Below are positions 1-64,000 of a stretch of DNA of 64,000 bases, in pieces. The translations under genes were made by a program, and so were the position numbers. Numbering within the stretch: the stretch's first letter is position 1; every line of letters begins with the position of its first letter. Origin of the DNA: Flaccisagitta enflata (taxonomy: Eukaryota); assembly GCA_965153355.1 (NCBI GenBank), contig OZ231126.1, forward strand, positions 4,960,001 to 5,024,000, given 5' to 3'. Below the pieces are notes generated by a model, which was not told the origin of the DNA, did not search any database, and saw only the letters and a program-made list of their open reading frames with translations.

Positions 1-104
1 GAAGGAAAGGAAGGAGCAAGGAATGGAGGAAGAAAAGGAGGTTGAAAGAAAGAAAAAGAATGAAAAAGGCGAAAGGGCACCGCTCTCCATTTTCTTCTGC
101 CCTT

Positions 105-205
<101 letters not shown>

Positions 206-382
206 GCCCTCAAAATTCAAATGGCGCATAGAATCAAGGACTTAATTAATCATGATCAGTAATTACAATGTCTTCACCACCAGATTTAAACAACAATAGG
301 ATGCGAAGACAAAAAAGAATTTAGACTTTTAATGATATGCATTTGTACAAAGCGTCAGTAAGTTTAATTCTGCTTTGAATTA

Positions 383-558
383 CAGTGGGACCCCGCAATA
401 ACAGCCCCGCCTTTAAAGGTTCCCCATCAATAAAGGTCAATATTTTAAAGTCCCAAATGATAGTATTTAATGTTATTTTGCCTCTCTTTAAAGGTAAACC
501 TGAGATAAAGGTGAAAAATCTATGGTCCCAATAGGACCGATGAGGCGGGGTCCTACTG
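383..558. mobile_element. Short Tc1/mariner-pogo-type MITE
   Basis: TA|CAGTGGGACCCCGC ... GCGGGGTCCTACTG|TA: terminal inverted repeats with TA duplication. Confidence 0.75.
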
Positions 559-1759
559 TATTTCTACGGGGGTAAGGAAGCCAAGAGCTCATTTTGAGGA
601 GCATAATGACATTTATTCTGTTAGCGATAGACTGGATATGTATCAACCATACCATGGTGGGAGAAATATCTTTCACAAACACTGTGGTACTGAAGATAAA
701 CAATGACGCTGGGTCACAATATTGTTGCAGACAGGTGGGCAGAAGCATCCAAACCTCATCCACACACCCCCTCACCCACCTGCCACCCCCCCCCCACAGG
801 TGCGGTAAAGCAAATCTGTATGTATAAAAGTAAGACCACACCTTGAATCCTCCAATTCATAATCTATCAATCGCATCTTGGATTGCAGCTGACCACCCTT
901 CCGCAACTAGCACAATTTAATTTTCACTTCCTCTATCATTAATCATCCACTGAAAGCGAATGAAAGACCCTTTAGGATCAATAAACGTACTATTATTGAT
1001 GCGCACATACAACAAAGATTGTAAACCACATGTATGTTGACGTGGGGGTGATGTGGATTGCTTTATCAGTTATCTGGACCTTTGCGGTTAATGGTGATTT
1101 CTGCTATCCTATCATATTACCTCCTTTCGATAACTGAATTGCGATTTCAGAAAAAAAAATCATATCAACATGTTTACACTTCATTTGTAGAATATATTGG
1201 GTGTTGAGCAGCAATGAAATCCAACGACGGGCTGGGTAAATAACAAGGCCAGATACACGGCTACCCTAGTCACGTGTGAGTGAGCAGGGGCAGTGATGGA
1301 GAAGGCCGACCAACCGACCAACCAATGGCCCAACCGACCGACCAACCAACAGATAAAGCGGGATGTAGAGTCCTGTACTGTAGGGGATAGCATACAGGGT
1401 TGTATTTTGAAAATCGCCTCAGAACTCAGGTTATACTTAGTTCAATATGTCCTTATTACAAGAAAAATTTTTTGGGAAGCTGAGTCATTGGGAAGCTGGA
1501 GCCATTTTTGACAGAAGTTGACATATCTGATAGGTGAAAATTGCTATTTTCGTCAAAATTGTTTTTTTTTTTTTACATTCATTATTAGTATTTTTGAAAT
1601 TGATTATTGAATACTGTTTGACTTGTTTATCCATTAGTAGTGTTCTAACATGCCTTAACAACATTCACATCAATATAATATGGCTGTTTGCCATGGCTGA
1701 GGGTCAGTAAAGACAGGGCCCTTTTGGCGTAAAAATAGAAAAATCACTGTTTTCGCCCA

Positions 1760-2316
1760 CAGTATGATTCATGTCGACTGTGACATTTCATTACGGCATT
1801 GCTCAAAAAGTATTAGAAATAGCTTAATTTGGAAAAAAGTGTCTGAAAAACAGTAGTTTGGCATTTTTGGATGAAAAATCCCTAGGATCTTTTAGGAATA
1901 TCTAATTCCTTAAATTTATACTAAGCCAAAAATCATGATAAGTAGAGGAAGCTATTTTGACATATTATCAAAAAACTTTTTTTATGATTGCTTTAATTTT
2001 GTCACAGTTTTTAGCATTTGATATCAGATAGGTTTCAATTATGAAATTTTATGATGTAGTTTATGGTAAAAGTGAGAAAAAAATCAAAATTGGATATAAT
2101 CTGTTGAAAAAGAAGAATGAAAAATGACCTTTTTTTATTGTATTTGCCCCAAAGTCATTAGTGGGTAAAAGTATCAAAATTTGATAAAAAAAGTCTGGAA
2201 AATGGTTTATCATAAAATGCCAAGCAATAAATCTTTTTATACTTCTTTCAAAAAAGTAGTGAAACCTTTTTGAGCGATGCCGTCATGAAATGTTACAGTC
2301 GAGATGGATCATACTG
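1760..2316. mobile_element. TA-targeting MITE nested in the left TIR of the 4.9-kb element
   Basis: ~50-bp TIRs CAGTATGATTCATGTCGACTGTGACATTTCA / TGAAATGTTACAGTCGAGATGGATCATACTG. The right TIR of the host shows the empty site CGCC-TA-ATT. Confidence 0.85.
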
Positions 2317-3111
2317 TAATTCCTGAAATTTTTACTTTTTATCACTTCTATCATATCAATCAAAGAAAAGAATATTTGTGACTTGTTATATCATGAGTGG
2401 TGTCCTAATTAGCCAAAACAGTATTCAAAACAGTATTTCATTGCTATCTGTTATGGCTAAACACTAGGGCTGTTGTTGCAAAACAATGAAAAAAGTATAA
2501 GTTTTATGATTGTTTCAGTGCTCAAGCGTCTTCCTCCATGACTTGTAACCTGGCATGGGTGTTTTACTGTTTTTTTTGTTTTGTTTTGTTTTTTTTTTCT
2601 TTTTTTTTGATCAACATCAATAAGCCTCTTATCATGTCTGACGGGGGTTTGAATCAGTCAAACCCTCTGACTTGAGAAGAATTGGCGCTTATTTTTAACC
2701 ATTGCGGAAATATGTGAGCAAAGGAAAAAGATTCATGGATGCAGGTAAACAATTGAGTCACTTAACCATAGCAAGTAAAACAACATGGAAAAGATTAAGA
2801 TCAAAAAGCCTTTTATTAGGTCTGAATGATAAGTTTGATTCAGTCAAACCCTCTGACCCAAAAAAATATAGCACTTATTTTTAACCATTGTGGCAGTACA
2901 ATTGCATTATTTAAATTACTGTGGAACCCAATTGAGTCACTCAAACATAGTATAGAATAACAAATTTGGCCCAAAATATGAAAAAGTAAATCAAAATCTG
3001 TGTGCCTCTAATCTAGTCTGAGCGAGGGGTTTAAATTAGTTATACCCTCTGACTAATGAGGATGTAGCTCTTATTTTTAACCACATGCAGGACATTCACC
3101 ACTTCCTTGAT

Positions 3112-4540
3112 CTACATGGTTAAAATTGTAACAAACTTGATGGGAATTTCAAGATCCCAACTTCCATCCCTTTTCCTTTTGCCAACACCAAATACTAAGC
3201 CTGAATATTCATTGTGGAAAAAGTTCAGGCCATTCCTCAGGGCAGAGAGCAACTGACAAGCATCGATGGTGACCATTGCATCAGCTTTTGGAAGGTATTC
3301 TCCTGGCCTCTGATGCAAAATTTATTCCACCTTCACAACTCATTGTGGAGAGAAAACCACCTTCTTCAATTATTTCCCTTGCATCAGTTGAATGAATCAG
3401 GGGGGCAAAAAATTCAATCAGCTTGTGGCCTTGAGGATTGGGAACATCAACCCATGTCCACCTAAAGCAGCAACTCTTCTTTCTTTCCTCTCTTTGCCAA
3501 CAATCCTTTCCCCAAAAGCAATCATTCGCCTTTTCCCCTTTCCTACATTCACAGCAGTGGCCTTGATCACAGTGCTTGGTGTGACTTGAAAATGGTGAGC
3601 TAAATGATGCAGATTAACAGATGAATCATTTTCACGATAAACCAATCCAGATGATGGCAAATCCTACCGCAGCAGTTTGACCAACTTCCTACTCAATTGC
3701 TACAAACTCCTTGCTTCTTCAAAAGGCATCTCAGGGTCAGGCACCACAGTTTTGGATACATTTAGGGACCAGTAAGCGGCATGAGACCTGCTTTTGATAT
3801 CTTTGATGGACCCAATGGCCATAATCCTCTGTTTGTCAATTTTTGCCATTTCCTCTCTTTCTGCATCTCTTTTGGCTTCTTTCTCGACTATCATTCGCTC
3901 CCTCTGTTCGACGCATTGTTTTTCTTTCTCAGGCCTTCCTGGTTTCACCCAACATCTTGCCTTCTTGGGCAGCGGCCCCGAAGGGGACAAAGTCCTGTAG
4001 AACACAGGGGACTTTCGTTTGTTCCTTTGTTTGTTCGTTTGTCCGTTTGTTCATTCCTTCGTCCCCCCCCCAGGCCCTCTCAGGCCTGAAATCTGCCCTC
4101 TCAGGCCTAAAATTTGCCTTCTCAGGCCTAAAATCTGCCCTCTCAGGCCTTGAATCTGCAGTCTCAGGCCTTAAATTTGCCCTTTCAGGCCTGAAACCTG
4201 TGCTCTCAGATTCAAGGCCTGAGAGGGCAGATTTCAGGCCTGAGAGGGCAAATTTTAGGCCTGAGACTGCAGATTCAAGGCCTGAGAGGGTCTGGGGGGG
4301 GACGGATGGACGGACGGACGGACGGGCGGATGAATGAACGAAAGTCCCCTGTGTTCTACAGGACTTTGTCCCTTTCGGGGCCGCTGCCATGCCTCTCATT
4401 CCAATTTACAACAATGCAAAGCAGGGCAATGGGTATCGCTGACCACATATTGCCCTTGAGCGACCTGTTTTCCCATCATCTTGCAACTGACACTCTTCCA
4501 GTTGGTCAGAAAGTGAGCCCTCATTGATTTCAGCCATTGT
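3112..4540 (-). pseudogene. Decayed coding sequence inside the long-TIR transposon (product unknown)
   Basis: Adjacent minus-strand ORF pieces (3112-3318, 3418-3660, 3700-3963) with protein-like composition, interrupted by a repeat at 3965-4470. No catalytic motif recognised. Confidence 0.35.
3965..4470 (+). mobile_element. Helentron-type element family B with 21-bp internal tandem repeats
   Basis: TT-GGGCAGCGGCCCCGAAGGGG..GTCCTGTAGAACACAGGGG head. Its inverted copy is subterminal and followed by a conserved tail ending GCGACCTGTT. GGAC microsatellite. Many copies in the window. Confidence 0.7.
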
Positions 4541-6645
4541 TTTGGAACTGCCTTAGAGAAGGGATACAAATAAACTCAAAATAAACAATAGGAGTCTCAA
4601 GCAGATTTTGTCTTTGAAATTATGTAGAACAGTAAAAAGCGTATTTTTTAGAATAGCTGAAATTGATCTATTATCAAGGCAAGTTAAGGGCATAGAATCT
4701 TCAGTCTCCGCCAACCCATTGCATACCGACTCCTGTAGTAACGCGATATGCGGTATTCACCATGGCAACGTAACGCCGTTTTAGCGTCTAGGTGGCGTTA
4801 TTTGGGAAGTTATTAATTGTTGCTTTTTTTCATTAAAGATTTTTTATGATCATTTGAAAAAAAAAAACACTAAAGATAGAGAGAGTTACTACTAGTTATG
4901 ATTTTTTTTCACTTTTTACTTTTCATTTTATATTTTTCATTTTATATTTTTCTTTTTTCATATTTCATATTTCATTTTTCATTTTTCATTTTACATTTTT
5001 CATTTGTCATTTTCCATTTTTCACTTTTCACTTTTCACTTTTTACTTTATACTTTAGTTTTCATTTATTCACTTTTCACTTTTCACTTTTCATCTTCTAT
5101 TTTTTATTTAACAAACAAGACTTGTTTATTACTATCTTTCAATAGCTTTGAATGGTTTTTAATAGCTTTTAATAGTTTTGAATAGCTTTACTTAGTTTTA
5201 AATAGCTTCATTTAGCTTAATACAGTTTTACATAAATTTGTATAGCTTTTTTTGGCTTTATATAGCTTTAAATATCTTTTAAAAAAACGTAACGACCAGA
5301 AACGAAGTCGTTATATGCAAAAATTGTAACTACAGTGTCTTTGATGCTATTTAGGAGTAACGAAACCTGAGAAAAAACGGGTTTTCAAATTTCCTACGCA
5401 ATCCGTTGGTCTCCGCTGGAACTATCAAGTTATCAATATAATCTTTTCCATGTTATTTTATCTTTAAACTTGCTATGGTTAAGTGACTCAATTGTTTACT
5501 TGCCATCCATGAATCTTTTTCCTTTGCTCACATATATCCGTATAAGCGCCAATTCTTCTCAAGTCAGAGGGTTTGACTGATTCAAACCTCCCGTCAGACA
5601 TGATAAGAGGCTCATTTATGTTGATCAAAAAACAAAAAAAACAAAAAAAAAACAAAAAAAAGGAAAACACCAATGCTAGGTTGCAAGTCCTGGAGGAAGA
5701 AGCTTGAGCACTGAAACAATCATAAAACTCATACATTTTTCATTGTTTTGCAATAACAGCCCTAGTATTTAGCCATGACAGATAGCAATGAAACATGTTT
5801 TGAATACTGTTTTGGCTAATTAGGACACCACTCATGATATAACAAGTCACAAATATTCTTTTCTTTGATTGATATGATAGAAGTGATAAAAAGTAAAAAT
5901 TTCAGGAATTAGGCGAAAACAGTGATTTTTTCATTTTTACGCCAAAAGGGCCCTGTCTTTACTGACACTCATAGCAAACAGCCATATGATATTGATGTAA
6001 ATGTTGTTACGGCATATTAGAACACCACTAATGGATAAACAAGTCAAACAGTATTCATTAATTAATTCTAGTAATATTAATAATGAATGTAAAAAAACAC
6101 AATTTTGGCGAAAATAGCGATTTTCACCTATTGGATATGTCAACTTCTGTCAAAAATGGCTCCACCTTCCCAATGACTCAGCGTCCCAAAATTTTTTTCT
6201 TGTAATAAGGACATATTGAACCAAATATAACCTGAGTTCTGAGACAATTTTCAAAATACAATCCTGTATGCTATCCCCTATCCTGTAGCACGCGACTATA
6301 AATGATTTTCTATCCAGGTCAAAATAAAACGGACAAAGCGGGAGGTTAAGACGGGGGGAGAGGAGGTGGAGTGTCAGGTCAGGTCAGGTTTGGAATGAGT
6401 GAAAACCATCCATCGTCAATAATGCTGCAGGGTGTAGGAGGTTAAGCTGACCAACGACCAACCAACAGACCATCCAACCAACCAACCAACGGATAAAGCG
6501 GAATGTAGAGTCGTGTAGCATGCGACTGTAAATGATTTTCTATCCAGGTCAAAATAAAACGGACAAAGCGGGAGGTAAAGACGGGGGGAGAGGAGGTGGA
6601 GTGTTAGGTCAGGTCAGGTTTGGAATGAGTGAAAACCATCCATCG

Positions 6646-8255
6646 TCAATAATGCTGCAGGGTGTAGGAGGTAAAGCCGTCACTCGGGAAGGGGTTGTCG
6701 GCGATTGTGGCGCGACAAAGCGGGCACGTCCGCTCCTGATCAAACCACTTGGAAACACACTCTTTGCAGAATATATGTTTGCAGCTGAGTTTGAAGGGCT
6801 CCTTGAATTCGTCATGGCAAATGGAACAGTTATGTTCCAACCTTGTGACTCCGTTGGATTTCAAATTGATTGGATTGACACATGATGATTGCATATCAAG
6901 GCCGGCCCTTGCTTGATTTTGACCAGTAATCAATGTTGTGACCCCACCTGAAATTGAATTGATAGGATTGACACATGATGATTGGCTGTTGAGGCTAGAC
7001 TGTGCTCTACTTTGTCTAGTAATCAATGTTGTGACCCCGCTTGAAGTTGAATTGATAAGATTGACGTGTGATGATTGGCTGTTGAGGCTTGCCTGTGCTT
7101 GACTTTGTCTAGGAATCAATGTTGTGACCCCGCTTGAAATTGAATTGATAGGATTGACGTGTGTTGATTGGCTGTTAAGGCTTGCCTGTGCTCGACTTTT
7201 ACTAGTAATCAATTCTTTGACCTTGAAGCAAGCAAGGATAAAGCCAGCAAGCAAGGGAGCACTTAACAGTCCTATCACTATGACTACAATTAGGGTATTG
7301 ATGTTTTTAGTTCTTCTGTTGCAAATGACAGACGGAGTACTGCGCCACACGCCATCCGTGTGACACGTGAGATCCCCGCCCGCGGAACAACAGTAATCTC
7401 CCTTCTTTATTATCGTATTTCGGTCTCTACTTTCTTTAGCAACACATGATGAACCCACAGGGCTGGAGTACTTTGTGTCACACTCCCAAAAGCATCCTTT
7501 GACATATGGTTTCGCGCCGCATTCAACAATCTCGCAGTGAAGGTTTTGACTCTGCCAAATGCCTCCGCCAGTGAACATGGATTGTGAATCTGCTTGGCAA
7601 ACGACTTCTCCTCCAACAATCCACCGATCCCGATTGGCCGCCGCTCGACATCGAGACCCAAGGGAACTACCATTAGTACAATTCACTAAGCTAAAAGCGA
7701 AACAAGTTAAGTTAAAATTATAATGATAATCTGACACTAAAGACTTAGGTGGCGGTGGCCAAGGGCACTCGATCATACCGCATGTCACATGGCCGTCCCA
7801 AGAGCCCTTTTCATTACAAACAAATTGGCCTTTGGCATAGTGTCCTTCCGGTACATTGATGGAGCAAACTGTGCCCGAGAATAGAGTGTTTGAGGAACAA
7901 GAATAATGAACGGCCACTACGTTAGAAGAATCTCGCAGATTCTGACACGTATTAGGATATGGTATTGAATGAATTGGCGGACAAATTCGTCGACAGGCTG
8001 TTTCCTGTCTCATTTTCCAATTGGATGTGTTTCCTGGGCCAAATTCAATGGTGCATTGGAACTCAACTTGATCTCCATTATTGGCTGGACGGAATCCTGG
8101 TTTACAGTCTCTCTTGACAATGTCGAGGATATGGACAACTTCTGAGGAGTGGTTGGAAGAGTTTGTCAATGACAAGGGATTGATGGTTTGGAGCGAGTTG
8201 ATCAGAGGATGCAGGTCATTCATTAGGCAGCCGCAAACCTGAGCCGATTTAGTGC
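6646..8255 (-). CDS. Exon 4: ~4 sushi/CCP-like modules, TM helix (~7225-7293), 4x31-aa repeats, C-terminal C3HC4 RING (RNFT1/2-like)
   Basis: Acceptor tctcacag|GC is in frame with the 525-aa ORF. Sushi-like motifs GTVCSI..C..GSWDG..C and GSSC..LTCHTDGVW..C. TM LIVVIVIGLLSAPLLAGFILACF followed by KVK. RING CSICHDEFKEPFKLSCKHIFCKECVSKWFDQERTCPLCR. Confidence 0.9.
6838..7209 (-). repeat. Coding tandem repeat, 4 x 93 bp (31 aa) in the cytoplasmic tail
   Basis: aatcaatgttgtgacccc recurs at ~6928, 7021 and 7114. Unit approx. ITRQSRAQASLNSQSSHVNPINSISSGVTTL. Confidence 0.9.
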
Positions 8256-8317
8256 CTGTGAGATCAAGAACCAGGAGGAGGAAGATGTAAAGGATTTAAA
8301 TAATATTTACAAAAAAA

Positions 8318-8820
<503 letters not shown>

Positions 8821-8850
8821 TTAATAAAAACAAAAATAATCTTTCTTCAC

Positions 8851-9091
8851 CTTTTTCCACCTCCAATACATCGATAATGGACTCAAAACAAGCGCAACTT
8901 CCATTCTTGAAAAGGGTCCAGCCTTTAGCCACTGAACTCAAGGCTCCGGATTCGCAGCTTTGTCTACAGCCATGTGGAGTCGCTACGTCAATTTGCGATG
9001 TTGAATGGAGAAAAGTCGAATTTCCAACAAAAGACACTCCATCAGTTGGGATCGAACATTGAACCACCGTGCCAGAGAGAGTGGCACCATC
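8851..9091 (-). CDS. Exon 3: PAN/Apple-like domain
   Basis: Acceptor ttttccccacag|GAT, phase 0. Cys pattern C...G...TPHGCRQSC...GWT...GSCACF. Donor AAAG|GTGAAG, phase 1, compatible with exon 4. Confidence 0.75.
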
Positions 9092-9406
9092 CTGTGGGGA
9101 AAAGGAGAGAGAGAGAGTTTATACATGTACTTGCTCAAGAACAAACTGTCTTGGTAACATCAGACTGATAGCCGAGGATTGACCTAATCCTAAGGGCATT
9201 TCAGCATTTTATAAAAATGTTTTGTTAATGTTTTGTTCCTTTTTGACGTAGTAAAGTTTCAAATAATCCACTTATCAAATGTAATCTACCAAAAGCAAAT
9301 TTGAACAAACAATTTTAACCCGTATGGGTAACACCAGTCCACATGGCGGGAACAGCCATATTGGCACACCCATAATTTAATATACTGAGAGGCGCCTCAT
9401 GAAATA

Positions 9407-9990
9407 TCATTTTCTGGCCAGGACAGATCGCATTATCTTTTCATTTCCTAGGAGGGTGATCTTCTGACACATTTCTTTACAGAGCTCAGCAGGGATCCTC
9501 TTTAGGTAAGTGCCAAAGTTTTGCGGAATGACCCCCAATCTACCAACCACTATAGGGATCACCTTACACTCACTGTCCCACATCTTTCTCAATTCAACAC
9601 GCAGAGCTCTATATTTTGACATTTTCTCATTTTCTTTAGCCATCAGCCTCTTTTGACATCAGAGGGGCAACTTATGTCGCTAACGTACGTTTATAATGTC
9701 TATAATGTTCTCTTATCTCTAATGACAATGTCCGGCCTATCAGCTCCGACAACTCAGTATGTACTAATGATCATGACCCAGAGTATTTCCACTCTTTATT
9801 CAAGATTACTTCCTTAGGTTTGAGTAAGTGCCATTTGTTTTTAGCTGGGAGCCTTAAGGATTTGCAGATCTCATGGTTGATATATCTGGCATCATTATCA
9901 TGCCTTTCCAGATACTCCTTTTTTGCCAATGTGTCACACCCCGCAAGTATATGGGTAGTTCTTTCACTCTTTATGACACAGGTTGGACTC
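9407..9990 (-). mobile_element. 5'-truncated non-LTR retrotransposon relic with restriction-like endonuclease (R4/Dong-like), in intron 2
   Basis: HILAGC..LAKKEYLERHD (CCHC/RHD), RPDIV, and EKMSKYRALRVELRKMW..VIPIVVG motifs; frameshifted. Confidence 0.85.
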
Positions 9991-9995
9991 AACAC

Positions 9996-10205
9996 TTTAG
10001 TCGCGTGCTACACAACTCTACAACCCGCTTTGTCAGTCGGTCCGTTGGTCCGTTGGTCCATCTGTCCATCCGTCCGTCACACATTATTTTTTTTTGGTTT
10101 TAGCAGTATTTGGCCTCACTGCTACTGCCCAAATGATCAAGTGACCTCAAATACAGCCCCTGCCCACCCACACGCGACTAGGGTAGCCGTGTATCTTGCC
10201 TTGTT
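9996..10205 (+). mobile_element. Helentron-type element family A, short copy
   Basis: TTT-AGTCGCGTG head, GTCC/GGTC microsatellite, subterminal CACGCGACT, tail GGGTAGCCGTGTATCTTGCCTTGTT. Confidence 0.75.
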
Positions 10206-10269
10206 ACAATAAATTTTTCAAGCCACCGGGTAAAAATAGCCAGCTCATGCATGCCATATATGTATGATT

Positions 10270-10406
<137 letters not shown>

Positions 10407-10799
10407 CGCTTGAAACCCCCTTTGAAACATCAAATTTTATTTTTGAAGCACGCTGTCTTCATGAGTGTAGTGATGTTCTCTAATAAATACAGCTGAACCC
10501 TGCTCCATCTGGTACTGGAATGATAAGCTATATAAGTATAAGCGCCTCAGTGGAAGCGTCAGAATTGAAAGCTTGAAAATCATAAGTGCAATATTTTCTT
10601 ATGCGCGAGAATGCTACGCGTCCCCTACCAGATGAAAACGGACCCGCCTTTAATGGAATGCCGCCTTCAAGAACAGATACCAACTTATCATCCCTTCTTT
10701 TCTTTTATTTCCAATATTGGCTAGAGCAGAATGCCACCTATAACAGATAAAATCTGCAGATCCCCTTGACAGTAAACGGAATAATCAAAGCGCACCAAC

Positions 10800-11086
10800 C
10801 TTGAGTTCTACGGCGGGTATCGGGCCAATGATGTCGTGGGAGAGCAGCCCTTTAACCGTTGTCCAGGAATTGAATATCAACGAGATATTCCTGACGGCGC
10901 CAACAAATCTATTATCAGCGTCAAATTTCATTCCGTCAAAGTCGTTCACTTTTTGGCCAAGGACGAGTTTTCCACCAACGCAAAGCGGCATTGGATTTAG
11001 ATACTCGCTCATAATCAGCTCCCCGTTGACAGTGAGAATAGTCCAACCAGTACGACCGTTAAAAATCCAGTGCGCAGTCACCCATT
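10800..11086 (-). CDS. Exon 2: C-terminal half of pentraxin domain
   Basis: Pyrimidine tract + CCAG acceptor. Splicing to exon 1 gives FPIGEWVTAHW. GGKLVLGQKVNDFDGMKFDADNRFVG matches the pentraxin GGxLxLGQEQD...FDxxxxFVG pattern. Donor AAG|GTTGGT, phase 0. Confidence 0.85.
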
Positions 11087-11115
11087 CTGGGTTGACAGAG
11101 GAAAGAGAAAAGCTT

Positions 11116-11821
11116 AACAGGTCGCCCAAGGGCAATATGTGGTCAGCGATACCCGTTGCCCTGCTTTAAGTGATTGTGAATTGGAGTGAGGGGAAGCAGG
11201 GCAGCGGCCCCAAAGGGGACGAAGTCCTGTAGAACACAGGGGGACTTTCGTTCGTCCTGCCTGAAGAAGTGGATGAGTTGCTATAGAGGGCTTACTAAAG
11301 GCCTTCAAGTGCCTAAACTGAGGTCTAAGACGTCTGATGTAACGCCTCAGAATGCCATCGGAAGCTTGAGAGGGCTGACTTGATGCTTGAGAGAGCTGGA
11401 TTAAGGCTTGAAAGGTCAGATGACTGATTTGAAGCCTGAGAGCAATAAATTGAGGCTTAGATAGCTGATTTAAGGCCTGTGAGGCTTGATTTGAGGCCTG
11501 AGAGGCCTAATTTGAGGCCTGGGAAGCCTGAGAGGCCTGAGAGGCCAGGTTTGAGGCCTGAAAATTTGGAGTTGAGGCCTGAGAAGCCTAATTTGAGGCC
11601 TGAGAGGTTGGATCTGAGGCCTGAGAGGCCGGATTTGAGGCCTGAGAGGCTGGATTTGAGGCCTGAGAGGCCAGATTTGAGGCCTGAGAGGCCAGATTTG
11701 AGGCCTGAGGGGCCTGGTGAGGGGGGGACTAACGAACGGACGAACAAACGAACGAACGGACGAACGAAAGTCCCCCTGTGTTCTACAGGACTTCGTCCCC
11801 TTCGGGGCCGCTGCCCAAAAA
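11116..11821 (-). mobile_element. Helentron-type element family B in intron 1
   Basis: Reverse complement of the 3965-4470 structure with about 12-15 copies of a 21-bp repeat (GAGGCCTGAGAGGCCAGATTT-like). Confidence 0.75.
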
Positions 11822-12070
11822 TTGAAGGCGAGTGATGATGATTTCAGCACCAGGACATATAATCTGTACTCTGTAGGATTAGTGGATGTAGAACTTGTGG
11901 AACTTCCTCCAACAAACTGTGCAATGCTTGTCTTGGATTGTCACTGACAGTTGTAATAGGCAAGAATTAAAACGACTGCCATCAAATTGTGAATCCCAGG
12001 AGTTGTTCGTTGTACTTAAACTGGTTAAGCATGATACACTGGGTAGTGCGACATGTCTGAAGCGCTTAGA

Positions 12071-12207
<137 letters not shown>

Positions 12208-12225
12208 ATGGCACAGACTACATAC

Positions 12226-12616
12226 CTCCAATTGGAAATGTAGTATTTTTGTGTATTGAAGCCTTATGACCACCCATTAGCAGCGTGTAAGCTTTGTCTT
12301 TGGCCGATCCTGGAAGCCCAAGCGCCAATTCATTGGGCTGCTGCGGGACGGCGTAAGATAGGAAGAAAGGATAAGGCGTTGGCTGCGTGATTAGCAAGTC
12401 AACCGTCAACCATAACCACTGAACGTTCAAAGGCATTATCGGGTGGATGATCACGTGAGCATTCTGCTGGTGAGCCGGGAAATGGATTTCATAGCCAGGA
12501 GAGGAGGCAAAGGTCGAGGAGGAGGAGGAGGAGGAGGAGGGAGATGAAGAGACCGACAATGATAAAAGTAGAATAGAGATAACGACTGCCTGCGCGATAC
12601 TCTTATTAGTCGCCAT
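12226..12616 (-). CDS. Exon 1 of pentraxin-PAN-sushi-TM-RING gene: signal peptide, poly-Ser linker, N-terminal half of pentraxin domain
   Basis: ATG in AAAATGG context. Hydrophobic leader AQAVVISILLLSLSVSS. FLSYAVPQQPNEL resembles the neuronal-pentraxin motif FSYAVPGQANE. Donor GGAG|GTATGT, phase 1 (391 nt). Confidence 0.85.
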
Positions 12617-12644
12617 TTTTATGGTTGGGAAATTTATTGCTTTT

Positions 12645-12840
12645 AGTCATTTATATACAGGCTCTTATTCATTCTGAGATTTACAGGCGATGATTAACAA
12701 GAGCAGCTTGATAAATTGAACAGAAATTTGAGTGCTCAATTGCGCATTTTTCAATTGGGAACTAACAAAATCATCGGGAAACCCGTTTTCAAAACATTTA
12801 AGCCAGGATTTCAACTTCAGGCTTGAGTCAGGTGATTCAG
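12645..12840 (-). promoter_or_regulatory. Putative proximal promoter: TATA-like box, kB-like site, AP-1 sites
   Basis: TATATAAA on the minus strand at ~12650-12657. CGGGAAACCCG at 12775-12785. TGAGTCA at 12824-12830 and TGATTCA at 12833-12839. Motif matches only. Confidence 0.3.
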
Positions 12841-13620
12841 CCGTGGAGCCACTCTGTTTTCTTAGGTGAGTGTGACCTAACCTTTCAATTCAATTCAATT
12901 CAAACAGTTTATTTCCCCAAGAAATGGACATTGGTTATAAAGATGCGAATAAATTATTAAGGGGGAGGACCGTGCTTAGGCCCTTTACGTCTGCTACAGT
13001 ACGGATTGATTCTTTTTTGTTCCTTTGCTTACGACAGGCCTGCTCTTGTTGGCCCTCTTATTTTAGTTGTTCAGTTAAAATAAATAAGCTTTAAACTACA
13101 AATCATTAACAAGAGAAAAAAGTAACAAAAACTAAAATAAATACTAGATGAGTATCACTTATGGTCTAATTTCAACTTATTTCTAGTCACGGACACGCGA
13201 CCCTATATCTTGCTGCGTCGGTACGTCGGTCCATCAGTTGGTCAGTTGGTGTGTCCAGTGTAGGGGGGAAAACGTTCAGGGACATCCAGGTCAACTTCAA
13301 GTCCGACAGCAACTACAAACCCGCCAAATAATCTGTGTTTTTTACCTTTAACTGAACTTATAATGTATGTCTTTATCCCTTACAGAACATAACCTACTTT
13401 TCTTCTTTTCTCATTTTCTTTTTCTCTCTCTCTTTTCTCTCCCATTCCTTCTTTTCCATTTTTACTGGATTCTCATCCGTAAATGTCCTAGATGTCCCTT
13501 ATCCTTTACCAATGGCCGTCTGTCTAGCCGTCCCTCTGTCAGAAACATTATTGATGTAACCTTTTGGGCTGCGGCCCTGATGGAGCTGATGACCTTTGCT
13601 TTCACACAAGTTCTCCACCT

Positions 13621-13792
<172 letters not shown>

Positions 13793-13874
13793 CCTAGATT
13801 GGTCACCTTTGAAAGGGTTTAGACAAATCTTTAAAATATATTGCAAAGTTGAGATCGTTTAATTTGATGGGTTT

Positions 13875-13991
13875 GTAACGACACAGACTTTCGCCCCAGG
13901 CTACGTTGCTCTTGGTCGATGGAAAGTGGCCAAAAGTCTGTTCCCCATCAACCAAGAGTGACGCAGCCTGGGGCAAAAGTCATTGTTGTCA
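13875..13991. repeat. Near-perfect inverted repeat / hairpin (tiny MITE or structured RNA)
   Basis: GACTTTCGCCCCAGGCTACGTTGCTCTTGGTCGATGG pairs with CCATCAACCAAGAGTGACGCAGCCTGGGGCAAAAGTC across a ~22-nt loop. Confidence 0.75.
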
Positions 13992-15059
13992 CAGGTTAAA
14001 TGTATTGATTAGAGAATCTATCCAAGACGATATTGCAACCTCGTATTATTTGTATTCATTGCACTTGAACGAAATTCTCTGTCGGGCTCTCAAAACAAAA
14101 AATCAATTTGTCTGATGGATAGATCGCTATATACTGAGCTTTCTCATTAAATGAAGTTTTCTCTCTGTAGTGAGATTCTCTATCCAATAGATTTACCACA
14201 TAGACAAAAACAGTCTCTACTCAAAACAAAACCTCACATTGCAGTAGTTATCACACACCCCAAATTCGAAGCAGTCAATCGCCTTAACATCCCCAAGTAC
14301 CCTAAGCAGCCCAATAACTACCTCGTTGTCCAAAATCCAAAAATACGCCAAATCATGAATTGAGTGATCAAAGAATGAGTCAGTTTCAAATAAATCTATT
14401 CTACATTAAAAACATCTACAAGTACGTGCACAGTCTCATCTCAATCATCAAAGTACAGTGCAACGCTCTGAGATTCACAATATACGTAATCAATTGAAAA
14501 AAAAATAACTTATTTCTGTTCAAAAAATTGGAAATTGAGTAAACGGACTCATGGTATGGGAGAATGAGAGAAAGGACATTGTTCCATAAACTTGGATTGT
14601 TCAGCATTTATAAGTATATGATAACATCTCATGATATGGTTAAAAAAAGGACTCTGGGAATTCAAGGCTGGAATATGATGAGTGATCTAGTCATGGGTGG
14701 AATATGATGAGTGATCTAGTCATGGGTGAGACAATAAGTAAAGAATTGAAAACATGAAACATGAAAGAACAGTGTTGAGTCTCTCTCTCTCTCTCCTGCT
14801 CTCTTGTACATTGGGTTTCGCCCCTTCCACTTGATGAAGAAGCTAGGCCTGTTGGCAAATATTTGTAATCATTCATCATCCTGAAGGCCAAGCGAGCTAT
14901 CTGTAGGCCAACCACGCACCTGCACCTCTGGCGGCCAGAACAGGAAAGCTGTTATGACAACCTCTCCATCAGGCGACCATCAACGCCACGCACGGGTGTC
15001 TGGCAATCGCCTGCAGAGCCAACCTATCAACCCTCCAACTTCACCATCTTACACCTCTT

Positions 15060-18000
15060 GCCTTTAGCCTCTAACTCAGTGCCAACCCGGCTTACCTCTT
15101 CATTGATGGCCTATTCTGAAACCATCAACCCCATTCTACGGCCTCTGCCATTTAGCTCTCACTCACTGCCAACCCGGCTACCCTCTTCTTTGACCTGTTC
15201 TTCACCCTCAATCCCATCCTGTGGCCTTCTCTTTTAAACTCACTCACTGCCAACCCGGCTACCCTCTTCTTTGACCTGTTCTTCACCCTCAATCCCATCC
15301 TGCGGCCTTCTCTTTTAAACTCACTCACTGCCAACCCGGCTACCCTCTTCTTTGACCTCTTCTTCACCCTCAATCCCATCCTGTGGCCTTCTCTTTTAAA
15401 CTCACTCACTGCCAGCCGGTCTACCCTCTTCTTTGACCTCTTCTTCACCCTCAGTCCCATCATAGCTATATCTCTGCTGTGTTGCTACCCTCTTCTTTGA
15501 CCTCTTCTTCACCCTCAATCCCATCCTGTGGCCTTCTCTTTTAAACTCACTCACTGCCAGCCAGCTCTCTCTTCTTTGACCTGTTCATGCCCTCAGTCCC
15601 GTCCTGTGGCCTTCCTCTTAAACTCACTGCATGTGACCAGGCTAACCTCTTCTTTGACCTGTTCTTCACCCTCAATCCCATCCTGCGGCCTTCTCTTTTA
15701 AACTCACTCACTGCCAACCCGGCTACCCTCTTCTTTGACCTCTTCTTCACCCTCAATCCCATCCTGTGGCCTATATCATAAACTCACTCACTGCCAACCC
15801 AGCTTGCCTCTTCTTTGTCATCTTCTTCACCCTCAATCCCATCTCTGACCTTCTCTTTTAAACTCACTCACCAACCCGGCTACCCTCTTCTTTGATCTTA
15901 TTATATCAATCCCGTCATGAAAAGCCTTATCTTTCAAACTCTTTCATGTAACCATTCTACTCTTCTTGACCTGTTCTTCACCCTCAATCCCATCCTGTGG
16001 CCTTCTCTTTTAAACTCACTCACTGCCAACCAGCTACCATATTGCTGGCCTCTTCTTCACCCTCAATCCCGTCGCGGCCTTCTCTTTTAAACTCGCTCAC
16101 TGCAACCATTTACCTCTTCTTCTGACCTCTTCTTCACCCTCAATCCCATCCTGCAGCCTTCTCTTAAACTTCTGGCTGCTCTGACCAAATACTGTTTGTT
16201 ATCTTCTTCACCCTCAATCCCATCCTGCGGCCTTCTCTTTAAACTCTCTGCCAACCCAGCTACCCTCTTCTTTGACCTCTGCTGCACCCTCAATCCCATC
16301 CTGCGGCCTTCTCTACTAAACTCACTCACTGCCAACCCGGCTACCCTCTTCTTTGACCTCTTCTTCACCCTCAATCCCATCCTGCGGCCTTCTCTTTTAA
16401 ACTCACTCACTGCCAACCCGGCTACCCTCTTCTTTGACCTCTTCTTCACCCTCAATCCCATCCTGCGGCCTTCTCTTTTAAACTCACTCACTGCCAACCA
16501 GGCTACCCTCTTCTATGGCCTGTTCTTCACCTCAATCCCATCCTGTGGCCTTCTCTTTTAAGCTGCTCACCTCCAACAATACCCTGTTCTTGACCTGTTG
16601 TTGCCTCAATCTAGTCTGTGGCACTTTTCTGACTCTTTCCTTTCCTCCAACCCGAGTTTGCCCTCTTCTTGACCTGTTCTTCACCTCAATCACGTCCCTG
16701 TGGCCTTTTTTTAAACTCACTCACTGCCAACCTGGCTACCTCTTCTTGTCCTGCTCTTCCCCTCAATCCCATCTGTGGCCTTTTTAAACTCACTCACTGC
16801 CAACCATTCCACTCTTTGACTATTCTTCACCCTCAATCCCATCCTGTGGCCTTCTCTTTTAAACTCACTCACTGCCAACCCGGCTACCCTCTTCTTTGAC
16901 CTGTGCTTCACCCTCAATCCCATCATGTGACCTGCTCTTTTAAACTCACTCACTGCCAACACGAGCTACCCTCTTCTTTGACCTCTTCTTCACCCTCAAT
17001 CCCATCCTGTGGCCTTCTCTTTTAAACTCACTCATGCTAACCGGCTACCCTCTTGACCTGTTCTTCTTTCAATCCCATCCTGTGGCCTTCTCTCTTTTTA
17101 ACTACCTCACTGCCAACCCGGCAAACCTCAAAGGCGATTCTCGTTGGTCTGTTCTTCCACCCTCGAATCCCACATCCTGTGGCCTTCTCTTTTAAACTCA
17201 CTCACTGCCAGCAGCTACCCTCTTCTTGACCTGTTCTTCACCTCGATCCCACATCCTGTGGCCTTCTGTAGAAAACTCACTCCTCTGCTTGGCTACCTCT
17301 TCATGACCTGTTCTTCACCCTCAATCCCATCCTGTGGCCTTATACATAGACTCTTCATGCCCGACCTGGCTGCCTATTCTTTGACCTGTTCTTCACCCTC
17401 AATCCCATCCTGTGGCCTCCTCTTTTAAACTCACTCACTGCTAACCCGGCTACCCTCTTCTTTGGCCTGTTCTTCACCCTCAATCCCATCCTGTGGCCTC
17501 CTCTTTTAAACTCACTCACTGCCAACCCGGCTACCCTCTTCTTTGGCCTGTTCTTCACCCTCAATCCCATCCTGTGGCCTCCTCTTTTAAACTCACTCAC
17601 TGCCAACCCGGCTTCCCTCTTCTTTGGCCTGTTCTTCACCCTCAATCCCATCCTGTGGCCTTCTCTTTTAAACTCACTCACTGCCAACCCGGCTTACTCT
17701 CTTCTTTGGCCTGTTCTTCACCCTCAATCCCATCCTGTGGCCTTCTCTTTTAAACTCACTCACTGCCAACCCGGCTACTCTCTTCTTTGGCCTGTTCTTC
17801 ACTCTCAATCCCATCCTGTGGCCTTCTCTTTTAAACTCACTCACTGCCAACCCGGCTACCCTCTTCTTTGACCTGTTCTTCACCCTCAATCCCCTCCTGC
17901 AGCGCTTCTGTAAACTCCACTCACTGCTGTGTCTCTCTTCTTTGTTTTATTCTTCTGCCTCAATCCCATCCTGTAGCCTCTTTTAAACCTCACTGCCAAC

Positions 18001-21000
18001 CCGGCTACTCTCTTGTTTGGCCTGTTCTTCACTCTCAATCCCATCATGTGGCCTTCTCTTTTAAACTCACTCACCAACCCGGCTGCTCTTCTTAACCTGT
18101 TATTTACCCTCAATCCCCATCCTGTGGGCTTCTCTTTTAAACTCACTCACTGCCAACCCGGCTACCCTCTTCTTTGGCCTGTTAACTACCCTCAATCACA
18201 TCCTGTGGCCTTCTCACTGACACTCACTCACTGCCAACCTGGCTACCCTCTTCTTTGGCCCTGTTCTTCACCCTCAATCACATCCTGTGGCCTTCTCATT
18301 TAAACTCACTCACAGCAAACCCGGCTACTCTCTTCTTTGACCTGTTCTTTACCCTCAATCCCATCCTGTGGCCTTCTCTTTTAAACTCACTCACTGCCAG
18401 CCAGCCTCCTCTCTTCTTTGGCCTCATTCTTACCCTCAATCCCATCTGTGGCCTTCTCTTTTAAACTCACTCACTGCCAACCAGCTACCTCTCTTCTTTG
18501 GCCTGTTCTTCACTCTCAACCCATCCTGTGGCTACTCTTTAAACTCACTCCACTGCCAACCATTACCTTCTTTGGCCTGATCTTTACCTCAATCATCCTG
18601 TGGCCTTCTCTTAAAACTCTGTCACTGCCCAGCTACCCTCTTCTTTGACCTGTTCTTCACCCTCAATCCCATCCTGTGGCCTTCTCTTTTAAACTCAATC
18701 ACTGCCAACCCGGCTACCCTCTTCTTTGACCTCTTCTTCACCCTCAATCCCATCCTGCGGCCTTCTCTTTTAAACTCACTCACTGCCAACCCGGCTACCC
18801 TCTTCTTTGGCCTGTTCTTCACCCTCAATCCCATCCTGTGGCCTTCTCTTTTAAACTCACTCACTGCCAACCCGGCTACTCTCTTGTTTGGCCTGTTCTT
18901 CACCCTCAATCCCATCCTGTGGCCTTCTCTTTTAAACTCACTCACTGCCAACCCGGCTACTCTCTTCTTTGGCCTGTTCTTCACTCTCAATCCCATCCTG
19001 TGGCCTTCTCTTTTAAACTCACTCACTGCCAACCCGGCTACTCTCTTGTTTGGCCTGTTCTTCACTCTCAATCCCATCCTGTGGCCTTCTCTTTTAAACT
19101 CACTCACTGCCAACCCGGCTACTCTCTTCTTTGGCCTGTTCTTCACCCTCAATCCCATCCTGTGGCCTTCTCTTTTAAACTCACTCACTGCCAACCCGGC
19201 TACTCTCTTGTTTGGCCTGTTCTTCACTCTCAATCCCATCCTGTGGCCTTCTCTTTTAAACTCACTCACTGCCAACCCGGCTACTCTCTTCTTTGGCCTG
19301 TTCTTCACTCTCAATCCCATCCTGTGGCCTTCTCTTTTAAACTCACTCACTGCCAACCCGGCTACTCTCTTCTTTGGCCTGTTCTTCACCCTCAATCCCA
19401 TCCTGTGGCCTTCTCTTTTAAACTCACTCACTGCCAACCCGGCTACCCTCTTCTTTGGCCTGTTCTTCACCCTCAATCCCATCCTGTGGCCTTCTCTTTT
19501 AAACTCACTCACTGAACCCGACTACTCTCTTCTTTGGCCTGTTCTTCACTCTCAATCACATCCTGTGGCCTTATAACTTAAACTCACTCACTGCCAACCC
19601 GGCTACACTCTTGTTTGGCCTGTTCTTCACCCTCAATCCCCTCCTGTGGCCTTCTCTTTTCAACTCTCTCACTGCCTACCCTGCTACCCTCTTCTTTGGC
19701 CTGTTCTTTACCCTCATCTTATCGTGGCACCTCTTTTAAACTCACTCACTGTTCGGCTAACCTCTTCTTTGACCTGTTCTTCACCCTCAATCCCATCCTG
19801 TGGCCTTCTCTTTTAAACTCACTCACTGCCAACCCGGCTACCCTCTTCTTTGGCCTGTTCTTCACCCTCAATCCCATCCTGTGGCCTTCTCTTTTAAACT
19901 CACTCACTGCCAACCCGGCTACTCTCTTCTTTGGCCTGTTCTTCACTCTCAATCCCATCCTGTGGCCTTCTCTTTTAAACTCACTCACTGCCAACCCGGC
20001 TACCCTCTTCTTTGACCTGTTCTTCACCCTCAATCCCATCCTGTGGCCTTCTCTTTTAAACTCACTCACTGCCAACCCGGCTACCCTCTTCTTTGACCTG
20101 TTCTTTACCCTCAATCCCATCCTGTGGCCTTCTCTTTTAAACTCACTCACTGCCAACCCGGCTACTCTCTTCTTTGGCCTGTTCTTCACTCTCAATCCCA
20201 TCCTGTGGCCTTCTCTTTTAAACTCACTCACTGCCAACCCGGCTACTCTCTTCTTTGGCCTGTTCTTCACCCTCAATCCCATCCTGTGGCCTTCTCTTTT
20301 AAACTCACTCACTGCCAACCCGGCTACTCTCTTCTTTGGCCTGTTCTTCACTCTCAATCCCATCCTGTGGCCTTCTCTTTTAAACTCACTCACTGCCAAC
20401 CCGGCTTACCTCTTCTTTGGCCTGTTCTTTACCCTCAATCCCATCCTGTGGCCTTCTCTTTTAAACTCAATCACTGCCAACCCGGCTACCCTCTTCTTTG
20501 GCCTGTTCTTCACCCTCAATCCCATCCTGTGGCCTTCTCTTTTAAACTCACTCACTGCCAACCCGGCTACTCTCTTCTTTGGCCTGTTCTTTACCCTCAA
20601 TCCCATCCTGTGGCCTTCTCTTTTAAACTCACTCACTGCCAACCCGGCTACTCTCTTCTTTGGCCTGTTCTTCACCCTCAATCCCATCCTGTGGCCTTCT
20701 CTTTTAAACTCACTCACTGCCAACCCGGCTACTCTCTTCTTTGGCCTGTTCTTCACTCTCAATCCCATCCTGTGGCCTTCTCTTTTAAACTCACTCACTG
20801 CCAACCCGGCTACTCTCTTCTTTGGCCTGTTCTTCACTCTCAATCCCATCCTGTGGCCTTCTCTTTTAAACTCACTCACTGCCAACCCGGCTACTCTCTT
20901 CTTTGGCCTGTTCTTCACCCTCAATCCCATCCTGTGGCCTTCTCTTTTAAACTCACTCACTGCCAACCCGGCTACCCTCTTCTTTGGCCTGTTCTTCACT

Positions 21001-22870
21001 CTCAATCCCATCCTGTGGCCTTCTCTTTTAAACTCACTCACTGCCAACCCGGCTACCCTCTTCTTTGACCTGTTCTTCACCCTCAATCCCATCCTGTGGC
21101 CTTCTCTTTTAAACTCACTCACTGCCAACCCGGCTACCCTCTTCTTTGACCTGTTCTTCACTCTCAATCCCATCCTGTGGCCTTCTCTTTTAAACTCACT
21201 CACTGCCAACCCGGCTACCCTCTTCTTTGACCTGTTCTTCACCCTCAATCCCATCCTGTGGCCTTCTCTTTTAAACTCACTCACTGCCAACCCGGCTACT
21301 CTCTTCTTTGGCCTGTTCTTCACCCTCAATCCCATCCTGTGGCCTTCTCTTTTAAACTCACTCACTGCCAACCCGGCTTACCTCTTCTTTGGCCTGTTCT
21401 TTACCCTCAATCCCATCCTGTGGCCTTCTCTTTTAAACTCAATCACTGCCAACCCGGCTACCCTCTTCTTTGACCTGTTCTTCACCCTCAATCCCATCCT
21501 GTGGCCTTCTCTTTTAAACTCACTCACTGCCAACCCGGCTACTCTCTTCTTTGACCTGTTCTTCACCCTCAATCCCATCCTGTGGCCTTCTCTTTTAAAC
21601 TCACTCACTGCCAACCCGGCTACCCTCTTCTTTGACCTGTTCTTCACCCTCAATCCCATCCTGTGGCCTTCTCTTTTAAACTCACTCACTGCCAACCCGG
21701 CTACCCTCTTCTTTGACCTGTTCTTCACCCTCAATCCCATCCTGTGGCCTTCTCTTTTAAACTCACTCACTGCCAACCCGGCTACCCTCTTCTTTGGCCT
21801 GTTCTTCACTCTCAATCCCATCCTGTGGCCTTCTCTTTTAAACTCACTCACTGCCAACCCGGCTACTCTCTTCTTTGGCCTGTTCTTCACTCTCAATCCC
21901 ATCCTGTGGCCTTCTCTTTTAAACTCACTCACTGCCAACCCGGCTACTCTCTTCTTTGACCTGTTCTTTACCCTCAATCCCATCCTGTGGCCTTCTCTTT
22001 TAAACTCACTTTAAGCTCTTAACCAGCTACTCTCTTGTTGGCCTGTTCCTCTCAATCCCATCATGTGGCCTTCTCTTTGCAAAACTCACTCTTTTCTGCT
22101 TGGCCTCTTCTCTTGTGCTGTTCTTCCTCTCAATCATCATACAGCCTCTCTTGCAACTAAACTTTCATGCAGACCAGGCTACTCTCTTGTTTGGCCTGTT
22201 CTTCACTCTCAATCCCATCCTGTGGCCTTCTCTTTTAAACTCACTCACTGCCAACCCGGCTACTCTCTTCTTTGGCCTGTTCTTCACTCTCAATCCCATC
22301 CTGTGGCCTTCTCTTTTAAACTCACTCACTGCCAACCCGGCTACTCTCTTCTTTGGCCTGTTCTTCAATCTGATCTGAGTCCTGTGGCCTTCTCTTCAGC
22401 TCCTTTCCTGCCAACCGGCTATATTCTTTGTTGTTCTTCTTACTCACTTCCATCCTGTGGCCTTTTCTTTTAAACACACTCACTGCCAACCCGGCTACTC
22501 TCTTCTTTGACCTGTTCTTTACCCTCAATCCCATCCTGTGGCCTTCTCTTTTAAACTCACTCACTGCCAACCCGGCAAACTTCAAAGGCGATTCTCGTTG
22601 GTTTATTCTCAAACTTGACCCCATCTAACGGCACCCAACCCTAAAACACCCTTAAACTACTATCAATCCGGCTCCCCTTAAAGGCGGCCCTCTTTGTTCT
22701 GTTCTTAAACTTGACCCCATCTTACAGCCTTACACTCTCACCTTACACTCTCACCTACTACCAACCCGGCTCCAAACAAAGGCGATCCTCTTTGGCGTGT
22801 TCTTCATCACTCAACCATACACCTACCGCCTTCATCCCTAAACCCTCACTTTTTGTGAACCCTGTACAAC
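15060..22870. repeat. 81-bp satellite array, about 92 monomers (core ~15157-22577, diverged edges)
   Basis: Monomer CCTGTGGCCTTCTCTTTTAAACTCACTCACTGCCAACCCGGCTACCCTCTTCTTTGACCTGTTCTTCACCCTCAATCCCAT repeated head to tail. Confidence 0.97.
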
Positions 22871-23104
22871 CCTCGAAGTCAATTTACATTGACTCTTTAT
22901 ATCTCCCAATCCCTTCAACTTCAACCTCGTAACTTGGGACTTAAGTCGCCATGACAACCACAAAATTTATCCACAGGCCCTTTGTGGTCGTTTCATTACT
23001 CCACCCCTTTTTGCCACAACCATCAACCTTGATGCGTCACTTGTCGCTAATGTGAAACCCCCTCAATCCTAGTTTACCAGCCTTTCCCTCATCCTCCATG
23101 TTGT

Positions 23105-23320
23105 AACAAGGCCGGATACACGGCTATCCCAGTCGCGTGCTAGTGGGCAGGGGCCATATTTGAGGTCACTTGATCACTTGGGCAGGATCAGTGAGGCCAA
23201 AGACCGCAAAAAAAAACGAAAAAAGTAAAGTGTGACGGACCGACGGACCGATGGATCGAAGGACCGACGGACGGACCAACGGACGGACGGACCAGCGGAC
23301 GGACAAAGCACGCAACTAAG
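23105..23320 (-). mobile_element. Helentron-type element family A-related copy
   Basis: AACAAGGCCGGATACACGGCTATCCCAGTCGCGTG end and GGAC microsatellite. Confidence 0.7.
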
Positions 23321-23884
23321 AATAGTAGCATCGTAACGGGGCAAAAAGGGCGCCAACCCCAATATGATTCTAGAATAACTATCTATCTTTGGTTGCCACA
23401 AGCATCGCCACCGTTTTAGGGCGTGTTTCTTGCGAAGACAAAAACGCGTTCATTCCTTCCAAATGCGCTTACAGCGTGAGCACATATTCAGAAATTTCAA
23501 ATTTTCCACAAGGAAGTGAACCATTTTCCCCTCTGGTGGTCTTCTTCATCCCACCCCCTTTACCTCAAAGCGTCACTCGGGGCTAACTTGGCGCCCACAG
23601 ATAGCCTCTCCTGTTGTCGTCTTTGTTTGTTTTCATAACATTTTCATTATTTTCATCTCTCTTCACAATTTCTTTTGTTTACCACATCATCTACTGTTTT
23701 CGTGCGGCGCCCGCAAAGTTCCAATATCCTCTGGTACACAGAAATACCTTGTCTGACCATGCTTACATCTACTAAACAATGCTTATATTCTAAAGATGAA
23801 ACATTGAGGGCTGAAGCCAAGATTTTCTTTGGTTCTGTTCAATTTTTCATCGATTAAACTTCCCTCGGATAAAATGTCTTTCCT

Positions 23885-24082
23885 TTTTAGTCACATGCAC
23901 GTGACTGTACACCCTGCTTTGTCTGTCGGTCGGTCAGTCGGCCTGTCGGTCACACTTTACTTTTTTTATGATTTTTTTTTTTTTGGACCTAACCGCTCCT
24001 GCCCAAATGGTCTAGTGACCTCAAACATGGCCCCTTCCCACCCGCACGCGACATTGGTAGCCGTGTTACCGGCCTTGTTTTT
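23885..24082 (+). mobile_element. Helentron-type element family A copy
   Basis: TTTTTAGTCACATGCACGTGACT head, GGTC microsatellite, CACGCGAC...CCGGCCTTGTTT tail. Confidence 0.7.
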
Positions 24083-24164
24083 AAAAATGGATTAAAGCCT
24101 ATGTCAACTCCTAATAATATTTTAGTCCCTGCCATAATCTTACCCTTTATAGCAGCTTATCTAG

Positions 24165-26150
24165 CTGACCAGGGCATGGGTATCGCTAACCACAATGACC
24201 CTGCCTAAGTAGGTGGTGATTGAAGTTAAGGGAGAGAGCAGGGCAGCGGGCCTGAAGGGGTCAATGACCTATGCTTTCACACATGAGGAAATTTCTCTTT
24301 CTCCTCATTCTAGCGGTTGAAATTTGCGCCTTTGGGCAAAGTTTAGCCTTAGCGCTAGGATTTAGGCTTTAGGGCGGGATTTTGGGCCTTTCGGCTGGAA
24401 TTTGTGCCTCTTATTGGATTTGGTGCTATTGGCTGGCATTTGAGTGTGGAGGCTGGGTTTTTAGGCTTTGAGGTTGGGATTTGGGCCTCGAGGCTGAAAT
24501 TTCCTCTGGGATTCTTCTTCTTCTTTTAATTGGGTAGCGGCCCCAAAGGGCCGATGTCCTGTAGAACACAGGGGGGAATTTCCAGAAGTTCGGCTGTCAA
24601 ATCCAGCATCTCAGGCCTCAAATCCAGCTTCTCAGGCCTTAAATCCAGTCTCTCAGGCCTCAAATCCAGCCTCTCAGGCCTCAAATCTAGCCTCTCAGCC
24701 CTCAAATCCAGCCTCTCAGGCCTCAAATCTAGCCTCTCAGGCCTAAAATCTTTCCTCTTACGCCTCAAATCTGGCCTCTAAGGCCTCAAATCCAAATTCT
24801 CAGGCCTCAAACCTGGCCTCTCATGCCTCAAATTAGGCCTCTCAGGCCTCAAACCAGCCATCTAACCCTCCATTTATTGCTCTTAGGCTTCAAATCAGTC
24901 CTCTGGCCTTTCAAGCCTTAAACAGCTCTCTCAAGCCTCAAGTCTGCCCTTTCAAGCTTCCAATTGGCATTCTCAGACCTTATATCAGCCTTCTTAGACC
25001 TCAGTTCAGGCCCTTGAATGCCTTCAGTCAGCCTTCTATAGCATCTCATCAACTTCTTCAGGTAGGACGAACAAAAGTCCCCCTGTGTTCTACAGGACTT
25101 CGTCCCCTTCGGGGCCGCTGCCCTGCTTCCTCTCACTCCAATTCACAATCACTCAAAGCAGGGCAACGGGTATTGCTGACCACATATTGCCCTTGGGCGA
25201 CCTGTTAGGCTTTGAGGTTGGGATTTGGGCCTCGAGGCTGAAATTTCTTCTGGGATTCTTCTTCTTCTTTTTGGGCAGTGGCCCCAAAGAGCCGATGTCC
25301 TGTATAACACAGGGGGGAATTTCCAGAAGTTCGGCTGTCCATCCCTCTGCCTGTCCATCCGTCCGTCCTTCTGTCCCCCCCCCTTGGCCATCAAGACCTC
25401 AAATCTGCCCTCCCAGCCCTCAATTTAGCCTTCGAGGCCTCAAATCAGCCTTCCAGCCGTATGTCCAGCCTCAGCCTCAAATCATGCTCAGGCCTCGTCT
25501 ACCTCAGACCTTCGCCTCTAAGCTTGTCAAACCAGCCGTTCACGGCTCAAATTTCTCCCTCAAAACCTATAATCTGCTCTCAGAAGCCTTATTCTGCCCT
25601 GAAATATCGGGTACTGCTGACCATGTGCGATCCTTGGATGACTGATTACTCCTATGTCCCCCCTCAATCCAGTCTGAGGTCCAAATTCCAATCTGGGATC
25701 AGTGTTGATCTTGAGGCCACATCCCAGCCTCAAGGCCCAAATCGTAGCCTCAGGCCCCGTCCTAGCCTGGAGGCTAGTTTTGCAGTCTTGGGCGATCTCC
25801 CAGCCTCCAATAATAAAATCTCAGCCAAGAGGCCAAGATCCACTTGGCTAAATCCCGGCCTTAAGGCTAGTCTCAGCCTCAGGCTAGGATTTTGGAGCTT
25901 TGAGGCCAAGTTTGGACGTCGAGGCTGGGATGTGAGCCTCAAGACTGGAATTTGGGCCTCAGACTGGAGTTGGTCTCCCGGACTAGGGTGAGGGGAGGAG
26001 GAGGAGGAGGGAGGAGGAGGAGAAGGCCACACATATGTGTGAAAGCATAGGTCATCGGCCTTGGGAGCCTGCCTGCTCATCATCCAGCCACAGCCTGCAC
26101 TTAGGCAGGGCACGGGTACCGCTGACCATCTAACGCTTTTGCGACTATTC
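24165..26150. mobile_element. Cluster of nested/tandem family B and C Helentron-type elements (full family B copy at ~24528-25206)
   Basis: Several GGGCAGCGGCCCC-like heads, 20-21-bp internal repeats and GGGTAYCGCTGACCA tails. Confidence 0.65.
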
Positions 26151-26689
26151 TCCTTCTCCTTTATCTCTTCTTCCTCCTTCACATTACCTTAGACGGAAGT
26201 ATTTTGAGCGTATCCAATTATCCATACAGAACCGACTCCCGGTGCTCACTGCTTCAAAAACCTTGATCTTTTCGGCTTCTATGAGTCTCCCAGAAGGTCC
26301 TTTTCCTCCCCTTCTCCTCCTCCAATTCTTCACCCCCACCCCCCCCCCCACCTTCCTGTTGGTTTACCCTTTCTCTTGATTTTCTCCCCTTCTCCCATCT
26401 TCACTTGCTCTTCCCATCCATCCCTCCCTGCCTCCTTCAACCCCCCTCCACCCAACCAGCTTTCTCTACCACCACCACCACCAACAATCCAGAACCAGAA
26501 TCCCCCTCGCTGATACATCCTTCTCCTTGGCTGTTCTTGCTTCCCTATTTCCTCTTCCCCCCCTTTCTGCAATATTTAGACATGCTTATAACTTCTCGCT
26601 CCCTGTTCTGGACTGCAATTATTACTGTAGTTATCACATTTTAGGGCCCTATATCAGAAGCCTTGTTATCCCCCCGCCCCCCACCTTCT

Positions 26690-29073
26690 TCCTCTGTAAT
26701 GTACTCACAGTTATGCCTTCTACTACCTACAACAAAGCCCCCTTTCCTTCTTTCCTTCCTCTGTAATGTGTATATAGTTGATACCTTCTACTGCTAGGCC
26801 AGTACGAGTGATAGTGACCGTAACGAATTGAGCTGGCTACCTTTTTTTTGGCTGAGTAGACCCAAAATATGAAGGTTTGCATCAATTTGGGGGCTCTGGC
26901 TTCAAAAAAACCCCGCGATAGAGCCCAAAAACGAAAATAACCGTAGTTTGGGCATTTTTCATAGCAAATATGAGGTAAATTGCTTGAAAATCTTATTGTT
27001 AACTATATAATACCTATCTGAACTATCTTTTTTAATTCTTTTAAGCATCCCTGAGCATGAGCTGTATATCTGTTCATTTCAAAAATAGTACCTTATCTAA
27101 TCATAAAAATCTAGTCAAAATAAGGAAAATAAGCAATATTTCTGGAACATATTGAAAACAATTTTTTTTCACTGACTTTTCTGTTAAAAGACTTCATTTC
27201 AATCTCATTGATTGAGATAAGAACAAAGAAATATTGTTCAAAAGTTATCTCTAGTGCATTCAGAAATGTGTAATCGCATAAACTATCATTTGAAAACCAA
27301 AATTACATATAACAATTGAGAAGGTAAAAATAGCGTCAATCTGATATGCAGCTGACTAACAATTCTGAATAGTAAATAGGAAAATCCAAAAAACAAATTG
27401 AATGAGCAAAGACTAGGAATATGTTTTTGGAGGTAACTAATGAAAGTGAAACTGAATCCATTTGAATAATAACATTTAGATAGATAAAAGTCTAAAAAAC
27501 ATGTCAATATCTGTAACTAAGCAATACTTTCAAGTGACACTAGCTTCCAGCCATGATAAATTATAGTCTAACAAATGATCCGTTTTGGGCAGGCTCATTA
27601 GGCTGAAGTGACCATAAATGGTTTGGGGAAAATGCCATATAAAATAAATGATTCGAAAATCTGAGTGCAGAGTGTGAGGGTGGAACATTAGATTATAAGA
27701 TTGTTTCATACGCAAGCTTTTTGGAAAATGGATCTTAACATTGAACAAATGTTTTGCCAAACTAAAACCTTTTTGAAAAGAAAGAGCTCTCTCAAAAAAT
27801 ACTAGATACTGTGTTTTATGATATGAGTAGATGGCACCTTTAATCATTACTCTGACCCATTTGTGCCAATCAGTTGTCCCCACATAGCTTCAATGATCTT
27901 ACAATTGAGAAGTGCAAAAACCAAATCTTTTCTTTTGACATTTTTTGCCAGAGTAACCGAAGGCCTGATTTCAAGGATGTGCTTCCTTTCAAAGTCATCA
28001 ACAACTTCCTCATTGGGATAGATCCAATATGTTTTCCCTTGATCATCTTTTGCTCTGGTTTTCAGTGTGGCAAGCGCTTGCACACTAATGCTATCTTATT
28101 GCAGATCATATGATTGCACTGATCCAAGATTCCAGCCATCTTCCTGCAATGTGATAAGAAATTCCTCTTCTTGTAATGGCCAACTGAAGTCTCTCAGAGG
28201 CTCCTCCGAAGGTGCCCTAGATCTCTTGGCCTGCTTATTGGCAGACTGATTTCTCACTGACTCCGAAGCAACATAGATATCTTCCACAGTTATAATATCT
28301 TGGTCAGATGGGTCAAGCATGTGCAAAGCAAGCAAATTTTTGTACATTTGTTTGGCAGTGATATTGTACTCCTTGAAAAAGACAAAATCACTTGGCATTT
28401 CTGAAAACAAGGTTTTTTCAACTTCACTTCCCTGCGCAGAATGGCCAACTGATCCAGCTCACAGAGTTTTTTGATTCTGTCTTAGCACGTTTTAACCTCA
28501 GCTTGAGATGAGAGCGGTGCAATGTACTTGTGCTTTGTTACATTTTGCACACACAAGGAAATCAGTTTATTCTTGGCCGTATCCCTTGCCAGCTTGTCTG
28601 CTTCAGTGTCTGTCAATGCCAATTTGGATTTCATAATCTCTTTTTGATTTGTTGACCAATTCCTTGTCTTTCAACATGTTGGCTCCCTTGTTACCAAATG
28701 CAAGATATGAACTTGTTTTGAGCACAAGTCTGTCACTGATGGCTTAGAAAGCAGAGCCTCCTTTGCTTTTAAGCTGTTGAGATAGATGTCCAAAAAAGTT
28801 TTCTCCAACTTTATTATCCACAGGGATATTTTTCAGCTGCTCATCAGTGAAGATTTCTGACAGAGGCTTTAAGTGTGTCTCTCTCCCAAGGTTCCCGCTG
28901 TTTTTTTTCAGAGTATTCCAGAAATTCTGGACCAAATTCATATTGAATTCCATGTTATCTGAGCAGAGTTGCAGCCAGCTGTTTCATCAAAGCCTGCATT
29001 GCGCTTTCCAGTCTGTCAGCATCATATTGCTGAAGATGTTTGCAAAAAGACTGCATCCATTCAACCAAGAGGA

Positions 29074-29127
<54 letters not shown>

Positions 29128-29890
29128 AGAGAGAGAGAGAAAGAGAGAGAAAGAGAGAGAGAAAGAGAGAGACAGAGAGAGACAGATAGACAGAAACATA
29201 GAGAAAGAAAAGGGAGGGGTGGAGAAAGGAAGGAGATTGAGAGAGAAGCAGAGAGGCCAATAGACAGACAGGCAAAAAAGGTTAAAATGCAAAAAACTTG
29301 ATTTCCTTACTATAAATGTGGTTTGATAGTACTTAAATTTCATTTTTTTACAGATTTTGACAATTTTTTCTTCTAATTTATTGACTGGCAAGTTCCTTTT
29401 AACAACTCAGACTAGATAACTAGCTGTAATGCTGAAAAAAAAGTTTAAAGACTTATATTCTAATTTTGTTATAAAAGAAATTAACAAAAACGCCAAAAAA
29501 TGTCGCAAAATCGGTTTGTTGAGCTTATCGCGGGTTTTTTTCCAACCAATTAAGCTCAGGAAAGTTTCAAACATCACATCTGGGACCCACTCACATGTTT
29601 TTTGGGTAGCCAGGGATCCATTCTCAAAACAGTATTTTTTTCAAGAATCTCGTATCCCCTTACTACTGCCTAACCCAAGCCCTTTTTCCTCCTCTCCTTC
29701 CCCTGTGATATACTTATAGTTGATACCTTCTACTGCCTACACCACAGCCACTCTTTCCTCCTTTCCTTCTTCTGTCATGTGCACATAGTTAATACCTTCT
29801 ACTGCCTACACCACAGCCCCCTTTCCTCCTCTCCATCCTCTATAATGTGCACATATTTGTTACCTTCTACAGCCTACACCAAAGCCCTCC
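26690..29890. repeat. ~68-bp minisatellite (26690-26794 and 29663-29890) split by the transposon
   Basis: ...TAGTTGATACCTTCTACTGCCTACACCACAGCC... units on both sides of the insertion. Confidence 0.7.
26795..29662 (-). mobile_element. Internally deleted DNA transposon with 7-bp TSD (hAT-like, possibly hATw) and transposase relic at ~27850-29065
   Basis: CTACTGC duplicated at 26788-26794 and 29663-29669. Imperfect TIRs TAGGCCAGTACGAG / CTCGTATCCCCTTA plus subterminal AAAAAAACCC(C)GCGATA. Broken ORF contains IPVDNKVGENFFGHL, reminiscent of the hAT C-terminal PxxxxxxExxF motif. Confidence 0.65.
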
Positions 29891-30121
29891 AGGGTCCCAA
29901 AGTGTCAAACTTGGTCCTCATTTGCATAAAGACTGCTAATCAAGCGACAAAACCAGGATTTATCTCCCCCTCCCGAATACCCGAAAGCAAAAAATAACTC
30001 ACTTCTCTTTCGCGGTTTTTTTTCTTATTTTGCTCTTGGCTTTGGGTTGTCTCTGATGTCGCTCTGCTTCCTCTGACTCTCTATCTTAATCCCCTACCAA
30101 TCAACCACCACGGCATGAGTT

Positions 30122-30515
30122 ATGCATGTATGAATGTATGTATGTATGTATGTATGTATGTATGTATGTATGTATGTATGTATGTATGTATGTATGTATG
30201 TATGTATGTATGTATGTATATATGTATGTATGTATGTATGAATGTTTGTATGTATGTATGTATGTATGTATGTATGTATGTATGTATGTATGTATGTATG
30301 TATGTATGTATGTATGTATGTATGAACGTATGTATGTATGTACGTATGTATGTATGTATGTATGTTTGTATGTATGCACAAATGTATGTATGCACGTATG
30401 TATGCACGAATGTATGCACGTATGTATGTATGTACGTATTTATGTATGTATGTATGTATGTATGTATGTATGTATGTATGTATGTATGTATGTATGTATG
30501 TATGTATGTATGTAC
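30122..30515. repeat. (TATG)n microsatellite
   Basis: Direct inspection. Confidence 0.95.
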
Positions 30516-30725
30516 GTAAGTATCGACCGCGGCATTGGCTGCAAACGGCCTACCTCACCGGCAAAGCTTATACCGGCAGCGCGAAACGGCAAAGCACACC
30601 CCGGCAGTGCACACTGGCGCGTATAAGCCGAAGAATACTCCGGCAGCGATCGGGTAGTCAACCGACCTAGAAGAGCGGCGTGGCGGAGAGACCCTCGGGG
30701 TTTTGCTAAACAGGACCGAGAAAGA

Positions 30726-30782
<57 letters not shown>

Positions 30783-30832
30783 GAAAGAGAAAGAGAGAAA
30801 GAGAAAAACAATTGACAGACAGACAGCCAGCC

Positions 30833-30863
<31 letters not shown>

Positions 30864-31051
30864 GAAAAAGAGAGAGAAAGAGAAAGAGAAGGAGAAAGAA
30901 AAAAAATAAAGAGAGAGAGAGAGAGAAAGAGAAAGAGAAAGAGAAAGAGAAAGAGAAAGAGAAAAACAATTGACAGACAGATAAAGATACAGCCAGACAG
31001 ACAGACAGCCAGACAGACAGACAGACAGACAGACAGAGAAAGAGAGAGAGA

Positions 31052-31098
<47 letters not shown>

Positions 31099-32081
31099 AT
31101 TGACAGATAGAGAATATTCGAGACAGCAATGATGAGACAGAGGCGAGGTGTCGTGTGGGTCAGTGACTACTGACCAGTGACCGAACTGAAGAGTGAAGCC
31201 AGGAAATGAGATCGTAGCGAGAATGAGGGGGGGGGGGGACTGGAAGAACGCGTCGCGTGCGCGATGGCTGAACGGGCGGACGGACGGAGAAAATGCCCGA
31301 TGGTAGGAATGCGTGGAGATGTGCTGAAATCTAATGACTCAGCTTCTTACAAGGAGTGACAAAGCCTTAATTCAGGCTTAAATTTAAATTGTTTTAAAGA
31401 GATGAGAGACAGCATCTATGAAGCCCTATCAGTCGGGTGTGTCAATATGCAAAAGGTTTTATGATGATACCATCAACATAAGACAGCATTAAGTAGTAAA
31501 TATTAAGACCTTTAGCGTTTTTCTTTTGTCAAATTTTATTCATCTTCCATTTTTTTCAAAACCGCTTTTTAGCCGCTAATTTGTATATTGCTGTGTTAAT
31601 GATTCTGTATCAGCATTATTGCTCAGGAATATAATTAAGTTTACATATATAAAAATATCTTACTGCTAATTCTAGTTTTAACTGAGTAGATGTTGTTCAT
31701 TTATCAAAAAATCTATAGAAAGAGACAAAAACTAATCTTTTCTGTAGAAATCATGTGTCTTATTTTCACCAAATCTAGGTGCAGATGCTGGAAGTATATA
31801 TGAATGATATTATATTCGTCATCAAAAATGACAGTGGCACTCCGCAACAACAATCAGTTACTACAGCTAGAGATAAAAAAAGAAAAAAAAAGAAAAAGAG
31901 GTTCAGTCTTCAACGTTTTCTACTTTAGTGATGATAGCCAAACGTGAAATGATCTTATTACCGGTCGTACCATTTAGACATTGAGTGATAAATCGTGTAT
32001 ATTTTTGTCAATCTTTTCTTGCGCTAAAAACACGGAAGATGAAAGAAATTTGAGAAAACAAAAACGCTAAATGTCTTAGAA

Positions 32082-33852
32082 TTTTTAGTCGCGTGCACGC
32101 GACTCTACAACCCGCTTTGTCCGTCGGTCGGTTGGTCGGTTGGTCGGTTGGTCGGTCGGTCGGTCGGTCACACTTTACTTTTTTTATCAATTTTATTTCT
32201 TTAAGTCATTTTCAGTCATTTTAAGTCATTTTGAGTCATTCTAAGTCATTCTAAGTCATTCTAAGTCATTCTAAGTCATTCTAAGCCATTTTAAGTCATT
32301 TTAAGTCATAATTGTCATTTTAGTCAATATAGACCTTTTCTTCATTTTAAGTCATTCTAAGTCATTTCAAGTTATTTCAAGTCATTTCAAGTGATTTTAG
32401 GTCATTTCAAGGGATTTTAAGGCATTTTAAGTCATTCCAAGTCATTTTAAGTCATTACTGTCATTTTAGTCAATATAATCCTTTTTATCATTTTAAGTCA
32501 TTTTAAGTCATTTTAAGACATTTTAAGTCATTTTATGTCATTATAAGTCATTATACGTCATTTTAAGTCACTTCTAGTCATTCAAAGTCATTCTCAGTCA
32601 TTTTAGTCACTTTAGTCAATATAGTCATTTCACTTTTGATTTACATAATTATAGGTAATTATAGGTCATTATGCAATTTTGGGTAATCATAGGTAATTAC
32701 AGGTCATTATAAGTCATTATGCAATTATAGGTAATCATAGGTCATTATAGGTAATCATAGGTCATTGTCGGTAATTATAGGTCATTATGTAATTATAGGT
32801 AATTAAAGGTCATTATAGGTAATTATAGGTTATTATGCAATTATAGGTCATTATTGGTAATTACAGGTCAGTATGTAATCATAGGTAATTATAGGTCATT
32901 ATAGGTAATTACAGGTAATCATAGGTCATTATGTAATTATAGGTAATTATAGGTTATAATAGGTAATTATAGGTCATTATAGGTCATTATGCAATTATAG
33001 GTCATTATTGGTAATTATAGGTCATTATATGATTATAGATAATCATAGGTAATTAAAGGTAATTATAGATCATCACAGGTAATTATAGGTCATTATGTAA
33101 TTATAGGTAATTATAGGTCATTATAGATGATTATAGGTAATAATAGATCATTTTGAAATTATGGGTAATTATAGGTAAAGGTAATTTAAGGTCATTATGT
33201 AATCATAGGTAATCAAAGGTCATTATAGGTAATTATATGTCAATAGATAATCATAGCTAATTTTAGGTCATTATTCAATTATAGATAATCATAGCTAATC
33301 ATAGGTTATTATAGGTAATTATAGGTAATAATAGGTCATTATAGGTCATTATGCAATTATTGGTAATTATAGGTAATCATAGGTCATCATAGGTCATTAT
33401 GTTATTAAAGGTAGTTATGGGTAATTATGGGTAATCATAGGTCATTACAGATAATCATTGGTCCATATGTAATTATAGGTAATCATAGGTTTTTATAGGT
33501 AATTATTTGATTATGGGTAATCATAGGTAATTATAGGTAATTATAGGTAATTATAGGTCATTATGTTATTATAGGTAACTGTGGGTAATTATGGGTAATC
33601 ATACTTCATTGTAGGTAATTATTGGTCCATATGTAATTATAGGTAATCATAGGTCTTTATAGGTACTTATAGGTCATTATTTGATTATGGGTAATTGTAG
33701 GTAATTATAGGTAATTATAGGTCATTATAGGCAATTATAGGTCACTAGGTAATTATAGTCATTATCGTCATTTAAGGAAATAACATACTTATATAATTAG
33801 GCGATTATGTAAGTAAGTCCCGCACGCGACTTATAGGTGTTGGCCTTGTTTT
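32082..33852 (+). mobile_element. Helentron-type element family A with ~1.6 kb of central 10-bp tandem repeats
   Basis: TTTTTAGTCGCGTGCACGCGACT head, (GGTC)n, then TTAAGTCATT and ATAGGT(A/C)ATT arrays, subterminal CACGCGACT, end GGCCTTGTTTT. Confidence 0.8.
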
Positions 33853-33853
33853 G

Positions 33854-34090
33854 TTAACATTCCGTTATGTCGATGATCTGATCAGAAATACTTTTGCATA
33901 TTGACACACCCGACCCTATCAGATTGTAATTAGGGCAACTCATCACGACATTCGCGAGGTTATTGAAAGGACGCGACATGCGGACGGAGGGACGGACAGA
34001 CGACGGAGGGACGGAGGGATGGACGGACGGGCGTATGATGGACAGGTCAGGATAGGTCTTGTACCCATGCCGCAACGGAACCAAAAAAAG
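33854..34090 (-). mobile_element. Probable further Helentron-type element
   Basis: GGAC-type microsatellite, short inverted motif TTCCGTT/AACGGAA, A-run terminus. Confidence 0.4.
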
Positions 34091-34396
34091 AAAGAAAAAA
34101 CTCGAGGCAGAGATCAAGGTCATGGCTTTTCATTCCGTCTTCCCTCAAAGTGAGCCGCCCTCAGGTACGCCCCCTGCCCCCCCCCTCCCTAACCTTCTCC
34201 CCCCTCTCCTCATCTCAACGGCACCTCAGCAGTCTGATCCGGTCAACCAAAAAAAAAAAAAAAAAGAAGCTTGACCGCCTCTTCCTCTTCCTCCTCCTCC
34301 TCCTCTTCCTCCTCCTCCTTCTCCTCATCCTCCTTAGCTCACCGCCATCTTCAATTTCTTCTTTATCGTGACTAAATGAGATGAGAATGGAAGGAT

Positions 34397-34777
<381 letters not shown>

Positions 34778-36764
34778 AGAGAAATGGAGAGAGAAGAGGG
34801 AGAAGGAAAGGGAAAGAAAATGGTATTAAAAAGAGAAAGAAAAGTAACCTGGGGTATCAATAGCGTTTTACGCCCATGGACTTAATTATCATCGACTGAT
34901 CTACCAACCGACAGATCGACGAACATAGTCTCTCTTAGGGTTTCCGGAGGGAGAGAGAAGTCAAGGAACACCGAGATAAAACAAGGACGGATACACGGGC
35001 CAAGATGCATGATGATGCCCCTTGCGTTGTTTATTATCAGAGCTATCCCCACCTCTATGCCCGCAACCCTGTCTTAAAATCTATAACTATTAAAAAGCTC
35101 TATGAAACCTTTGCGGGCTTTGCATAGCAAAAGTTGGGAGTATCCCTTCACCCTACTGAGGTAATGTGGAGATGCAAAAATCATGAAGATGACCATTTTC
35201 CTTTTCTCAAAATTCCTTTATTTTCCGTTTTTGTTTTGGCCTTAAAGTTTCCACAGACTTCCCCAAATTCAGCAAAATCCTGTGTAGTTTTGTTACAAAA
35301 AGGACAATTATTTGTTTTAGAAAATCATGATGCTTGTAAAAAAAACTAAAATCTTAGAACATAAGCTATGAAAAAGCTTATAAAAAGGCAGAATGGTAAT
35401 TCCTTAAGAAAAAAAAAATTTGTAAAAGCTAATTCAAACAATATCAGCATATTGTTTTATCCCACTGCATTATGCAAATTAGGCCCTCAAAAACAATTTT
35501 CGGAAGATGAACAATTTTTGATGAAAGAAAAATGGTAAGGGTCCTAAAATTGGCCACTCCACATTAGGTAAAGAGGGCGAGAAGAAATAAACAACTTTTG
35601 CTATGTGAAGCACCCAAATGAAACCTATCCTCAGCTCTGACACTCATCAAAAGCTTACTATGCTACTAAACACAATGGAAAATGGGAAGAACAAGTGACG
35701 CGGGGTCACAATATCGTTGCGGACGGGTGGGCAGGGGCAGCCAACCCCCAGCCTCACACCAACCCCCTTCCCACACACTTACGTACACCCACACACATTC
35801 AATGACAACTGCAGCATCGTAAATGCGCCACGATTCGTAATTCATGGGAAATACATATACAAACAGACCATCGTCCAATTCTTTTTCATTCCACCTCAAA
35901 ATTGTGTGCTGAATGCCGGAAAACCGTCGCGAAATATTTTTAGCTGTAATATTTTCGTCCATCGCCCTCTCCACCCAAGGTATTGAAATTGAAAGTCAGT
36001 TTTGAGCATAAAGGAGTCACTTTGATGATTAATGCCTGTTGAGACCCTTAAGATTAATATTAATGTATAGAATAATTAGCTTTTGAACAATTTGGTTGTT
36101 TTGTCTGACAATTTCCAGTCCCTACTGGAGGGTATGCTGGAATGGGTCGTCAACTGCATCTTCTTTACTCTTGAAGGCGCCTTGTCAGATTCTTTTGTTT
36201 TTTTGCGTGAAAGTGATATAGTTCCATGGATAGGCATCTGTTTGCATGTTGTAATTGCCTCGATGAGCGCTTCAGCATGCTCCAGCACCTCGTCAACCAC
36301 TTTTTACTGGGTAATAAAAGAGATGTTGTTGAGTTAGTGTGCATCAGAACCTGCAGCTAATCACTGACGATCCAGGTCTTACATACTAGATACGATCTAC
36401 TGCACGATCAAAGTGGTTCTCGCCTCCAATAGATACGAGAAGAGATAGCTATATATCGGTTTTTAGATATAGCTAGATAACAATTTCCGATACGATTCAC
36501 GATTTTTTTCATAGTTAACTTATTATTAGATGATTAATTTGGATTGAGATTCGGCGAAGTCCATTTCTTTAGATTGTTTTTTTTTCCAATGGAAAACAAT
36601 GTTAGGTGAAAATTAGAAAGTTTTCGAATTTGAGGAAGGAGACTTGAAATTTTTTAACTGTTTTAAGGGTTGTTTTATTTCAGAAATGTAAAATTTGTCC
36701 ATTCGAGCATGAGCTGTTATCAATTTTGAGCGATTGTCCGACCAAATCTGACTAAAATAATCGA

Positions 36765-36797
<33 letters not shown>

Positions 36798-37199
36798 CCT
36801 CTGACTTTTTTCACCCATTCTCCATTCACACATCCTTTTTTCTCTCCATTGTCTCTCCTCGACCACTCCCTTCTCCTTCTTACTATTCCCATTGTGTCTC
36901 GACGGTCTGTTGGTGATCTGTCTGTCTTTCTGTCTGTCTGTCTGTCTATCTGTCTGTCTGTCTGTCTCGTCGGTCTGTCTCGGTGTTGCACACTGGATAT
37001 CGGTTCACGATGCAAGAAGGAATCTCGGTCAGTCTGTCCGACCCGGGGCGATATTTGCGGTGATTACCTGCAGCGTTAAGAAAATTGCTGCAAACCTCAC
37101 AATGATTTGCCGTGTTAGATTTGAGTTTCTAGATCAATCCCACAGCGAAAAAGATTCTTTATGATGGCCCACATGCCTAAGCATTTAAGTCATTTGGTT

Positions 37200-38890
37200 G
37201 GTTCCCTTTTTGGGCTGTGGCTGTAGGACACGGGTGAATTTTTAGACGTCAATCCACCCCCCACTATTGGGTCCTCAAATCAGCACTCTCAGGCCTGATT
37301 TTGGCCCTCATGCCCTCAAATCAGCTTTCCAGACCTCATATCTGCTCTCAAGACCTCGAGGCTTCAAATCAGCTTTCAATACCTCAAATCTGCCCTTTAG
37401 GCCTCAAGCCTGGCGCCTGACCTCAAAACTGCTCTTCAGGCCAAACCAGTCGCTGAAGGGCAATATGTGGTCAGCAATACTCCTTACCCTGCTTTTCATG
37501 ATTGTGAATATGAGCGGGGGTAGCAGGGAAGTGGCCCGTCCATCCATCCATGAACTGAGGGGGCAAATTTGAAGCCGAAAGAGGATGGTTAGAGGCCTGA
37601 GAGGGTTTTTTGGGCAGCAGCCCCAAAGGGCACGAAGTCCTATAGAACACAGGGGGAATCTGTCCGTCCATCTATATGTCCTTCGGTCCGTCCATCCATC
37701 TGTCCCTTCCTCACCTCATCTTTAGGGCTTTGTCTCCTTTAGGGCCTATTCTGACCCAAATTCTGCCAAATAGCCCAAATTCAAGCAATATGGCCCATAT
37801 CTTAGCAGAATGGCCCAAATCCTAGTATAATGGATCAAATTCAAGCAAAATGGCCCAAATCTAGCCAGCAATCCCACAATTTGGCCTGAGGTCCATCATT
37901 TTGGCCCCTTAGACCTATGTTGTGGTTTCCAATACCTAGATTCTGACCAGATTTGGGCCATTTTGCTTTGATTCGAGCCATTTTGCTTGAATTTGGGCCA
38001 TTATGCTTGGATTTGGGCCACTTTGCTGACGGTTGGACGGATCAACCAATCAACCTGTGTTCTACAGGACTTCTTCTCCTTCGGGGCCATTGCCCTGCTC
38101 CCCCTCAACGTAAACCACACACTACTCAAGCAGGGCACGGGTACCGCTGACCATTTACTGCCTTTGGGTTGATTTGAAGCCTGTGTGGGCTCATTTGAGA
38201 CCCAAGGCCTGATTTGAGGTCTGTTAGGGCTGATTTGAGGTCTGAGAGGGCTGATTTGAGTCCTGTGAAGGCTGAGTTGAGGTATAAGAGGTCTGAAAGG
38301 CTGGATTTGAGGCCTGAGAGACCTGATTTGAGGCCTTATAGGTCTGATTTGAGGCCTGAGAGGCCTGATTTGAGGTCTGAGTTGCCATAGGGGGAAGACA
38401 AACAAATTGAAGAACAATCAAATGAACGAACACACATCCCTGGTGTTCTACAGGACATTGTCCCCTTTGGTGGGACCAACCAACCAACTGATGGACATTC
38501 ATAGCAGGTTGTAGAGTCAAATAGCATGCGACTAAAAAACAAGTCTTCAAATCAGCCTTCCATGCCTCAAATCAGCTTTCAAGACCTCAAATCTGCCCTT
38601 TGAGCCTCAGGCCTGCCGCCTGATCTCAAATCTGCTCTTCAGGCCAAAAAAAAGGGGACCAACCAACCAACCAACTGATGGACAAACGGACAGATGGACA
38701 GACATAGGGGGAAGACAAATGAATTGAAGAACAGACGAATTGAAGAACAATCAAATGAAGTCCCCCTATGTTCTACAGGACTTTGTTCCATTTGGGCCGC
38801 TGCCCTGCTTCCCCATACTCAAATTCGCAACCATGCAAAGCAGGGCTATGGGTATTGCTGACCACATATTGCCCTTGAGCGACTGGTTCT
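37200..38890. mobile_element. Cluster of diverged family B Helentron-type elements
   Basis: Repeated GTCCTRTAGAACACAGG / TGTTCTACAGGAC motifs, GCTGACCACATATTGCCC tails and 21-bp repeats. Confidence 0.6.
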
Positions 38891-39194
38891 GATTTTTTGT
38901 TGCATGAACGCGAATACATGCTTTTTTGAACCGCCTTTTGGTCCAACCTTTGGTCCATCCGTTGATCAGTCCATCCATCAAACTTTACTTTCTTGACATT
39001 AATAGACAGTTATTGCCTTATTGCTCCTGCCTACTTGGTTAGCCTTATTTAGCAGCGGCCAAGAGGCTCAAATTCCAGCCATGAGGATGAAATTCCAGCC
39101 AAGAGGCTCAAATTCTATCCTCAAGACTCAACTACCAGCCTCGAGGCTGAAATACCAGCTTCAAGGCTCAAATACTAGCCCCTAGGCTCAAATA

Positions 39195-40599
39195 CAGGGT
39201 GTTTCACGCGTTTTGAGGTTTAAAGAATCGACATAGTTTTTCTCCCAGAAAAGTTATTCCAATTCTGAAAAAAGGTCTGAATAGATCTTGAAGTGCAGTT
39301 TTTTTATGTCACCAATTTTTTATACCTGCGCTTTTAAATATGCCCACTATGAAAGTTTGAAGAAAACAACCATATCCAGCATGCATCTTTTATCCGGATA
39401 ATCATGGCAAAAAAATGGAAACTACTTGTTTGTTAGCATTTCACATCCAAGCAATAAGAAAAACATAACAAAATCCATGACCATCTTGAAGCTCTGTGAA
39501 AGATCTTTCCAATGAGACCTTGCCGGTTGTCATATCTCTATCTATTTAGAAATGGCAGAAGAATGAAGACAGGTGGTCAAGAATTTGGAAAGTCAGTAAC
39601 ACCCAATTTTCATGGGCTATCTTTATTGTAACATAGAAATTGAACAAATTGAGTTGGAAATTTGTTCTTGGCTCTATTTTATATAAAATTCATGGCTCTT
39701 TAATTTGCTCATGGACATCGAGTAGCTAAGACAATCCTGAGTTTGTAATTGACAAAAATGAAAAGAGTAAAATTTCTCGATGAAAACAAAATTGAAAGGA
39801 GCATTTTTTCAATTTGTGATTTTTTTCTTTAATATTTTGCCATTTCTAAATGAATGAAGCTACAATGTCCTGCAACGTCGCGTTTTGAAGATTTTTTGCG
39901 GAGCTTTTAAACAGTCATGGATTTTTTGTAGTTCAGGCCAATAGTTGACCAGAAACTAGTAAAAGAAGTTGTCCATTTTTTTCTTTACCATGGTTAGTTA
40001 ACTGGATAATGTTGTTTACTTTAAACTCCCGTTGCTCCCAAGCTAAAAAACGCAAATACAAAAAATTGGTGACATAAAAAAACTGCACTTCAAGATCTAC
40101 TACTCGACTCAAAAAAAAAGCCGCACCCTATTTTGAGTTGATGAATAAAGAAAAAAAAATGATCTGAAAGTTTTTCTGTTGAAGTGATTTTTAAGATTTT
40201 TGAATTTTCTTTCATTCTAGACCAATCCCAGATCTGTATCTCAAACGATTTAGGAGCTAGAGCTCGGCAAAGAGAAGCACTATTTTGCTATTATGCATTT
40301 TTTTCATAGTGATTGCGAAACTGAAATGGGCAAAGTTTTTACTCAAACTAATGCTATTTCTAAACAAAAAGAGATACCAATACCAGATTAGCGCCAAATG
40401 AAAGATCTTTTCAAGAGCTTTCAAATGGTCTAAGATTTTGATTAGTTTTTTTGAAATTCAGTATGACAATTTGTCATTTAAAAGTGCGGCTTTTTTATTG
40501 AGTCGAGTAGTATTCAGACCTTTTTCCAGAATTGGAATAGCTTTTCTAAGAGAAAAGCTATGTCGATTTTTTAAACCTCAAAACGCGTGAAACACCCTG
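39195..40599. mobile_element. Tc1/mariner-type MITE with long TIRs, inserted in a 20-bp repeat array
   Basis: TA|CAGGGTGTTTCACGCGTTTTGAGGTTTAAA ... TTTAAACCTCAAAACGCGTGAAACACCCTG|TA. Confidence 0.9.
40100..40510. mobile_element. TA-targeting MITE nested in the right TIR of the 39195-40599 element
   Basis: TA|CTACTCGACTCAA..AAAGCCGCAC ... GTGCGGCTTTTTTATTGAGTCGAGTAG|TA. The host left TIR shows the empty site GATC-TA-TTCAGA. Confidence 0.9.
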
Positions 40600-41615
40600 T
40601 ACTAGCCTCAAGGCTCAAATACCAGCCTCAAGGCTGAAACACCATTCTCAAGGCTCAAATACCAGTCTTGCGGCTCAAAACTAACCTTTCAGGTTAAGCT
40701 CTCATTGTAGAGACTTTAGACTCACTAAGCATAGGTCATCAGCCCCTTTGGGGCTGCCGCACCTCTCACTACCACACATCAGTTTATGCTTATATACGGG
40801 CCATTTATTACTACCCCTGCCCACCAGCACACAATTTGGATAGCTATGTGTCCGGCCTGATTTGCTGAAGAAAAAAAAACAGAAGGGACTCATGATTTTG
40901 GTTATATTTTGCCATTTTGGCCATTTTGGGCCCTTAAAGGGCCCCTGAAGGACCCTTCACGGGCCCTCATCCTGAATATTTCCATGACCCATCTGAAATT
41001 TTTAAATATCTTTCAAACGAGACCAATACCAAGTTTTTTTTTCCAACCTGTTTAGAAATAATAAAGAAAATAAAGTAAACAATCATTTTCATACTTCCAT
41101 CATCAAGAAGGCTGTAAAGATCAGCAGATTGACGAAAATATTATAGCTAAAAATATTTCGCGACGGTTTTCCGGCATTCAGTACTCAATTTTGGGTCGGA
41201 ATGACCAAGAATTGGACGATGGTCTGTTTGTATATGTACTTCCCATTAATTACGAATCGTGGCGCGTTTCTCGCATTTTCAACTCGAGAGTGATGGACGG
41301 ACGGACGGACGGACGGACGGACCGACAAAGCCTCTTATGGAGTTGCGTGTCCGCAACTAAAAACATGAATGATGAATGAATCGACTATTGAGTAATAAAG
41401 TGATTTATGCCAATTTCTGCGATTTTTCAGTAAGGCGTGACTGACGGACCGGACCCACCGACCAACACACGGACGAACGGACAGAGCCTCATACAGAGTT
41501 GCGTTGGCGCACCTAAAAAGAGAGTGGCAGGCGTGCAGATGGCAGCCTCAGAACCCGACTGTAGGTGTCGCGCCTCAAAAATCTCACCCAGAGAAACAGG
41601 AAAGATAGGTGAGGA

Positions 41616-41723
<108 letters not shown>

Positions 41724-41954
41724 TTTCTTTCACGTAACTCTCTAGTAGTATCGAAAATTAAAAAAACTCTCTCTCCAGTTTTTTTTCTCGGCATTGAAGA
41801 AACCAGAGGGCAAATTTGTGGTTATTTTTTCTTTGTTGGCAGGGTCTCAAGTTTGGCGGTAGGATTGAAAACAACAACAACAACAACAACAACCACAACA
41901 ACAACAACGACAACGACAACAACAACAACAACCACAACAACATCAACAACAACC

Positions 41955-42008
<54 letters not shown>

Positions 42009-42015
42009 ACAACAA

Positions 42016-42663
42016 CGGCAATCATCTAGAATCCGGGATTGAGATTTTCAGAGGCGAAGACTTTTGTTTCTGTAGGACTCGGGCGAGCTCGACGAAGGTT
42101 ATTGACGTTCTTTATACACTGTTTATGTTTAGGGTTAGCGGTGGGGTTTGAGTTAGGAGTTGCGTTAGGGTTAGTAGTGAGGTTAGGGTAAGGATTAGGA
42201 GGGTTAGGGGTTAAGGGTGGGGTTAGGGTTAGGGTTAGGAGTTGGGTTAGGGTTAGTAGTGAGGTTAGGGTTAGGGTTAGGAATGGGGTTAGGGTGGGGT
42301 TAGGGTTAGGGGGTAGGGTTAGGGTGGGGTTAGGGTTAGGGGTGGGGTTAGGGTGGGGTTAGGGTTAGGGGGTAGGGTTAAGTTTGGGGGTAGTTTAGGG
42401 ATAAGGGTTAGGGTTAAGATAAGGGAGGTGGTGTTAGGGTTAGGACTGGGGTTAGGGTTAGGGGTGGGGTTGGGGTTAGGGATGGGGTCAGGGGTAGGTT
42501 TAAGGGTTAGGGTTAAGGTTAGGGGTGCGGTTAGGGTTAGGGGTGGGGTTAGGGGTAGGGGTGACGTTAGTTGTTTTAGATCATGTCAATTTCAATTGAG
42601 CTTTTTCATCATGCGTCTTTGATAAAACAGTTTTACTCAATCCCGGATACTAGATGATAGCCC
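42016..42663. mobile_element. MITE carrying a degenerate (TTAGGG)n array (~42128-42562), inserted in a (CAA)n tract
   Basis: 28-bp TIRs CGGCAATCATCTAGAATCCGGGATTGAG / CTCAATCCCGGATACTAGATGATAGCCC, with CAA repeats on both flanks. Confidence 0.8.
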
Positions 42664-42673
42664 AACAACAACG

Positions 42674-42715
<42 letters not shown>

Positions 42716-43536
42716 GACATAGAGATTATTCTAACCTTCTGAGCAAAAATTCTCTTCTTAAAATTTTCGACACACCATACTTTCTCCAATGAGTGCTCCC
42801 CCCCCCAAAAAAAAAACAACAAAAAAACAATCCCCTTTTTCATTTTATTTGTATCCATTAAAAATGAAAGGAAAAGCTGACACAGTATCATAAAATGACA
42901 ACGCTAAAGCAACCATTCTCACTGACTAGTTCTTTAATCAATTGTTTTTCTATCTCACAGCAATCAAAATGTTGGAAAAATGTATCCCATCATACTTCTT
43001 TCTTTCATTCTTTCTCCTTTTCATTCTTTCTTCTTTTCATTCATTCTTTTTTTCTGTCATTCTTTCTTTCTTTCTTTCTTTGTTGTTTTCTCAATTTTGT
43101 TCTTTTTTTGCTTTCTTTCTACTGTCCTTTCTTGCTTTCTATACTTTGTTTATTCTTGTTTTAGGAACATTTGCGCGGCAGATTGTGGAGTAATCAGGTT
43201 GGAAAAAAAGTTGACTGATTTTTTAAATAAGCGAAACGACTATGAAAATGTGATAAAAAAATGAAAAATTAATCATCTTGCTTGTCTAGTATTATGTAGA
43301 AAGGGCCCATAGAGTCAGAATGTCATTTTTCAGCGAGTAAAAAAGGTGAGGTTTAGAGAAATGAGACTTACTGTGAAATAAGATACTTTTGCGCTTGTAA
43401 AAAGGCCTGTACGCCGCTGTAATCAAGGGGACATATAGTTTTGACCTTGCTGATTCTAAATCTGGTTTCATTTTTTTTCCGATTTCATCCGAGGCAACGC
43501 GATGAAAATAATATTGATAAGAGGAAGCATCTCTTA

Positions 43537-43823
43537 ACAAGCCCGAACTGGCAACGATGCGTCCAGACTGTGTCTCTGCGTATATTGATCATGTGACACA
43601 TATGGATTGACAGATGGACAAACAGACAGATGGAACGACAAGAGTAGTAATGGAGGCTCTCAAATCATGTTTGTCTCGCAGCAGATTCAGTGTAGGATCT
43701 CGTCGTGGCCTAAAACGGCTGAAAACCGCGGTTTTTGCACAGGCGTAACAGACGGACGGACGGACGGACGGACGGACGGACGGACAAACCCTCTTATAGA
43801 GATGCGAGGACGCATCTCAAAAG
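43537..43823 (-). mobile_element. Helentron-type element (AGATGCG/CGCATCT head)
   Basis: (GGAC)n followed by CTCTTATAGAGATGCGAGGACGCATCTCAAAA; same layout as the other families. Confidence 0.5.
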
Positions 43824-43891
43824 TGCCAACCAAAATAGCGTCATGGAAATTGCGCGTAAAACGCAAGTTAATAGTTTGCGCTCGTATATTT

Positions 43892-44488
<597 letters not shown>

Positions 44489-44638
44489 GTTTTAGTGGCT
44501 TTTTTTCTCTTTATTGTTCTCATACTGTTCTATACTTCAATATCATCATATTTGTTGAGCGCATGTTCGGCTACTGGAAGATGTTGATGATGTACCTGCC
44601 AAACGTACGCGCGTTGACCGCCAAAAGCTTTCCATCTA

Positions 44639-44882
44639 TTTTTAGTTGCGGACACCCAACTCTATAAGAGGCTTTGTCCGTCCGTCGGTCAGTCGGTCAG
44701 TCAGTCCGATGGTCCGTTGATCTGTGGTGTTCGAGTTGAAAAATGCGAAAACACGCATTTTAGACGCTGCTGTGCGATAGTCCGTGCGCGTGAGTGTGTT
44801 TGGGGCAGGTGAGGGTGTGAATGGGGGTTGTATGCCCCTGCCCACCCGCCTGCAATGATATTGTGACCCTGCGTCACTTGTT
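44639..44882 (+). mobile_element. Helentron-type element family D; related pieces at ~699-800, ~35690-35800 and ~41280-41363
   Basis: TTTTTAGTTGCGGACAC head, GTCC microsatellite. Tail ATATTGTGACCCTGCGTCACTTGTT is shared in reverse complement with the other copies. Confidence 0.65.
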
Positions 44883-44890
44883 CCATTGAC

Positions 44891-44994
<104 letters not shown>

Positions 44995-45482
44995 AACACG
45001 CTGATAAGACAACAACCCACCGCTTGCCCCTTCCTACACTCCTCGACACTCCACGTTGTTTTAAAAATCACCATCACTTAGCAGTTTTGAGGAAGATTAA
45101 AGGATCATCGTCCTTTACTATTGTGGTGATGTACGGCTTAAATGAGTCTTTGTGGTTAAGTATTTGGTGGGCGATGTTACATGCTCATTTTGGACGGGTA
45201 CCCAGCATGTTCCAAGTCGAATTTTCATCGCCAAACGGATTTCAAACAGTTAGAAAGTTAAATCCAAACAAGTGACAGCCTCGCTAGAACGGCGCCAAAA
45301 TCAATATGGCGCGTAATATGTTAGAAAAGTAGTTAAAATATGCAATATGGGGTATCAATCGAAAGCCCTTGATATTCTGCATCGATTGATACCAATAATT
45401 GTGGTTTCGGAGAAAATTTTTTTTTTCGTCATACTTTCCTACTTGTTTTCCCTATTTCGTTTTTTCTTGCCTTCTTCCCTCC

Positions 45483-46131
45483 TTTTTGGGCAGCGGCCCC
45501 GAAGGGGCCGATGACCTATGCTTTCACACAGGGGAAATTTCTCCTTCTCCTCCTTCTTCTCCTTCTACGTCCCCCCCCTTGGAGGCCATATTCCAGCATC
45601 GAGGCCCAACTCCTAGCCTCGAGGCCCAAATCTCAGCCTCGAGGCTCAGATCCCAGCCTCAAGGCTCAAATCCCAGGTTTGAGGCTCAAATCCCAGGCTC
45701 AAGGCTCGAATCCCAGGCTCGAGGCTCAAATCCCAGGCTCTAGGCTTGAAACCCAGCCTCGAGGCTCAAATCCCAGCCTCGAGGCTCAAATCCCAGCCTC
45801 GAGGCTCAAATCCCAGGCTCTAGGCTCAAATCCCAGGCTCTAGGCTCAAATCCCAGCCTCAAAGCTCAAATCCCAGCCTCAAAGCTCAAATCCCAGCATT
45901 GAAGCTCAAATTCCAGCCTCCAATTTCAATTACCAGCCTCCAGGCTCAAATCCCAGCCTCCAGGCTCTAATCCCATCCCCAGGCCCTAATCCCAGCATTG
46001 AGGCTCAAATAAAGTCAGCATAGGTCATCGGCCCCGTCGGGGCCGCTGCCTCACTTACCATCTCACTCCCACATACACTCATATAGGGGCAACGGGTACC
46101 GCTGACCATCTAACGCTTTTGCGACTATTTT
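45483..46131 (+). mobile_element. Helentron-type element family C with 20-bp tandem repeats
   Basis: TTTTTGGGCAGCGGCCCCGAAGGGGCCGATGACCTATGCT head, about 20 copies of GAGGCTCAAATCCCAGCCTC, subterminal inverted head, tail GGGTACCGCTGACCATCTAACGCTTTTGCGACTATTTT. Confidence 0.75.
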
Positions 46132-47233
46132 CCCTCATTTCTTTTCATTTTTTTCCTCATTTCTTTTCTTTTCCTTTCTTTTGATCTCATTCCATGATTT
46201 TCCGACAAGCCTAATGCTTTTCCGGGGAGCGGCGCTCCTCGCTCCCCCATATTCTGTATGTCTGAACAAAAACAAAAACAAAAACAAAAACAAAAACAAA
46301 AACAAAAACAAAAACAAAAACAACCGCAACAACAAAAACAACCGCAACAACAAAAACAACCGCAACAACAACAATGAGGACGAAGATAACTCCGCTTGGC
46401 TCATAATTAGAAACAGGTCGATATGACGCATTGCAAAGATACAATGTCATTTTAGCACAGAGTAACAGACATATCAATAGATACTGTTTTGAAGAAAACA
46501 GATATGTACGCAATGATCGCAATCTTTGTACTGTGCGTATGCCAATGTTTGTTTCTGTGTCAGTGTGAGTGTCCTTATGCTTATTTTTGCTTCTGTGTAT
46601 GTATCTGTTTGTTTTTTGCGTGTGTAAGTGTGCTTGTTTTGTTTTCCATCTGATTGTTTTTCTGTCTGTGTGAGTGTGCTTATTTCTACTTCTGCGTCTA
46701 AGTGCCTTTGTATAAAAAACGCAATTAGCAATTTAGAGAAAAGAAACTGTATCTCTGTAAAAGCACTTTTGATAATTCATACTGTATTAAGAATTTGTCC
46801 TTCGTAAGTTTTCTCAACGTATTCTTTCTCCCTTTTAAAAGTCACATTCCTTTCTGACTGGTCAATTCTCATTTTCTCCTTTTCGTAAGAATCACGTTGC
46901 CTTCTCAGTTTGGCGGCCTTCGTCTTTAATTCAGTCTTTATTTCAATGCCGCCTAAGAACAACAATTGTTGCCAAAAAAAATGTAATCTTTCTTTTTGTA
47001 ATAACTTTTTCTTTCTATTTTATGTTTTCTTGTTTAATTGAAATTTGGAATGATTCACTTACATTAAATCCTTCGTAAAGAAAAGAACTCTGGACTTTTA
47101 TTTTTCTCCCTTTCGTGGAAAAAAGGGAAATTGAATCTCTGCAATTCTCCGTCGATAAATTGTGGAAACAAAGACGCTTAATTCTGCAGTTTGGTTATAA
47201 CTATAGATAGATACTTAAAAGAGATAATATATA

Positions 47234-47332
<99 letters not shown>

Positions 47333-47596
47333 GCTAGAATCCCGCAATTTGACTACAATCACAATTCCCGATTACTCCCGTTTGAAATTGATAACCTCAG
47401 CAAAATAAAAGAAGTGAAACTGATTTAAATCCTCGAAACCCAAATATCTTCAATCAGCTTTATCTTCTATTATTTTGTCATCCTATCAACAGCAGGTTCA
47501 TTATAACCAACCCCTCCATTTATTTTATGGCGTCCCTTCATTTGATCTTCCAACTTTTCATTCAATTTCAAGCAGGCCAGAATTGGATGTGAAAAA

Positions 47597-48225
47597 TAGT
47601 CAGGCGGACTATTGTGATCACATAGGAACATAGTCAGGCGGACTATAGTGGTCACATTGGAACAAGTGCACTTTACGAGTCACTTGCAGGAGAACGAGAA
47701 CCATAGGTGTGCTTTACGAGCCACTTGGAAGAAGAAAAGGTACTTTGCGAGTACCCAAGGAGACAAAAAGTGTGCTTCACGAGCCACAAATTGGAAGTGG
47801 TGAATTTGAAAGTGGTGAATTAGAAAGTGGTGAATTTGAAAGTGGTGATTTTGGAAGTGGTGATATAGGAAGTGGTGAATTTGACCAATTTGAAATCTCA
47901 CAGGAGTTGAGATTGACCAGTACGAAAATTCCTGGGGGAATCTGGTCTATATATTGGTCAAAATTATTATCTCACAGGTGTTGAGATTGACCAGTTTGGA
48001 AATTCCTGGAGGAATCTGGTCTGAATATTGAGTCAATTGTATTGACCAGTTTTATCTCACAGGGGCTGAGATAAAGAAATAAGCCAGGCAGGCTTAATTG
48101 GAGAAAAGGTCTGAAAGAATTGACCTATTTATATCTCACAGGGGTTGAGATAAAAAACAAGCCAGGCGGGCTTAATTGGAAGAAGGGTCTAAAGACCAAT
48201 TTATACCTCACAAGGGTTGAGGTTT
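47597..48225 (+). repeat. Tandem repeats in the putative 5' leader of a BEL/Pao element
   Basis: 34-bp duplication at 47597-47663, about 6 x 15-bp GAAAGTGGTGAATTT at ~47791-47885, ~75-bp CTCACAGG..TTGAGA units at ~47897-48220. Confidence 0.75.
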
Positions 48226-48312
48226 ATTAAAAATAATCCAAAGTTGGATTTTTGATTGTGGAAGTTGATCTCAGACTTGTTTTAGCTATGGTTAACAGTA
48301 ACAAGCGGTTAC

Positions 48313-49830
48313 ATGGACACTAAACAAGCTGAAAAAATCTATGATCAATGGGGAAAATCTGTTTCCCAAACAGTTATCCGTCAGTGGAATCACTTGCTTA
48401 GCAAAAGAAAAGAAACTCATAAAAAAGTTCATGGCTTGGTTAAGAGATTGGAAAAACTCTTAAAACAAAAACGTCTGGAATCTGTGATTCAAACAAAAAT
48501 CTCCTTATCAAATGAATTTGATGCATTAAAAGTTTACATAGAGAAAGAGGTAGAATTTTTACCTGAATCTGTGAGAGAAGCTCATTGTAAACTAGTTGGT
48601 GACTGGTCAACAGAAGCAATACGTGCTCTTGCAGAGGCGAAAGAGTTTGTTGATTGGGCTGAGCAAAAACTGACTGAAAACCAACCTGAGGAAGGAGAGG
48701 AGGAGATTCAGTTATCTTCGACTGATTCTGAATCTGAAGAGGAAGAGATCAACGATAACCCCCATTCAACCCCTAAAAATCTTCACACCATGGATGCTAT
48801 CACAAATTGTGAATCCAAACTTCCTCAGGCACAGAAAGACCTGTTGGAAACGAAAAAATTGGAAAGAAGGTCAGTTCGTGGCCGACTTACAAAAGCTATC
48901 AACAAATTGACAAAAGACATAGATTCTGGCGAAAAATTTGCAGTTGCAAATTCCAGAACCAACCTCTCAGAGGCTCTGAAAGAGTTGGACAAAAAAGATG
49001 ATGAAATTTGGGCATTTTATGATGAGGATGCTATGGCAGCAGATTTGGAACTGGGAGAAACATGGACTGAAAGAGGTTCAACTGCCATCACAAATGCAGA
49101 CAAATTTCTCAATCCTTCAGCACATACCAACACTATCCCTCCTTCCTCTACAACTCCTGCTGCATCTACATCCAATCACGCGAGAACACCCAAAATAGAG
49201 ATCCCAAAGTTTTATGGGAAATCTCCGGCGGAGTACCAAACATTTTGGAACTCATTCGAATCTCTCATTGATAAGCGCACTGATTTGGCAAATGTGGAAA
49301 AGCTCCTTTACTTAAAGGATGCTTGTGTTGGTGAAGCCAAGAAACTGGCAGATGGGTACAACATAACCGATGTCAGTGCCAATGACCATTTCAAAAATTT
49401 CTCAAAAATGTTTGGGATTGGATTGGTTCAGCAGTCACATGTCAAAAACATTTTGAACCTCAAACCAGTCGATACCGACTGCATCAAGCCATTCCTTACA
49501 ACATTGGAAACCTCAATGAGATGTCTGGCAGAGTATGGCATAGACATGGACAATGGGTCTTAGTTATGTGACCTGCCACATTTGAGGAACTCATGTCAAA
49601 GGAAATTTTGCAAACATGGTGTGTTGAAATCAATGATGATGATTCATTTTCAACAAAAAAGCTGCTGGACTTTTTGCATGAAAAGTTGCAATGTTATGGC
49701 ACAGCATCTGAACAAAAAAAAAACTGATGCAAAAAGCAAAGACACACGAGCAAAGACTACATTGATGCTCACTACTGCAAGTAGAGAGGTGACATGCTTC
49801 TGTTGTGACAGAGATCACAGAATTTTCAAG
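48313..49830 (+). mobile_element. gag: BEL/Pao LTR-retrotransposon gag relic (ORF 48313-49563, then broken; no pol)
   Basis: PKIEIPKFYGK..EYQTFWNSFESLI....L..VEKLLYLK...GEAK is the typical Pao gag (DUF1759-type) motif. Partial zinc knuckle CFCCDRDH at ~49795. Confidence 0.85.
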
Positions 49831-50030
49831 GTAATAAGATGTAAGGTATCTTCTTTTAGATTTGAGACGCCTTCATCATCGATGTCTATACCACTATCTG
49901 TCTGTCTGAGTGTCTGTCTGTCTGTCTGTCTACCCTTCTCTTTGTCAGCCTGTCTGCCTGTCTAAGTTCCATCGTACGCTTCTTTTGATAGTGGACTGAT
50001 CGAAAATTAGGGGAACCCGCGCTAAGATCT

Positions 50031-50176
<146 letters not shown>

Positions 50177-50622
50177 TTCCTCCCTTGCCCTTGGTCTTCT
50201 TATTATGAACCCCCATTCAGTTTTTTTACACCACCCTTTACATATTCCTTCATAAAACTTTTTTTCTCGTCTTTTTGCTTACATTGCCTGTTTCTACATA
50301 TGAAAAACGCGTTTATATAAGGAAATTCGGTAGCTCGCTCCGTTCATTTGCTTGCACCGCTTGCTTTACTCTTTCTTCACAGCACTCTGCTTTGCTATAC
50401 TTGCTTTGCTTGCTTGCTCCATTGACAGGCTCAGCCACTCACTCCACTCACTGTCTCATGGGTTAGTTCAAATTCAAATGAATATGTGTTCATACTGTAA
50501 ATGCGTATAGCAGGAAATTCTAGGAATAATTGCGATCATTGTCCTTACTAGAAACACGCCCAGCGACTGCAGCGACCAGAAATCGTAAAAGCAAAACCAC
50601 ACCACGGCTCAGCTCAGCCAAG

Positions 50623-51093
50623 AAAAACAAGGTCAACAAACCTTAGTCGCGTGGTATCTAGGGTGATACATGTAATTCAGGTAATTACGGTAATTGCATA
50701 ATAACTAATAATTACCTAACAATATTTATCTTAATATTTGTCTGAATATACCTATCTTCATAGTACTTATCTTTTATATCTTCACAATAGTTTTCTTACC
50801 AATCTTCATAATCTAGTTGTGCTTGCTCTCAATTAAGGGGCAGTTACCAGGGAATAGAGCACAGGCAGTGATCACTTGATATAAAAAATCTATAACAAAT
50901 TATAAATCATAATTACATTATGACTTAAAACTACCTATAATTACCTATGATTAGTTGAAATAACTTGTTATTACCTTTTATTGCCTTTGAAATGACTTTA
51001 GAGCCTATATTTGAAAAATGTGACGGACAGTCCGGCAGACCGACCGACCGACCGACATAGCGGCTTCTAGAGTCGCGCTCACGCGACTAAAAA
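50623..51093 (-). mobile_element. Helentron-type element family A with short central ATTACCTAT repeats
   Basis: Reverse complement of the 32082-33852 termini (AGTCGCGTG ... (GACC)n ... AGTCGCGCTCACGCGACTAAAAA). Confidence 0.7.
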
Positions 51094-51450
51094 GGCTCAG
51101 CTTAGAGAATTTTCTTGGTTTCTTTTCTTTGTGTCACTTTCACGGGTTTTTGGGTCCCCGTTTTTTTTCTTTGGATGCTTTTTTACCGTTCTTTTTTTTA
51201 CTTGGGGAATTTTTTCTCACATTTTCCCCCTTCCCCAATCTTTACCCCCACCATCCCCTTCTCCCCCTTTTCACCCTACACCCCTTTCCCATAAAAGATA
51301 GATTTTTGTTCACGATATCAGGATTTTTGTACAATTAGTTTCTTCAAAGACATTACTCAATTAGCAATTTTACCCGAAAAAAAAAAATCTACCAAAAAAA
51401 ATGTGGCGTTGCAATGGTGAGGAGTCACATTCCGTATGATTTTTGTTGTC

Positions 51451-51488
<38 letters not shown>

Positions 51489-52217
51489 AGGCGAGGGCGA
51501 GAGACAGGGCAGAGACAGAGACAGAGAGAGAGTGAGAAAGAGAGAGAGAAAGAGAGACAGAAAGAGAGAGAGAAAGAGAGAGAGAGCCAGCCAAGAACAC
51601 AGGCGCACGATTTTCTCGCATTTCCTTATTTGGCATTCACCCACTCACTCGGTATGTAAATTAATTCTAGATGATGTCCCGTTGAAATAATGGGAGAGAG
51701 ACATGAAGTCATTTGGTCCGTACAACGGCCGTTGAGGACAACCAACCAACCAAGCGCGATATTCATAATAACGGCCGATCGTGTATCGATATTATACGTG
51801 GCAGAAACATGGCTTGGGCTCGCTTTTGCTGACAAGACGCATGAAGAGTAGGAGGGGGGGGGGGAGGGAAGTCGGAGGGCATGAAAAAATTTAGTCATTA
51901 ATGAAATAAAGTTTTGTAACTTAGTATTAGTATTGATAGTCCAGAGCACTAACATTATGTTTTGCACAAGTAAATCCCGTCTGACCCGTTCCGCCCCATA
52001 CATACATACATACCCCATATACTTCCCATACCTGACCCAAACGATTGGTCGGGGAGAACAGGCATGTGTTGGTGTACATTTCGAAAGAGACAGACAGACA
52101 GGACGAACGAACGAACGCAAGAACGCACGAACGCACGAACGAACGAACGCAAGAACGCACGAACACATACACACACACGCACGCACGCAAGCACACACGC
52201 ACACACACACACACACA

Positions 52218-52248
52218 AGATCGGAAGAGCACACGTCTGAACTCCAGT

Positions 52249-52251
<3 letters not shown>
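52218..52251 (+). other. Illumina TruSeq adapter (assembly contamination)
   Basis: Exact AGATCGGAAGAGCACACGTCTGAACTCCAGTCAC inside a (CA)n tract. Confidence 0.98.
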
Positions 52252-52303
<52 letters not shown>

Positions 52304-52411
52304 TTACAGATGCGCGAGGTCATTTCCGATATCAGCAACACCATTTTGCCCGTCTTCCGGAGTCCCTTGAGTGTGTCTCAGCCTCTCAGGCCAAGGCCGA
52401 CGTGAGATGGG

Positions 52412-52467
<56 letters not shown>

Positions 52468-52559
52468 GCATGATTAGAATAGAAGTTGCTCTCCATCTGG
52501 TTCTCAAGCCGTTCTTCTGGTCATAATTAACCCGATGTTGATGATGTCGCACATACTTC

Positions 52560-54950
<2,391 letters not shown>

Positions 54951-55118
54951 ATCAACTTTTTATCTCCTCCTAACTCAGGTATCGTGACCGCAATCATTCA
55001 TACTCTCTTTAATAAGAACGCAAGTCTGAACAGTCAAAGAAGAAGAAAACCGGTTCAGCACTGTTCATTCACTCTCTCCACAAATTCAAATTAAATCTTT
55101 TTTTTTTACTTCCTGGTC

Positions 55119-58100
55119 CTACGACTTGTTGCTGTTCTGAATTTCTCGATGTAGCGCGCCGCTGGGTCGGGGAGTTAGCCAATGATTCCCAGCTTCCATT
55201 TCCTTCTTGAGGATGTTATTTGCGCCGACTAGATTAGTTCCGCAATCTGATGTGAAGCGGGTGATTCCTGGGCGCCTTGCTGCAAAGCGGATGATTGCAA
55301 TTACCATCGCATCGGCTGACATGTTGAAGAGCAATTCCACATGGACGGCGCGTGACACGAAACAGGTGAACACTGCGATCCACACCTTGTGATCAGCACG
55401 CCCGTTCATCTTAACTATGAAATACCCCATGACATCCAATCCAGTCTCTGCAAAGACAGGCGCCGGATTGACGCGGTTTGATGGAAGATTGGCCATTTGC
55501 TGTTTTGCGTTCTTTTTGAAGTTCTTCTGGCATCTAAAGCACGTGTTGACAACGCTCTTGACGGCCTGAAGACCTTTTGTAATCCACACAAATTGGCGTA
55601 ATTAGCTTAATGTATGCTTTGCACCCGCGTGAAAATCATTATGATGATAATGGCGAATTAATGATTTCACATTCTCGTCTTTGGCGGCAGGATAAAGGGA
55701 AATTTAGCGTCGTGAGAGATGTCGGCATTCTCCAATCGACTGCCGACGAGAAGGATGCCGTCGTCGTCGACGAAAGGGTTCAACTTCCGCATCTCCTTGT
55801 TCTTTGCCAGTAAAGTCGACGGCTTTCTGGCTTGAAGACTTTTCCCAATTCCAATTGTTCGAAGGCATCAGAATAATGCTGCCGCTGCATTGACGGCGAG
55901 CTGTTTTGCGCCTCCTCCGGCGTCTTGCGTCACTTCCGGTTTTGGGAAGGAGATCTTTTGTTGCTCGTGTTTATGGATACGCTCTCCACCTTTTGACTGC
56001 GATGAGAACCATGCCGATAATCCGCAATTTCTGCATCAATTTTCCCCGAGAAGCGGCTGCAAGAAGTATCGCGTCAGCCACTTGTTTCTTTTCACTTCCA
56101 GCCGCATACAGAGGCGGCGATGCCAATAAGAAATAGGGCACGTCGCGATGTTCGTCTTTGGCCGGTGATCTTCGGGAAGACGCAAAAATGCAGGGCGTGA
56201 TGGAATTGACGCCATTTTCCCGGCTTCATGGGCCTGGATGCCTCTGCTACAGAGTGGTCCATCGGGAGTTTGTTTGTGAAGTCAACCCAGCGCCACTGTT
56301 GAGGGGATCAGACCCACTATGGATCTTGGAGAGACGATTGGCGAAGAATACAGGCCTCGGTTTTGCCGGATTATAAATCATCTTCAGTGCAGATTCAGAA
56401 TCGGACCAAAATCTGACGACGAGATTGTCCAAGTTGATGGTCCTTCCGACGAGGCGTTTGAGCTGCACTGCTTTTTCTGCGGATACAATCTCGGCCAGCG
56501 TGGGCAACTGTTGTGATGAGAGCACGTTTTGGATTGAGAGGAATGGCGGTGAGATTTGGGGGCGATGAATGAAATGTGAACATCTCCATCTCGGTTGACT
56601 TGACGCCGATATGCAACTGCTCCATATCCGCCTTTTGGAGCTGCATCGCAAAATAACTCGATTGTTACTTCACCCAATGTCGCTATTGTCGACGCCGCCA
56701 TTCCACCAGCGTTCAATTCGATATTGTTGTAGAAGAGACCAAGGCAATGTAAGCGGAAGAAAAGATTCCTCAACGCTCTCTTCCAAGGCGGAATCATCCC
56801 ACTTCCTGTGGACGACAGAGTTGAAGATGACGTCTGCCGATGTATGTTGGACTCCAAAAGCCCAATGGATCGTAAGTTTTACAGCTTGCATAGAGACCAA
56901 TTGTGGTGTTTTTGCTCAGAGTTTTGAATTCTTAAATCATGAATGAAAATAAAGAAGACGTCTTCCGCCGGAAGCCATGAGACGCCCAACACCTGCGTCG
57001 GCGCATCATCTTGCTTATCTGAAATGGGGATTGGCACATTTGGATCTCCATCCATCAATTGCAGCGCATTGCTCTTCCACTTCACAAGAGATCATCGCCT
57101 TCAGCCAGCATATACTGAATCACCTTTAGTTGCAGTGTATCGACCGAATCACACACCCCGCTTCCGTGTCGGCGTAAAAGCCATAGCGAATAAGATCGTA
57201 GGCGTTGTGTAGGGTATTTGGGCCGGATTACTTCAGCATGCTTCCTGACGGTGAAAAATGACGAATGAGCTGGATTGGCCTGCCGAGAAGACGTGTGATA
57301 AAAACAGATTCAAATTGCCTCTCGAGAGTGCGGTCCCATGAACAAAGAATCTGAATAAATCCCAGCGTCGTCCAGGATGGAGCCTTATTTGGTGGAAAAA
57401 CGCCTTTATATCACACATAAAGGCGATTTTCCATGACAACATGAGGATGTCCATCAGGCTATTCATCCAAGTTTGGGCCTCCGGCAGGCAATCATTGAGT
57501 GGTCCGTCGATTAGCCTTTGCAGCGTCGTGGCATACGGCGTTTTCCCACGTGAATTCCACTATATGAAGGAGGCAAATACCAGCGCGGCTTCTCAATGCT
57601 GTAGTAATCGTCGACGTTATCAATCTCAATCGCCACTCCCGTCTCATAAAATTTCTCGATCTCACGGAAGACTCTTTCTTTGAAGGCTGGATCACACATG
57701 AAGCGGAAACGTTGATTGCCGAGCCGCTTCGTCGCAGTGGGTCGTGACTTCACTCTTCTCAGAATCTCCATGATCTTTTCGTGATGAAATTTCCATGTGA
57801 CGGGAGCAAAGTACTTTTTCACAATTGGGCAAAAATATATCTTTTCCTCTAACGTTTTGCGCGCTCTGACATTTTCAAGGGAATCACCCATCTCTTCTTG
57901 TGAGACAATTGATGATGCAAAGTCATGGTAGAAGATACGGTAAAATGTTGCTGTTGAGGACCATGGATCTATGAGAATCACGATCGATGTTATAGATTGA
58001 GGAATGGCATGATCATCACGTCCGCGATAGATTGATCAGCGTAATATCTGAAGTCCTCTCTTGCCGTTTTCCACATGGTCAACGAGGACCGGAGCATCTG

Positions 58101-61100
58101 GCGCAAAAGTCAAAGATCTGAAGGCCCTCGAAATGGATTTGTAGTATGTGGCATCGCATCGCGCCGCTCGATGATCATCATCACCGCCTTCAGCTTCTGG
58201 AAATTTTATGCCTTGATGAAAGTTGAGATCAGATGGAGTGCAGCGGAGAAAGGGAGGAATGTGGCGTTCACTGCGTTAATAAATTGCCCGCAATGCGTGT
58301 TAGCGTCGGCGATGTATTCGTCGACCCGATTGCATATAGTGAATGATGCGATGAAGCGTCTCAACAACGTGACTTTACAGTAATCACCGTCATTTGCACT
58401 GTTTTGTAGGAATCAGAAGACTGCGAATGACATTAGTGCTGATCGCGTCGCGATCAGAGCCAGAGTCGATCCCGGCGTGTATAGTCCTCTGTGCACCCGA
58501 AGAATTGTTTATGATAGTCACTGGAGCGATCGGACGGACAGCGTCGTCGAATGAAGAGACGGACCGCGACGTTGCCGTCGCCGCCAGTCATGCCGTGGCG
58601 TTAGGAGAGATGATTTCCGTGGATCGGCTGCCTCAGTGTGTCGGGCTGTGCTGCTGCAGCCGCATCCTCTGACTTTTTGAAAGGAGCCAGCGGTACTTTA
58701 TTTCCCTGCTTGTTTTCTCCTTTCTTCTCTTCCTTTTCTTCTTTCTTGTAGGTGCGCCCGTGGAGAATCGTTGCGTGCCGCTACTTGCAGGTTTGGGCAA
58801 GTTGGTCATTCCATCACTTCAGCGTTGTGTCTGGCGAGGCAGTGGAAGCAAAGGCGACGAGACATGGAGGGAAGTCTTTTTACTGCCTCTCGCGTCTACA
58901 CTTCAACTCTAGTAGCTGATGACACTCTTCTGTTTGATGCATTCCTCCAGACGTTGCAGCGGTCCGTGAAGCTGCGTCTTTTTCTTGCCATTGATCCAAA
59001 AGCATCTTCCTTATTGATGATGGGCGCTTCTTTTCTCTGTGAATTAAGCTGCTGCCACTGATGCTGTTTGTGGCACGCCTTTGTTACTGAATCACCATAT
59101 GTCTCAGTCATAGTATTAGAGTTGTCAAGATGAAAAAAATTGTGTCCGTTTTGGGCTTCTTCATGTTGCTTTTCCCAGAATTTATCTGCAAGATGAGGGA
59201 CCCTCTTGTTGAGGATCTCCTGCAGCAGCTCGTCACGATAGCATTGTTGCACTTCTCCACAGGTCCTCGTAATCTTCTTTGCCTTTTGCAACCTTGCAGA
59301 CAAATTGAAATGCCTTGCATGGTCGGCCGACTGGATCTTAGCCTCCGCGGCGATTTAGTTGAACAGCGCCGCAATGTTGCAGCGCCTTGCCATGAAGACG
59401 ACGTCCATTTTTGCGAAGGCGTCGTCATTTTCTCCTCTTGCTGTCGCTTCAGTTGCATCAATCGTCGCAGGTTCAATGTCTCTTTTGCCGGACCAGCAAA
59501 CCACTTAGGCAATTCCAATAAGATGTCCATTTGCGTCAAGCCTTCATGCTTCTCAGCATCTTTGAACTTCCTCTTCCACATCATGAAGTCGGTAGATGAA
59601 AGCTCCTGCAGAGGCTTCTCAGGTCTTGCTCTCTCCAACGCTTTGAGGCCGACCTCCCTTGCTCGCATGAGATCATTGTACGTCGCTCTTTCCAAAAACC
59701 TGTCCAGAGCCGGATTGTTGGGCATCTGAACATGGACTTCCGGTTGACGGGCTACTTGATGATGCTCCACTTGATGATACGCTGGGGGTTGTTGGATGAA
59801 GGCGTATTGACCCCCGACTTTTACCGGAGATCTCTTTTTGGTAGTCTTTACACTCCACCCAACTTCCTCTTGCTGATTCACTTGTTGTTGACGATCATCT
59901 TGATGGAATCGGGGAGCATCGAAATCTTGGCGGACGTACTGTCGCTGTTGTTGTTCCTCTTTTCGTTGTTTCTCTTCTGCTCTTGCTGCGGCAAGGTCGA
60001 AGTCTCTCTGCTGAATTTGCATCTTCAAACTATCCACTTCCTGCTGCAAACGTTGATTCTGCTGGATGACTTCCGCTTGAGGCGTTGCTAGAGGCGCTTG
60101 CGCTACTTTCAGCGCCTTTGGCTGCAATCCACTCATTGTCTTCTTGGGAGCGACTTTTCTTCTTTCTTTATCTTGCAGCTGCTGTGCCAACTTCGCGTCA
60201 GCGGCCTCTTGCTTCTGCCTCCTGCGCATCGCCTCCGTCGCATCACCTCCGCTTCCGGCTGTGTTGAAGACCTTTTCCTCTTGATGGGGAAGACCAGTCT
60301 CTCTTCTAGCAGAACCAATCTGCTTCTCGAAGATCACTTCCGGTGCGGTAGGGAGAATCGTTGCTGCTGGGGTTTGATGATGCTGATCCTGATGCTGTTG
60401 CTGTTGTTGAAGCCGTTGCTGCTGCCACTGTTGATGTTGAAGCTGCTGTTGCTGGTCAGGACGCTGTTGCTGTTCATTCTGCTGCTGCAGTTGACGCTGG
60501 CGCTGTCCTTGCTGCTGCTGCTGCTCCAACTGTTGCTGCTGCTGCATCGGCTGCTTGACGGACGTTTCCACTGACTGCACATGACGTTGCTGTATGTTCG
60601 AATTGAACAATCCCGGATTGAAATTTCTGAAGATAGATCGACGGTCTTTTGGCGGATGCTGCGGCTGCTGCTGGTCCAGCTCAGACAGTTGTCTAAGCTT
60701 CACATCCCGCTGCTCTAAAGCTCCACCAATGCCGCCGTCGTTCAGGCTATTCCAGTGCTTTCGTTGCATTTCTGCCGCATTATTGAATACTCCTGCTCTT
60801 CTATCTTCATCTCGTTGCTGCTGCTGGCGAATTACACATTCATCGTATAACTCTTGTCTTGTGATGAAGCCAGCGCTGTTGAATCCGAAAAGCGGCACCA
60901 TGATGGCATTTGCGTAGCACTGGGTTTGTGCGCCTGCGCCACCTTCAGCCATCATGCGCAGACGTTGATCTGCAAGGCGTTGCTGTCTCTCTTCTTCTGT
61001 TTCTCCACTGACGTTCATGCTTTCGACAAGATGGTTATTTGAAGCTGGAGGATCCACTACCACCGCTGGGATCGCAATCGGAAGGTTGCTGTTGCTGCTG

Positions 61101-62400
61101 CTGTTGCTGTTGCGTATTTTTTCCTACATCGTTTTGCCGCTGTTGTTGCTGTTAATGCGGCAGCATCTTCGTTGATATTTATGCATGAATCTTGGTATTT
61201 GTTGCTGTTGCTGTTGTTGCTGCTGTTGATAAACATTGTTGCTGTGTTGAGTGCAGCTGCAGGATCTTGTTGACAAAATTGTTGCAGTTGCTGCAGCTGC
61301 TGCTCCTGCAACAGCTCTTGCTGCTGCCGTTGAGCGTGTTTGCTGCTCATGGTAGAGTGGAGTTGGCGTTGCTGTTAAGGTTGTTGCTGCTGCCGCATCT
61401 GCAATTGATGCTGCTGCTGTTGCTCCTGTTGCCATCGCTACTGCTCCTCCCGTTGTTGCTGCTGCATATCGTCAATCAGCCGGCAGCCTTGTCGCATTTC
61501 CTCCTCCAACTGCCTACCCCATCTGTCTCTTTTTTTTCCAGCACTCCTGTTGACGAAGCGTCGCCTCGCCCTCTCCTGCGGCGTCAATCCGTTGATGATC
61601 CTTTGACTACTCTACTCAGAAGCGTCGAGCGTACGTCGAGATCACGCAGCGTGTGCGTCAGCTTGCTCCCGCCCAGGCACGCGCAGGTTCAATCTCCGAG
61701 ACCAAATCCGATACCCACTGATTGACGGCATCTCCTCTTTGGATCGGCGGCAGATTCAAAAATTGGCCGCCAGTTGGAGATTGCGCACCATGTCGAGCGA
61801 ACGGAAGTGGCAGATACTCGGATCCGTCGGGGTTTGGCGACAACGTTCGCATCCTTGGAGTCGGAGCGCTGGTAACATTATCACGGGCGGCGTGAGTGTC
61901 GGTTGGGAGACTGTTCCATGAGAATTCATTGACGGGTCTTTTGCGATTCCCAATGTCGGTGTGCACTGCGTTCACGATGTCGGCGTTGGAAGGAAAACCC
62001 TCTGGATAATTTTCACGATCAAAGAAACGCATAGAGTCCCATTCGCGCCGGATTCGACGCAAAGAGAACGCCCGCGGAGGCGAAGGAATGCGGGCATCGA
62101 GTCGAGCGCCATTTGCCTTGCATACGATATAAAGTCATGAATAATGTCCCGAAGGCCGTGTCGGGCGCCATCCGATTCACAGGCGGCGTCGTCGGGGTAG
62201 TTCGTTCATTCGGTGCAAATAGAAACGGCGTCGAAAAGGCGCCGACATCCTTCCATTTCCGCAGTGATGTTCATCATTGCTGGCATAAGCGATCCGACCT
62301 CGGACACTGATTCAAGCCGAAGTGAGATACACGAGATGACGTTGAAGCGGTCGAGACGGTGTCGTCGTTGCGCGCGGCTGCCATTGTCCAATTTCGCTTT
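55119..62400 (-). mobile_element. BEL/Pao LTR retrotransposon, gag-PR-RT-RNaseH-IN, heavily frameshifted and truncated within integrase
   Basis: Integrase QQMANLPSNRV..F..TGLD..G...FTC..SRAVHVEL..SDCGTN (55119-55590). RNase H FCDA...YGAVAY and FWSDS..AL...FFANR (56250-56650). RT CDIKAFFHQI (~57400). Protease-like DSGS (~58460). Knuckle LCFHCL (~58840). Gag core ~59500-59700. LTRs not identified. Confidence 0.9.
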
Positions 62401-64000
62401 AGGAGGTCGGGTAAGAAAAGAATCGAGTCGTTTTAAATTGTTGAAATATAAATTACGCCCCGAGTTTCAACTGGCACTGTCTATGAGCGTCTATCTGACT
62501 GACATGTGGTGAAAGAAAGTTGGCCGATTGGAAAATAGGAAGGCGTCGTCTCGTTTATTCCATAAAATTTCAACAACTGAAGAGAGGGAAAAATGAAAGG
62601 GAAAGTGGGCGTTAAATGTGATCAGCAAATAAAGATAACATGAAATCGAGATAGGACACAATAAAGGACAGAAACAGCACATGACAACATGTTCATCTTC
62701 TTCAGAGCCCATGCCACCTGATAATACCTGCCCCTGCCCCGGCCCATCCCATTAAATTCATCCATATCATCCCTATAGCAAGCTGATCGGGCAAGCGATA
62801 AAAACCATACTAAAATCCGGCGATAAAAATAAAGGGCAAAAGACAAAATAACAGACCGGAGGACAAAAATAAAAACAACGATAATAAAAGCAAACACGCG
62901 TCTATAAAACTTAGTGAGGCCCGTTGGTTTCAACCACAGTCTGTCGAGTCAAATTAACGTTAATTGTCCGTTCATTAGTTTATCTGCAATAAAAAGATGA
63001 GAGATTATTGAAATTAGTAAATTCCAAGGGCGCATTCAAGCGATCACGAAAAATCAATCAATCACTTTAAGAAGCAATGCCGCAAATAAATAAAATCAAT
63101 CAATCCAAAAATTGGATGACAAGAAAGACGAGATACGTATGTTCGCCTACGTAATAAAAACAAATGGCACAAAATACAAGGCGCAACCATATGGTTACCC
63201 ATCTAGCGTTCAATATAAAAAATGGCGAGAAACAAAAGACGCGGCATTGAATAATCGAAGAAGAGAAAAAGCCAAAAGCACGCAAAAGAGACAAAAGCAC
63301 ACATACCTAAAGACGGACGGACATACATTTCTAACACTTATTCTTTACCTTTTCCTCTGCGTTTAAAAGTTTGAAATTTCACCCTCATTTGATGAATTGA
63401 TGTTATTTTTTTCAACTGAAAAAACAATGGGCCATTTATTGCCATTATGTGCGCGTCACTGATTACAAATGCATGAATGAACGTTTTTGATGAGTGAAAG
63501 TTTCTATTGAATGGATGAGTGCATGAATGAATTAAGGAGTAAATGGTGTTCTATGAGAACCTAGTTTTTATGAAACCCAGGCTTCGAAACGCTCCAAAAT
63601 TAAGAATGTTGCAGTTATTTTACTAGTAGCTATCTCTGTCGCTTTTAAAGGCTTAAAAAAAAAATTATTGAGTTAGAAGTATGGTAAAATTAATACTTCT
63701 ACCGGGCACGCACTTTTCCTGTCGGGCTCGCTATAATTTTGGGGGGTGTGCCCGGCGTGCACGCCCAGAAAAAAAAACTAGTTTCAGGCCTGCATATTAA
63801 GCATTCCATTTTTGGAGTACTTGAGAATTTCAGACTTGTCAAAATTTCAGACATTCAAGTTTAATATACATAAGAGACTTCGCGGAAGAGTTTACATAAT
63901 AAAGTTTAATAGGCATAAGAGAGCGTTAGGCTTAAGCACGGTATTGACTAGGCTTTAAAAAATTGCAAAATACGCTTGTCAAGAGACTACAGCTAGAAAA

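Follow-up and report, generated by a model that had tools for sequence, protein, structure and literature searches.

An RNFT-type RING finger and tail at the end of a predicted single-pass, receptor-like animal protein

The predicted product of a four-exon gene of Flaccisagitta enflata ends in a RING finger and a C-terminal tail of the kind that closes the RNFT1 and RNFT2 proteins, attached to a protein of quite different build. The gene lies in a DNA stretch of 64,000 nucleotides, referred to as the window. Comparisons at the sequence level establish both that the RING and tail are homologous to the RING and tail of RNFT proteins and that their carrier is unrelated to the RNFT multi-pass body. 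We consider it probable that the locus is an intact animal gene for a type I, single-pass, receptor-type RING ligase with an RNFT-derived catalytic end. On its ectodomain side such a protein would present a signal peptide, a pentraxin-like jelly-roll, a Cys-containing segment of no recognised family and three or four Sushi-like modules, and on its cytosolic side four 31-residue repeats would lead to the RING-HC domain and a 21-residue RNFT1/RNFT2 tail. The features of the locus, in the direction of the gene, are as follows.

12226-12616, minus strand: proposed exon 1, with the ATG at 12616-12614, a signal-like N-terminus, a Ser run and the start of a jelly-roll-like domain; donor TTGGAG/gtatgt, phase 1 (open reading frame, hydropathy, splice context).
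10800-11086, minus strand: proposed exon 2, the pentraxin-like second half of the N-terminal domain; acceptor ...caacccag/AA, phase 1, and donor CTCAAG/gttggt, phase 0 (Pfam and PDB searches, splice context).
8851-9091, minus strand: proposed exon 3, 80 residues with five Cys and no recognised family; acceptor ...tccccacag/GAT, phase 0, and donor AAAAAG/gtgaag, phase 1 (frame fit).
8256-8850, minus strand: intron 3, occupied by microsatellites that read (GTT)n and (CTT)n in the orientation of the gene, the second lying upstream of the acceptor cacag/GC at 8256/8255 (TRF).
7294-8255, minus strand: extracellular part of exon 4, about 320 Cys-rich residues in three or four modules ending C-x3-G-x-W-x5/6-C (translation).
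7225-7293, minus strand: the one membrane-spanning helix (335-357 in the numbering of the 549-residue frame), with K/R-rich residues on the RING side (hydropathy).
6864-7213, minus strand: cytoplasmic linker, a tandem array in which a Ser/Asn/Gln/Thr-rich unit of 93 nt (31 residues) is repeated in 3.8 copies (TRF).
6712-6828, minus strand: RING-HC (C3HC4) core, 39 residues with 8/8 zinc ligands (Pfam RING models, family alignment, core-only scores).
6649-6711, minus strand: post-RING tail, 21 residues, whose end DG-F-TS-YT-LQ-H-Y-COOH is the RNFT C-terminal signature (tail-only profile).
6646-6648, minus strand: stop codon, TGA on the gene strand (translation).
6281-6447, no strand assigned: downstream duplicate, 96% identical to 6511-6677 (repeat search, blastn).

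The minus strand from 6828 to 6649 encodes a complete C3HC4 RING, its first cysteine codon at 6828-6826, and the 21-residue tail, and the stop follows at 6648-6646. The translation agrees at every residue with the pattern CSIC..EF..P..L.C.HIFC.EC...WF..ERTCPLCR..I.D....DG.TS..LQ.Y-stop noted in an earlier, sequence-only reading of this DNA. Within the open frame of 549 residues Pfam assigns 489-528 to a RING (zf-RING_2, E 3.5e-10; zf-C3HC4, E 1.1e-09), and the fifth zinc ligand is a Cys, which makes the finger C3HC4 and not RING-H2. All invariant and nearly invariant columns of a 98-row RNFT alignment are retained in the query protein: the invariant H28, C31, C34, W38, C45, P46, C48 and R49, as well as, in the tail, the invariant D60 and G61 and the nearly invariant T63. 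Structural work on RING fingers has assigned the Ile, Trp, Pro and post-Cys8 Arg positions to the E2 contact and the "linchpin". With these kept among the RNFT-invariant positions, along with the zinc ligands, the RING is predicted to be catalytically competent. An AlphaFold2 model of the RING and tail, built with the same 98-row alignment, is confident for the RING (pLDDT 84-89 across model residues 11-50); the tail in this monomer model has pLDDT 51-56, a low confidence at which its conformation is not predicted. A PDB sequence search found no solved structure for the conserved DG-x-TS...aromatic-COOH end.

An exhaustive HMMER search with the last 70 residues as query returned 11,502 matches at E <= 0.001, the best 150 of which were examined. 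These 150 are dominated by multi-pass proteins of 400-470 residues with a RING and a DG-x-[TS]-x(5-8)-COOH end, and 98 of them end in CP.CR-x(5-24)-DG.[TS]-x(5-8)-COOH. Most RNFT-tailed matches share 50-68% identity with the query, and the named members and best matches share 56-68% over about 60 residues. Many of the alignments reach the last residue of both proteins, and the record names include RNFT2-like (Tubulanus) and RNFT1 (Bos, Pavo); a plant RNFT-like protein is 56% identical over 62 residues, through the last residue of both. The two parts of this region also carry the relationship separately. Scored against a profile from 97 post-RING tails, the 21-residue tail obtains 14.9 bits, a value reached by one in 20,000 tail shuffles. 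Scoring restricted to the 39-residue RING core gives 39.5-58.9 bits for the 98 RNFT-type matches and 18.2-38.2 for 17 clearly non-RNFT RINGs, with no overlap. PDB RINGs of many families, such as RNF141, AMFR, HRD1 and TRIM21, match at E 1e-9 to 1e-5, and the best of them reaches 40 bits as against 64-90 bits for RNFT-type matches.

In the phylogenetic tree the query and P0004, a second record described below, fall within a 76-row clade (SH-aLRT 98) that contains the named animal RNFTs; the split between RNFT-type and outgroup RINGs, on 60 columns, has an SH-aLRT of only 79%. The sequence-only reading had proposed that the tail, including its post-RING terminus, is of RNFT type. Sequence ranking, the tail-only profile, the RING-core-only scores and the tree all agree with that proposal: in search and phylogeny against RING-HC families the protein end groups with animal RNFT, and its post-RING similarity beats all but one in 20,000 shuffles. 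A word-index protein search with the tail, a method that needs shared exact words, gave three candidates and one match. Another stored protein, P0050, shares the RING start CSIC.DEFKEP and was considered as a second chimera; it is the end of an ordinary RNFT-like protein, comprising its last helix, linker and RING.

Outside the last 60-odd residues no sequence similarity to RNFT was found by BLASTP with residues 1-485 of the open frame or by tblastn of the window, and the RNFT multi-pass body is unmatched. Among the 151 other stored proteins (P0002-P0152) the BLASTP search matches only P0004, the next E being 2.5, and tblastn with eight RNFT-type proteins matched the 64-kb window only at 6649-6870. 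The spliced model runs on the minus strand from 12616 to 6646 through three GT-AG introns with matching phases, and yields 842 residues in a 2529-nt reading frame with its sole stop at the end. The joins of exons 1-3 were set from splice consensus and phase alone; the ectodomain part of exon 4, the membrane helix, the repeats and the RING all lie within one uninterrupted 549-codon open frame.

From its N-terminus the model comprises a signal peptide, a weakly pentraxin-like domain and Cys-rich modules that may be Sushi-like; a single membrane helix comes next, and four 31-residue repeats lead from it to the RING. A signal-like hydrophobic N-terminus occupies residues 4-28, and about 620 residues with 32 Cys and 11 N-x-[ST] sequons precede the helix, which is the only internal hydrophobic stretch of the model (windows 623-652, mean Kyte-Doolittle up to 2.78). 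Thus two traits of the RNFT family have no match here, namely the multi-pass body, there being one internal hydrophobic stretch in 842 residues, and the lack of a signal peptide and large ectodomain. In the linker TRF finds a period of 93 with 3.8 copies, 85% matches and no indels, the last copy stopping three residues short of the first RING cysteine. In intron 3 it finds two arrays of period 3, at 8317-8453 (46 copies) and 8494-8820 (109 copies). Neither AATAAA nor ATTAAA occurs on the gene strand within 645 nt downstream of the stop.

For the ectodomain the recognisable similarities are slight. Exon 2 matches the Pfam Pentaxin family (PF00354) with E 0.016 and 15.3 bits, below the cut-off of 25, and its four best PDB matches are all pentraxins: two C-reactive protein entries (E 0.017 and 0.018), neuronal pentraxin-2 (0.019) and SAP (0.65). 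The alignments with CRP, NPTX2 and SAP cover the C-terminal half of the fold and are marginal, with E about 0.02. A word-index search of exon 2 against longer proteins produced 33 candidates, none significant by this method, which needs shared exact words. Exon 1 has no PDB sequence match, and its ESM features fall, weakly, among the galectin, Laminin G and sialidase clusters (ConA-like; 0.86-0.92). Exon 3 has no Pfam family and no meaningful PDB match.

The extracellular part of exon 4 matched no Pfam family at E <= 5 (Sushi, PF00084, included) and no PDB sequence; its word-index search, likewise dependent on shared exact words, gave 832 candidates with none significant, and a single-sequence AlphaFold2 model was unusable (pLDDT 31.7). 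In the ESM Atlas its features place it with Sushi-repeat clusters (0.94-0.95, 193-201 of 256 features shared), a result of low recognition value, and the C-x3-G-x-W-x5/6-C module endings were spotted by eye. On these grounds the modules look Sushi/CCP-like, the likeness to Sushi-containing extracellular proteins coming from language-model features only. No PA domain occurs among the Pfam matches of any exon (E <= 1 to 5). The sequence-only reading had an RNFT tail grafted onto a lectin-like receptor. The RNFT tail on a different, single-helix carrier with a signal-like N-terminus is what the data bear out; the term "lectin-like" is a weak label, derived from the marginal pentraxin matches (E about 0.02) and the language-model leads.

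The record P0004 is a separate protein of 196 residues from a 908-nt contig, in which the ectodomain end, helix, repeats and RING occur in the same order. It is identical to the query (P0001) at 58/60 positions of the RING and tail as against 16/24 of the helix, a difference which points to constraint on the RING, and its linker is shorter by 62 residues, or two 31-residue units. Of the 36 variants listed inside the frame (64 further variant rows exist besides), 16 are synonymous against an expected 22-27% (p 0.003-0.017) and 20 alter the protein; none of those listed creates a stop, and the sole listed indel is an in-frame 3-nt insertion. The excess of synonymous changes, the in-frame indel and the near-identity of RING and tail weigh against the reading in which the fusion is young, unexpressed or decaying, a functionless by-product of local duplication and repeat activity. 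So do the 842 stop-free codons over four exons with canonical splice sites, and the retention of every catalytic and family-invariant residue. We judge that reading unlikely. It draws on the listed variants, more than half of which are non-synonymous, on the intron 3 microsatellites and the differing repeat numbers of P0001 and P0004, and on the RNA: about 6% of one polyA run with the same organism label contains no reads on exon 4, the three reads placed all falling on a dispersed repeat at 6390-6545.

It draws also on the repeat-rich 3' end of the gene, where the segment 6511-6677, comprising the last ten codons, the stop and 135 nt of 3' flank, recurs in the downstream duplicate. In a blastn of 6200-6900 against the window this 167-nt unit is present twice only. 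Pieces of dispersed repeat flank the duplicate, 6200-6280 and 6446-6533 matching 1305-1461, 32081-32158 and 38475-38533. A dispersed repeat as the source of the last ten codons was considered and rejected, as the 167-nt unit occurs only at the gene end, in its two copies, and the alignments with RNFT homologues continue across these codons up to the C-terminal residue.

The exon structure of canonical RNFT genes bears on how the fusion may have come about. Three genomic contigs (L005, L007 and L009) carry, behind an intron, a separate block that corresponds to the C-terminal 75-88 residues of a full-length RNFT, and on a fourth (L002) only this final block is seen; in six of the 18 loci examined (L002, L005 and L007-L010) the open frame 5' of the RING is just 17-27 residues. 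A copy of the RNFT catalytic end, a separate terminal exon in canonical genes, would have been joined to the final exon of a receptor-type gene. The fusion point, three residues before the first RING cysteine, lies inside that single canonical terminal exon, so that a clean intron-mediated exon shuffle is not shown.

The reverse direction would make the single-pass receptor with its RING tail the ancestral or a widespread form, and the multi-pass RNFT just one carrier of the tail among several; it appears very unlikely. Among the best 150 matches, 59 of the 60 RNFT-tailed proteins of at least 300 residues have two or more hydrophobic 19-residue windows, and these span plant and animal lines. 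This accords with the earlier description of RNFT proteins as multi-pass ER proteins lacking an ectodomain, as does the partial ER localisation of RNFT1 (excerpt of PMC4971459). The query pair sits as one twig on a long stem (0.44) within the animal RNFTs, and among the best 80 of 440 relatives in a metagenome scan with the RNFT alignment none is more than 66% identical to the query tail and none is a further copy of the chimera. What leeway the reverse direction has comes from the matches examined being the best 150 of 11,502 and from the few marine invertebrate proteomes in the protein collections searched. The chimera is probably restricted to one animal lineage.

That an artefact of assembly or gene modelling joined two genes seems extremely unlikely. 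The window is very repeat-rich and the 2.3-kb stretch is not covered from end to end by any one contig of the DNA runs, but the junction lies within one uninterrupted open frame, and contigs of the runs X1 (possibly the source of the assembly itself), X2 and X3 together cover 6584-8254 and show allelic differences; moreover P0004, from another source, crosses from the ectodomain end to the RING on its one contig. A generic RING-HC similarity or convergence, with a tail not of RNFT descent, might be read into the many RING families that match in the PDB and the modest outgroup split on few tree columns, but the non-overlapping core scores, the 40-bit ceiling of PDB RINGs, the tail matching by itself and alignments running to the final residue of both proteins leave it next to no likelihood.

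As an intact receptor-type ligase, the predicted protein may be compared with several known systems. According to excerpted text of PMC4971459, RNFT1 has multiple transmembrane domains, resides partly in the ER, autoubiquitinates in vitro in a RING-dependent manner and has a role in ER-associated degradation. By that text and by the hydropathy of the RNFT-tailed matches, RNFT proteins have several helices before the RING, and neither a signal peptide nor an ectodomain. The query shares with them a C-terminal RING-HC with the same family-specific residues, a DG-x-[TS]-x(5-8) tail with an aromatic last residue, and the position of the RING at the extreme C-terminus on the cytosolic side of the membrane anchor; it differs in having one helix, an extracellular part of about 620 residues and a repeat linker. 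The PA-TM-RING family (RNF13, GRAIL/RNF128, Goliath/RNF130) combines a PA domain, one membrane helix and a RING-H2 finger, as given in an excerpt of PMC4021871. Judged by hydropathy and the order of parts, the query resembles that family in having a signal peptide, a binding domain on the luminal or extracellular side, a single membrane helix and a cytosolic RING, and differs from it in that no PA domain was found, in the C3HC4 finger of RNFT descent and in the pentraxin-like and Cys-rich ectodomain. RNF43 and ZNRF3 follow the same receptor and RING logic, the ectodomain picking the partner and the RING marking membrane proteins. Given the absent PA domain, the RNFT-descended finger and the other ectodomain, the likeness to PA-TM-RING proteins and RNF43/ZNRF3 is one of design, not of ancestry. 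SVEP1 is a multi-domain extracellular protein with pentraxin and Sushi domains, and the neuronal pentraxin receptor is membrane-anchored; known pentraxins are secreted or membrane-anchored and, unlike the query, have no ligase domain. Comparable domain shuffling is common among invertebrate surface receptors. Among the titles listed from the literature on RNFT1/RNFT2, or on pentraxin with sushi, RING finger and transmembrane, no description of such an architecture was found, titles being a weak basis for absence from print.

The gene would amount to a natural domain-shuffling experiment, with the conserved catalytic end of an ER-type ligase placed on a receptor-like protein with an extracellular recognition part, and to an additional independent origin of the receptor and RING design besides PA-TM-RING and RNF43/ZNRF3. 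Its ectodomain, whether at the cell surface or within an endomembrane lumen, would bind a ligand or partner, and the cytosolic RING would recruit a ubiquitin-charged E2; ubiquitination of the protein itself or of neighbouring membrane proteins could then lead to sorting, degradation or signalling. A narrower version, which we regard as doubtful though conceivable, is that of a lineage-specific pattern-recognition receptor signalling directly by ubiquitination, whose pentraxin/CCP-type ectodomain senses a microbial or self ligand and clusters RNFT-type RINGs equipped with a portable activating tail. If this were true, the RNFT RING and tail would function without the multi-pass body, and the protein would offer a natural handle on the role of the strictly conserved DG-x-TS...aromatic-COOH end. 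The RNFT RING and the tail appear to have travelled together and stayed together, being all but two of 60 positions identical between the two records while the other parts diverge much more, which argues for assigning the tail to the catalytic unit and not to the membrane body.

The 549-codon stop-to-stop frame on the minus strand of the window (8295 to 6649, stop codon 6648-6646) ends in 60 residues that start with the Cys codon at 6828-6826 and match, residue for residue, the pattern from which a sequence-only reading had proposed an RNFT1/RNFT2-type tail grafted by domain shuffling onto a lectin-like receptor. These comprise a 39-residue C3HC4 RING, detected by Pfam at residues 489-528 (zf-RING_2, E 3.5e-10; zf-C3HC4, E 1.1e-09), and a 21-residue tail ending in DG-x-TS-x2-LQ-x-Y, which is of low confidence in the predicted monomer model. 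A PDB sequence search with the RING found no solved RNFT structure; the top matches are the RINGs of RNF141, AMFR and HRD1/synoviolin, at ~40 bits or less, in alignments that end short of the tail.

When the last 70 residues were searched exhaustively with HMMER in a set of 1.84 billion representative proteins, 11,502 matches reached E <= 0.001, 289 of them <= 1e-10 and two <= 1e-30. Of the 150 best of these 11,502, 98 have the ending CP.CR-x(5-24)-DG.[TS]-x(5-8)-COOH, as in the query; among the other 52, many are visibly alike in type but have a substituted residue or an end that is cut short or prolonged, and 17 are clearly other RINGs. The 98-row alignment has invariant columns H28, C31, C34, W38, C45, P46, C48, R49, D60 and G61 and nearly invariant columns C11, I13, C14, P21, L24, C26, F30, R41, E42 and T63, and the query keeps all of them. 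Among the matches are a Tubulanus protein named RNFT2-like by its source (P0007; 62% identity, aligned through the last residue), source-named RNFT1 proteins of Pavo (P0099) and of Bos taurus ("E3 ubiquitin-protein ligase RNFT1", in the P0118 cluster), and a plant protein of like build (P0002; 56% identical across a 62-residue alignment that takes in both C-terminal residues, E 6e-20). The multi-pass nature of RNFT proteins, part of the sequence-only reading, was borne out: 59 of the 60 motif-bearing matches of 300 residues or more contain at least two hydrophobic 19-residue windows and 47 at least three, the sole exception (P0048) having one at the chosen threshold.

Core-only scores, a tail-only profile and a tree set the query tail apart from generic RING likeness. 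Scored on the 39-residue core, the 98 RNFT-type matches lie at 39.5-58.9 bits (median 52.1), without overlap with the 17 clearly non-RNFT matches (18.2-38.2 bits, median 25.6). Against a profile of the post-RING tails of 97 matches, from which P0004, a second chimera-like record, was excluded, the query's 21 residues score 14.9 bits, a value reached in one of 20,000 composition-preserving shuffles and by 6 of 5,688 natural windows from non-terminal parts of matches, some of these six being real tails in proteins with extended ends; the post-RING similarity is thus significant. The maximum-likelihood tree of RING plus tail, an analysis that the sequence-only reading had suggested (a quick search on 60 columns, with 99 RNFT-type rows and 16 RINGs as outgroup), pairs the query with P0004 (SH-aLRT 100, stem 0.44) and nests both in a 76-row clade (SH-aLRT 98) with named nemertean, gastropod and vertebrate RNFTs, the plant-type group being separate; support for separating all RNFT-type rows from the outgroup is weak (SH-aLRT 79). 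As judged from these sequence comparisons, the tail is RNFT by descent.

The body that carries this tail is of a different kind. Residues 1-485, compared by BLASTP with the other 151 proteins of the comparison set (P0002-P0152), matched only P0004 (next E 2.5). In tblastn with seven full-length RNFTs and one further RNFT-type protein, the 64-kb window was matched only at 6649-6828, one match extending to 6870, and no RNFT body was found encoded elsewhere in it. An RNFT-type catalytic tail on an unrelated receptor body, as had been proposed, is what these searches support. Exons 1-3 of the gene model are open pieces upstream on the minus strand, with consensus splice sites and compatible phases.

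Exons of the gene model (window positions)
12616-12226, minus strand: exon 1, ATG, hydrophobic N-terminus and Ser run; donor GAG/gtatgt, phase 1
11086-10800, minus strand: exon 2, pentraxin-like half domain; acceptor cccag/AA, phase 1; donor AAG/gttggt, phase 0
9091-8851, minus strand: exon 3, 80-residue Cys-containing segment; acceptor cacag/GAT, phase 0; donor AAG/gtgaag, phase 1
8255-6646, minus strand: exon 4, ectodomain modules, helix, repeats, RING and stop; acceptor cacag/GC, phase 1

Joined by coordinates, the four exons give 2529 nt (842 codons plus stop) with no other stop in frame. Hydrophobic stretches of the 842-residue model are one at the N-terminus (residues 4-28) and one internal membrane helix (windows 623-652); its large N-terminal part is Cys-rich and bears glycosylation sequons. 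Basic residues follow the helix and hence place the RING in the cytosol, as contact with an E2 requires. Exon 2 weakly matches Pfam Pentaxin, below the cut-off (E 0.016), and its four best PDB matches (two C-reactive protein sequences, neuronal pentraxin-2 and SAP; E 0.017-0.65) cover the C-terminal half of the fold. For exon 1 the sole leads come from a language model and point to clusters of concanavalin-like kind (galectin, Laminin G and sialidase). The extracellular part of exon 4 contains 3-4 modules with C-x3-G-x-W-x5/6-C endings; it gave no match in Pfam or PDB sequence searches and an unusable single-sequence fold, and its nearest ESM Atlas neighbors are Sushi-repeat clusters (0.94-0.95), of low recognition value. 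"Lectin-like receptor", which draws on the Pentaxin match and the language-model leads, is therefore a reasonable but weakly supported label. In the helix-to-RING linker a 93-nt unit, encoding 31 residues rich in Ser, Asn, Gln and Thr, is repeated 3.8 times in tandem, and the last copy stops three residues ahead of the first RING cysteine.

Intron 3 is mostly two trinucleotide microsatellites, (AAG)46 at 8317-8453 and (AAC)109 at 8494-8820 on the plus strand; on the gene strand the former is a long pyrimidine tract ~60 nt upstream of the exon-4 acceptor. A translated motif, QSRA[TM]GIADHILPL[GS]DL, recurs at 4195-4527, 11100-11165 and 24998-25645 and is probably another dispersed element; one copy lies directly upstream of the exon-2 acceptor, and the motif inflates the stop-to-stop frame around exon 2.

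A fusion created by the gene model can be dismissed because receptor and RING meet inside one uninterrupted exon. P0004 (196 residues, on a 908-nt contig from another source) has the same order of ectodomain end, helix, repeats, RING and tail. It is identical to the query at 58/60 positions in the RING and tail, 34/40 in the ectodomain end, 16/24 in the helix and 61/69 in the linker, where it lacks two repeat units (62 residues); by these counts the best-kept region is the RING end. Exon 4 is also tiled, with differences, by contigs from one marine metagenome run and from two DNA runs labelled as the same organism. Among the 40 variant rows listed (64 further rows exist), 36 fall within the open frame, with 16 synonymous, 20 not and no stops. 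The synonymous share exceeds the 22% (uniform) to 27% (transition bias 3) expected for the frame (p = 0.003 to 0.017); the lack of stops is uninformative taken alone (probability 0.18). The single indel listed, at 7310, inserts 3 nt and keeps the frame. In a polyA RNA run with the same organism label, ~6% sampled, all three reads fall on a dispersed repeat at 6390-6545, and no canonical polyadenylation hexamer was found within 645 nt downstream of the stop; these results accordingly give no support for expression of the predicted gene. That CCAA-rich repeat has a word depth of ~44,000-152,000 in the DNA runs, against ~100-300 for the exon; with RNA reads confined to it, this element is present in very high copy number and possibly transcribed.

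The origin of the fusion was approached through metagenome contigs scanned with the RNFT alignment (best 80 of 440 loci, 18 inspected). In three genomic contigs (L005, L007, L009) a full-length RNFT matches with its C-terminal 75-88 residues set apart as a block of their own, 320-800 nt behind the preceding one, and L002 has the final block alone; the open frame upstream of the RING is just 17-27 residues in L002, L005 and L007-L010. In the other 12 inspected loci it is 6-638 residues, and several of these resemble intron-less genes or transcripts. The separate blocks and short upstream frames therefore suggest that linker, RING and tail form a discrete terminal exon, a ready module, in at least some animals. 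In the query, RNFT similarity is detectable from only ~3 residues before the first cysteine, and the residues before that belong to the 31-residue repeat; hence the breakpoint would either lie within the canonical exon or have been overwritten through repeat expansion. The fusion may have come about by genomic duplication, by retroposition or by another route. A local rearrangement is evident at the gene's 3' end: 6281-6447 and 6511-6677 are a 167-nt direct duplication, 96% identical and 230 nt apart, the latter copy spanning the final ten codons, the stop codon and 135 nt of 3' flank. Since no third copy of the unit exists in the window and the ten codons are covered by alignments with RNFT homologues, the gene's own end is the original and 6281-6447 the duplicate. 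The duplication is bracketed by pieces of a dispersed repeat that recurs at 1305-1461, 32081-32158 and 38475-38533.

One set of metagenome contigs (L018-L023, L056) is RNFT-like with a match to the query that reaches only residue 53. In the two inspected, L018 and L019, the frame runs on into a divergent tail (DGGT-x5-[FV]F). Upstream of the RING, long frames of 218-277 residues are open, as intron-less genes of protists have; the RNFT tail motif therefore extends well beyond animals and plants.

The protein shares RING and tail with the RNFT family by descent, but departs from it in two defining features: the multi-pass body is missing, and a signal peptide and an ectodomain are present. It is not to be classed as an RNFT orthologue. 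In design (ectodomain, one helix, cytosolic RING) it resembles the PA-TM-RING and RNF43/ZNRF3 ligases but is without their PA domain and RING-H2. Its RNFT-type RING-HC is intact, with all family-invariant residues, and sits in the cytosol behind one helix and a large Cys-rich, sequon-bearing N-terminal part. RNFT1 is multi-pass, partly ER-localised and capable of RING-dependent autoubiquitination (PMC4971459), and the luminal domain of PA-TM-RING ligases, which combine ectodomain, one helix and RING, picks their partners (PMC4021871). The product would be a receptor-type E3, whose ectodomain would bind a ligand or neighbor and whose RING would ubiquitinate its own protein or nearby membrane proteins. 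The architecture is common to the query and P0004 only, among the best 150 of the 11,502 tail matches; no closer copy was found among the best 80 of the 440 metagenome relatives, and a literature search found no description of it among the titles listed, which is a weak basis for claiming absence. The chimera is probably restricted to one marine animal lineage. As a tidy example of catalytic-module shuffling the protein is well supported; its function is a prediction.

Elsewhere in the window, Pao/BEL-type LTR retrotransposon fragments with broken frames lie at 48286-49563 (plus strand) and 55119-58035 (minus strand; DUF1759 gag-like, E 1.6e-12, Pao peptidase A17, E 4e-4, and integrase core, E 2e-4, across the fragments). 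Adjoining these remains, a Gln- and charge-rich 671-residue open frame at 59108-61123 (minus strand) matched no Pfam family; it could be a genuine gene or belong to the retrotransposon. A very long tandem array at 15150-22470, with a repeated unit of ~27 residues and several frames open on both strands (e.g. 810 residues at 19582-22014), looks like satellite DNA rather than a gene.
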